Of a stretch of DNA of 64,000 bases, positions 1 through 64,000 are shown piece after piece. The notes under the pieces are model-generated. The model was not told the origin of the DNA. It did not search any database and worked only from the letters and a program-made list of their open reading frames with translations. Both the position numbers and the translations under genes were made by a program. Positions within the stretch are counted from its first letter, which is position 1. Each line of letters starts with the position of its first letter. Origin of the DNA: Macrostomum lignano. Its lineage: Eukaryota. The stretch is from NCBI GenBank assembly GCA_002269645.1, contig NIVC01001815.1:11739-75738 (forward strand). Direction: 5' to 3'.

Positions 1-3000
1 TCTGCTGCTGCTGCTGCGTTGGCTTCGCCCTCAACTTCGACAATGTTGTCGAGACTGTGCACGCTGTGTCTAACCAGCAGATTGTTCAGTGTGCGATTTT
101 TCTTCATCCGGCCCTGGTAGACGTCTCTGTGCTCTTCGCTATAGCGGCCGAATATCACAACTAAAGCTCCGAATACGGCGAAAGCGGTAAGGCTGAGCAG
201 GAACGAGCTGAGCTTCACGTACAGCGGGTAGCCGGTGTAGCGCGAATGGGTCCAGATGTCCTTAGACAGAAGGGTCTCGCCGTCTGGCGCAAAAGTCTGA
301 TTTCTGTACTCATAGTTAAGCGTGTGATTGTCGCTGCTGCAATCTACTAGTGCGAGTTCGGTCTCGTTGTGCACGGTGTAGATGGAGCCGTAAGGTCCGA
401 CGTATTGGCCGTATTCGCAGGGCGAGTAGATCATCTGATAAACGGGTTGAGTATTGGTATGATTAGCAGAGTGAAGAAGAGCATGCTTGCAAAAATTAAA
501 AATAGCTTGCTGGCAAAAGCTTTGGGGTTTGTCAAGCTTGGTGTTTGTGAAGTATAGGGCTTGTCAAGCTTGGTGTTTGTGAAGTTTAGGGCTTGTCAAG
601 CTTGGTGTTTGTGAAGTATAGGGCTTGTCAAGCTTGGTGTTTGTGAAGTATAGGGCTTGTCAAGCTTGGTGTTTGTGAAGTTTAGGGCTTGTCAAGCTTG
701 GTGTTTGTGAAGTTTAGGGCTTGTCAAGCTTGGTGTTTGTGAAGTTTAGGGCTTGTCAAGCTTGGTGTTTGTGAAGTTTAGGGCTTGTCAAGCTTGGTGT
801 TTGTGAAGTATAGGGCTTGTCAAGCTTGGTGTTTGTGAAGTATAGGGCTTGTCAAGCTTGGTGTTTGTGAAGTTTAGGGCTTGTCAAGCTTGGTGTTTGT
901 GAAGTTTAGGGCTTGTCAAGCTTGGTGTTTGTGAAGTATAGGGCTTGTCAAGCTTGGTGTTTGTGAAGTTTAGGGCTTGTCAAGCTTGGTGTTTGTGAAG
1001 TTTAGGGCTTGTCAAGCTTGGTGTTTGTGAAGTATAGGGCTTGTCAAGCTTGGTGTTTGTGAAGTTTAGGGCTTGTCAAGCTTGGTGTTTGTGAAGTATA
1101 GGGCTTGTCAAGCTTGGTGTTTGTGAAGTTTAGGGCTTGTCAAGCTTGGTGTTTGTGAAGTTTAGGGCTTGTCAAGCTTGGTGTTTGTGAAGTTTAGGGC
1201 TTGTCAAGCTTGGTGTTTGTGAAGTTTAGGGCTTGTCAAGCTTGGTGTTTGTGAAGTATAGGGCTTGTCAAGCTTGGTGTTTGTGAAGTATAGGGCTTGT
1301 CAAGCTTGGTGTTTGTGAAGTTTAGGGCTTGTCAAGCTTGGTGTTTGTGAAGTATAGAGCTTGTCAAGCTTGGTGTTTGTGAAGTATAGGGCTTGTCAAG
1401 CTTGGTGTTTGTGAAGTTTAGGGCTTGTCAAGCTTGGTGTTTGTGAAGTATAGAGCTTGTCAAGCTTGGTGTTTGTGAAGTATAGGGCTTGTCAAGCTTG
1501 GTGTTTGTGAAGTTTAGGGCTTGTCAAGCTTGGTGTTTGTGAAGTTTAGGGCTTGTCAAGCTTGGTGTTTGTGAAGTATAGGGCTTGTCAAGCTTGGTGT
1601 TTGTGAAGTATAGGGCTTGTCAAGCTTGGTGTTTGTGAAGTTTAGGGCTTGTCAAGCTTGGTGTTTGTGAAGTTTAGGGCTTGTCGAGCTTGTGCACGTA
1701 GAAATAGGAGATTTCGGCTACGCATTTCCAACCCCTTAATCTAATTATTCTTCTAAACCCCAAAACCTGACTAACCTGATTCTTCCACATGTTCAAATCC
1801 AGACACATAACTACGAACAGTACTCCATAGTTGAACCATTTCCCGGTGATATGCACCGTCCAAACGTCGTCGTCGACAATCCGTTTAAACCAGTCCGGTA
1901 TGCGGATATCGAACGCGTAGATAGCCTTGGCTACGCCGGGCAGCCGAACGTCAAGGCTGTTAGTGAAGTTAGGAAAGTCCCAATCCTGCATGACAATCAG
2001 CAGGTCAAGGCTCAGAATTGATGCAGCTAAGAAAGCCCGCGACAGTTCGTTTGACGGAGCAAAGCCCCTGTTGAGGTAGTCCCAGCGGATGATGTCGGTG
2101 CAGATCACTGTGATAACGGTGGTGCACAAGCTGATTAGCAGCAGCCAGAACATGACGATCCGAGTGTAGCCAGAGCGCCACCACTGCCGGATGAAGCGGT
2201 TCCAGCTTGGATAAAGACGCTCCTGCAGCATCATGTCGCTCACCATCCAGGCGGTCATGAAGTCGCCAAGCCAGGTGCCTGTGGCTGCCATCTTCATGAA
2301 CGTGGAGTTCTTGATGCCCATCTGCATACTGATGAGATAGGGGATGTTGGACGTGCCGCCGAGGGTCAGCAGGAAAGCGTTGTAAATGTTGGAGAAAATG
2401 TACACGGATATGATGGTTGAGAACCACATTGTCATCCAGGAGCCTTCGTCGTTAGCAAACATTTTCAGCCGAAACCAACGGTCTGAAAGTTGTAGGTTTG
2501 TACAATTCTTGTTTAATACATTGGATATTTTTAGCCACCCAGCGAATTTGCCGATGATTCTGCCACTTCACCTAAACAATTTAAACAAATAAGCAAAGAG
2601 TTTGACTTAAGACAGTCTCACTGAACACAAATACGTGACACAGTTTTCCAGCGATGATGCCAACCAGGATTCCCAGCAGCCACATGATCACTTTGAGCAG
2701 ACTCCATGCGTTGGGCGGATACCGGCTGAAAACGAATGCGAACACGTTGCCTAACACGGGGATGCTGCACACCTGCGACGAGTCGGCTATGGGATCCTCG
2801 GCGTAGATTAGGAAGTTAAGAAAAACGACTAGTAAAGTGCAGATCATGCGCAGGTAGGGATGCTGAAAGTAGAACCTAGCATCGTGCACCATGTACAGCG
2901 AGTACTGGCTAAGCCGATCAATGTCTACGGGGTCAATGGTCGAGCTGAACGAGCCAGGCCGGTTCAGACAGGACGGCGTGTGCAAGTGCCGAGCCGATGG

Positions 3001-3732
3001 CGAGCCCTGGGACCCATCGGCGCCGGTCGTCACCGGTGCCTGCGACCTGGATGATGACACAACCGAAGAAGAGTCATCGTTTTCAAAGATGTCCTTGTTA
3101 TCGTTGGCGTTGTCGTCCTTGGTAGCCGACGTTGTTGATGGCTCAGCCACCTCCGTCTGTGTCTGTGACTCCGGTCCCGGCGCCGCGCTGTCCTTAATGC
3201 CTTCAACGGAGTCGTCACCGACGGATGTCAATCTTCCACTGGCCTCGGCATCGTCGGCTGTTGCGGCGGCAGAAGCTGCCATTGCAGCAGCCGCAGCAGC
3301 CGCCTGAGCAGTCGATGGTACCGACATTTGGCGCCTGTGCCGCGCCGGAGGCCCACGCCGCCCGAGTTCGAAGACGACTCCACTTTCACCAGTGCCACCG
3401 CCGCTGCTGCCATTGCCACCGTCAGCGATGTCAGACAGCTGGCGCATCAACGAACGCCGTCTGTACGATGTGGACTGATGTTCTTGGTGCTGCGCCAGTG
3501 CCTGTTGTTGCCTAGGCAACCTCTGCCCCGGCGTTGGGCTGCAAACTGCCGAGTTGGGCGCGGTTGGCCCAGTCCGCTTCTCACGCACCTTTAGCCGGCC
3601 GGCGTCGCGCCATTTGATTGACATCCGCCTAACCAACTCACGGTCGCTCAAGCTGGTTGCTAGGTCGACCATCTCAGCTGGCGGCTGCGGCTGCGTTGGC
3701 TCCGCGGAAGCCGCATGCTGCTGAGCAGCCAT
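1..3732 (-). CDS. TMEM117: Transmembrane protein 117 homolog, 3 coding exons visible (3732-2622, 2482-1776, 434-<1); CDS continues past the left edge
   Basis: Translation gives RFYFQHPYLRMICTLLVVFLNFLIYAEDP, GSWMTMWFSTI, MKMAATGTWLGDFMTAWMVSDMMLQ, SRAFLAASILSLDLLIVMQDWDFPNF, HITGKWFNYG..DLNMWKNQ|MIYSPCEYGQYVGP, matching the remembered vertebrate TMEM117 sequence colinearly. GT-AG junctions at 2621/2483 (phase 1) and 1775/435 (phase 0) keep the frame. Confidence 0.93.
526..1692. repeat. 32-bp minisatellite, about 36 copies, in TMEM117 intron 2
   Basis: Unit GGGCTTGTCAAGCTTGGTGTTTGTGAAGT(A/T)TA, nearly homogeneous; one HindIII site per unit. Confidence 0.97.
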
Positions 3733-5554
3733 GAAACGGGCTGGCGTGACTGACTGAGATTGAAGAGAGTTGAGTTTGCTACTGCTGTCTATATGTCACA
3801 ATTGATTCGCGCTGTGTGCTGTCCAAAAAGACGGCGCCCCGCTTTAGGCGGCCACTTTTCTATCACGGCGCCTGGAATGTTGAACGGGTTGCAGACTCAG
3901 CAATGGGAGAAAATAGCATGGATTAAATGCGCTATTAGGGACGGAAGCCCTCAGACTAACGGACTGGCTGGCCCCCGATTCCAATAGCTCGTATTAGAAG
4001 CAAGCGTGATGCGGGCCAGTTCTAGGGACAGAAAAATAGGAAAGCAATGGTGTGTTCTATTAACTAATAGGGTGACGCGCAGATATGAAACTGCGCAGCA
4101 GTCGCGCAATCGAGTCGCTCACGAATGGACTGAGTCTGAGAGAAAGACAAGGGGAGATGTGGAGCGCATTTCATTTCCTAACGTCAATTCAGAGCACCAC
4201 TTAATAATTCTATACTGGCTTCCAGCTTCCTTTCCTAGATCCCTCCGTACGCCCGTCTATTCAATACCCGGGCAATGCTATCTGGCACATACTGATGGCA
4301 AGGCGAGAAAACTGAGGTGAGCTGAGCTGAATGGGCAGAGAGAGAGAGAGTATCAGCATATAGCTTATCGGAGACTTCCATGCCATCGAAAACTGCCCAC
4401 TCCTCATAGAATAGAAATCCGTCAGCGTCATACGTCACGCAAGTAGCTCGGCTCCGAGTCTGCATCTGACAGGCAATGCGTCTATAAAGGTGCGAATGGA
4501 AAATTTGAGAATAGATGCGTGGGAAGACACGGGGAGAGGCGGCGCGGGAAGTATCTACCGTCTGAATCGGTCCATCGGGTTGGCTCATTTTTTTACTGTA
4601 AACTTTGCATAGATTTGAATGAACTCAACTAAACAGGCTACCCTAATTCCCTAACTCAGACTCCATTCTTTCTCGCTGCTAATACCTCCCCTCATTAGAT
4701 AGATATAGATATACATTGCAGACAGCGAGCTACATCTACGAATCTGATAGGGATTTTTTTTCGCCCAGAGAAGTAGGAAAAAGCCGAGCGCTTCTATTCC
4801 AGTTGAGGGTAGGGAGAGAGAGAGAGAGAGAGACTGTCGAAGGCAAGACCAGCTATTGACGCGTCCGGAGTGCTGAGGCGGCGAGTAGAGATAGATAAGA
4901 AATAAGTGCACATAGGAAAGCAGGGAGACGAGAAACCAATTGGAGGGTGAACAGTAAGAAAATCACTCAAAAAAGAGCATAGATACTGCGGGGGCGGTTC
5001 GGAGGCAGAACCGGAGACCGAGAAAAAGAGTATAGGCAGCTCTGCTGGCCAACAGGGTGACGGGATTACTGTACAAAAAGTCCTCCCAAATCGCCCCGCC
5101 CCCCGTCTGGGTTGGCAACCAGTGCTGCTACATCTGGCTGATAGTTATGCTTTCGGCAACAATTTCTTATGAAGCACGATGCCCGTAGCTCAAAAGGGCT
5201 CAGCTGCCTTTAACCGACGCATAAGTGGTATTTGGCATAAGATAAGAAGCGCAAATTCTGTGCATTATACGAGTAAATAGACTCGGCAAATTTTTATTGC
5301 GCAGATCAATCGTATGCAGTTCAGACAAAATCCTCCGATTATATTTAACCATCCGCTAAATTAAAACAAAGTAAAAAAAGTTAAAGAACGTCGTACTCGA
5401 TACAATGTGCGAAAAATTCGTAACAATAAATAATTCAGTAAACCTGTTAGATGTCTCCCTAAGGAACTTTATTTTTACACTGTTTTTAGACAGGTAACTG
5501 AGTCCATGTTTGGTGCAGAGCTCTGGGCTCGATTGATTCTAAAATGGGATTAGC

Positions 5555-6005
5555 TGATGCAGCACTAAGGACATCCAATGCAGTACTACAGGGCAATCTG
5601 ATGCAGCACTAAGGACATCCAATGCAGTACTACAGGGCAATCTGATGCAGCACTAAGGACATCCAATGCAGTACTACAGGGCAATCTGATGCAGCACTAA
5701 GGACATCCAATGCAGTACTACAGGGCAATCTGATGCAGCACTAAGGACATCCAATGCAGTACTACAGGGCAATCTGATGCAGCACTAAGGACATCCAATG
5801 CAGTACTACAGGGCAATCTGATGCAGCACTAAGGACATCCAATGCAGTACTACAGGGCAATCTGATGCAGCACTAAGGACATCCAATGCAGTACTACAGG
5901 GCAATCTGATGCAGCACTAAGGACATCCAATTCAGTACTACAACTCCATCTGATGCAGCACTACAGGGCCATCTGATGCAGCACTACAGGGCCATCTGAT
6001 GCAGC
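5555..6005. repeat. 44-bp minisatellite, about 9-10 copies with degenerate 3' end
   Basis: Unit TGATGCAGCACTAAGGACATCCAATGCAGTACTACAGGGCAATC. Confidence 0.95.
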
Positions 6006-7009
6006 ACAAACGCCAACTCTTGCAGTGTGTGCGCTTGGACAAGAAATTGTGCATGGACATGACAGTACGAGCGTACGCAGTACGCAGTTTACAGTACGCG
6101 AAAATCCAAGACGCTCCTATGATCAAATCTAAACTGCAACTGCAGCCACCACTCAAACCGACATAGATTAAAGCTGCAGGCGTTTAAAATATTTACATAC
6201 AACCCGTGGAGGGTCTAAGAGGGCAGAGAGGCCAGAAAGAGAGGCGTTCGACAGGTTGAGTAGCTATCTAGAAAAAAACGAATATCTACGTAATGGATTG
6301 ATCACGCTAGGGAGATCCCGGGAGACTAAGCTTCGAACGATACTCGTACCAGAAAATAATGGCGACGGCACGCTTCCTGCGTCAACGCTCGTAACTGAAA
6401 CCGAACAAAAAACAGGCAATTAAAACAGCCCCTAGTTATCTAGCCAGGCCTAGCTATCTAGCCAGGAATCTAGCCAGGAATAAGCAGGCAAGACAGCGGT
6501 AGCCCATTCCAAATAATCCGCTCCGCCTTCGCTCTCTCTCTCTCTCCTCCCTCCCTCCTGCCATCCAGCTAACACCAGCGTGCGGTCAGCAATAAATCTT
6601 ACTATAAAAGTGTGCCAGCAATTCCTAGCTCTGGCCTCCCTTATAAATGCAACCTACACAGTCTGGTGGGAGAAATAAAAAAACTAGACAGGAGGGAGAG
6701 AGCGAGTGCAGAAGAAAATTCGATGGGAATCCCCCAGAGAGCGAGAAAGAAGGGGAAGCAAAGTTGGACGCTGCGATTTGAGGGAGCGTTAATTCTCTCG
6801 CTTTTTACAAAAGTCCCCTAAAATACACTTATAATAGTCGAGCCGCGTACTTTAATAATGCGTGTGTAAAATTCGTCACAAATTTTAGAGCATCAGACAA
6901 ATTTAGACTTTATAGACAAATAAATATTGGCAGGGCTGTGGGCACCCTGGCGACATGCCTTAGGCAACATCGTCTTACAACCAGCGCCAACGGAAATTCT
7001 GCCTGTTCT

Positions 7010-7110
7010 ATGCAGGCACGCACTCATACACACGCTCACACAGGGTGTACAGCCGCCCTGACATGAATCTTCAGGCAAATGTACACTGTGCCTTGGGGGG
7101 GGGGGCGTCG
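7010..7110 (-). mobile_element. Diverged internal fragment of the tRNA-derived SINE family
   Basis: GCAGGCACGCACTCATACACACGCTCACACAGGGTGTACAGCCGCCCTGAC...TCAGGCAAATGTACACTGTGCCTTGGGGG aligns with the SINE body at about 9985-10070. Confidence 0.65.
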
Positions 7111-9177
7111 GCTCTCATGGATGTGAATAGCAGCACATTTGTCATGGCCAATTTTTGGTGCATAAGCCCCAGATGAATGTGGCCACACACGCAATCAAAG
7201 TAGGGGTTGTGGTGCAAGAGTCAGTTGCATTGAGTTACTGTGCTTCACTAAGCCTCTCTTTACAGATATTGAGCGGGCCAGTGAGACAAAATAAAAAAAA
7301 CAGAAAGATGAAAACACAAAAATCTTGCCAAAATTAAGCCAATTGTTGAAACTACTGAGCAAGCAAAAATCCAGGGGAGCAAGTAAATTTCTTATCCCCT
7401 CTACTGCTATCTTTGTTTGCTCAATCTGTCCTTCTTGAACCCTGGAATTGCTGAATAACAACATCTCTAGAAAATGAAAATGAACTTACGCAGGATGGTG
7501 ATATGGCATGATGTGGCATTGCCTAAGAGGATAAAATATTATACAGGATAAGAATGTTAGGCAGCATAATAGATAGAAAACTAATTTGATATAAAGCTTA
7601 TAGGCACTATGGATAAAAGATTCCAAGTAAAATAAATACTTAATTTATTTGTTAAAATTGCTTTATTACTCTATCTTAAACTATTCTATCTTGCTAAGTA
7701 AAACTTTTTATTTTGTTTTTAAACTAGTTTATAATATACCTTTAAAAATTATTGTCAATTTTATATATGCCAAAATAGAGTTTTAAATGCAATAAGCTAA
7801 TAAGGAGCTTAGATATAGATACATAAGTGGCCTGTCTTTGTAAATAGAAGTTAGCAAACTATAGTTATACCTATTTTTTAATGATTTTTAAGAAAAATTC
7901 TGTATTGTTTATACTAGACAATATGAAAGTTAAATATTAGACTATAAGTTCTGTCTTAAATAAGACAATTCCAGATATTTAAAATTTGAAAGTGTAAAAA
8001 AATTATAAGTTATCTAATATCTATCCCAAATATTAGCAATGTCTTATTTTAAAATTAAGCTTATACTAAGAAAACTAAATGTTATATTTATAGAATGTGA
8101 AAAAGTCTATTGAGGTTTTTGCATTTAATTTAATACATATATTGAATGTAGAATATTATATTGCTCTCTTTAGAGCATTAGTTTCTAACTTGTTACAAAA
8201 ATGGTCAATACAATAAATTAAATGCTAAGAGACATTCAGTCATAAATTGTTTGAAGTAATTGAATCAATGAAAACTAATAATATTAATGTTTTGAGACCA
8301 AAGTATGAATGCGAAACTAGCAAGCAAACTTGTGTGTGCAGAATATATTACACAAAAAGCATACAAACAAAAAGAAAATATTTAAAAAATAAAAAAGTAT
8401 TTGCTTCACAAAAGAAATAATGCATAAACAAGTAAAATATCTTGTAAATACGACGTACAGAAACGAACACCACAAGCTCCTGCACCTTTACCAGGTAACA
8501 TTGTCACTGATGGCATTTACTTAAATTGATCAAGTCTTGGTCGAGTGATCAGTGAGGCTCTGATTGGCCTAAAGCACGCTTTTTTTACTTTTCAAATTAG
8601 AAATTAAATAAACATCACTTAAAAATATGCTACTCTAAGTTTTACCTATTATTTTACTTCAATTTTTTTGCTGTATTTTTAATACTCTTATTATATAGTA
8701 ATGATTACACTCAATTCGGTATTACCGCTTTTATTATAAACAGTGTTGTGCAAACTTCCGGCACTTTAAGCATCGGAGGTTACTTTGGGGTCGATTTTTA
8801 GGTAAAAAGTGGGTCGACGTCTTATTTCAAAAATCTTTTAACAGGATAATTTGCCCATTGCTTATTTCATGGCGCGTTAATACAGATAGAATTAATATGT
8901 GATTATGGAGGCAGTAAAATTGTCCTGAAAGCCTCTCGCCAACTATATCTTATCACATTTACTTTAAGTTGTCGTTACATGTGGCTTTGAGTCGTAAAAA
9001 CCACTTTTAACAGTTCTAAAGTGATTTTGCTGTGAGCTCAGCAAGCCGCCTTCGAGATCGTCGGTTTCGTCCGACCAAGCAATCTTCTTGCGCCGTCGGC
9101 GGCTTCAACTGGCAGGCCAAATCATCAGCGCCGAGTCAACCGACACAAGGGCGTGTTTCGTCTAGTTCCCTGTACCG

Positions 9178-9301
9178 CCCGTACAGTAATCCGACGTCGT
9201 CGGCTGAATGTAGGTGTAATGTAAAATGCATATTTTTCCGCGATTTCGATTAGACGTCGTGAAATTCGTCCGACGTTGCCAACGTCGGTTTGCTGTACGG
9301 G
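9178..9301. mobile_element. Small MITE-like element (124 bp) with about 20-bp imperfect terminal inverted repeats
   Basis: Left CCCGTACAGTAATCCGACGT; right ACGTCGGTTTGCTGTACGGG. A related terminus lies at 25917-25939, preceded by TTAA. Confidence 0.55.
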
Positions 9302-9702
9302 ACGCCTAGCCTGGCGTCTTGGATTCAGTCGTCATGCAGGCGTGTTCGCACACAAGCTTTTTAGACGTCAGAAGGAAGTCCTGAGGCCATCCTTGCATGC
9401 ATAGATGCACTGATTACATGTACATATGACACTATTGATCTCCATAATTGAACAAACCGCGTCGTTTTATAGGTCAGCCTAACGTACCATATTGATAAAG
9501 TATTGAAATAATTGATGATATAAATAAGCTTTCTCGCCATACTTTCAAGTGTACAAATGTAAGGCAGGTCTCTAATTAGGCAAATCCGAATTTCCAAAAA
9601 TGTTGGCCGCGCAAGTGTGAACTTGCTGACAAATTCCTTTAGAATTGAAAACTGCACTCGATGAATGTTTATCAAATAATTCAACAACTACTGTTGAATT
9701 GC

Positions 9703-11221
9703 TGCAGCAGGGAGCACGACGTTTGCCCGCCGGAATTTTTCCCGCCGACGTTTGTCCGCCGGAAGTTTGCCCGCCGACGTTTGCTCGCCGACGTTTGCCC
9801 GACGACGTTTGCCCGCCGACGTTTGCCTGTCGACGTTTGCCCGCCGACGTTTATTTTTTTTAGAGGCAGGGGGGTTGTGTGCACCCTGGCGCACTTTAAG
9901 CGACATAGGCACACAACCGGCGAGAGGCATTACTGCCCATTCCGCCGACTCCCCTGAACAGGCGTACAAGCGCGCGGATACGTACGCAGGCACACACTCA
10001 CACAGGAGTGTACAGCGGCCCTAACTTTATCTTATCGTTAGGCATGTACACTTCACTGCGCCTTGGGGGGTTGGCTCTCAAGGCCGTTAATTGCACGAGC
10101 AGAGCCAAGCCGAGATTCCAATTCAGCCCCAAATTAATGTGACTGCACTTGGAATCGAGCCTGGGTCGCTGGCACACCAGAGCAGCTGCGCTACCGCTGG
10201 GCTACGGCCCCCCAATGCCCACGGACGTTTGCCCGCCGCAGTTTGCCCGCCAACGTTTGCCTGCCGACGTTTGCCCGCCGGAACTTTGCCCGCCGACGTT
10301 TGTCCGCCGAATTTTGCCCGCCGACGTTTGCCCGCCGAACTTTGCCCGCCGACGTTTGCTCGCCGACGTTTGCCCGCCGAACTTTGCCCGCCGACGTTTG
10401 CTCGCCGACGTTTGCCCGCTGGCGTCTGCCCGCTGAATTTTGCCCGCCGGAACTACGAGCTATATTAAAGTACTTAAGTATTTTCCACACGACCCTTCAT
10501 TTCTCCGGAAACGTGTATCTTAACACAATTGGACGAGCTCTGCGAATAAAATTATCAGTCGAGTACTATTGGCTAGTACTAAACTGATGGTTTTTATAAA
10601 AAAAGGTGCTCACAAACTCAATCAATCTTTTTGTGTATAGCTTCATGTACGAAAAATTCATTTTTACATCGGCACGTAAGTATGTACCACGTTGGTATAT
10701 TTGTTCGCAGACAAAACATGGGTCGCATTTTTTGAGACAAAATTAACATAACAGTATTTGGTTTAAAAAGACCTACATAAAGAACAATTTGTAAACATAC
10801 ATTGTTGAGCACATGAAATGGCTAATGCAAAGGTAGAGCACGAGCGCAACTTGCTCATGGGTACACTACTAAAACGTTCTGTTTTATGAAAGATAAAAAC
10901 CCGGTTAATGAGAAGGCAGAAAGGTAAAGGTAAAATTTACGTAACTCAGGCGCCATCTGACCGATTGATGTTTGGAGTAACAAAGGAGCTCGTCCAATTG
11001 TGTTAAGATACACGTTTCCGGAGAAATGAAGGGTCATGTAGAAAATACTTAAGTACTTTAATATAGCTCGTAGTTCCAGCGGGCAACATTCAGCGGGCAG
11101 ACGTCAGCGGGCAAACGTCGGCGAGCAAACGTCGGCGGGCAAAGTTCCGGCGGGCAAACGTCGGCGGGCAAACTTCGGCGGGCAAAGTTCCGGCGGGCAA
11201 GTTTCGTAGCTCGCTGCTGCA
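9703..11221. mobile_element. Foldback-type non-autonomous element: long inverted arms made of 14-bp subrepeats plus a 92-bp unique inverted segment; SINE nested in the left arm
   Basis: ACGTTTGCCCGCCG arrays at 9718-9852 and 10220-10450 (plus) and their complement at 11077-11200. 10449-10540 is the reverse complement of 10986-11076 with few mismatches. The outer ends also pair. Confidence 0.75.
9853..10213 (-). mobile_element. tRNA-derived SINE, full-length copy 1
   Basis: Minus-strand head GGGGCCGTAGCCCAGCGGTAG...CCAGGCTCGATTCC has Pol III box A (TAGCCCAGCGG) and box B (GGCTCGATTCC); A-rich tail; near-identical copy at 36234-36600. Confidence 0.85.
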
Positions 11222-11312
11222 TGATTACTGCCAGTGGCGCATTTCATTTGAGGGGCAAAAATTCATTTCAAGAGTTGCCATTTCATGTGGGGGCTTGGTA
11301 CAGATAGGGTGT

Positions 11313-12223
11313 GGTGTCACTGATAATGAATAAATGCCCCTGATAAGGATGCGGTGTCACTGATAAGGATGCGGTGTCACTGATAAGGATGCAGTGTCAC
11401 TGATAAGGATGCAGTGTCACTGATAAGGATGCGGTGTCACTGATAAGGATGCGGTGTCACTGATAAGGATGCAGTGTCACTGATAAGGATGCGGTGTCAC
11501 TGATAAGGATGCAGTGTCACTGATAAGGATGAAGTGTCACTGATAATCATTAAATGCCCCTGATAAGGATGCAGTGTTACTGATAAGGATGAAGTGTCAC
11601 TGATAATCATTAAATGCCCCTGATAAGGATGCAGTGTCACTGATAAGGATGAAGTGTCACTGATAATCATTAAATGCCCCTGATAAGGATGCAGTGTCAC
11701 TGATAAGGATGCAGTGTCACTGATAAGGATGCGGTGTCACTGATAAGGATGCGGTGTCACTGATAAGGATGCAGTGTCACTGATAAGGATGCGGTGTCAC
11801 TGATAAGGATGCAGTGTCACTGATAAGGATGAAGTGTCACTGATAATCATTAAATGCCCCTGATAAGGATGCAGTGTTACTGATAAGGATGCAGTGTCAC
11901 TGATAAGGATGCAGTGTCACTGATAAGGATGCGGTGTCACTGATAAGGATGCAGTGTCACTGATAAGGATGCAGTGTCACTGATAAGGATGCGGTGTCAC
12001 TGATAAGGATGCAGTGTCACTGATAAGGATGCAGTGTCACTGATAAGGATGCGGTGTCACTGATAAGGATGCAGTGTCACTGATAAGGATGCGGTGTCAC
12101 TGATAAGGATGCAGTGTCACTGATAAGGATGCGGTGTCACTGATAAGGATGCAGTGTCACTGATAAGGATGCAGTGTCACTGATAAGGATGCGGTGTCAC
12201 TGATAAGGATGCGGTGTCACTGA
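11313..12223. repeat. 20-bp minisatellite with interspersed variant blocks (higher-order pattern)
   Basis: Unit GTCACTGATAAGGATGC(A/G)GT; variant GTCACTGATAATCATTAAATGCCCCTGATAAGG recurs four times. Confidence 0.96.
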
Positions 12224-12600
12224 TTAACGATTTCGGAAGGCCAGAATATCGTCATTTTTAAGACCAAATGTTTAGAAGAGGGTTATTAAAATTTCTATTT
12301 CAGTCGAATCTCATTGGCCCACCGGCCGTGGATAAATACGACGGCAACGGGCGCGGGGCTGAGAGCGCAGACCCCACTGTTCCTTCTACTGCAAACCTGT
12401 TGCTGAGGCAGAAAATTGAGTCAGTTGCTGCTCATCTATCAAATTTTAGGGAAGCTTTTTGCGCGTAAGTTTTCCATTTTGAAAAGAAGTCCTACAGATA
12501 ATAGGAAATAAAAAATCATAATTAATCACTTCCTGATAACTTTGCGCCTCTTCAGAAACCATCCGATCCGTTTGTCACTCGATCCACCTTTGTTCTCTTG

Positions 12601-14665
12601 ATGGCTGCACTGCTGAATGCCAAGTCCTGGGTGAGGCTGCTCGCCCTGCTGCTGGCCGCCTGCCACCTGTGCGAGCTCTGCTTTGTTGCCAACTGCCCAC
12701 CTGGTGGCAAGAAGCGAAGCTTTCCCGGTGAGTGAAACTAGTGAGTGAAACTAGTGAGTGAAACTAGGAAGTGAAACTAGTGAGTAGAACTAGTGAGTGA
12801 AACTAGTGAGTGAGTGAAACTAGTGAGTGAAACTAGTGAGTGAAACTAGTGAGTGAAACTAGTGAGTGAAACTAGTGAGTGAAACTAGTGAGTGAAACTA
12901 GTGAGTGAATCTAGTATATGAAACTAGTGAGTGAAACTAGTGAATCTAGTGAGTGAAATTAGTGAGTGAATCTAGTATATGAAACTAGTGAGTGAAACTA
13001 GTGAAACTAGTGAGTGAAACTAGTGAGTGAATCTAGTATATGAAACTAGTGAGTGAAACTAGTGAATCTAGTGAGTGAAATTAGTGAGTGAGTGAAACTA
13101 GTGAGTGAATCTAGTAAATGAAACTAGTGAGTGAATCTAGTGAGTGAGTGAAACTAGTGAGTGAATCTAGTGAGTGAGTGAAACTAGTGAGTGAATCTAG
13201 TGAGTGAGTGAAGCTAGTGAGTGAAACTAGTAAGAGCTAATTTGTACAAACTGTCAAGCTAAACAAAAGCGTTGAAGTTCTGGTGCTTTGTCTTTCTTGC
13301 CCTCCGTGATACAGAAGAGTGAAAATGAAATTAATTAGCCAGTGAATATCCCAGACAGCAGTCAAACATTCTCGCCCTCAATCCCAGTCTGCTTGAATCC
13401 ACATCAGGTGGAAATCACGGTTGCCTCATTCAAGCCTTAGCAGCCATTAATTTGATCGGGTTTCTTTCTCTCCGCAAGGGTTGAAAGTGTCGTGACCTCG
13501 TGTGGCAGGTGAAAATTTTTCCGATAGCTCGTGTAACTACAGAGCAATGATCAAACTTGATGACAAAAGATAGGCGCTGACGAATGCTTACAATTGCGCG
13601 GGCAGAGAAGTTCAGTGCTAGACGCGTCCGATTTTTGCGCCACGACACCTGGTTATGTGCTCAAACACATTCATTTGAGGCTTGTGTGCGCGAAACTTGG
13701 CCTTGGGGATGTCGTGCGATCAACACTCATGAGGGCCAGCTTCCAGGGCACAAACAGTGTACATGCCTGACGATTAGAAAGTCAGGGCCGCTGTACACCC
13801 TGTGTGAGCGTGTGTGCCTGCGTACAGTATTGACGCGTTCAGGAGTCAGCGGAATGAGCAGAATGTGGGAGGATGCGACGGTGAACCATAGCCCCCAAGT
13901 AAACTCCGAAACAACATTGAAAAGTCGCGCCACCCTTTGCCCCAGTGAGCAGTGTCTTTCGACCAGCATCTTTCACCTGGCCAACCATTCTGATATTAAT
14001 GCTTGAAAAAAAGTGAAAACCGGGTGGAAGCTTCAATCCATCCAATCTTCGTCCTTCGCTCTTCCCAATCCCTCGTCACTCAAAAGTCAATACCGAGCTA
14101 GAAGTTACTCCACACTCTCAAAGGTGGCGACTTTTTAATGCTGTGGAGTATACTCATTGGTAGACAAACAACTGTACACGCACGAATTTCACTCGCACGA
14201 CAGGCAAGCAGTTGAGCGCCTGCAAACCATCCTGCGGATCCGGCAAAGGCGTCTGCCTCGGTCGCAGCCTCTGCTGCGGCAACTTCGGCTGCATCGTGGG
14301 AAATGCGGCCAGGAAGGACTGCGCGGGAGCCGACGAGATGCGCGCCTTTCTCGGCCGGCTGACTTGTCGGCGCAGTCTGCCGCGGTGCACTTTGGAGCGC
14401 GGCGGCCGCTGCTCCGCTCCTGGCGTCTGCTGCGACCTTGGTGCGTTGATAACCGGGGCTGAGTGCCGTGTGCACTGGCTTTGGTTTTGTTCGTGATTAG
14501 TCTTAGTCCATTTCGCAAACTGTCATTGCACATTGCTCAGTAGTTTATACACAGCCCGAAGTCCTCTGAATAGTCTACGTTGGTTAAACAATTGCAGACT
14601 CGTGTCGCGCAGCCAAGGAGTGCAACGAATTCCGCTGGGGCAGGTCTACAGACGGTTCCGCTTGA
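12601..14665 (+). CDS. Oxytocin/vasopressin-family neuropeptide-neurophysin precursor, 143 aa, exons 12601-12727, 14204-14440, 14598-14665
   Basis: MAALLNAKSWVRLLALLLAACHLCEL-CFVANCPPG-GKKR-SFP/GKQLSACKPSCGSGKGVCLGRSLCCGNFGCIVGNAARKDCAGADEMRAFLGRLTCRRSLPRCTLERGGRCSAPGVCCDL/DSCRAAKECNEFRWGRSTDGSA*. It has a signal-like N-terminus, a C1-C6 nonapeptide with amide-donor Gly and basic site, and 14 neurophysin Cys. Both introns are GT-AG, phase 1. AATAAA near 14795. Confidence 0.95.
12728..13231. repeat. 13-bp minisatellite starting exactly at the 5' splice site of intron 1 of the neuropeptide gene
   Basis: Unit GTGAGTGAAACTA, roughly 35-40 copies with variants. Confidence 0.95.
13700..13830 (+). 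mobile_element. Diverged SINE-family fragment in intron 1 of the neuropeptide gene
   Basis: TCGTGCGATCAACACTCATGAGGGCCAGC...GTGTACATGCCTGACGATTAGAAAGTCAGGGCCGCTGTACACCCTGTGTGAGCGTGTGTGCCTGCGTAC matches the SINE body in sense orientation. Confidence 0.7.
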
Positions 14666-14934
14666 GCGATGATGAAGGCTGCCGTTCGAACTTTAAAGCT
14701 GCTGGAGGATTGTTTTTTACTGTCCTTAATAAAACCAATGGCTTAATTCGAACAAATAATAATTTGCCAATCATCAACTCGATCTGTCAGGCCTAATAAA
14801 TAAAACCAAATTGATGTCACCTCCATGACTGACTGGCCATTGCCAGCGATTCCAGCAGATAAAGGCTGTTGATATTCAGCTGTTTTGGGTTTCTTTACAA
14901 TGTTTGCTCATTGATATATCCATACTTACAGGGG

Positions 14935-15785
<851 letters not shown>

Positions 15786-15995
15786 TTCATTAGAATTGGT
15801 TCAAAGCTGCAGAAATTTAATAATTTTCAGAAATTTTTCATTTCCGGACAGTGGAAAAGCATCAATTTTGTTTTATTTAACGATTGTAATAAATTTTCTG
15901 GTGAGAAAAGCGGACATGCTTAACATGCGTTTTGATTGCAGACTTTCCATATATGGTCTGATCTATGACTAATATTCTGGGGTCTTTTGTATGCT

Positions 15996-16375
15996 TTCGA
16001 TAAAGTTATCGATTCCTGTAGCAGAGAAAACAAATTGAACATTCTGGAGGCGATGTACATCAAGGCTCAGAAACCAAATTTGAACAGCCAGTTAGCCATG
16101 GGGGTGCAAGCCGCCAGCTCAAATGTGTTTTAGCTAGGTTGGCAGTCTCGTTGAACTTTATTCAGGTTTTCTTTCTCTTGTTAACGAGACTGGACTGAAA
16201 TTGATTTGCACATGACATTTTACAGTTTTCATTTCTTAAAATAAAGTATTTTTATAACATGGTTCTGTGTGATTAATTGACGTGTCTGCCCTGAAGATGA
16301 CCGATTGTGGTCGAAATGCATTGGCAAAAGTCTAAGAAACAAAAATGTTGATTTTGAGTTTTCTCTACTACTAAC
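15996..16375 (+). mobile_element. 5'-truncated Penelope-like retroelement (GIY-YIG C-terminus plus 3' region)
   Basis: 15996-16133 translates FDKVIDSCSRENKLNILEAMYIKAQKPNLNSQLAMGVQAASSNVF*, fitting the ILEA-x-YI-x3-KP-x-LN-x-Q end of Penelope endonucleases; followed by a hammerhead-like motif. Confidence 0.75.
16285..16328 (+). ncRNA. Minimal type-I hammerhead ribozyme motif
   Basis: TGCC-CTGAAGA-T-GACC(GATTGT)GGTC-GAAA-TGCA-TT-GGCA: core, stem II, 1-bp stem III with palindromic tetraloop, UH site and 4-bp stem I. Confidence 0.65.
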
Positions 16376-16908
16376 ACTGACAGCTAAGGTTAAAGACAGA
16401 CGGACGCGATTGTAAATAATCGATTTAACATAAGGGAAAAATTTTAAAGAAACGCAAAACGTTGCAATTTATTTCTGCCGTTTTTCATTTTTTCAATTAA
16501 TACAATTTTGTATAAGCCATTTAAATAGTTGATACAAAAAACTGCTAAAAACACACTGGGAACGCACACTTGCAACAGACACGGTTTAACCACACAACTA
16601 TTTGTCTAACTGATCCCTACAAAGTAGCGGCACTAAGTTTTAATTCGAATTTGGAGTTGTGGGACTAGATAATCCAAATCTGCAGCCTAGCGAATAAAAT
16701 CATTTGCCGAGGACTTTAACAATGGCACAAATAGAAAAAAACACACTGGGAACGCACACTAGCAACAGACATAAATAGCAAATAAAAATTTAGCAAATAT
16801 AATAGCGAAAAACGTTCACGATGTCGTCACCAATGTATCATTTTCTTTCTCAAAAATCTTGAAAAAACATTGTTAATGTCTCACAAAAATGGTAAAAAAA
16901 CTGCTTGC

Positions 16909-18277
16909 CTTTAGAGTTCTTAGGATGCGATTTAGCTTCCTGGACTTCCAGTTCATTTAAATGCCTACTAATCAGATGGCGAGGCAGCTTCGAAAAAAGT
17001 TCGCCACAAAATAAACAGCTGTGCTTCTTTTTATCAGGAGATACTCGAGCGTGACGCCGAAGAAGATCGTATTCCTCACATTCTTCCCAAATGACTTCAG
17101 AATCATCATCTTCATCCACATCATTCGAACCTTCTTCACCACGATGCTTCAACTTTTCTTTTTGCTATTCATCATAAGTATCAGCAATACTTTGCATTGC
17201 CGGGTGCAGATCACTATCAAGCTCGCTCATTTCCACTGAGTCGACGTCCAAAGACAATGCATCTGGGTCAAAAGCTTCAGCAAAATCGTCACCGATAAAA
17301 ACAGAGTTGTTCTCTTGAAAACTGGACGTAGGACTGGCCAAGCAACGTTGCTTTGGCATACTGCCCGAGTCCTGCTGTTGGGTGCGCATAAGGAAAGTAC
17401 ATCACTGACAGAACAAAAGCTCCAATCGAAAACGGACACCTTTCTAAGCTTGCTAGACTCGTCTGTCTGTTGGTGTCACGGTGTGTTAGCTGGACCCCAG
17501 ATCGGGGCACCATCTTAAACTGACTGCGTCTGTCTGTTGGTGTCACGGTGTGTTAGCTGGACCCTAATCAATTACTGACTGTTTACTTTGAAGTATGAAG
17601 CGTAGAAGAAAGTGGTTGTAGTAGTTCAGCTGTTTAGTTCATCTAAAGCTAATCATTTTGTACTTTAGAGGAATTTCGAATCAAAGAAAAACATAAAGGA
17701 GAATTGTGTCCACAATATTTGTTCATAGTTTAAGTAAAGCGCAAAATCAAAAATTTTAATAACACGTTACAACAAAACTTACTGACTTGATGGAAAGCAC
17801 TTGCCTGAAATGTATAAAATAATGTAATACTGTATAAGTTGTTGATGCAAATGTGCTATTGTTTGCTATTGATATTGACTGTACAGTATAGCTTACCGCA
17901 CTCAGAGTGCAGAGCCTTGACGATGTTCTCGGGGATATTTTTTTCGGCTCCCATGTGTTTTCACTCCTACAAAGCATGTTAAAAATGAAAAGCAGTAAAG
18001 CCTTAAATTTTTTACAAGTTAAGTAAAATTATTATTTAGAGGTAATTCTTTTTTGAAAATTTTCTTACCTGGGATAGTCAGTCCACTTTATAAAAAACTT
18101 CTTTTTGCAGCACTTCTCAATCCTTTCGACGTAAAATATTTTCGGCCGTTTTTTACAGGATATTCTTCCTATACTTGCAGTTGCAATTGCAACGGGGCCT
18201 AATATTGCAACGGGTCTGGGTTTCAATGGACCTGATTGCGAGGCTTCTATAGGCAAGCAACACCACGCCAATTTCAT
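16909..18277 (-). pseudogene. Decayed spliced gene or transposon ORF: chromodomain, acidic linker and CxxC..RHL..H zinc-binding motif
   Basis: Exon ending at 18069 (FYVERIEKCCKKKFFIKWTDYPR) splices to 17966-17897 (SENTWEPKK, then after a 1-bp shift NIPENIVKAL), giving a chromodomain. 17389-16909 reads acidic sequence with an in-frame TAG at 17167-17165, then KKHSCLFCGELFSKLPRHLISRHLNELEVQEAKSHPKNSK. Confidence 0.6.
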
Positions 18278-19680
18278 TAGACATTGGTTAGCGAGATTCT
18301 GTGGCTGGCAAATGTACAGTGCCCATTGAGATACCCCACTGGTTGGCCAGTGTCTATTCGCACTGTACAGTCTTGAAACAGAAAATTCTAGAATTCTTGT
18401 CTCCCGACATCAGCTGTTTTAATAAAAAGCAAACAACTAGTGTACATTGCTGTGTACAATGAGACAAGCAGTCATGCTAAAATAAGGGGGTAGAGATTAG
18501 TCTGTGCTACAGGACATCGTTTTAGGGAAACCACTGGAGGCCGCTATCTTTCAAGGAGTGTGAGGCTCCTTTAAGCATAATAGCGGCTCACTTAGTCCAA
18601 TCACACGATGTACTCTGGATTTTCCGTCCAATGAATTTGGTTAAAGGCACTTAAATGTTCGGATAAGCTACGACTTTCAAAGATAGCGATACAAATATGG
18701 CTTTCGTTTTGGCTTTGACATAATAAGATACAGGTATATAGCTCGTACGAAACAGCCTGTTATCAATCATTACTTCATAGTGTGTGATTGTGTAAATACA
18801 TCATTCCCTGCAGCACAGGTGGCCAGTTGCATCACTTACAATTGCGATCTTAGAAGAATTTTTAGTAGCTCAAGGTGGAGAGGAGACTCAATGCTGTGAT
18901 GCAATATCGTGATTTTTTATAAAAATTGTTTCGAAATTAATAGCATATAATAGTTCCGTCTGTCGTCCAAGCCCCAAATCCATTATACATATTGTTGCTT
19001 ACAAAATTTGTTATTTTATCGCAAAACAACGCTTTCACGATTACAACAAATCGACAAATTTAGCTATGTGGCGGCCAGACTACGCGACCGGCAGCACCAG
19101 TGCAGCCGCACTGGAAACCCCCCCCCCCGCCAACCTCTGTCTAGCTGAGGTGGGGTGGTGGCGCACCGTGCCAGCCGGCTCGCTAAGCCAGGAAGGAGGG
19201 TTTGCGTAGCCAATCACGCCACGCCACATGTGCGCACCTCCCTAGGCCCCTCAATAATCTCGCGCTGTTTGTAATATAAATATACGCGCAAAGCAGCGCA
19301 AAATCTTCGCTGCCATTCCATCTATTGAAACTAAAAGGCCTTCCGCCTCAGCTACCAATTTACCTAACAGACACAAAACAAACACCAAACAGACAGTTTT
19401 TGAAAATGGGTCATGTGAAATTTCGATTTACGTGGACCTCGAAAATCGGTTTAGGTGGACCGAGTAAAAGGTCCAGGTAAACTGAAACCGTTGTAACTTG
19501 GAACCAAAAGAACTTCGAGTGAGCAACTTTAGGGACCACGATCGTTTTCTGGTAGACTCCATCATAGGTCTATGTAAAACATCTTTAACCTTTCATGTAG
19601 AAATATATATGGTGGTCCACGTAAGGGGTCCAGTTAAAACGGGTCGTCCATGGAAAAATACTGACGAAAGGTCCAAGTAA

Positions 19681-19992
<312 letters not shown>

Positions 19993-20547
19993 TTCATTAG
20001 AATTGGTTCAAAGCTGCAGAAATTTAATAATTTTCAGAAATTTTTCATTTCCGGACAGTGGAAAAGCATCAGTTTTGTTTTATTTAACGATTGTAATAAA
20101 TTTTCTGGTGATAAAAGCGGACATGCTTAACATGCGTTTTGATTGCAGACTTTCCATATATGGTCTGATCTATGACTAATATTCTGGGGCTTTTGTATGC
20201 TGCTGCTGGTGACTGAGAATTACGACGGAAATGAAAAAATCCTAGATTTTATTCAAAATTCTCGCTGAATTCGAAAGCCAGAAAAACTTGACGGCCAATT
20301 TGCTGAATGCAGTGATTGACAATAAATTGGTTTTATTTCTGCTGTGTCAGCAACAAAAACTATACGAGTACGAGTATAGTTTCCCCGCACAGCGGATCAT
20401 ATCTGCGATGCTTTACAGTATGCCTCAGAAGGACCCTTTAGTGGGTGAGGTGATCTTATAAACAGGTAACTTTTTCCTGTTACTGCTCCAACGTTTATAG
20501 AGCGCTCTCAGCCTCGGACTATTTGAATGGCAACAAATATTTCTTGA

Positions 20548-21095
20548 CTTAAAGCCATAGACAATTGCAACTCATTCTAGGCTCAAAGCCATAGACAATT
20601 GCAACTCATTCTAGGCTTAAAGCCATAGACAATTGCAACTCATTCTAGGCTTAAAGCCATAGAAAATTGCAACTCATTCTAGGCTTAAAGCCATAGACAA
20701 TTGCAACTCATTCTAGGCTTAAAGCCATAGACAATTGCAACTCATTCTAGGCATAAAGCCATAGACAATTGCAACTCATTCTAGGCTTAAAGCCATAGAC
20801 AATTGCAACTCATTCTAGGCTTAAAGCCATAGACAATTGCAACTCATTCTAGGCATAAAGCCATAGACAATTGCAACTCATTCTAGGCTTAAAGCCATAG
20901 ACAATTGCAACTCATTCTAGGCATAAAGCCATAGACAATTGCAACTCATTCTAGGCTTAAAGCCATAGGCAATTGCAACTCATTCTAGGCTTAAAGCCAT
21001 AGACAATTGCAATTCATTCCCGGATTAAAGCCATAGACAATCGCAAATCATTCCCGGATTAAAGCCATGGACAATTGCAAATCATTCCCGGCTCA
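20548..21095. repeat. 34-bp minisatellite, about 16 copies
   Basis: Unit TTAAAGCCATAGACAATTGCAACTCATTCTAGGC; no spacers. Confidence 0.96.
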
Positions 21096-21505
21096 TGAAA
21101 TCAATAACGATCGTAAAGGAGCTTCTTTACTTTTTGATTCGCGGTAATTAATCTATGGAAAATGGATGAAGTCACTCCTGGTAAAATTTCAATAAACTTT
21201 TTCCTAATCCTGTCTCTCACTGAGCACGGGCTGGGGGCGTTTTATTGAGCTGTGAGTACGTTGAAGCAGTAGCAGAAAATTTTGTACCTTTTATTAGGTC
21301 ACAAATTATAGTGATAGTGCGAGCATATTGTAGCTAAACTTAAACAGGCTAGCTAAAGCATATCAATGTTCTGCAGAAATAACGTTCTGCTTCTACTTCA
21401 ACAGCGAAGCAGTTCTCGAGCGTATGAATGAAATTAACATGCACAGAATACTACTAGACAGTAGATTTGGAGGTCAGGACGCGAATTCAAATAGCGGAAT
21501 TAACC

Positions 21506-24196
<2,691 letters not shown>

Positions 24197-24764
24197 GCTG
24201 CAGTTTCAGTTGGTCAAAATTCTATTTTGAAAGACGACCTCGAGACTCGAGCAACAAACCTGTAATAAAACTATTTAATTTTTAGAAGTTAAAGATGATA
24301 ACATACTCATTGAATGTCACAAAGTATTTTTATCTATTTATTTTATACAAACAAAAAGCGATTTTAGTACGTAAGTAATAACTTATCCGTTAGGTTTTTT
24401 GGATCCAAAATAAGTACGTCTTTTTATTTGTTTAAGTTTAAAACTTTCGGCTTCTTAGCGATAATGTGATAACTTTTACGAATTGTACAGGATAAATCGT
24501 AACTCGAAAAAGACTATAAGGAATGCGAAATAAGACGTTTTAATTTTGATCCTATGGATAAACTTTGTTTCTGAGCATATATGCTTGGTCTCTACCTAAT
24601 TAAACCTTCTTTTGATGTACATGCAGTATGCAGTACTCTTACATGTACACATGTAACTCAAAACACGTATTATATATATGCCATTGATCTGGTGTTGCAT
24701 CGAATAGTTGTATAAGTTCATTTTTGCATATGTGATTGACACAAAGCTGCAACTTGGTCCATGA

Positions 24765-24875
24765 GAATTGCCCACACAGACGAATTGCCCGTCGAGATTT
24801 GCCCGCAGTGCAATTTGCCCGCGAGCGATCGAATTGCACGCCAAGTTTTTTTCCCGCCGAGGTTTTCCCGGGCAA
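24765..24875. repeat. Degenerate relative of the TTTGCCCG subrepeat family
   Basis: GAATTGCCCGTCGAGATTTGCCCGCAG...TTTGCCCGCGAG...TTTTTCCCGCCG resembles the 14-bp arrays at 9.7-11.2 kb. Confidence 0.5.
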
Positions 24876-26415
24876 AGCATTGTGCAGTGGGCCCCCACAA
24901 TGCTTTTTAATTTCCTGCAGCGTATTTAGCCACGCGCGGCAGATTTTGTCTCCATTGCCTCCCCTGCAATGCTTAGTGAGTCTTAATAAAGAGATCTACC
25001 CGATCAAAACATTTTGATAGTAACTGCGCATATCAAATTTATATTTTTCTTGTACGAGCTAGGTAATATTCATGATCAGTTCTATATACATGCAAGGGGT
25101 ATACATGCATGGCGGTAAGCTATTAGTTCATGCATGTGTTGTGTCGCTTTAGTACATTTACATGCAAATACTCGTTATGTACAACGCGTACATGCTAGTC
25201 ACAAGCTTCAAATCAAGCTGGACCACTGTAGTATAAGAGGGCATAAAACTAATATATCGTGTACAATGCATGTAATTTATAGAAGGCCAACAATTTTCTA
25301 GGGAAAAGGTGCACGTTGTTTTTGCATCACAAAGTCTTTTGATTGCATTTGATCTGGAGTATGCAACAAATTTAATTCTAATATACTCGTACTGGCACTT
25401 AAAGAAGGAACAAAACAAAAAATTCATTTGTGAGCATTTGCAACTTTGGCATGGGCTTGTGAAATAAAAAGAAAGTAATATGAAAAACAACTTTCACTAC
25501 ACAACTATATGTATACAAATTGCAATTCAGAGTAACATGTTGCACATGTACATGCTAAATTAAAGAAATGGCAAACTTCACTTCCTGAGAGTGAGGCTTG
25601 TGTCTCATGTGCTTGACTGCCAACCACAATAAATTCTTTATTCAATTCGACAACAAGGACAACTTATATAAGTAATATATGTTACTTGAGTAGTCCTTAA
25701 TCGACAAACGATCGATCGCCTATATAATGTCGCCTATATCGCTATATATATGATCGCCTATATATGATCGCCTATATAAGGGACGATATAATGTACATTA
25801 TATAATGTGTATGCATTAGTTCAGTTCTATTTAGAAGACGTCCCTAACTAATGTCGCAAATAACGACTCAAGAATTGACATTTGACATTGACATTTGAGC
25901 TGTCAAACTTTTTTAACCTGTACAGCAATTCGACGTCGGATTGTCTCTAGCTATCGACGTTGCTGACCAATATGTACTTTTACAATACATCGACGGATAA
26001 CGACGTTCGTACGTCTCAATTAAATCTCATATTATATATTCACGTAGGAATTCAAGTCTGGTCGCTTCACAAGCTGAAATGAAATATTTACATATACGTA
26101 AGTCTCTAATCTCTAGATTAGTATGAACCAAATTTTATGTGTAGTTTCGAAATTATTTTAAAGCTTATAAAAGGGGGTTATTCATTTTTAATACCCATGC
26201 AAACATGTCGCATCCAAAGTAGCTTCTTGTGACTGTTTCTATTTCTATGGTTTCTATGATCGAGTCTAAAATAAACTAGGTCTGTATGACCGGGAAATTA
26301 TTTAGTAGGTCTTTATGATGACGGGAATAAACTGGATTGCTCTATGTAGAATGTAGTTCTGTCATGGCCGAAATGATCTACATGTCGGTCTATATAATGT
26401 AACTGGAATTAACTA

Positions 26416-26631
<216 letters not shown>

Positions 26632-29600
26632 GGCAATGGTGCGGGGCCAGTTAGGGCGGTCCGCCAGTACGTATTGCAGCGTTCTCTTCGTTTGGGAAGA
26701 AAGAGGCTCGTCTAGTTGCCCGTAGGAACCGGACGAACGTCATCGATAGATTGTAGTTTCGTAGGTTTGAACCGAGGTGGTTAAGTCGCTCCCTGGTGAA
26801 AAACGGGCATTGACAAAGAAATGATTAGCATCTTCATTGTCGTACTCGCAAAATGGGCACAGTTCATTCCGGATGTCGGCCCCGGAGAAAGCAGTGCCTA
26901 GCGAAGCAGCCATGCCCCGTGAGGGTCATAGCAAGAGCCCGGATGTCCTTCCTGCTTTGGTTCAGGAGGACAGTTTGGAGCTTTCGGGATGGACGAGCGA
27001 CCGCCGCACGTGATTGGCGGCAGGTGGTCAGGTTCATCCATCTGTCCCTGTGCAGGTCGGAGGCCCAGGCATCAATGCTACGATTGATGGTGGCCGCAGG
27101 GATTGGAGCCAAGGGCAGAGGTCCCAGAAGGGAGCCGCTGCTCCCTTGCTTTGCAAGCGAGTCGGCCAGCTCGTTTCCAGGGAAACCCGCGTGACCTGAG
27201 ATCCATTTGAGCTGGACAGCATTTTTGCGTCCCAGCGTAATGAGCATCCGGACGCAGTCAGAGACCGTCCGGGAGGCCGTAGTGGTGTGACAGAGGGCTA
27301 GCAGAGCCGCCTGGCTGTCGGAGTGAAAACGATATAGTTTTTCCGGAGGTGTTTTTGCTGCAAAGCTCTGCAGCGCAAGAGCTAATAGCAAGGACCTCGT
27401 TCTGGAAGACAGTAGAGAGTCTTCCAGTGTGCTGGGCATGCGTGGCGAGCACGCGGCCATTGATGAGAATGCAGATCCCAAAGCCGGAGAGACAGTCTTT
27501 TAGGGATCCGTCTGTGTAGCAGTGGACCTCCTGGGGATTCCAGTGGTCGTTAGCCTCCTCTCCATGAGGAAGAATGACCTTGAATTGAAGACAGAGGTTG
27601 AGCGTTCGAGGTTCCCCGTCCGAAAGGACGTTGAGGCCGCCACTCTCCTGCAGATCTTTGAGACAGAGGTCGGAATGAGACAAAAGCTTGCGCTTAGCCA
27701 CTGCCCTCTGGGGCTTGAGAGTAATGCCGGTGTCGATGAGACGCCGGGCTGCTTTGGCTGCCTCCCTGCGGACGAAAATGTCCAGTGGAGGCAGGTCAAG
27801 GAAGGCGTTGAGGCCGTCGAAGGGAGCCGAGGGCGGGGCGCCCATCATCATTCGACATGCACGCCCCTGCACTCGTTTAAGAGCCTCGAAGCAGGTCTTA
27901 ATCTGCAGGGCACTCGCCCAGATCAGTCCGGCATAGGAGATCGCCGGCCTGACCATAGCAATGTAGATCCACCATAGGCGTTTGGGGTAAGGCCCCAAGT
28001 ATGGCCAACCGCCCTGCGCAGTTGCGCCAGGATCGCGAAGGCCTTCTTAGTCTTGGCATGAACATGCGGGGACCAGTTCAGCCTGTGATCAAGGGTGACC
28101 CCAAGACACTTGACTTGCTTACGGAAGGGGATTTCCTGTCCGTAGAGCGTGAGATGGCGGGATTGCCACTTCGTCCTGCTGGTGAACATAACCACAGCGG
28201 TCTTAGTCTCGGAGAGCTTCAGACCGCATTGGTCCGCCCAACGTTCAGCAGTGTTGATGAAGTTCTGAAGGAGATCACGCAGGGTGTCCGGCGATGGCCC
28301 AGAGGCTACCGCCGTGACATCGTCCGCATAACCGACCTTCAGAATAGGGTTAGGACAGGCGTCCCGTAGGAGCTCGTCGATAACCATGTTCCAGAGAATT
28401 GGAGAGAGAACACCACCCTGCGGACAGCCTTTGCAGACGGGAACCGTCCGTTCATGACCTAGCAGGTGTGCCGTAGCAGATCTGTGGCTAATCATGTACA
28501 TGATCCAGCGCGTGAGGTGAGAATGTGTCATTCTCGTTTGTAGAAAAGGACGTTGTCAAAGGCTCCCACGATATCCAGGAAGACCGCTAGGGCATAGCCG
28601 TTGCACAAGCACAGCTTTCTCCAGCGTGTCCACCAGGATATGCAGCGCACTTTCGCTGGAGAGTCCCGCCCGAAAAGCATGCTGGTTTTTACTAAGCGGC
28701 ATGTTCTTTAGTTCCACGGACTGCAGGCGCCAGAGCACCAGCCGTTCCATCAGTTTGACCATCGAGGAGGTCAAGCTGATTGGTCGAAAGGATTTAACAG
28801 AATGGTAGTCCGGGCGGCCGGGCTTAGGAATGAAAATCACCCTCACCTCAGTCCACGGCTTCGGGACACAACCAAACGTAATGCAGGCTTTAAGAAGCTT
28901 GCACAGGTGCATGAGGAACCTCTTGCATTGGACCGCCTCTCTGATTAGGGCTGGTACGATGCCTCGGGTCCAGGCGCCTTGTAAGGCTTGAAGGAGTTTG
29001 CAGCTTTGATGATGCGCTTCTTCGTGATAAAGGAGGAGGCAAGAAACGACCCGCCTTCGGCATGGTCCGAGGGGTCATTTGTGAGAGCCTCGTTGGGGAA
29101 GGAGGCTGAAAGCATAAGCTCTAGCGTCTCCCCAGGGTTCTCGATATGCGTGCCATCGGCCCGCTTTACCGAGGAAAGTTTGGATATTTTGTCCAAGGTC
29201 AGCGCTTTTACTATGCGGGATGTAGGGCGTGCGCCCTCCAGTTCCTCACAGTATTCACGCCATTTGTTAGCCTTAGCGTTCCTGACCTCCTTTTTGAACT
29301 CATGAATTGCTTCAAGGTAGGCGGTCTCGCTGGGCGTTTAGATTTGGTGGCCCTGCGATGTAACCGTTTGGCTTTGCGGCGAAAGTCGCCACTCTTGGGG
29401 TTCCACCACGGGGCCGACGTTTTGCCCCTGTAGGCTTTAAGCGGGCAGGAGGCCTCGAAAGCAGAGGTTAGCGAATCCGTGAGAACAGCCGCATAATCCT
29501 CCGTTTCTTGGCACGAATCAATGGAGGTAGGAAAGCTGGAAGGTAGGTGTTCCAAAGGGTTGCGTCCAGGGTGAACTTGAAGGCCTCCCAATCGGTGTCC

Positions 29601-32600
29601 CTAGCATTCCGTCTCCAGATGATACGGTCATTGCGCTGTGCGCTGGCCACGTTAAAGGAGATGAGCTTGTGGTCAGAGAGAGACGCCACGCGAAGGACCC
29701 GCCACTCGTCAATCCTCTGGTAGAGTCTTGGTGTGGCAAGTGTGGCATCGATGACCTCCGACCAACGCCCGTTGTCGAAAGTAGGGGTGTTGCCTGAGTT
29801 GCAGAACTCAAGCGTGGTGGTGGCAACATAAGTCTGGAGGTCTTCACCTCTCTGATTAATGTTTGTGCTGCCCCAGTGAGTATGGTGAGCATTTATATCG
29901 CCAGCAACCATTAGCTCGTAGTTTCTGGCAGAACAGAGTTCCACCAGCGAGATAAGCTCTTAAGCCCCCGCGATTCTTGCGCAGCTGCGCAGAGCCGTCG
30001 GCACCACCTGGGGCCTTACCCGAAACGGCTCTGGTGGATCTATACCGCAATGGTCCGACCGGCCGTTACTTACGCAGGCCTGGTCTGGACCAGCGCCTTG
30101 CAAATTAAAACCTGCCACGAAGCCCTCAAAAAGGTGCAGGGACGTGCGTGCCGCATGATCCTGAATGCCCCGCTCTCTGCTCCCTTTGACGGCCTCAACG
30201 CCTTTCTTTGCCTCCCGCCTCTGGACATCTTTGTCCGTCGCGAGGCTGCTAAAACCACCCGCCGGCTCATCGAGGCTGGCGTTAGCTTCAAGCCACAAAG
30301 AGCGATGGCGAAGCGCAAGCTCCTGCCGCACTCTGACCTGAGCCTTAAAGTTCTGGAGGAGAGTGGGAATGCGGCTGTCCTTTCGGACGCTGAGCCGCGC
30401 TCCCTCAATCTCTACCAACGCTTCAAGGTCACTATCCCTCTAGGGAGAACGCCGACGACAGCTGGGCCCCTCAGGAGGTTCACTGCTTTACTGACGGATC
30501 CTCCAAAGACGGTTTAAAAGAGTCTGCATCCTTATCAACGGCCGCGTGATCGCTACTCACGCCCAACACACTGGCAGACTCTCCAGCGTCTTCCAGAACG
30601 AAGTCCTTGCCATCAGCTCCTGTGCAGCTGAGCTCCACTGCAGGGATTTCAAGGACAGAAGAATTTTCTTCCACTCTGACAGCCAGGCCACTTTGCAGGC
30701 CCTGTGTCACACCACTACGAACTCCCGAACAGTCCGCGACTGTATCGGGCAGCTCAGCAAGCTGGCTCGGAGGAACACCGTCCGGCTTACGTGGATCCCA
30801 GGACACGCCGGCTTCAAAGTTAATGAGCTCGCCGACTCCCTCGCTAAGGCGGGCTGTTCCGGCTCGCCCCTTGGCCCCGTGCCCCTGGCCCCCATCCCCG
30901 CCACAGTCATTAATCGTGAGATTAACGACTGGGTGGACATCCTGCACTTGCGCAGATGGGATGGTATCTCCAACTGCCGCCAATCTCGTGCGGCAGTGCC
31001 CAATCCGTCCCTCAAGCTGCGGAGAATCCTTTTGAACCAAAATCGAAAAGATATCCGCGCTCTCACTATGACCTTCACAGGTCACGGTTGCTTTGCCAGG
31101 CACTGTTTCCTCCGAAGTTCCCGCCGGAGCGAACTCTGCCATTTCTGCAACCTCGAGAACGAAGACGCCAAGCACTTCGTCTGCTACTGCCCGGCCTTCA
31201 ACCGAGACTGGCTCAACTACCTCGGGCCCAACCCGTCCCTGGACGACGTTTGCCGGCCCGAGAACATCCCACGGCTCATCCGGTTTCTCCGGGCCACCAA
31301 GCGAGCCTCCGTCTTCCCCACCGAAGACAACGCTGCAGACAGGACCGGCAGACCTCCCTGACCGGCCCCGCGCCCTAGCCTATGCGGGTTTTTCAGGGAT
31401 TAGCGGAATGGGCGACGCTCGCCTCCCTGCTGCGTCTTCGGGCCGCCCTGCAGCTAAGTCAAGTAAGTCAAGAAGAGATAAGCTCTTCCGAGACAACAGC
31501 CTTGTCTCCCGGTAAATAAACCGAGGCGATCAGGGCCGTCTTTCCCGGTAGGAGGTTTTCCGTTTGATGACGCAGAGGTCCCCATTTGAAAGGTCTCCTC
31601 TGAGCCAAGCATTGAAGGAGTTCACCACGTAGATGCAAGCTCTAGGTGGCGGTGTTCCTTCTCTTGGGCATGTGCTAAAACACTGATACCCACCGGGCAT
31701 GTGTTGGGGCTTTCCTTTAACAGTCCAAGGTTCTTGGACTAGGATGAGACCCGGCTTGTCACGCTCGGCATGCCTGATGAGGTTCACCGAAGCTGCGACG
31801 CTGTGCTGCAGATTTATCTGCAGACATTCGACCCCTGTAGCATTACTAGACATGGCTAGTTGCTCGAGGATTCGCGTAGCAGCTCCTCTTCCATCTCTTC
31901 TGAGATAGAGGGTCTGCTGACCTCCATGGGCTCCTCATAATCCACAGCGTGCGGCGCGGAGAGCGTGGTGGTGCCTGCGGCTGGCGAGAGCCTGGACCGC
32001 TTCGCTTCACCCTCCTCATCCTGTGCCGCAGCGTGGACGCTGGGGGAGTCCTGAACCGAGCTGGCGGGCAGGTCATGGTTGGCGGTGGTTTCTGCCTGAT
32101 GGCCGGATTCCTCAGCCCAGTCAGTACCCGCCGAACCATCACTTCCTGACCCACACAGCCCGGTTTGAGGAGGGTCTTTTTCGGCGCGTCGACGCTCCAG
32201 GTGTTCCAGGAGGTCGTGGGCCTGCGCCGGCGCACGCTGAACCAGACCCGACTTGCGAGTGCTGCGGGCAGGTTTTCGGCAGCACGAACTGCCTTATTAA
32301 GGTGGAGATCCACCGACCGCAGGTCTTGGGCAGCCGCGTCCTTTCCCTTGGGAGGTGCGGTGCGCTTAGTCGGCTTAGCTTCAGCCTTACCTTCCTCGCA
32401 TCGGAGGAAAGTCAGCTGATGCAGGCCGATGCAGATGGTGTTGTGCGGAACCCGCTTAGACCATTCGTCAGAGAGCCCCATGATCGCCGTAAAGCCCTCC
32501 GCACCTTTCCGGGCGGAGCCATGGCAGTAGAGCTCACTGGCGTTAAGGTCAGGGAAGCGGTTGAGCATGAGAAGCCTCAGCTGCTCCCCGGACTTGATGG

Positions 32601-33613
32601 CGCTCATGGCCGGGATCCAAACACGGAAGCGTTGGGTCCTCTTGCGTTCGCCTTCAGAGGCGAAAAAGAGATTGGGAGCTCCTTCTTCCACTTAGCTCGC
32701 TGAGCCGGCGGCTGCTCTCCTCCGATGAGCACCAGAGAAAAATGCAGCCGTCAGTCTTGGCTGATTTGACCACCTCCACGGAGATGCCCTCCATGGTGAG
32801 GTCGATGAGCCCAGCATCGATGGTGCGCCAGGCGTCGTCAAACTCGGTGGCCGTTAGGTTCCTCACCGAGAATGATGGTGGCCGGTGGGAGTGCAGCCCG
32901 TTGAGCCTTGGAGGCGTAGCTCTCCTTGGTCTTGGTCTTGGTGGTGGCAGACGCGGCGGTTCCCGAGGGCCCGGCCGCTGTAGCCTGGTTGGCGGCATGC
33001 TGGAGGGCTGAGGTGTCCTTGAGGGAGGCAGAGCCATCGGCAGAGTCTTTCGGCTCCACCGCGGCTCCATCCTCACCATGGGGCTCCTCCGACGCAGCAC
33101 CGCCAGCCGACCGTGCCAACATGTCTGCAGCAGCTTTTTGTCGCCGCTGCTCGATTTGCGCGCATTGCGGTTGCGTTTGGCTTCAGCGGAACGGCCGCCA
33201 TGGCGGTTTCGCTTGCGCCTTGCGCTCGACTCACCACCGGCGGCACCGGCAGTGGTGTCGGTCTTGTCCCCACCAGTCGGGCTGGGCGGGGCAAAGTTGA
33301 AGCTGCCTTTGGCAGCATCCAGAGCGGCTGGGGTCAACCCAGCTTCATTCGGAGTGGCGGAAGAGGCCATAGCTGGAAGCGAGAAAAGAAGAGAGGTTAA
33401 TGAAGAAAAGAGAGCCGCTCGTGACTGGACTACTCCCCAGCCAAGAGCCCATGGACGCGGCAGACACCGAAGGCTTGGAGTGCACTTTTGGCTGGGCAAA
33501 AACCTGCGGACTGGCCGCATACCCTGTACGGTCAAAGAGTAACACCTCTACGTCAGAGCCGTAGCCAGAGGCACCTGATAGCGCACAGGTACGCGAAACT
33601 GCGGACTGGCCGC
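26632..33613 (-). mobile_element. Full-length non-LTR retrotransposon (ORF1 plus APE-RT-RNase H ORF2; R1/LOA-like), frameshifted, inserted within (GACA)n
   Basis: ORF1 runs from ATG 33370 to about 31846. ORF2 starts at ATG 31853 and shows APE motifs (LQINLQHS, LVQEPW, AGDINAHH, SDHKLI), RT motifs (FRPISLTS, QHAFRAG, GCPQGGVLSP, YADD), RNase H motifs (CYTDGS, VFQNEVLAI, LKWISGHAG..GNELADSLAK) and a C-terminal C-x-F-C..H knuckle. Clade assignment is from domain order and memory. Confidence 0.93.
29962..31474 (+). mobile_element. 5'-truncated sister-family LINE inserted antisense into the endonuclease domain of the host LINE
   Basis: Encodes the RT C-terminus and RNase H paralogous to 27998-26660. 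3' tail TAAGTCAAGTAAGTCAAG. 13-bp TSD GAGATAAGCTCTT at 29949-29961 and 31475-31487. Removing the insert restores host ...VVSEELISLVELCSARNYEL. Confidence 0.93.
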
Positions 33614-33840
<227 letters not shown>

Positions 33841-35970
33841 CCACCTCTCATAAAATTTAAACCCGCGCAGTTAATAACTAGAGGTTTTGTTCCAGTACGT
33901 GCAGCTACATGTACATTATGCATGCTATGTCGTGTAGAACTGTAGAGCAAAATGCCTCTAAAGTCAAAGCCAGTTTCAATTTTCGAATGAATCGTGTGGC
34001 ATGTTGCGTCCAGACTTTTATCGAATCTAGTAACTCCTAGCTGTCCCTGAAAGAAGCTTAGATAATGCAATGTGCGCATAAAATGCATACTTGATTAAAA
34101 TGAGGAACAGTACATTTTCGGTTCGCATAGCGAAATTACTCGTAGATGTACATGAGTGTAGATAAGATAATGGACGTGTGTTGAGCCGCTGTGTGAATGC
34201 TTTGTTTTTTATTTGGCCTTCTACAAGTGTTATATAGCTCCAAAAGAAATTTTGCTTGATTTGGGCCCTCTACCGTGCAGCCACTTACGAACTCTTCAAT
34301 TATGGTAAGCTGACGTGTAACAATTATCATTTTGGAGTTTACTTTGAAGTTGCATTTTATCGTGCAACTTCGTACAAGCTCTTGATCGATTTAATTTTTT
34401 GTATAGTATTCATACATTCAACCATGAAAATACATGTCTATCTTCATTGATCGACGTTAGTTGAAAAATCAGTTTTGCTTACTAAAATTTGAATAAACGG
34501 TTTGTTTTTATCTAAATTTTGCTAGCTTTATCTATTCAATCAATGATTTTATAATTGTCTTCTTGCATGAAAGTTCCAAGCGATTTTTAATCCTTAACTT
34601 TCAGCTATATTATTATACATGCTTTTATCTTTGTGACAGAAAATTTAATTTTAGGGCATCAAAAGTCATTATCAATGAAAATTACATCCAAGTCGTACCA
34701 GTAAAGACCATTGGCTAGGCTAGACCATTGCAACAACATCACTTCCATTAGTTCCTGCCCCATAGATCCACAAAATTAATAGCCAACGCAAATGAAAAAT
34801 AATATTTAGCAGCTTTGAATGTTTCAATATGTATAGGTTGCAATAAAATTTATTATAGTATTTGATTTGGCTCGAGTTCGGATTGTCGCACGAACAATAA
34901 GTTTTCCATGAACCGCGACTTAAGTTAACTACACAAATCAGAAATTTCTATCATGGTTTACAAATGCGGACCTGAAAACTTTTCCTATAGTGACTTAAGT
35001 TTAAAATAAAGCTATAATTTCTTTAGCTTGTAACTTTTTGACTGCTTTGCTAATTTTTTAGGCAAAAATTCGTAAATTCAATCAACTATATCAAAGACAG
35101 CTTAGCCTTAATTTGAAAAACTTAAACAGGTGAGCTTATTATTAAGATACAAATCTACTTGTTTAATCAAATTATATTTGAATTCAATTAGTCAAGTATA
35201 AATTCTTATTTGATTTTTATTTTCTTTGTACATCTGCATTTTTCCTAGACTCCTGGATAGTTGTATCAATATTTCTGCAGAAATATTTTATATTCTATTT
35301 TAATTTAACTGAGGTCTTAGAAGTCTAGAAACATTTATTTTAAGTAATTTTAATTACTTTATTTTTTTTTAATTTGTTTTAGTCCTTCCTGCTATCTAGA
35401 GTTTTTAGGCTTAGCCATTTAATTTTTCTCTTTAAAAGGAATATATTTTCATGAAAATATGAATCCAAAGATATTTTAGACAAACTATTTTTGCTAGCTA
35501 TTTCTTTTCATAACTTATAGATAATTGTTGATTTTTTATCAATGTACTTTTGTCTTTTTTAATTTCAACCATTTCAAGTAATATTGTAATACTGATTCAA
35601 TAGACTTATAATATAATAAAATTTAGTGTAATCAAATTCATTAGGAATTTAGATATTCAATAGTAATGTGAATCCTAAATGAGGTTTTGGAAAATTGGCA
35701 TAGAACTAAGTATTGAACAAAGCTGATCTATTAAATACTATTTTTTGTGCTTTTGGAAAACTATAATAGCTTTTTATCATGATCAAAATGACTTGTAAAC
35801 TATTTTTTTAATGAAGATTGAATTATAATGTAAATGTATCAAATATTCTTGACACCAATAAGGAAGTATACTTGCTTTTATGCCAGGATATCAAAGATTA
35901 AATTTCAAAATGTTACCAAAGTTGTTTCTGAGCTTTAGTGTCCTCCCTGATTTCTTCCTTTTTTGTAGCT

Positions 35971-38900
35971 ATGCGCTTGCTTCTAAGTTCACAGATTGCT
36001 AGAACTCTTCTAAGCCTATCTAGTCGCGCAATGTCGTCATCATCTTACAAAAGCCTGCTGCGTGAGAAAGCCTTTGTCAATGGCCAATGGGTGAATGCAG
36101 CCAATCGAGAGAGCTTCCCAGTCTACAATCCGGCAAATGGGGAACTTGTCTGCAAGGTGCCAGACATGGGAGCTGCTGATGCAACAGCCGCCATTGCGCA
36201 TGCTCAGGTGATTATTTGGTGTTAATATTACTTTTTTATTTTTTTATTAGAGGCAGAGGGGTTGTGTGCACCTTGGCGCACTTTAAGCGACATAGGCACG
36301 CAACCGGCGAGAGGCATTACTGCCCATTCCGCCGACTCCCCTGAGCAGGCATACAAGCATGCGGATACGTACGCAGGCACAGACTCACACAAGAGTGTAC
36401 AGCGGCCCTAACTTTATATTATCGTTAGGCATGTACACTTCACTGCGCCTTGGGGGTTGGCTCTCAAGGCCGTTAATTGCACGAGCAGAGCCAAGCCGAG
36501 ATTCCAATTCAGCCCCAAATTAATGTGACTGCACTTGGAATCGAGCCTGGGTCGCTGGCACCCCAGAGCAGCTGCGCTACCGCTGGGCTACGGCCCCCCT
36601 TTGATATTAATATTACTTCTATCTTGTACTTGAGTTGCCCTTTTGCGATAAAGTGTGACAGCTTTTCAAATTAGAAGTGACCGATTGTCAAATTAGGAGT
36701 GACAGATTCTGAAATTAAGAGTGACAGCTTGCCAAATCAGGAGTGACAGCTTGTCTAATTAGGAGTTACAGATTCTGAAATAAAGAGTAGCTTGTCAAAT
36801 CAGGAGTGACAGATTCTGAAATTAAGAGTGACAGCTTGTCAAATTAGGAGTGACAGATGGTCAAGTTAGGAGTGACAGATGGTCAAATTAGGAGTGACAG
36901 ATGGTATAATAAGGAGTGACAGATGGTCCAATTAGGAGTGACAGATGGTCAAATTAGGAGTGACAGATGGTATAATAAGGAGTGACAGATGGTCCAATTA
37001 GGAGTGACAGATGGTCAAGTTAGGAGTGAGGAACTCAAAGTGAAAACCATCAGTTAATAAATTAATGTACAAGAAAAGTCTGCAGCTTCACCCGCAGCTC
37101 GCATCTGTCACTCGGCTCCCCGCAGGTCGCATTTGAAGCCTGGCGCGGCAAGACGCCATCTCAGCGAGCTGCTCTTCTGCACAGCTGGGAGCGCCTGATC
37201 CAGGACCGCTGCGAGGACCTCGCCGCTCTCATGACCCTGGAGAACGGCAAGCCGCTCGCCGAATCTCGCGGCGAGGTCGCCTACGGTGCCTCCTTTATTC
37301 GCTGGTTCGCCGAAGAGGGCATTCGGTCACCGGCCAGACTCTGCAGGGCCCGACGCCTGACAAGCGAATTTTCACGCTCAAGCAGCCGCAGGGTGAGTCA
37401 AATCAGGCATTGCCTTCTTTGACTTGATTGGGTCAGTGTGCCTGACCTGTCATTGGGTCACTGGTGTGCCTGACCTGTCATTGGGTCACTGTCTAGTGTG
37501 CCTGACCTGTCATTGGGTCACTGTCTAGTGTGCCTGACCTGTCATTGGGTCACTGGTGTGCCTGACCTGTCACAGGGTCACTGGCGCCTTACCTAGAGCT
37601 TGACCTCCCCTGAACCCCAACCGCAGGCGTGTGCGGCATGATCACCCCGTGGAATTTCCCCGCCGCCATGATCACCCGAAAGGCTGGCGCCGCCCTCGCC
37701 GCCGGATGCACGGTGGTGATCAAGCCGGCCGAGGACACACCGCTGACGGCCCTGGCCCTGTGCCAACTGGCCGCCGACGCCCTGCTGCCGCCAGGTGCCC
37801 TCAATGTGGTCACGTGCTCGCGAAGCCGAGCTGCCGAAGTTGGCCGAGTTCTGACCACCGACCCGGCCGTGAAGCACGTGAGCTTCACCGGCAGCACGGA
37901 CACGGGCAAGCTGCTGCTGGCACAGGCCTCCAGTACGGTGAAGCGAGTCACCATGGAGCTCGGCGGCAATGCTCCGTTTATTGTGTTCGATTCGGCCGAT
38001 GTTGACAAGGCTGTGAGATTTTTTGGGGGGGGGGGGGAAGGGGTGTTCTTCTTCACACAAACTCAAATCTTCACACAAGCTCAAATCTTCACACAAACTC
38101 AAATCTTCATAAAAAGCTCAAATCTTCACACAAGCTCGAATCTTCACACAAGCTCTAATTTTCACACAAACTCTAATCTTAACACAAATTCTAATCTTCA
38201 CACAAACTCAAATCTTCACACAAAAATCTTTACACAAGCTCAAATCTTCACACAATCTCAAATCTTCACACAAGCTCGAAACTTCCACCATCTCTGCAAT
38301 GTTTACACTGTTTTCAAGTATGTATAACTTGTCAAAGACGGAAAAAACTATAATTCTTTTGTTTACTTCGTATCAAATGTCAAGTTATCACTGCCTGAAC
38401 AAATTTAGTTCTAGCAAAACATTTCCCCCTATTCACCGCAGGTGGCAGGCCTCATTCAGGCCAAATTTCGCAACACGGGCCAGACTTGCGTTTGTCCCAA
38501 CCGGATTTTCTTGCAGCGCCGCGTTAGCCAAAAGTTTCTGGCTAAGCTGTGCGAACGGGTTGCCGAAATGAAAGTTGGCGATGGCTTCGAGGTTTGTTGG
38601 CTGTTGGGTTGCTGGGGAATTGCCTCAAGTGCTCACGGCCTCATGAGGAAGCAATTTAGCACAAGCAATCAAGGAGAATTTGATAAGGGGTCAGAGGGGG
38701 AATTGCACAAGCGGTCAGAGGGGGGAATCGCACAAGCGGTCAGAGGGAGGAATTGCACCAACCCCTCCCCCAACCGTGCAGGCGGGCACTCAACTGGGCC
38801 CGCTGATCAACGCGGCCGCCGAGTCGAAGCTGGAGCGGCTCCTGGCTGACGCCAAGCAGCGCGGCGGCCGGGTGCTCGCCGGCGGCCAGTCGGTGAAGGT

Positions 38901-39276
38901 CGGCAGCGGCGCCGGCCACTTTTTCCAGCCGACGGTGGTGTCGGGCCTGGGCCGCGACTCCGCCTGCTTTCGCGAGGAGATTTTCGGCCCGCTTGTTGCC
39001 GCGTTCGAGTTCGACAGCGAGGCGGATGTTGTCGAACTGGCGAACGACTGTCGAGTGGGGCTGGCCGGTTATTTCTACTCGGCCGATGTCGGACAGTGCT
39101 GGCGAGTGGCGGAGCAGCTCAATGTTGGCATGGTCGGGGTCAACGAGTCCATGGTGAGCTCCTGCATCGCCCCGTTCGGAGGCTGGAACGAGTCGGGGCT
39201 GGGCAGCGAGTCCGGCGTGGGCTACGGCATCGAGGAGTACCTCAACCTCAAGACTGTCGTGCTGAACTTGGCTTAA
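35971..39276 (+). CDS. ALDH5A1: Succinate-semialdehyde dehydrogenase, mitochondrial; exons 35971-36207, 37126-37392 (1-bp frameshift near 37325), 37627-38012, 38442-38591, 38782-39276
   Basis: Transit-peptide-like N-terminus followed by [70 protein letters not shown], catalytic [19 protein letters not shown] and APFGG. All introns are GT-AG. The missing G restores [24 protein letters not shown]. Confidence 0.93.
36234..36600 (-). mobile_element. tRNA-derived SINE, full-length copy 2, in ALDH5A1 intron 1, with target-site duplication
   Basis: Near-identical to 9853-10213; flanked by TTAATATTACTT at 36222-36233 and 36607-36618 (extends to 19 bp with 2 mismatches). Confidence 0.88.
36680..37030. 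repeat. About 21-bp minisatellite in ALDH5A1 intron 1
   Basis: Unit AATTAGGAGTGACAGATGGTC and variants. Confidence 0.9.
37435..37585. repeat. 28-32-bp minisatellite in ALDH5A1 intron 2
   Basis: Unit GTGTGCCTGACCTGTCATTGGGTCACTG(TCTA), 5 copies. Confidence 0.9.
38048..38285. repeat. 18-bp minisatellite in ALDH5A1 intron 3
   Basis: Unit CTTCACACAAGCTCAAAT with variants. Confidence 0.9.
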
Positions 39277-39348
39277 CCAGGAGCAGCAACTCCAGAGCGT
39301 CACTGTTGGGTTATTTTGGGGCTTGTGTGCAAATTGGCTGTTGGGTTG

Positions 39349-39722
39349 TCGTGCAATTCACAGTCATGAGGGTCAACCCCCCCCCCCTCCCAGGGCACAG
39401 AGAGTGTACATGCTTGGCCGATGTGCACCCTGAGTGATCGTGTGTATGAGTGCGCGCCTGCGTTCAGTATTGGCGCGCTTGTCTACAGCGCTGGTTGTGT
39501 GACGATGTCGCAGAAGGACTGTTCGCAGGCACGCACTCGTACACGCGCTCACTCAGGGTGTGCATCGGCTAAGCATGTACACTTCACTGTGCCTTGGGAG
39601 TTGACCCTCAAGACCGTTAATTGCACGAGCAGAGCCAAGCCGAGATTCCAATTTAGCCCCAAAATTAATGTGACTGCACTAGGAATCGAACCTGGGCCGC
39701 TGGCGCCGCGCTGGACCATCCC
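39349..39722. mobile_element. Two SINE-family copies in inverted, tail-to-tail orientation downstream of the ALDH5A1 stop codon
   Basis: Plus arm 39349-39462; minus arm 39524-39722 carries box B GGTTCGATTCC; first AATAAA at 39773. Confidence 0.75.
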
Positions 39723-40351
39723 CAATGGTAAGGTTAGAGTTCGTTGAACCAAAATAATGAACGAAAGTTAAAAATAAAATTGAATCATAAGGTGACGTCA
39801 TCTGTATTTGTTTCTATAAATAGATGGGTGTGCAAACTTTCGCGCATTTTAATTTCCTATTGGCTGGCCCTGGAGGCAGCGGGTTGATTTCAACTGTTAT
39901 TGCACTTTGTTGATAAACAATCGCTACAGACTGCTGTTAGTAGACATGTTAGCTTTTTATGTAATATTTCTATCCAACTGTAGTACTTGGTTGTTTTGTT
40001 GCGGACAACTTCATTTTCACCGCTCCTTACTTAGTTGAATCGTTGAATTTTCTTTATTACGTAATAAGTTTGATTCTGTCGTGTTCCGCCTTTTGTTGAT
40101 TCCCCAGACAGCCACCATTCGCAATAAAGCGCCCTTCTTAATCCATTTATTTAGATTTTGAATCATTTTCGAAGTTCGAAATTATATTTAAATAAAATAA
40201 TAATATTATTTTAAGATTATGCTTTTCCTTAATCAATTTGAATCACATTAAATAATGGCTTTGATTTATCTCAATGGTTTTTCGTGCATCCCAAATGCTG
40301 TGAAATGCGAACAATATGTTTAAATCAAAAACACTAACCTACGGTTCTAAA

Positions 40352-40585
40352 TCCCAATCCAGAATCCCAATCTAGAATCCCCATCCAGAATCCCCATCCA
40401 GAATCCCCATCCAGAATCCCCATCCAGAATCCCAATCCAGAATCCCCATCCAGAATCCCCATCCAGAATCCCCATCCAGAATCCCCATCCAGAATCCCAA
40501 TCCAGAATCCTAATCCAGAATCCCAATCCAGAATCCCAATCTACAATCCCAATTCAGAATCCCAATCCAGAATCCCAACCTAGCA
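40352..40585. repeat. 13-bp minisatellite
   Basis: Unit ATCCAGAATCCC(C/A). Confidence 0.94.
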
Positions 40586-40907
40586 TCCCAAACCCAGAGC
40601 TAAAATTTAAACTCAGAATCTCAAATATATATTAAGACGCAACTCGCTGGCTCAGCCATGGACGGCTAATTAACATGGATACTTGATAAGAAAATCGGCC
40701 AAAGAGATTCCAGAAGAATGAATACCAAAGGCACGGTAAGTTTTTGTAGCCCTCTATTTTAGTCTATGGCTAAAAGTGTCCCTGAGGAGCCAGAGCTCTC
40801 AATCTGCAGCCAGATGTGAATTAATCAGCGATTGGCAACGCAAAACGGCCGACAGGAACTCCCTCAGTGTGCAGCCATTTTTATTAGACTGAAACAGCTG
40901 AAGTGCC

Positions 40908-41366
40908 ATGGCAGCAATGTTCGAGCCGGACTACTGCGGCCCTGTCGACGACCTCCAGGAGCATCGGCAGCAGCTGCAGTCGGACAGCGTCAACTGGAAG
41001 GACTGCATCCACCGGTGGAAGCGAAGCCGGGAGAAGTGGCGCAGGGAGGCGCTCAGCCTTCAGCAGCAGACTTTCGAGGCGGCGCGCAGCGCCAGCCACT
41101 GGCGGGAGCGTAGCGGCCTGACGCAGGCGGAGCTGCGCAAAGCGCGGGAGCAGCTGACTGACTGGCATCGGGAGACGCAGCGCTGCAGAGAGGCGGCCAG
41201 GCAGTGGAAATGCGAAGCGGTCAGGTGGCGCGAGATGGCGAGAGCCTGGAAGCGGCAGTGCTGCGACCTGCTGGAGCAGAAGGACGATCAGCAGATTGCT
41301 CAGCTGAGCCAGGCTCGGCAGAGGCACTGCGCCGAGTTGCGGCAGCCATACGCATCGACCTGGTGA
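40908..41366 (+). CDS. Orphan 152-aa Trp-rich coiled-coil protein, single coding exon
   Basis: GC-rich third positions like the other genes here; GCCATGG start context with an in-frame upstream stop; upstream donor at 40736 and acceptors at 40887/40897; AT-rich flanks. No family recognised. Confidence 0.7.
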   Translation: MAAMFEPDYCGPVDDLQEHRQQLQSDSVNWKDCIHRWKRSREKWRREALSLQQQTFEAARSASHWRERSGLTQAELRKAREQLTDWHRETQRCREAARQWKCEAVRWREMARAWKRQCCDLLEQKDDQQIAQLSQARQRHCAELRQPYASTW

Positions 41367-41636
41367 CCCGCGCAGGCGTTCGCCCGTTTTTTAAATCTCG
41401 TATAAAAATGCGTCTTTTGATCAGTTGGGTTTGAACAAATTTTTTTCACTGGTAATTTTGCAACCGCAAATACACGACTACGGGAAGTGGACTGTTCATG
41501 GTCCAAGTTTTTTTTGCTTTTTTTCTCAATGCTCTGCGAGCTTTTGCTGATTAAACTTTGACTTTAAAGTGCGAATTCAATTCTTCTTTTGCCAAATTTT
41601 GGCAGAAATTTGACAGAAATTTTTGTGTCGAACTAA

Positions 41637-42190
41637 AACCATCCTCACTTCCACCTCACTGCAATACCCACCTCACTCCTGCACCCACCTCACTCCTGCA
41701 CCCACCTCACTCCTGCACCCACCTCACTCCTGCACCCACCTCACTTCTGCACCCACCTCACTTCTGCACCCACCTCACTCCTGCACCCACCTCACTCCTG
41801 CACCCACCTCACTCCTGCACCCACCTCACTCCTGCACCCACCTCACTTCTGCACCCACCTCACTCCTGCACCCACCTCACTCCTGCACCCACCTCACTTC
41901 TGCACCCACCTCACTCCTGCACCCACCTCACTCCTGCACCCACCTCACTTCTGCACCCACCTCACTCCTGCACCCACCTCACTCCTGCACCCACCTCACT
42001 CCTGCACCCACCTCACTTCTGCACCCACCTCACTCCTGCACCCACCTCACTCCTGCACCCACCTCACTCCTGCACCCTCCTCACTCCTGCACCCACCTCA
42101 CTCCTGCACCCACCTCACTCCTGCACCCACCTCATTTCTGCACTCACCTCACTCCTGCACCCAACTCACTCTGCAGCCTCCTCTTTACTG
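41637..42190. repeat. 17-bp minisatellite
   Basis: Unit CACCCACCTCACTCCTG. Confidence 0.96.
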
Positions 42191-43084
42191 CACTCTTACT
42201 CACTCTCGAAGCACATTCATCAATCAAGCATTTCAACCAGCTTCTTTTTCACCGGTTCTATTGAATAAACACTTTTAGTGTACATTAAAGTACGTTGAAA
42301 TATCAATTTAGGCTATTGCTTTTCCAGAGGAATCCAAAATGTTTAGATGAATTGTTGAAAGTCTTGAAGGTCTCAAGTGTACATAGGAACTGTGCTCGTA
42401 CACAAGTCTGCCCTGTGGAGCCAAGCTGGCAGTCAAAACAAGTCGGCACAATGATCGCTTTTATTTTTTGCCAGCTCAAAAAATCTCGACCATACTAGCT
42501 GGCTAGACAGTCCACCGACTTTGCTTCTTCAAGCACTCGCGCGCACCACCCACTGGGAGCAATTGGCCAACCTTGGTGAAGCCTTCTCTCGGATCCTTTA
42601 ACTGGAGAGCGCGGCGGCTCCGGCTCCCGGCTACCCGACACTCGAGAGCTCGCGATCCTCTGGGGGGGGGAGTGGAAGTATTTGTGAGGAAGGGGATCGA
42701 GGCCCGGGGTATGGGCCGCCGCAAACTCGAGTGGCTCAATTTGGGGCGTTGCTGCGCAGCCTCGCTCTCTCTCTTCTCCCCCATCTCCTAGCCGCCATTA
42801 GTGCCCGAATCGTCTCTTTCTCTAGAGATCTCTGCTCGTTCCTTCGAGACAGCTCAAGCAGAAGCAGCGGCAGCTGCAACCTTAGTCAGCAACAAACTGC
42901 AGCGAAGGCGCTGCTAATTCTGACCTGAACTTGACCGGGCATCGAGTGGGCAGCGTCTGAATGAGCTGCAGCTCTGATTGCAACTGGCAGTCTGGCTTTT
43001 AGCAATATCGGCGCCATGACTGATTCTGTTTTATATTTTATTTCTAGTAGCTATGATGACAAAGTTGTGACGGCTGCTCCCGGT

Positions 43085-43958
43085 GTGGTGAGTGAGGTGG
43101 CTGTTAAGTGAGGTGGCTGTGAAGTGAGGTAGATATGAAATGATGTGGATATGGAGCGAGGTGGCTGTGGAGCGAGGTGGCTGTGGAGTGAGGTGGCTGT
43201 GGAGTGAGGTGGCTGTGGAGTGAGGTGGCTGTGGAGTGAGGTGCCTGTGGAGTGAGGTGGATGCGGAATGAGGTGGATATGGAGCGAGGTGGCTGTGGAG
43301 TGAGGTGGGTGTGGAGTGAGGTGGCTGTTAAGTGAGGTGGATGTGGAATGAGTTGGATATGGAATGATGTGGATATGGAGCGAGGTGGCTGTGGAGTGAG
43401 GTGGGTGTGGAGTGAGGTGGCTGTGGAGCGAGGTGGCTATGGAGTGAGGTGGCTGTGGAGTGAGGTAGATATGGAATGATGTGGATATGGAGCGAGGTGG
43501 CTGTGGAGTGAGGTGGCTGTGGAGTGAGGTGGCTGTGGAGTGAGGTGGATATGGAATGATGTGGATATGGAGTGAGGTGGCTGTGTAGTGAGGTGGCTGT
43601 GGAGTGAGGTGGCTGTTAAGTGAGGTGGCTGTGAAGTGAGGTGGCTGTGGAGTGAGGTGGATATGAAGTGAGGTGGCTGTGGAGTGAGGTGGATATGAAG
43701 TGAGGTGGCTGTGGAGTGAGGTGGCTGTGGAGCGAGGTGGCTGTGGAGCGAGGTGGCTATGGAGTGAGGTGGCTGTGGAGTGAGGTAGATATGGAATGAT
43801 GTGGATATGGAGTGAGGTGGCTGTGTAGTGAGGTGGCTGTGGAGTGAGGTGGCTGTTAAGTGAGGTGGCTGTGAAGTGAGGTGGCTGTGAAGTGAGGTGG
43901 CTGTGGAGTGAGGTGGATATGAAGTGAGGTGGCTGTGGAGTGAGGTGGCTGTTAAGTG
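43085..43958. repeat. Degenerate 16-bp minisatellite
   Basis: Unit GGAGTGAGGTGGCTGT with variants. Confidence 0.95.
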
Positions 43959-44464
43959 AAGACTCCTGTTTAATGAAGAGTAGGGCAACTATTACAAAGC
44001 CTATTTGTCCATTTTTCTCGGTATCGTCACTTCCTTGAGCAGGTCTCAGTGCATACTTGTTATTCCGATTAGGTAAACTGCATGACCGGTAGCCCACTTC
44101 ATACTTGGAACTGGTATACAAGTGAACAGAATGCATTGGATGCTCTTGGATAAATGGCCATGTCGAATCGATGGAAATTAATTTACTGTCTGGGATTTCT
44201 TGCCCAATTGGGTCTTAGGAGCTGCGAGCCGCGGAGGCAATCAGAGACTCAATTGTTGTCAAATGCTCTCTGATGTGACACAACCTCTTCAATTTAATTC
44301 GACTCACTCGGGCAATACATTCCCCAACTCTGCTGATGATCATGGCCGGTTTGTTGACCCTGTTATTATGCCCTCTCGGACATTACTTGAGCGTCTTGCT
44401 TGCAGGTTGATAGATTGATAAAATAAAGGTGCTCGCCTAGACTTAAAGGTATAAACTTTTTTCT

Positions 44465-44850
44465 CAATGTCACTCCTTCACCAAAATCATCAATGTCACT
44501 CCCTCACTCGGGTCCTCAATGTCACTCCCTCACTCGGGTCCTCAATGTCACTCCCTCACTCGGGTCCTCAATTTCACTCCCTCACTCGGGTCCTCAATTT
44601 CACTCCCTCACTCTGGTCCTCAATTTCACTCCCTCGCCCAGATCCTCAATGTCACTCCCTCACCCAGATCCTCAATGTCACTCCCTCACCCAGATCCTCA
44701 ATGCCACTCCCTCACCCAGATCCTCAATGTCACTCCCTCAGCCAGATCCTCAATGTCACTCCCTCAGCCAGATCCTCAATGTCACTCCCTCACCCAGATC
44801 CTCAATGCCACTCCCTCACCCAGATCCTCAATGTCACTCCCTCAGCCAAT
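44465..44850. repeat. 26-bp minisatellite
   Basis: Unit TCAATGTCACTCCCTCACCCAGATCC; 5' copies carry CTCGGGTCC. Confidence 0.94.
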
Positions 44851-45440
44851 GCACAATTCCCGGATCTGCAGCCGCCCCAGACCCATAATCAGTGACCGGT
44901 CAGATTCAAAGCAAATTCAAGGCACAAAATGATGCGCTTGAGTAGCGTCGAGTCTCCATAATAGAATTAAAACTGAAGCAGCTTCGAATTCGTGGAAATG
45001 TAATTAAAAGTTAGCACGGAATTGTCCGAGTTCTACTCGGGTCACGGCAGGCGCGGCGCTCTAAAGGCATCGGGGTGGGTCTACCGCGATATCCGCTGGC
45101 AGGAATTTCTCCAGTCAGCTTTTTTCTTCTCAAAAAAGTCTCAAAAAGAAAAAAGAAAGTTTGATGAAAGGCTTGGGTGAGAGCAGCTGACTCTGATGCG
45201 GAACACGAGCGAGCATTGTCTTTTCGATAATGCTCATTTATCCCACGGGTTCCGCACCTGCCAGCCTGCGCATCTCCGATCTCCGCAGCATGAGTCATCA
45301 GCTGCTGTGCTCTGGCTCGCGAAAAAGGAGAGAGAGAGTGATCGGATTGCCGCTTTTACAAGGCTTCTCGGAGCAGGCGAAGCCAGCTATCATTACTCTG
45401 CTTGCCGTTCTCAGATCTGCATTCTGTCTCAAGTAAAAAT

Positions 45441-46092
45441 AATGGATTGCTAACCTAGCCAACATCACGGATACAGGAATAGAATGGATTGCTAATCTAG
45501 CCGACATCACGGATACAGGAATAGAATGGATTGCTAACCTAGCCGACATCACGGATGCAGGAATTAAATGGATTGCTAATCTAGCCAATATCACGGATGC
45601 AGGAATGGAATGGATTGCTATTCTAGCCGACATCACGGATACAGGAATAGAATGGATTGCTAATCTAGCCGACATCACGGATACAGGAATAGAATGGATT
45701 GCTAATCTAGCCGACATCACGGATGCAGGAATGGAATGGATTGCTAACCTAGCCGACATCACGGATGCAGGAATGGAATGGATTGCTAACCTAGCCGACA
45801 TCACGGATGCAGGAATTAAATGGATTGCTATTCTAGCCAATATCACGGATGCAGGAATGGAATGGATTGCTATTCTAGCCGACATCACGGATGCAGGAAT
45901 AGAATGGATTGCTAATCTAGCCGACATCACGGATGCAGGAATAGAATGGATTGCTAATCTAGCCGACATCACGGATGCAGGAATTAAATGGATTGCTAAT
46001 CTAGCCAACACCACGGATGCAGGAATAGAATGGATTGCTAATCTAGCCAACACCACGGATGCAGGAATAGAATGGATTGCTAATTTGGCTAG
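45441..46092. repeat. 42-bp minisatellite, about 15 copies
   Basis: Unit ATGGATTGCTAATCTAGCCGACATCACGGATGCAGGAATAGA. Confidence 0.95.
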
Positions 46093-46477
46093 TCTAAAGA
46101 ATATACAATCCATTTCGCAGGGTACGTGGGTTGATGACCAATTGAACTTTGGTTTTATTTACCGGTATGGAAAAGATTTTCAAAAGTCACACTTTATATT
46201 TTCAAGACTTAAGAGAACAGTTATTGAGACTCAGCTTCTGTTCCATCAGTCACAAAAACAGCATTTTCCTGTCCTATCGCTTCTTCTACAGAAATTTACA
46301 CTATAGTGATGAATAGCTCAGAATTTTAAGGAGTTTTTAAGGAGGCATACAGGAAGTGAAGCGTTTGCGAATTGAAGAGGGGGTGAAGTGAAAATGGGAG
46401 ATTGACAGGTCAGAGGAGTGAGTGGCGTGAGATATAAATTGAAGTGAGATTGTAAAACTGAGACCCGGCTTTTAGCC

Positions 46478-46595
46478 AGTGACTGCCTCATTTAGTGAGT
46501 GACTGCCTCATTTAGTGAGTGACTGTCTCATTTAGTGAGTGACTGCCTCATTTAGTGAGTGACTGTCTCATTTAGTGAGTGACTGCCTCATTTAG
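46478..46595. repeat. 20-bp tandem repeat, about 6 copies
   Basis: Unit AGTGACTG(C/T)CTCATTTAGTG. Confidence 0.92.
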
Positions 46596-47889
46596 AATTT
46601 ATGGCTTAATAAATTTATCATAATCTCATTAATAAGTTCTAAAATCATGAGTTCATGACTGAAACCGAGTCAATTAGTGAGTTTATCAGTTTACGGGAGA
46701 GCTGATTAATTAGACTGAGTTTCATTAGTTCATGAGTGAGGTCATAAATTAAAGAATTAAAAAAATAAATATTACAGTTTGATCGCAGGTGAGTTCACGA
46801 ATGTGTGTGTGAGTCATTTTTCTATGAACTTGGACAAGTAAAACAAACAGATTCTCCCAGATGCCTCACGCTTCATCAACACACGTCTCCAAACTGCTCG
46901 GCTGGAGTGCTTCTGCTTTGAGCACTGCTCATCTCAAAGGCAGCAAAGGCCCCATAGCCTGAGCGCGGGTTTCCTTTGATTTAGTCCCGCGCTGGGCCAA
47001 AAATATCATTAGCCTGCTCCCCCAGACAGTCTCAGCTTCATCATCAATTTTTGTGCAAGCGGGCGATCTTTAATCCTCAGCTCAAAATCCCCAGTTGCCC
47101 GCCCGGACCCTCTGCCATCTCAAGAATTTCCTGAATCATCTTCATCTTGAAAAAATCGGAGGAGGGGGACTTAAAAAAATGGCTTCCCCCACCCTCAGCG
47201 GGGGGTCTCGCGCACCTGGGGAAGCTGGGGCAGGGAAAACGCCAAGCCGATCGATCCGCCATTTCTTCGCCAAAAATAATTTATTTGCCAATGGGTTCTG
47301 CTCAGTTAGAAAAAAGTGAGAATGAGAAGAAAGAGGAGGAGGAGAGGTAAAAAGTCCAAGCCCGGGCTACCAGCTGCCGCCCGCCTGAGGGTCACTTCGC
47401 GAGGGCCTGTCGGGGCTCCTGATCCAGCCTCTTAGATGAGGAAGAAGTGAGGACGGCAGCAGATGGGGGTGCAAAGTGAGGAATTTGAAACAAGACAGGC
47501 TGGCCGCTTTGAGATCAAGAAAGAGTTGGCTGGTCCCGCGTCTCGTGCTCAGCTAGCTGCATCAAGTTGCAGCAAGTGAGAGATGGCATGTGGATTCTGG
47601 GTGACCTGGCTCTCGGCTTCAGTCCAGCTTCATTTCTTGCCGGCAAAGTGCTAGTAGTTGCTCACTCACTCTCCAACTCACTTTCACTCACTTTCTCCAG
47701 CATTCACTGAATCTCTCACTCATTCACTTGTCGGGGCATCACAAACCCGAAATATCACAAACCCAAATTATAACTCCAAAAGTGCTAGCAATGTCCAACG
47801 CTATTCTGGTTTTCGGGGGTTATGATATTTCGGGTTTATGATGGCGACCTATTCACTTATCTCTTATTCCCCAGGGACTTTTTTATATT

Positions 47890-49390
47890 ATCACCAATTC
47901 ACTCACTCTCTCACCAATTCACTCACTCTCTCTCACCAATTCACTCACTCTCTCACCAATTCACCCACTCTCTCACCAATTCACCCACTCTCTCACCAAT
48001 TCACTCACTCTCTCACCAATTCACTCCCTCTCTCACCAATTCAACCACTCTCTCACCAATTCACCCACTCTCTCACCAATTCACTCACTCTCTCACCAAT
48101 TCACCCACTGTCTCACCAATTCACTCACTGTCTCAACAATTCACCCACTGTCTCACCAATTCACCCACTGTCTCACCAATTCACCCACTCTCTCACCAAT
48201 TCACCCACTGTCTCACCAATTCACCCACTGTCTCACCAATTCACTCACTGTCTCACCAATTCACCCACTCTCTCACCAATTCACCCACTGTCTCACCAAT
48301 TCACTCACTCTCTCACTAATTCACCCACTCTCTCACCAATTCACTCACTCTCTCACCAATTCACTCACTCTCTCACCAATTCACTCCTCACTCTCTCACC
48401 AATTCACTCACTCTCTCACCAATTCATCCACTCTCTCACCAATTCACCCACTCTCTCACCAATTCACTCACTGTCTCACCAATTCACCCACTGTCTCACC
48501 AATTCAACCACTCTCTCACCAATTCACCCACTCTCTCACCAATTCACTCACTCTCTCACCAATTCACCCACTGTCTCACCAATTCACTCACTGTCTCAAC
48601 AATTCACTCACTCTCTCACCAATTCACTCACTCTCTCACCAATTCACCCACTCTCTCACCAATTCACTCACTCTCTCACCAATTCACCCACTCTCTCACC
48701 AATTCACTCACTCTCTCACCAATTCACTCCTCACTCTCTCACCAATTCACTCACTCTCTCACCAATTCATCCACTCTCTCACCAATTCACCCACTCTCTC
48801 ACCAATTCACTCACTCTCTCACCAATTCACTCCCTCTCTCACCAATTCAACCACTCTCTCACCAATTCACCCACTCTCTCACCAATTCACTCACTCTCTC
48901 ACCAATTCACCCACTGTCTCACCAATTCACTCACTGTCTCAACAATTCACCCACTGTCTCACCAATTCACCCACTGTCTCACCAATTCACCCACTCTCTC
49001 ACCAATTCACTCACTCTCTCACCAATTCACTCACTCTCTCACCAATTCACTCACTCTCTCACCAATTCACCCACTCTCTCACCAATTCACTCACTCTCTC
49101 ACCAATTCACTCACTCTCTCACCAATTCACCCACTCTCTCACCAATTCACTCACTCTCTCACCAATTCACTCACTGTCTCACCAATTCACCCACTGTCTC
49201 ACCAATTCACCCACTGTCTCACCAATTCACCCACTCTCTCACCAATTCACCCACTGTCTCACCAATTCACCCACTGTCTCACCAATTCACTCACTGTCTC
49301 ACCAGTTCACTCACTCTCTCACCAATTCACTCACTCTCTCACGAATTCACCCACTCTCTCACCAATTCACTCTCTCTCTTACCAATTCAA
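47890..49390. repeat. 20-bp pyrimidine-rich minisatellite, about 75 copies
   Basis: Unit CACCAATTCAC(T/C)CACT(C/G)TCT. Confidence 0.97.
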
Positions 49391-49609
49391 TTACCTTTTC
49401 TCTCCTTTTATCACTTTGTCATCTCGCTTCCCTATTAGTCCATTTTCCACCCACTTGTCAAATGCGAAGCCCTCAGACAATTGTGAAACTGTAACAAAGG
49501 AGATCCACAGGGGATTTGTTTGCTTCCGGATTGACTACAAAACCAGAGGCCAAGCAAAGAAGGCAGCCAGAATAATAAGATATGAATCGCGGCAAGTCGA
49601 GCAGATCCT

Positions 49610-49775
49610 ATTGGCCAATCTGTCAGCCAATCAGCGGCGTAGACATGTTTCTTTTAGAAGAAGTAGCTTGCAACGCGGTGAGAGGTGAATTAGCTGAGAG
49701 CCAGGCCAGCAGGGCATAAGAAAAAAGCAGATAACATACCAATGGCAACGCCACAGCTCGGCCTATTAAATTAGG
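49610..49775 (+). promoter_or_regulatory. Possible protocadherin core promoter (two CCAAT boxes and a TATA-like TATTAAA)
   Basis: GGCCAATC and AGCCAATC at about 49613-49632; TATTAAA at about 49764, some 30 nt before ATG 49797. Motif-only evidence. Confidence 0.3.
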
Positions 49776-49796
49776 ATTATTTAACCGAAAGAAGAA

Positions 49797-52700
49797 ATGC
49801 CCGCCAAGCAGCAGAGCCGCCTCGCCAGCGTCCACCTGCTCCTGGTGCTGCTGGCGACGCCGGCCTCCGCTCAGGCGGACGTCGGCATCAGCATCAGCCT
49901 GGGTGACAACGTGAACTTCAAAACGCTGGTCGGCCAGCTGTACACCCTCGACAGCCGCCTGCCGCCGCCGCCCTACCAGTCCGCCCGCCTGGAGCCGCAA
50001 TCAAAGAGCCCGGACAACCTGTTCACCGTGGACCGGCAGGGCGCCATCTCCGCCAACCGCGACGTGGACCGAGACGAGCTCTGCGGCCTCCTGGACTGCT
50101 GCGAGAAGTCCGACTGCGTCCTGGACTATCAACTCGAGCTGCGGGCGGCGCCGGGCTCCCGGCCGATCCTTCGCCTGCTGCGCATTGTCCTGAACGACGA
50201 GAACGACCAGCCGCCTGCGTTCCGCAGCATGCAGCCAATCGACGTGCCCGAGGACGCCAACGGGACGGTGATCGACCTGCCCGCGGCGGAGGACCGCGAC
50301 TCGCCCGCGTTCGGCGTGGCCAACTACAGCCTGGAGGACCCCAGCGGCACCTTCGCGCTGGTGGACACGTCCGGGGCCGGGCAGCCGCGTCTGCGCCTGA
50401 CGAAACCGCTGGACCGCGAGCGGCAGCCGCAGTACCAGATCACCCTGCGCGCCACCGACGGCCTCCGAACTGGCGCCGTGGTCATCACCGTCCGAGTCGG
50501 CGACGTCAATGACAACGCACCAGTCTTCAATACGCCGACGCAGACGCTGGAGATCCCGGAAAACTGGCCAGTCGGCGATAGGCTCACGACGCTCTCGGTA
50601 GACGATCAGGACGACGGCGCCAACGCCGAGCTCCACCTGAAGATTGTCGCCGTAACACCGTCGGAACTCGCTGGCCATTTCGAGGTGCTAAAAAAAGGGG
50701 CCTCCACCTGGGACCTCCACCTGCGCCGCCAGCTGGACTTTGAGCGGCCGGAGCAGCGCAGCGCCGTGGTGCTGATCGAGGCTCGGGACTCCGGTACCCC
50801 GGTACGTTCGGCCAGCGCCACCGTCACCGTCAACGTCAAAGACGTAAACGACAATCCGCCGATTATCGAGCAGTTGGCTGTGTACGACCTGTACGAGCAC
50901 AGGAGCGAAGGCGAGCTCATCATGACGCTGAAGGTGGTTGCTCAACTTTGACATGGGTCGACATGAGTATGGGGGGGGGGCGGCGAGACATAGCAGATAG
51001 AGCTCAGTACTGCTACTTTCTGTACCCTTCGAGAGACCCTGACAGTTTTTGTAAGACATCTTGTACTCTTTGAGAGGTCCGGACAGTCTATGTAGAACAT
51101 ATTGTACTCTTCGAGGGGGGCCCCGATAGTCCTCGGGTAAGGCCAAGACACGGGCAGGCCGTAGCGGCTTTGCCAAGTCTTTATAAAAACTGTTGGTCAC
51201 TAAAATTTTCTAACTCTCCATCCAACTCGTAGGTGACTGACGTAGACTCGGTGTCCCGTGGCAAGGTGACCTGCAAGCTACAGTCTAACCCAATGTTCAG
51301 TCTGAAAATATCTGACAACAACAACGCCGAGCGACAGTCGTCAGAGGCGACCACCTACAACTTATACAGCGCCACTCGCTTCGACTTCGAAGTGTCGCAG
51401 AACGTCTCCGTCGAGATCAGCTGCATGGACTCGGCCCAGCCAGTGCAGCCGGCCATCCGGCGGTTTGTAATTCCGATCCGGGAGACCAACGACTTCGCGC
51501 CGGCCTTCCCCCAGAGAAGCTACTTCGCCCAGGTGTCCGAGAGCCTGGCCTCTGGCCTCTCCGTGCTGACCGTGCAGGCGGTTGACAAGGACAAGGGCGA
51601 GAGCGGCCTGCTGTCCTACCGCCTGGACGCGGCTGGGAAGCAATTTTTCCGCATCGGTCAGCGCTCAGGCAATATCGAGCTGCTTCCCGGCGCCAGACTC
51701 GATCGCGAGCTCCAGCCAAGCCTGACGTTCCAAGTGATCGCTGAGGACTCCGGACATCCGTCGCAAAGCGCCTCCGCCTCCGTCATTGTCATCTTGTTGG
51801 ACGAAAACGACAACGCGCCGGCCTACGTGGGCCCGCCGGTCATGAGCGTGTCCGAGGACAGCTCGGTGGGTGCCCAGATCGGCCGCGTTGCGTTTCAAGA
51901 CCCGGACAAGGACGAGAACGGCACAGTTCGATTCAACCTGTTGCCAGGCCGGTACGTGCACAATGAGTACCTGCGCCTGAACGCTTCAACTGGAGCTCTG
52001 CTGCTGAAAGCTAAACTGGACCGGGAGCAGCAGCCGCGGTTGCTGGTGCTGCTGGGGGCCTCGGATCTCGGCAAGCCGCCTCGCTCGGCCACCGCCAGCT
52101 TGCAGATCGAGGTGCTGGACGTAAACGACAATGCCCCCGTGTTCACCGCGCCGCTGCCCGGCCAGATCATTGGAAGCGGTGTCCGCGACGGAGCAACTGG
52201 CAGCGAGGCGCAGTCTGCTGTCGCCACTCGGCTGCTCTACACGAACCTGCCCGAACGGTCCCTGGTGATTGAGGCGGTGGCCGCCGACCTTGACGCTGGC
52301 GACAACGGCACGGTGAGCTTCGGCCTGCGTCCGGGAACCAACGGCAGCCGGCTGTTCGGCGTGGATCCTGTCAAAGGCGAGCTGCACACTCTCTGGAAGC
52401 CGGACGACCCGTTAGGACCGCCGCAACCTGGCGTCTACGCTCTGACCCTGGTGGCCACCGATGGCGGCCTGCCCCGGCGCCTCTCCGGCAGCGTCACCTT
52501 CTACGTCCGGCTGACCGCGCCGCCCGGGTCGATGCACCGGTTCGGCGCTGCTGGCGCTGGCGGCGTCGCCATCCTGATCGTCATCATCGCGGCCACCGTG
52601 CTGATCGCGGCTGGCCTGGTGGCGGCCATCTTCTACGTGCGGGCTAAGTCTGCCGATGTCGCCTCGACTGGCGGCGTCGTTAGCGACGCACGCTTAGCAA

Positions 52701-52885
52701 CCGGCGACAGGCTGGCGAGGTCCAAGACACACGGCAGCGGCGGCGGCGGCGGCGGCGTTGTGGACGGCGGAGACGGCAACGGAGACGACTGCGGCGCTGA
52801 CGCGGACGCTGACACCGTCGGCGTGGCGGGCGACTTCTCCGTGGCCGGCTGGTCGCTCGGCCGGCCATCCGGGTCGCCAGCTGCG
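49797..52885 (+). CDS. Protocadherin (signal peptide, 7 cadherin repeats, TM, start of cytoplasmic tail); exons 49797-50933 and 51233-52885
   Basis: EC1 has DRDELC..C. Six DxND-type linkers (DENDQPP, DVNDNAP, DVNDNPP, ETNDFAP, DENDNAP, DVNDNAP) are followed by a seventh repeat. TM segment GVAILIVIIAATVLIAAGLVAAIFYV. Phase-0 intron 50934-51232; probable phase-0 donor GCG|GTGAGC after 52885. Confidence 0.93.
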
Positions 52886-54519
52886 GTGAGCGGATTTTTA
52901 GCATGAAAAATTGAGCAAGATTTTGTTTTACTAGGAGCGGTCAGGTCTTATTTCGACAATATACCGAATTGCGGGCGCCTCCCTCGCAATGAAGCCAAAT
53001 GCCCGGCTCCATCAGTTTCGGGTGTCACTAATCGGTACTATGTTCGGCTATGACTCGGGGTCGTTGGATGTGAGGGCATCGTCACACAGCCCAGACTTTC
53101 ATACAGTGCACCGATGCTTGGGTACCAAATGCACCTGTGCGCTGTTTACCTAGCTAGTGCTTTGATTTCAACTGGCGGTTGTTTCTAACTGTTGCTGGAA
53201 GTAGGTAAACCTAAGATCGGCTGAGAGGATTTCAAAGAGTCTCCGGTGATTCTTCAAAATCCGGTGCCTAAAGCCTGTCTTTGCTTTAGCTTGTAGAGAC
53301 TCTCGCGAGGGAGTGGGACAAGAAAAAAACGAGGGGGGAACCGAGTGGACGGGAAAAGTGAGATGGGGAAGAAGAGATTTTGAAATCCGATACAGGGCGG
53401 TGAGTGCGGTAGGGACGGGCCTTATCCCTCCCCAGCAGCCCAGTAGCCACATCCAGTGCTCCGATTAGAGATAACAATATGCGACGGGGCTGGCGGCGGC
53501 TAAGCACCTCCGCCTTGCAAGGGGTGAGGGGGGCTGGGATGGCAGGCCATTAGCAATGGCTGGTTCCATCTCATCTCCCACCCCCGTGCCTTGCCTGTAA
53601 TCCCTCATCCCATTGTCTTCTGTTTTATACTTTCCTTTCCCTTGTGCCCGTATCCAAATCTTGCAAAAATGGGAACAATGTAACAGTTGGTCGGAGCTGT
53701 CATGGCGTGGTTCAATACTTTTTTCCTGACATATTTCCTCGGAACAACACGCTAAAGCAGTGGATTTGAGCCGATCCATCCCACAATATAGCTAAAATGT
53801 AGACGAGTATATTGAGCTCGTGACAAGCTGCCCGATGAAGCTGTGCAGTTTGGGGAAGCTGGCTGGACCAGAGAGTGAATTAATTGATTTTTCTACCTAG
53901 CGCAGCTTCGTCATCGCTTGCCTTCCGTTCCGCTTCAAGTCAGATCGATTCGCAAATCCTATTGGCAATGGTCTGCTTCTGCTCTTGCTTTTGTATTTCT
54001 TCGTCTTCTTGAGTTGGTTTAAAAATTTATTTATCTGCAACGAGGACTCCTGTGTTCCTAGCTATATTGTTGCATAACAGCCGCTTGTTGCACACACTGG
54101 ACACATCAAAGTGAGGCTCTTTGTGTCTCATCAACAAGCAAAGCTAGTTTCAGCAAACACGTGCTACCCTTAATTAAAACTATATATGACTATGAAAAAC
54201 AATGTAACAAGTAGCAGCAAGCAGGACAGGCGTCCAACACAGAACGCAGAGGTTCCAACCTTGATGTAAAAAGCTATCGATCGATCAATCTCCCTCGCTA
54301 GTATACGGACCTGGCCGAGCCAAAGGTGGATGGATGCTTCCCAAAGACTCTATCGCTTCTCTGGACGGGCGGGGCTGACTGGCGGAGCGTGAAGGTGTCA
54401 GAGGCAGCAAAGGGTGTCCCGCATTGTGAGGGCTGGCTGGTCTCTTTGCCTCGGAACCTTAGCGCTCTCTTCTGCTCTGTGCGTGTGTGGGTGTAAATTC
54501 GCTTCACTTCTCATAGCAG

Positions 54520-54690
54520 TCTTCAACTGTCCAGACGGCCAACAGAATAATGATTGATGCTTCTCATCCAGTTCTCCTTTATAATGAAATCCTACCCTGC
54601 CCTGCCAAGCTGCCGCACACAAAGAATGATCAGCCATTGTTGCTCTCCACCGCCAACACTGCGGCAGCTGCCATGCCAACAGACTGTGCG
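54520..54690 (+). CDS. Candidate phase 0/0 cytoplasmic exon of the protocadherin
   Basis: Acceptor TCATAGCAG, 57 open codons (SSTVQTANRIMIDASHP...AMPTDCA), donor GCG|GTACGG. Confidence 0.4.
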
Positions 54691-55929
54691 GTACGGTCTG
54701 TAACTCAGGCCCGGAAGGCCCTGCCAAACTGAGCCTCTTGATTCTGACGGGTTCCGTCCGGAAGCCGCTCAGGCTAGAAGATGACGGAGGCGCGATGATG
54801 CATCCTGCTGTTTAGGTGCCGCTTCCCTGCACCTGGCGACTGGTTAGCTCACAGAAAGTCTGCTCACCATTCTCCCTGACCTGTGACCTCTGACCGACAT
54901 GCATTGAGCTGGCCCTGAGAAGCGTAACGAAATACCCTTTTGATAGTTAATTCATTTCAGGCATCGGATCTGAAGCCGGGGCGAGGAGAAAGTACACGCA
55001 AGCCTCTGCCCCAATACAAATGGTCTCAATGGGACATGAAAATACATGGGAGGGAGCGAATTCACGGCACACTGAGCAGGGGAGAGATTTTCAGGTCGGC
55101 AGAAGAATCCCAAAACGGAGTTGCGACCCGGGAATTAGCAAGTAATGAGGCTTTCCAATTATTAGCAGAGCGAGCACAGGAAGGGGGCAGAGGGACCCCG
55201 GGGCCCGATGCCCCCACCTCCGACGTCTCTTTGTGGCTCTCCCAGTCCCTGGCACTGCGCAGATCGGCTTTTGCCTTTCTCCATCTTCTTCTTTTGCTCT
55301 TCTTCTTTAATAAGAAAGAAAAGTTTTTTGACCCACGCCAAACGAAACTTTGTCCCTATCTTATCTGGCTTCTTTATCTTGCTGGATGCGTTCTCGGGAT
55401 TGTCTTCTTTTGTGAGACCCTTTTCTCCACTCTGTCCCAGCCTCTGTGCCTCATCCGTTGCTGGAGTGAAAGTTAGCTGGGGGTAACCTAGCAAGATTTC
55501 GGCCGGAGCCAAAGCCGCCGCCCTAATCCTGTGCCCCTGATCCGCGGACAGAATTTCCCCAGAGGGCGGAACGCGATGTCCGAGGCCTGTCTGGAGAAAG
55601 TCTGCGAGCGCCTTTTCGTTGTGCAGCGCTTAAGCGAGGCTTCAATTATCTCCCGATTAAAACTTTCCATCCGTCCTCCCATGAGGGCCGGACAGATTAG
55701 CGATTATGGTGCCGCTGAACTTCCTGCGAGGCTGGATGAGAATTTAAGCTTCATCAAGCTTCTCTGCTTAGTTCCTATTCATTCTTTAATGCCTCGCAGA
55801 GGACAGAGTTCCATAGTGATGAAGATGGCTAGGCTTGATGAAGCTTTGGACGCAAGTGCTTTCTAACAAATCTGTGAGTGTATTTTGAACTAGAAATTCC
55901 TGGAAGTTTGTGCTTGGCTTGAATGGCGG

Positions 55930-56280
55930 AGAAGAGAGAAGAGGGGAGAAAAGAGAATGGATAAGATAGCGGGGAGAGGAGACAGGTGAGAAGTGAGAGA
56001 AGAGAGGTGAGAGGAGAAAGGAGAAGATAGAGGAGAGAAGAGAAAAGATAAATGATAGAGAGGAGAGAGGAGAGAAGAGGGAGGAGAAGAGAGAAGAGAA
56101 GAGAGAAGAGAGAAGAGAGAGGAAAGAAGAGAGAAGAGAGGAGAGAGAGGAGAGAGAGGAGAGAGAGGAGAGGAGGAGAGAGGAGAGAAGAGAGGGGAGG
56201 GAAGAGAGAAGAGAGGAGAGAGAGGAGAGAGAGGAGAGGAGGAGAGAGGAGAGAAGAGAGAAGAGGAAAGTTCAGAGAGC
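55930..56280. repeat. Purine-rich GA low-complexity tract
   Basis: Direct reading. Confidence 0.92.
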
Positions 56281-56891
56281 AGAAAGGACCCATAGAAAGA
56301 GATTCCAGAGACAGGTGAGGTCTGCAGGGAGTGAGGTGAGCCAGAGTTACTTCAGAAACTAACACATGAATTAGTGAGCATTTGCATCCAGAAATTGCTG
56401 AAGACAGCAACATTGAATAGCTCTTTAAACCAGGAGCATTCGCTACTGCAACTGCTACCCCCCCCCTCTGTAATAACCCTTATTAGCCTTGATTTGCTCT
56501 CGATCATGTCTTCAGGCTGACCTGAATGACTGCTCGCTTCCAGCAGCAGCAGCAGTGCTAAGTAAGCCAGGAAAATCAGCCATGCTTGGAGATGGTGGGA
56601 GCCCCCGGGGCGCCAGGGGGATAACTCGATTGCTGCTGCCCAGGCTGATGCAGGGGGAAGTGGGCTCAATTTACTGCATGCTCAGGCTAGAACACAAGGC
56701 AGCTGAGATGGGCCGTGTGATTGCATTTCGCTGTTGCCACCCAAATCCTTCATTTGCGAGGTGAAGCGGAAGGCACTGTTGCTCAACTTATCGCCGTGCA
56801 ACAATAAATTGCATTAAGAGGGGAGGGGGGCATCGGCATCCTTGTTAGGCAAAGACAGCATCCGAGTAGTGCATTCAATCTGCATTTTCAG

Positions 56892-57113
56892 TCGCTGAGA
56901 TCGTACCTGCAGCCTCAGCAATACCAGCTGCAGCACCAGCACCAGCTGCAGCACCGGTCTGACTACCTGCCCATGGAACGAGTCTCCGTCGGTTTCAGTG
57001 GAATCGGCGGAATTGTCGGAGTCGGCGGCAGCGGCGGCGGCAGCAGCGGCCATACCTTCGTTCGGACCTTCCAGCATCCGCAGCAGCGCTACTTTGGAGC
57101 TCCATCGCCCAGG
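56892..57113 (+). CDS. Candidate phase 0/0 cytoplasmic exon of the protocadherin
   Basis: Acceptor CATTTTCAG, 74 open GC3-rich codons (SLRSYLQPQQYQLQHQHQLQHRSDYLPMERV...APSPR), donor AGG|GTGAGT. Confidence 0.6.
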
Positions 57114-57211
57114 GTGAGTGAGATTGAGGACAGTTCTTTTACAGCTTATAGCATCTGGGATTCCTGCTGATATATCATTGCCCACAGGATTCTCTGATTA
57201 TATTGATGGTT

Positions 57212-57550
57212 TACATGATTTTTACATGAAATAGCTCCCATGCTTGAACATGAAATAGTTCACATGATTGTACATGAAATAGTTCACATGATTGTACATG
57301 AAATAGGTTCACATGATTGTACATGAAATAGTTCACATGATTATACATGAAATAGTTCACATGATTATACATGAAATAGTTCACATGCTTGAACATGAAA
57401 TAGTTCACATGATTTTACATGAAATAGTTCACATGATTGTACATGAAATAGTTCACATGATTGTACATGAAATAGTTCACATGATTGTACATGAAATAGT
57501 TCACATGATTTTACATGAAATAGTTCACATGATTGTACATGAAATAGTTT
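57212..57550. repeat. 24-bp minisatellite
   Basis: Unit CATGAAATAGTTCACATGATT(G/A/T)TA. Confidence 0.95.
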
Positions 57551-58904
57551 GCAGGATTAGACTAATTTCACAGAAATTTGCAATCCGGAGCTGCTAAACA
57601 GCAAAGTTGAAGAACTTTATCGTCAATTTCTACCAACTCGCTGATGCATCAAACCATGTCGCCTTTTCCCAGCCGCAATCTCTTTGAGTCGCGTCCGTAA
57701 TCCTCCCCTCTTTTTCCTCATAATCGCCCTCTGTTTCTTACTTTCTTGTCGCGGTCTTTGCCCTGCGTAATCCCTCTGTGTCTTTCTCTCTCTGCGCCCA
57801 TCGTCTTCTGCTCCAGATCTCCGCAGTTTTGCCTCTCCTATAAGGCGACGTGACAGAACGCCACTCCCGAGGCCAAATCTGTGTTGGTCCCGGGTGGAGA
57901 GGAGAGGCCCCTCGGCAGTCCCGATGCGGGCAGGAATCGGCAGCCATCCTGCTCAGACGCCGCGAACTCGAGTCTCGAGTGCTGAAATCACGCGCGCTCG
58001 GCAGGCCACAATTACTGACGCATCCTGGAGGGTCTGTGCCTGCCTCACCACCACCCCCTGCTCATCTTCGCGAGCCCCTCCACCCCCTGCCGGGCATGAT
58101 CAAGTGGCCGTTGTCAATTAAAATTCACGCGCTAATCCTCAATCATTGCCGGTAGATGATAATCCGTCGAGTTTTCCTAATTCTCAATCTATAATATTTC
58201 ACTGGGAAACTTTTTCATCTTTTCGGAGAGCTTGACTGCCCAACCCGGCTGAGAGCTCAATTCGCATGCTCCAAGGAGTGCGAGAGGGAGATGAGGGAGA
58301 GAGAGCGAGAAAAAAGTCGCAGTCATTGCTTGACGAAATCTCCGCCCGGCTAATCCCCTTATTAATGACGCCGCGCCTCGATCAGCGCACGGCCGAGGCC
58401 AAGGACCGAACTTGGAGAGCGCTTTTGTAATAACAAATCGAGCCAGCGGCCTCGCATTATTGATGGCGCCGTCCCAGCGTCATCAATCCCCGAGCCCGGT
58501 CGCTGGCTCAGTCAGGCGAGCCGCCATCGAGGCGGGGACGGCGGCGCTGCCGATGGACTAAATAGTAAAAGCAGGGAGAAAGCAGGAAAACCTTTAAGTT
58601 GTTGGGCCCCCTTCTTCCTTTTTTGAGACCTGAGATTTTTTACTGAGTTAAAGTTGATTTTCCTACCTTAGTGAGAGCTTGAAGCTGCCGTTTACGGGGA
58701 TATTGAAGGTGCTGGCCCTGCCTGCCTGGCTGCCTGGCTCCGCTTCTGTTCACTTCGGTGCCCGCGCAGCGCCGGCGCTCTAAAGCTGCTCTCGGGGTGG
58801 CGGCTTTTAGCCACGCGAAATTGAACGGCTAAAAGCTTCCTGGCTTGCACTGTGAGTCCGCCTGACCTGGCAGGGCCGGCCGCGGTGGCGCGAGACATAG
58901 GCAG

Positions 58905-59327
<423 letters not shown>

Positions 59328-60229
59328 GGCTGCAGCGCAAGCCTCATGCAGATGGGTCGCAGTCAGACTCCCCGCCCCTTCCCGGGCGTGAAGCAGGGAG
59401 ATTTGCAGCGATGCAAACAGCAGCAGACTGACAGCTAATGACTGTGTGCTCAGCCAGCCAGCAACTGCTCAGCTCTGAAATTGGCGGAACAGACCCCGGC
59501 TGCCAGCACGGCGCTGCTCCGCATCAGCTGCCCCGGGTCTCACGCCACAATCCATCTGAGCAGCAGCGCTGACTTTCAGCACCTGCTGATGGGTGGGGCG
59601 GATTCCTGCAGTTTCTTACTGTGCTGCTCAACTACGAGCTACTTTGGTTTCCCATCGGCTGCTCCTCTGCTTCTTTGTTCCAAGATTGCCATAGAGAACT
59701 CTTAGATACTTTTGTTGTCTCGAGTTAGTCTGAGTAATAGTGGGGGGGGGCATCTGAAATTTGTCGCAATTGGAACGGAGGCTCCAGTTATTGGCATTTG
59801 CTTCCGTGGCTTCCCCGGTCTCCACTCGGTACCGCTTGTGGCCCCTCCGTTCCGATCATAAAACACAATTTTATGACCTGCGAGCTCCCGCTACTGTTCC
59901 TTTTTTCCTTTCCTAACTCCCTCCTCCAGCGAGTTTAGCCTCTGTCTAAAGCTGCTGTTACTTCGGGTAATTGCGTCCTGCTAAGGGAGGAGTGAAAATA
60001 GGGAAGAGCGACACAATTCTCAGAGGCAAGGAGATCTAGATAGAAACTAGAGCCTGTGGGGAGAGGGAGAATTCTTCCCAAAATCACCTTTTTAGCCAGG
60101 TGTCGGCTGAGTGAAGTTTTTGACATGCATGTCGGTAAGTTGCCGTTGAGTTGCCGTTAAGTTGCCGTTAAGTTGCGTCTGCAATCCGGCCACTCAAGGT
60201 TCGTGTCTCCTCTCAGCTCTCTTATTTTG

Positions 60230-60740
60230 AATCTCCTCTCTTCTCGTCTCTCCTCTCTTCTCGTCTCTCCTCTCTTCTCGTCTCTCCTCTCTTCTCGTCT
60301 CTCCTCTTCTCGACTCTCCTCTCTTCTCGTCTCTCCTCTCTTCTCGTCTCTCCTCTCTTCTTGTCTCTCCTCTCTTCTCGTCTCTCCTCTCTTCTTGTCT
60401 CTCCTCTCTTCTCGTCTCTCCTCTCTTCTTGTCTCTCCTCTCTTCTTGTCTCTCCTCTCTTCTCGTCTCTCCTCTCTTCTCGTCTCTCTCTCTTCTCGTC
60501 TCTCCTCTCTTCTCGTCTCTCCTCTCTTCTCGTCTCTCCTCTCTTCTCTCGTCTCTCCTCTCTTCTCGTCTCTCCTCTCTTCTCGACTCTCCTCTCTTCT
60601 CGTCTCTCCTCTCTTCTCGTCTCTCCTCTCTTCTTGTCTCTCCTCTCTCTTCGTCTCTCCTCTCTTCTCGTCTCTCCTCTCTTCTCGTCTCTCCTCTCTT
60701 CTCCTTCCTTCTGTCTTCTCTCTTCCCTCTCCTCTCTCCC
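60230..60740. repeat. 15-bp pyrimidine minisatellite
   Basis: Unit TCTCCTCTCTTCTCG. Confidence 0.95.
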
Positions 60741-61311
60741 CTCTGACCCGCAGTCCTGTGCTAGGTCCTGTATCTGGCCCTACAACCCCCGTCTCAGTAA
60801 GAAAGGATAGGCGAGACTTCTGTTACTCGCGTCCTTGGGCATCGCAAGACAGTGGCGCTGCACCTCGTGGCACGATGAAGCCGAGTATCACAGAATTGAA
60901 AGGCTTAACTTATAAATACCCAGCCCAGTATCTAATCTATCATTCTCCAATTTCAAACTTCACCTGTGCCCGCTCTCAGCTGATTCAACCGCCCGCCCAC
61001 CCACCTGACCCCCTGCTCTTGTTTGTCTCCCGCGACTTCTCTCTTTCTCTCTCTCCTCATAGGAAAACTTCTTCATCACTCATGCTTCTCATTCTCATGC
61101 CTATACGGTAGGGCTGTCTCTATTCAGTCGAATAACTTCCCTGGGATATTAGCGAGAGTTGTTGTCCCACTGCAAACACGCGAGCGAGAGGCGGAAAGGG
61201 GAAGTCGCACTATGAGAGCAGTCGCTCTCCGGGAAATTGTGAAAATTTGTAGTTGAAGCTTGAAACTTGGTGGAGATTCGAAACTGTTTTAGGAACTTTT
61301 GAGATTGCCAT

Positions 61312-61725
<414 letters not shown>

Positions 61726-63372
61726 AGTGTCAAGTTTGCTGTCGAGGACACTGAAACAAGGCAATCCCAGCCGAGGTCAAAGACGATCCCCAGCAGACAA
61801 TGGAAACCAGATTTTGGCTGTGCCCCCCCCACCGACAATCGCAGAAACAAGTGAGCAATTCACACTTTTAATCAAAGCTGATCAGCGCACACCTTGGCCA
61901 GCTGTGGCCTCCAGTTGCCCCGCACGGGAAATGAAAAGCTGAGCCACTTGGCTAATCCTGTGCAGCAGTTATTATTAAACTTGTCAGGTCGCAGTTCTGG
62001 GGCGAGCCAACCAAGTCACCAACAGGATATTATTGTAATTAGCAGGAATCGAGCGGCTCTGGTGCCTTCTATTCATATTATCTGTCGGATAACTCAATGG
62101 GAATTTCTGCTGCAAGCCAGTCAGACTCGAACCAAAGCGCGCCTGCATCGAAAATTCCCAAATGACATTAGTATTTCCCTTGCCAACTATACTAGGAAAG
62201 CCTAGACTGGCACAGTTTCTCAGTCCCTCATCTCTCCGGATCCATGGCTATCATGCTTCCACTGGACTGCTGGCGAGTGTGCTTGGCAGCTTATTAGCGC
62301 CAGACAAACTGTTGCATAACTCTTTGCCAATCCTCTTCCCATTGCCATTATCCCAATAAGCTTCCCGCCTCTTTTCATCCCACCCAGATCTGTAGCCGGT
62401 GATAAAGAAAGTTTTCAGTTTTTTTGTGCCTTGCGGCTTTTCTGCTGCTTTTCGCTTTTAACCGAACGGAACACGCGTCGCAACGCGCGGAAACACAATG
62501 TCAAAACTGCTAATGGCCACTTCGTTTCAGTGCAAGCTTCTTTAGGTCATTACTATTATTATCACCAGCGACTTTTTTCTGTTTCCGTTCCTTTTTTGTC
62601 TTCTCGTACGGTATATCTTTCCCTGAAATCTGCTTTCTGTTTTTTTGTCGCTGCGTAACTAACAACAAGCCTGTATCGGTCTGCTTTGATCGGAGAAATT
62701 CGCTTGCTTTCTTTCTCTTTTCTCTTTCCAATAACGAAATGCGTTGAGCGAAGATTCTTGGCATGTTTTAGCCTCAGTCCGATGGATGATAAAGAATTGA
62801 AATAAGAAAATGCAACAGTCACCCAGTTTAGATTTTAACTTGCAGCGCACAAGCAACTTTACCCACTTTTACCAGTGGTGGATCGCGGATTTTTTTCCGA
62901 GGGATAAGCTGACCCCTTGACCCCTGGATGCGTCAGTTACCCGAGCTCTTCATATGTATTTCTGCCATAAAAGTCATTGAATTTTTAGCTTCGTTTTCTC
63001 AGCCAATCCGCAACAGAGAACGACCACCCACCCCACTCCGGACACTTTCTATCCGCCACACTATCATTCAGTCTATTTTTAGTTCATTCTTATTTCTCTC
63101 AGCCAATTAATTGGCAATCGCTGAAAAGCGCCCACCTCTCCCTCCAGACTATTTTAGGCTAGCGGCATTTTGTGTAGCTAGAAAAACACCCACCTCACTC
63201 CAAGTGATCTCTAAAAGTCATTCCTATTTTAGCTGATTTCTATCAGCCAATCAGAAATCAGGACAGTCACCCGATCACTCCGCCCTTTGTTTACATTATA
63301 GCTCGTAATTGTTCTATTTTTAGCTTGTGTTTGTTAGCAAAAACCAGCCACATCACTCTGCTCTAATTTTAG

Positions 63373-63602
63373 CCCGGCCTGATTCTCACCGGCCAGACAG
63401 ACGGTGCGCAGCACCATGAGCGCCGACTGTCGAGGAAGCCAGCGTGGACGACTCCGGGCGCGGCGGCTCAATCGAAGACGTGAAGGTGCCCAACAGCATC
63501 GGCACGTTTGTTGGGCCGTTGACTCTGCCGAGGAGCGGTCACCCGCATCACGCCTACCTGCTGCGGCCCGACCGGACCGCGCCCTCGGCCAGTGCAATCT
63601 AG
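63373..63602 (+). CDS. Candidate terminal exon of the protocadherin with a DDSGRGGS motif; needs a 1-bp correction near 63422 or another acceptor
   Basis: Acceptor TAATTTTAG. Frame from 63432 reads EEASVDDSGRGGSIEDVKVPNSIGTFVGPLTLPRSGHPHHAYLLRPDRTAPSASAI*. AATAAA at about 63862. Confidence 0.45.
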
Positions 63603-64000
63603 ACTCCCGAGTCCCGTCCAAAAATTGCCCCTCCCCGAAATTGATGGTCCAGTAATCTTTCTGAGTCATCCTGATCATTATATTCTCACCTTCAAAATGA
63701 TTCGTAGTTCTCAAGTGTACATGCACGTGTAAATGTACTTTTATAGATGAACAAAACTAGGCTTTGCGATTTACTAGTACTCTGTTCTGTTCTGTATCTG
63801 GTTAGTACACACACACTAAATAACCAAACAGCGCTATTTATATGTATATTTATGTATTCATAATAAAGTATGGATCTCTTCTATTCTGAACCTAGTCCAC
63901 TTAATTAACCGTTCTACTTTTAGTCCAGACCCTTCAGCCAATAAGTTCACATGCGACCCAGTTCTGACTTTAGCCTAGCCTAGCCCAATAAATAGTTTTA

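What the first reader, a model, noticed from the sequence alone, without database searches (positions are those of the whole stretch)
40908..41366. Orphan protein with a natural tryptophan-zipper heptad pattern
Seen: all eight internal Trp (W30, 37, 44, 65, 86, 100, 107, 114) lie in one heptad position, and Y9, L16, L23, L51, C93 and L121 share that register over about 16 unbroken heptads. The rest is rich in R/E/Q/K with several Cys. Known: Trp at coiled-coil core positions is rare in nature, and a designed Trp-zipper forms a pentamer with a central channel. Inference: an unusual high-order coiled coil (structural, secretory or germline protein), perhaps lineage-specific.
Basis: partly seen in the sequence, partly recalled or inferred. 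Interest (0 to 1): 0.7.

Follow-up and report, generated by a model that had tools for sequence, protein, structure and literature searches.

The report
Flatworm coiled coil with tryptophan core
A real, conserved gene of the flatworm Macrostomum lignano encodes a small protein predicted to be one long helix with tryptophan at the same core position in eight of about thirteen heptads; this design is rare in nature, its nearest known look-alike is the tetramerisation peptide of cholinesterases, and its function is untested.

Summary
ORF 40908-41366 (+) encodes 152 aa, and W30, 37, 44, 65, 86, 100, 107 and 114 share one heptad register (2 of 200,000 shuffles do as well). The window is Macrostomum lignano contig NIVC01001815.1.

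The gene is real. It is called in a transcript-derived annotation. It has four paralogues in the same genome, each with all eight Trp invariant. dN/dS is 0.16-0.34 with saturated dS. Only this reading frame stays open across paralogues.

Nothing related exists outside M. lignano in two very large protein libraries. AlphaFold2 gives one 95-residue helix (aa 30-124) for two family members.

The family heptad table is canonical:
- a = Ala/Leu
- d = Trp/Leu/Met
- e = Arg/Lys
- g = Glu/Gln/Ser
- b and f are variable

Charges favour a parallel, in-register coiled coil. There is no signal peptide.

The best Pfam and PDB matches, both sub-threshold, are to the cholinesterase WAT peptide. WAT is a natural W-x6-W-x6-W helix whose four copies wrap a polyproline helix, so natural precedent exists. 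Strand number, partner, tissue and function remain open.

Verdict: a lineage-restricted, unusual variant of a known fold, of moderate interest.

The parts
40886..40887 (+). Candidate 3' splice acceptor (tttttattAG|ac) 20 nt upstream of the ATG. It could serve cis-splicing, with a GTAAGT donor candidate at 40736-40741, or spliced-leader trans-splicing.
   Evidence: Read from the sequence. Inference only. The near-identical second copy is named ...g2, meaning the second gene cut out of a transcriptional unit. The published trans-splice acceptor motif is [T/C]TNCAG (PMC8629364), which this site matches only in its AG.
40899..40901 (+). In-frame TGA stop upstream of the start codon. It fixes ATG 40908 as the first possible start in this exon.
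   Evidence: Read from the sequence. The start context is gccATGg.
40908..41366 (+). Coding sequence, single exon, 152 aa plus TGA. The protein is 18.5 kDa with pI 9.1, 9 Trp and 7 Cys.
   Evidence: It is called as a gene in GCA_002269645.1. GC by codon position is 0.64/0.49/0.86. dN/dS to paralogues is 0.23-0.32 by NG86. It is the only frame open in all paralogues.
40908..40991 (+). N-terminal variable region, aa 1-28. It has low predicted order and length variation between paralogues. It contains one conserved Cys (C10) and no signal-peptide-like hydrophobic stretch.
   Evidence: pLDDT is 40-58. The alignment has gaps here.
40995..41279 (+). One uninterrupted alpha-helix, aa 30-124, about 95 residues. 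It carries the heptad pattern a = Ala/Leu, d = Trp/Leu/Met, e = Arg/Lys, g = Glu/Gln/Ser.
   Evidence: AlphaFold2 gives helix 30-124 with block pLDDT 87-96. Paralogue P0002 gives the same helix at 15-109 with pLDDT 92-97.
40995..41039 (+). First Trp triad: W30, W37 and W44 within NWKDCIHRWKRSREKW. This is the most conserved stretch of the family.
   Evidence: Residues 29-45 are nearly invariant in five paralogues. Pfam AChE_tetra reports a second, weaker stretch in the protein.
41187..41267 (+). Second Trp triad and WAT-like block, aa 94-120 (REAARQWKCEAVRWREMARAWKRQCCD). It is followed by the invariant core Cys118.
   Evidence: Pfam PF08674 matches aa 95-117 at 19 bits, E = 0.0012, against a cut-off of 25. 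A PDB profile search puts 1VZJ on top at E = 0.046 with 12/24 identical. hhalign gives 38.6% probability. A shuffle test on the non-Trp residues gives P about 1e-4.
41280..41363 (+). C-terminal tail, aa 125-152. The helix breaks at K125-D126, then a second short helix (127-149) carries the conserved DDQQIAQL motif, C141 and Y148. The heptad register of the Trp stripe ends here.
41401..41406 (+). TATAAA, a candidate variant polyadenylation signal 35 nt after the stop codon.
   Evidence: Read from the sequence. Inference only.

Best explanation
This is a real, expressed gene restricted to Macrostomum. It encodes a small, basic, cysteine-containing protein without a signal peptide, so it is probably intracellular.

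Residues 30-124 form one rigid helix about 14 nm long. The helix most likely self-associates, or associates with its paralogues, as a parallel, in-register coiled coil of few strands (two to four).

How the interface is built:
- The seam is one stripe of Trp/Leu/Met at heptad position d, alternating with small Ala/Leu at position a. The mean core volume is therefore close to that of a leucine zipper.
- Conserved Arg/Lys at e and Glu/Gln at g flank the seam and provide inter-helix salt bridges: E75-R80', E89-R94' and E103-R108'.
- The invariant Cys118 sits in the core (position a) just after the last Trp layer. Conserved Cys also lie near both ends. These could staple the strands covalently or bind metal.

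The assembled rod would act as a structural or scaffolding element.

Shown: the gene is real and conserved; the heptad chemistry; the single long helix as a prediction. Inferred: oligomerisation, orientation, strand number, cysteine cross-links and cellular role.
For: Gene reality:
- The gene is called in the GenBank annotation of Mlig_3_7. That annotation was built only from RNA-seq-derived transcripts plus TransDecoder (PMC5730564).
- There are four further paralogue groups at 1-4 loci each.
- dN/dS is 0.16-0.34 with dS above 1, and DNA similarity between paralogous loci stops at the CDS borders.
- Only the + frame is open in all paralogues, and GC3 is 0.86.

Helix: AlphaFold2 gives a single helix 30-124 for the window protein (pLDDT 87-96) and the equivalent 15-109 for P0002 (pLDDT 92-97).

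Coiled-coil chemistry, with conservation as mean majority fraction:
- a = A25/L13 of 65 residues, 0.80
- d = W40/L10/M5 of 69, 0.86
- e = R27/K20 of 69, 0.86
- g = Q19/E17/S12 of 69, 0.73
- b and f are variable, 0.51 and 0.59. Together with the values above, this is the conservation gradient expected of an a/d/e/g interface.

Orientation: parallel in-register pairing gives 2-3 attractive and 0 repulsive g-e' pairs in every paralogue. Every antiparallel register of the window protein has 1-4 repulsive and 0 attractive e-e' pairs.
Against: - No oligomer was modelled or measured. The structure tool folds single chains only.
- Trp-Trp layers at d of a two-strand parallel coil are sterically demanding. 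Trp facing Ala would pack more evenly in an antiparallel pair, so sterics and charges point in different directions.
- Only three charged g-e' pairs occur over 13 heptads, which is modest support for parallel.
- The alignment behind the AlphaFold models is shallow (3-5 sequences).
- Expression is inferred from the annotation method, not seen directly.
- Tissue and function are unknown.
- Many cysteines in a protein without a signal peptide are not explained by a plain cytosolic coiled coil.
Confidence: 0.55

Rival explanations
1. WAT-like mode. The Trp triads do not pack against each other. Several parallel helices wrap as a superhelix around a proline-rich (polyproline II) segment of another protein, with Trp rings stacking on Pro rings. 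This is how four cholinesterase WAT peptides wrap the PRAD of ColQ or PRiMA. The protein would then be a free-standing oligomeriser or adaptor for a Pro-rich partner, with two docking sites (aa 30-44 and 100-114) on one rod.
For: - The top Pfam hit is PF08674 AChE_tetra (E = 0.0012, two stretches).
- The top PDB profile hit is 1VZJ, the WAT/PRAD complex (E = 0.046; 12 of 24 identical, EA.RQWK.E..RW......WK.Q).
- hhalign gives P = 3e-4 over 27 columns at 44% identity.
- Similarity of the non-Trp residues exceeds shuffles at P about 1e-4, and holds for all five paralogues at P below 0.05.
- WAT helices are parallel and assemble around an antiparallel PPII helix by hydrophobic stacking (PMC8518539; bioRxiv 10.1101/431288). 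The charge pattern here also favours parallel.
- A Cys follows the last Trp, as in WAT.
Against: - All scores are below family thresholds: 19 against 25 bits, and hhalign probability 38.6%.
- The other conserved WAT aromatics (F14, Y20, F28) are Ala, Met or Gln, and Cys here.
- WAT works in the secretory pathway, attached to a catalytic domain. This protein has neither a signal peptide nor any other domain.
- The first triad resembles WAT no better than chance (P = 0.04-0.14).
- No Pro-rich partner is known.
- Shared constraints could produce the resemblance by convergence: a parallel coil with a basic e position and an acidic g position.
Confidence: 0.17
2. Surface-binding amphipathic helix. 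The helix stays monomeric and lays its Trp stripe, flanked on both sides by Arg/Lys (the motif [R/K/H/Q]-W-[K/R/H]), on a membrane interface or along nucleic acid, for example sperm chromatin or RNA. Arg/Trp-rich peptides behave this way.
For: - Every Trp is followed by a basic residue, and often preceded by one.
- pI is 9.1-10.4 in four of the five paralogues.
- Trp prefers membrane interfaces and stacks on bases (general knowledge).
- A small, basic, Cys-rich protein is reminiscent of sperm nuclear or structural proteins (general knowledge).
Against: - The a position is conserved as small and hydrophobic, and g as acidic or polar with conserved E-R pairing. A one-sided surface binder has no need for this.
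- One paralogue is neutral (pI 7.15).
- A 95-residue straight amphipathic helix lying on a membrane is unusual.
- There is no direct evidence for lipid or nucleic-acid binding.
Confidence: 0.12
3. Not a functional protein. It would be a chance ORF in GC-rich DNA, or the true gene would be the 147-aa ORF on the opposite strand (40884-41327).
For: - The antisense frame is open across the whole CDS in the window.
- A second genomic copy carries a frameshift, and one paralogue carries a premature stop.
- No expression table entry was found.
Against: - dN/dS is 0.16-0.34 at dS above 1.
- Eight invariant single-codon Trp persist across five paralogues.
- The antisense frame has 1-3 stops in three of the five paralogues.
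- GC3 of 0.86 fits the + frame.
- The annotation is transcript-derived.
- The frameshift lies in a GGG run of a PacBio assembly. The copy otherwise differs inside the CDS by only one change, which is synonymous.
Confidence: 0.03

Closest known systems
WAT (tryptophan amphiphilic tetramerisation) peptide of acetyl- and butyrylcholinesterase, Pfam PF08674, PDB 1VZJ
   Same: - Three Trp at seven-residue spacing on one face of an amphipathic helix.
- The same flanking residues, EA.RQWK.E..RW......WK.Q, with 12/24 identical.
- A basic residue after each Trp.
- Parallel helices.
- A Cys C-terminal to the last Trp.
- It is the only natural Trp-heptad oligomerisation module that the searches brought up.
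   Different: - WAT is a 40-residue tail on a secreted alpha/beta-hydrolase. This is a free-standing 152-aa protein without a signal peptide.
- Here the Trp stripe runs over 13 heptads with two triads.
- The large aromatics that widen the WAT hydrophobic face (F14, Y20, F28) are replaced by Ala, Met or Gln, and Cys.
- Scores are below the family cut-off (19 against 25 bits; hhalign 38.6%).
- No polyproline partner is known.
Designed tryptophan-zipper pentamer (Liu et al. 2004, PDB 1T8Z; cited in PMC4619341)
   Same: Trp occupies coiled-coil core positions over many consecutive heptads.
   Different: - The design has Trp at both a and d (my own knowledge). Here only d is Trp, and a is mostly Ala.
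- Here the e and g positions are charged or polar.
- There is no sequence similarity. 1T8Z is absent from the PDB hits at E up to 10.
- Nothing here indicates a pentamer or a channel.
Ordinary parallel leucine-zipper-type coiled coils with g-e' salt bridges
   Same: - A canonical a/d hydrophobic seam.
- Basic e and acidic g positions.
- An unbroken heptad register.
- A single long helix per chain.
   Different: The core alternates very large (Trp) and very small (Ala) layers in place of Leu/Ile/Val. Trp is the rarest residue at coiled-coil core positions (general knowledge). The protein also has many Cys.

Membership tests
Cholinesterase WAT domain (Pfam PF08674 AChE_tetra) | The sequence scores at or above the Pfam gathering cut-off (25 bits). 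| tested here: not met
   The score is 19 bits at E = 0.0012. Only 2 of 3 members tested match at all. hhalign probability is 38.6%.
Cholinesterase WAT domain (Pfam PF08674 AChE_tetra) | Three Trp spaced by seven residues on an amphipathic helix. | tested here: met
   W100/107/114 and W30/37/44 are invariant in five paralogues.
Cholinesterase WAT domain (Pfam PF08674 AChE_tetra) | Further conserved aromatic residues (F14, Y20, F28 of the 40-mer) that widen the hydrophobic face. | tested here: not met
   The aligned residues are A104, M110 (Q or E in the paralogues) and C118.
Cholinesterase WAT domain (Pfam PF08674 AChE_tetra) | It forms the C-terminal tail of a cholinesterase catalytic (alpha/beta-hydrolase) domain in a secreted protein. 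| tested here: not met
   This is a stand-alone 152-aa ORF with an in-frame stop 9 nt before the ATG. Pfam finds no other domain. No N-terminus in the family has a hydrophobic signal-like segment. This was read directly; no signal-peptide predictor was run.
Cholinesterase WAT domain (Pfam PF08674 AChE_tetra) | A Cys near the C-terminus forms inter-subunit disulfides. | tested here: inconclusive
   The invariant C118 lies 4 residues after the last Trp, at core position a. Disulfide formation cannot be tested here.
Cholinesterase WAT domain (Pfam PF08674 AChE_tetra) | Four helices assemble around a polyproline II (PRAD) peptide. | not testable with these tools
   No multimer or complex prediction is available. 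The property is described in PMC8518539 and bioRxiv 10.1101/431288.
Designed Trp-zipper pentamer (PDB 1T8Z) | Trp at both the a and d core positions. | tested here: not met
   d is Trp in 8 of 14 heptads. a is A/L/T/I/C and never Trp.
Designed Trp-zipper pentamer (PDB 1T8Z) | A five-strand assembly with a central channel. | not testable with these tools
   Indirect evidence argues against it. The e and g positions are charged or polar (e = 68% Arg/Lys), whereas known helical barrels need hydrophobic or small e/g residues (general knowledge).
Canonical left-handed coiled coil | An unbroken heptad repeat with hydrophobic a and d positions on a continuous helix. | tested here: met
   See the heptad table. 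There are no gaps in aa 29-119 across the five paralogues (from 120 the truncated P0003 is missing). AlphaFold2 gives a single helix 30-124 in two members.
Canonical left-handed coiled coil | Interface positions (a, d, e, g) are more conserved than outer positions (b, c, f), with complementary e/g charges. | tested here: met
   Conservation of a/d/e/g is 0.80/0.86/0.86/0.73, against 0.51 for b and 0.59 for f. There are 2-3 attractive and 0 repulsive g-e' pairs.
Canonical left-handed coiled coil | Actual oligomerisation in solution. | not testable with these tools
   This needs SEC-MALS, analytical ultracentrifugation or a structure.
Single alpha-helix (SAH) domain | An E/K/R-rich helix without a hydrophobic seam. 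| tested here: not met
   A conserved Trp/Leu/Met plus Ala/Leu seam is present.

The most novel reading that the evidence does not exclude
The family is a free-standing relative or convergent copy of the cholinesterase WAT module without a signal peptide. Its parallel Trp-lined helices would enclose a guest in place of a closed core, either a polyproline II segment of a partner protein or a small hydrophobic ligand. Each 14-nm rod would carry two such docking triads. That would be the first WAT-type Trp/Pro superhelical assembly outside cholinesterases and outside the secretory pathway.
Probability: 0.15. Interest if true: 0.7.

Novelty: new variant of a known kind. Interest (0 to 1): 0.45.

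Why it matters
Rules that link coiled-coil sequence to strand number and orientation come almost entirely from Leu/Ile/Val cores. A natural, selected core of alternating Trp and Ala layers would be a new data point for those rules and for protein design. It runs over 13 heptads and is conserved through paralogue divergence with saturated synonymous change. Eight stacked indoles per chain also give a built-in fluorescence and CD probe.

If the resemblance to the cholinesterase WAT peptide is more than convergence, the Trp-around-polyproline assembly principle would extend beyond one enzyme family.

For flatworm biology this is one more lineage-restricted gene family in an organism where RNAi and transgenesis are established, so its role can be tested directly. 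If it turns out to be a plain dimeric rod, the finding is a curiosity of composition and nothing more.

Tried and rejected
Searches that found nothing useful:
- Homologue searches found only M. lignano family members. These were three word-indexed searches of 5.8 billion proteins and one full HMMER profile search of 1.84 billion representatives. The only outside hit was a Trp-free, generic repeat-rich coiled-coil protein (P0005, E = 4e-4), which I rejected as compositional.
- A scan of JGI metagenome contigs for relatives found none.
- Foldseek of the model against the PDB gave no match, as expected for a lone helix.
- The single-sequence PDB hits to designed TIM barrels (HalluTIM, sTIM11) were rejected as matches to W/K/R/E-rich designed helices.
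- The Pfam hits BicD and CCDC113 are generic coiled-coil noise below their cut-offs.

Expression data:
- The family's gene ids occur in no main text.
- They occur in none of the held supplements of PMC5730564, PMC7336406, PMC12896417 and PMC5816591. No supplements are held for 10.1101/167346 or PMC10786194.
- Mlig-sperm1 (Mlig020950) was checked as a possible identity and is a different family.

Hypotheses considered and rejected:
- The antisense ORF as the real gene.
- A helical-hairpin fold. AlphaFold gives a straight helix, and G70 is not conserved.
- Origin from a recent tandem DNA repeat.
- Other copies in the window. There are none.

Papers not held: Dvir 2004 (PMC526459) and Liu 2004 (PMC528954).

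Full report
**What is at the coordinates**

Window 40908-41366 (+) is an ATG-to-TGA ORF of 152 codons. An in-frame TGA lies at 40899-40901, so ATG 40908 (context gccATGg) is the first usable start in this exon. A possible splice acceptor (tttttattAG) ends at 40887, and a GTAAGT donor candidate lies at 40736-40741. Both splice sites are my reading of the sequence and are not shown by data.

The protein has Trp at 30, 37, 44, 65, 86, 100, 107 and 114, all in one heptad register, plus a terminal W152 out of register. Only 2 of 200,000 shuffles of the protein place 8 or more of the 9 Trp in one register. Tandem Repeats Finder sees no DNA repeat inside the ORF, so the periodicity is not a young 21-bp array.

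**Where it comes from, and whether it is a gene**

The exact protein is encoded on NIVC01001815.1 of GCA_002269645.1, the Mlig_3_7 assembly of the flatworm Macrostomum lignano, and is called as a gene there. That annotation was built solely from RNA-seq-derived transcripts (StringTie/TACO plus a de novo transcriptome, then TransDecoder; PMC5730564). A gene call is therefore indirect evidence of transcription.

Searches of 5.8 billion proteins and a full HMMER profile search of 1.84 billion cluster representatives return only M. lignano proteins:
- P0001: 143 aa, four loci
- P0002: 136 aa, three loci
- P0003: 118 aa, two loci
- P0006: 156 aa, one locus
- P0004: 70 aa

(Locus counts.)

P0004 is the window gene's twin on NIVC01000342.1. 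The CDS is identical except that the GGG run at 41104-41106 has one G fewer, plus one synonymous change at 41201. This is either a homopolymer error of the long-read assembly or a very young pseudogene.

Between paralogues, dN/dS is 0.16-0.34 (NG86) with dS of 1.3-2.1. Nucleotide similarity between paralogous loci is confined to the CDS. The sense frame is the only one open in all paralogues. The antisense ORF 40884-41327 has stops in three of the five. GC3 is 0.86 against GC2 of 0.49. The ORF is a real gene under purifying selection, and it belongs to a small family not seen outside this species in the searched data. A metagenome scan also found nothing. Other Macrostomum genomes could not be searched with these tools.

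**Anatomy of the protein**

All eight in-register Trp are invariant in the five full-length paralogues. Residues 29-119 align without a single gap; beyond that, P0003 is truncated.

AlphaFold2 predicts one uninterrupted helix, 30-124, with block pLDDT 87-96. The N-terminal 28 residues have low confidence. The helix breaks at K125-D126, and a second helix runs 127-149. Paralogue P0002 gives the same picture: helix 15-109 with pLDDT 92-97, a break, then helix 112-132. Neither prediction folds back on itself.

Setting Trp as position d, the family-wide heptad table reads:

| Position | Residues | Conservation (mean majority fraction) |
|---|---|---|
| a | Ala 25, Leu 13, Thr, Cys, Ile of 65 | 0.80 |
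| d | Trp 40, Leu 10, Met 5 of 69 | 0.86 |
| e | Arg 27, Lys 20 of 69 | 0.86 |
| g | Gln 19, Glu 17, Ser 12 | 0.73 |
| c | mostly basic | 0.73 |
| b | variable | 0.51 |
| f | variable | 0.59 |

This is the textbook signature of a coiled-coil interface, with two oddities. The d layer is Trp, and the a layer is mostly Ala. Summing standard residue volumes (general knowledge), a Trp layer plus an Ala layer fills about the same space as two Leu layers, so a closed core is plausible.

**Orientation and strand number**

For a parallel in-register assembly, the g(i)-e'(i+5) pairs give 2-3 attractive contacts (E75-R80, E89-R94, E103-R108) and no repulsive contact in every paralogue. For the window protein, every antiparallel register gives 1-4 repulsive and no attractive e-e' pairs, and at most one attractive g-g' pair. 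Charges therefore favour parallel.

Sterically, Trp facing Ala would suit an antiparallel pair, so orientation is favoured but not settled.

The e and g positions are strongly polar. Known five-or-more-helix barrels need small or hydrophobic e/g residues (general knowledge).

C118 is invariant, sits at core position a directly after the last Trp layer, and could form an inter-chain disulfide. C33 (position g) is invariant. One Cys is found within the first 10 residues of each paralogue. C141 is conserved in the four members that keep the tail.

None of the five N-termini has a signal-like hydrophobic segment, so a secreted role is unlikely. pI is 9.1-10.4 in four members and 7.15 in one.

**Comparison with what is known**

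The best Pfam match is PF08674 (AChE_tetra), the tryptophan amphiphilic tetramerisation (WAT) peptide of cholinesterases. It aligns to aa 95-117 at E = 0.0012 and 19 bits, below the 25-bit cut-off.

A profile of the family searched against all PDB sequences puts 1VZJ, the WAT/PRAD complex, first. E is 0.046, and 12 of 24 residues are identical in the pattern EA.RQWK.E..RW......WK.Q.

Profile-profile comparison with three WAT sequences gives P = 3e-4 and probability 38.6% over 27 columns. Residues 5-28 of the first row agree with the tool's print-out.

With the three Trp held fixed, the similarity of the remaining residues of the C-terminal triad exceeds shuffles at P about 1e-4. For the N-terminal triad it does not (P = 0.04-0.14).

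In cholinesterases, four parallel WAT helices form a left-handed superhelix around an antiparallel polyproline II helix supplied by ColQ, PRiMA or other Pro-rich proteins. Binding is by hydrophobic stacking and hydrogen bonds (PMC8518539; bioRxiv 10.1101/431288).

Membership in the WAT family is not established:
- The score threshold is not met.
- The extra WAT aromatics (F14, Y20, F28) are Ala, Met or Gln, and Cys here.
- There is no catalytic domain and no secretory signal.

The resemblance may be homology through an old exon, or convergence under the same constraints. I could not decide between these.

The designed Trp-zipper pentamer (PDB 1T8Z; cited in PMC4619341) has Trp at both a and d (own knowledge). 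It shows no sequence similarity to this protein.

**Most likely mechanism**

I commit to a parallel, in-register, few-strand coiled-coil rod about 14 nm long. It would be held by a Trp/Ala seam and E-R salt bridges, possibly stapled through Cys118. It could be a homo-oligomer or a mix of paralogues, since the paralogues share the same core and e/g pattern. It would act as a structural or scaffolding element without a signal peptide, so probably inside cells. Confidence is 0.55.

Rivals:
- A WAT-like wrap around a Pro-rich guest: 0.17.
- A monomeric Arg/Trp amphipathic helix binding membrane or nucleic acid: 0.12.
- A non-functional ORF: 0.03.

The remaining probability covers arrangements I have not thought of.

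**What could not be done**

No multimer prediction is available. No expression data were found: the family's gene ids are absent from all searched texts and held supplements. The known testis gene Mlig-sperm1 is a different family. Other Macrostomum genomes could not be searched.

**Verdict**

The coiled-coil reading is supported, and the pentamer, secretory and germline readings are not. This is a lineage-restricted, compositionally unusual variant of a known fold, with an intriguing sub-threshold likeness to the cholinesterase WAT peptide. Interest is moderate (0.45). It would rise if the assembly proves to be WAT-like or of high order.

Noticed in passing
window 41104-41106, compared with L009 (NIVC01000342.1) 10197-10199: A second, 99.5%-identical genomic copy of the gene has GG where the window has GGG. 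The frame shifts after codon 66, and the copy is annotated as a 70-aa protein (P0004, BOX15_Mlig033173g2). The only other CDS difference is synonymous (AGG to AGA at 41201). This is either a long-read homopolymer error or a very young pseudogene in this neopolyploid genome.
   Followed up: partly
L011 6355-6453 and L012 6355-6453 (paralogue P0003): Paralogue P0003 ends at a TAG that replaces the codon aligned to window residue 120. The next 31 codons still read the family's conserved tail in frame (LMDRKDDRQIGLMC...). Both genomic copies carry the stop. This is a recent truncation that removes the second helix.
   Followed up: partly
window 40350-40591, 41651-42183, 43090-43952, 44463-44848, 45441-46084, 47891-49389: The gene lies in a field of minisatellites, with units of 13, 17, 16, 26, 42 and 20 bp and up to 75 copies. 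The 16-bp unit contains the reverse complement of 11 nt of the 17-bp unit, which gives opposite GC skew on either side of 42.2-43.1 kb. The 20-bp array creates a spurious 616-aa ORF (47838-49688). Copy numbers differ between the two genomic copies of the region.
   Followed up: partly
window 37629-39276 (+): Exons of an aldehyde dehydrogenase gene (Pfam PF00171, E down to 1.5e-50) end about 1.6 kb upstream on the same strand. On the twin contig the Trp-protein gene is named '...g2', meaning the second gene of a transcriptional unit. The two genes may therefore be co-transcribed and separated by trans-splicing. An 18-bp tandem array (38050-38285) lies inside the dehydrogenase gene.
   Followed up: partly
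window 1674-3732 (-), 30546-31361 (+), 49797-52906 (+): Other coding pieces in the window are TMEM117 exons (E = 1e-94), an RNase H fragment that is probably a retroelement remnant (E = 6e-8), and cadherin-repeat exons (E = 4e-43).
   Followed up: no
window 40884-41327 (-): A 147-aa ORF runs antisense through almost the whole gene. It is also open at the P0006 locus but carries 1-3 stops at the other three paralogues. It is a by-product of the GC-rich, stop-poor codon usage and not a gene.
   Followed up: yes
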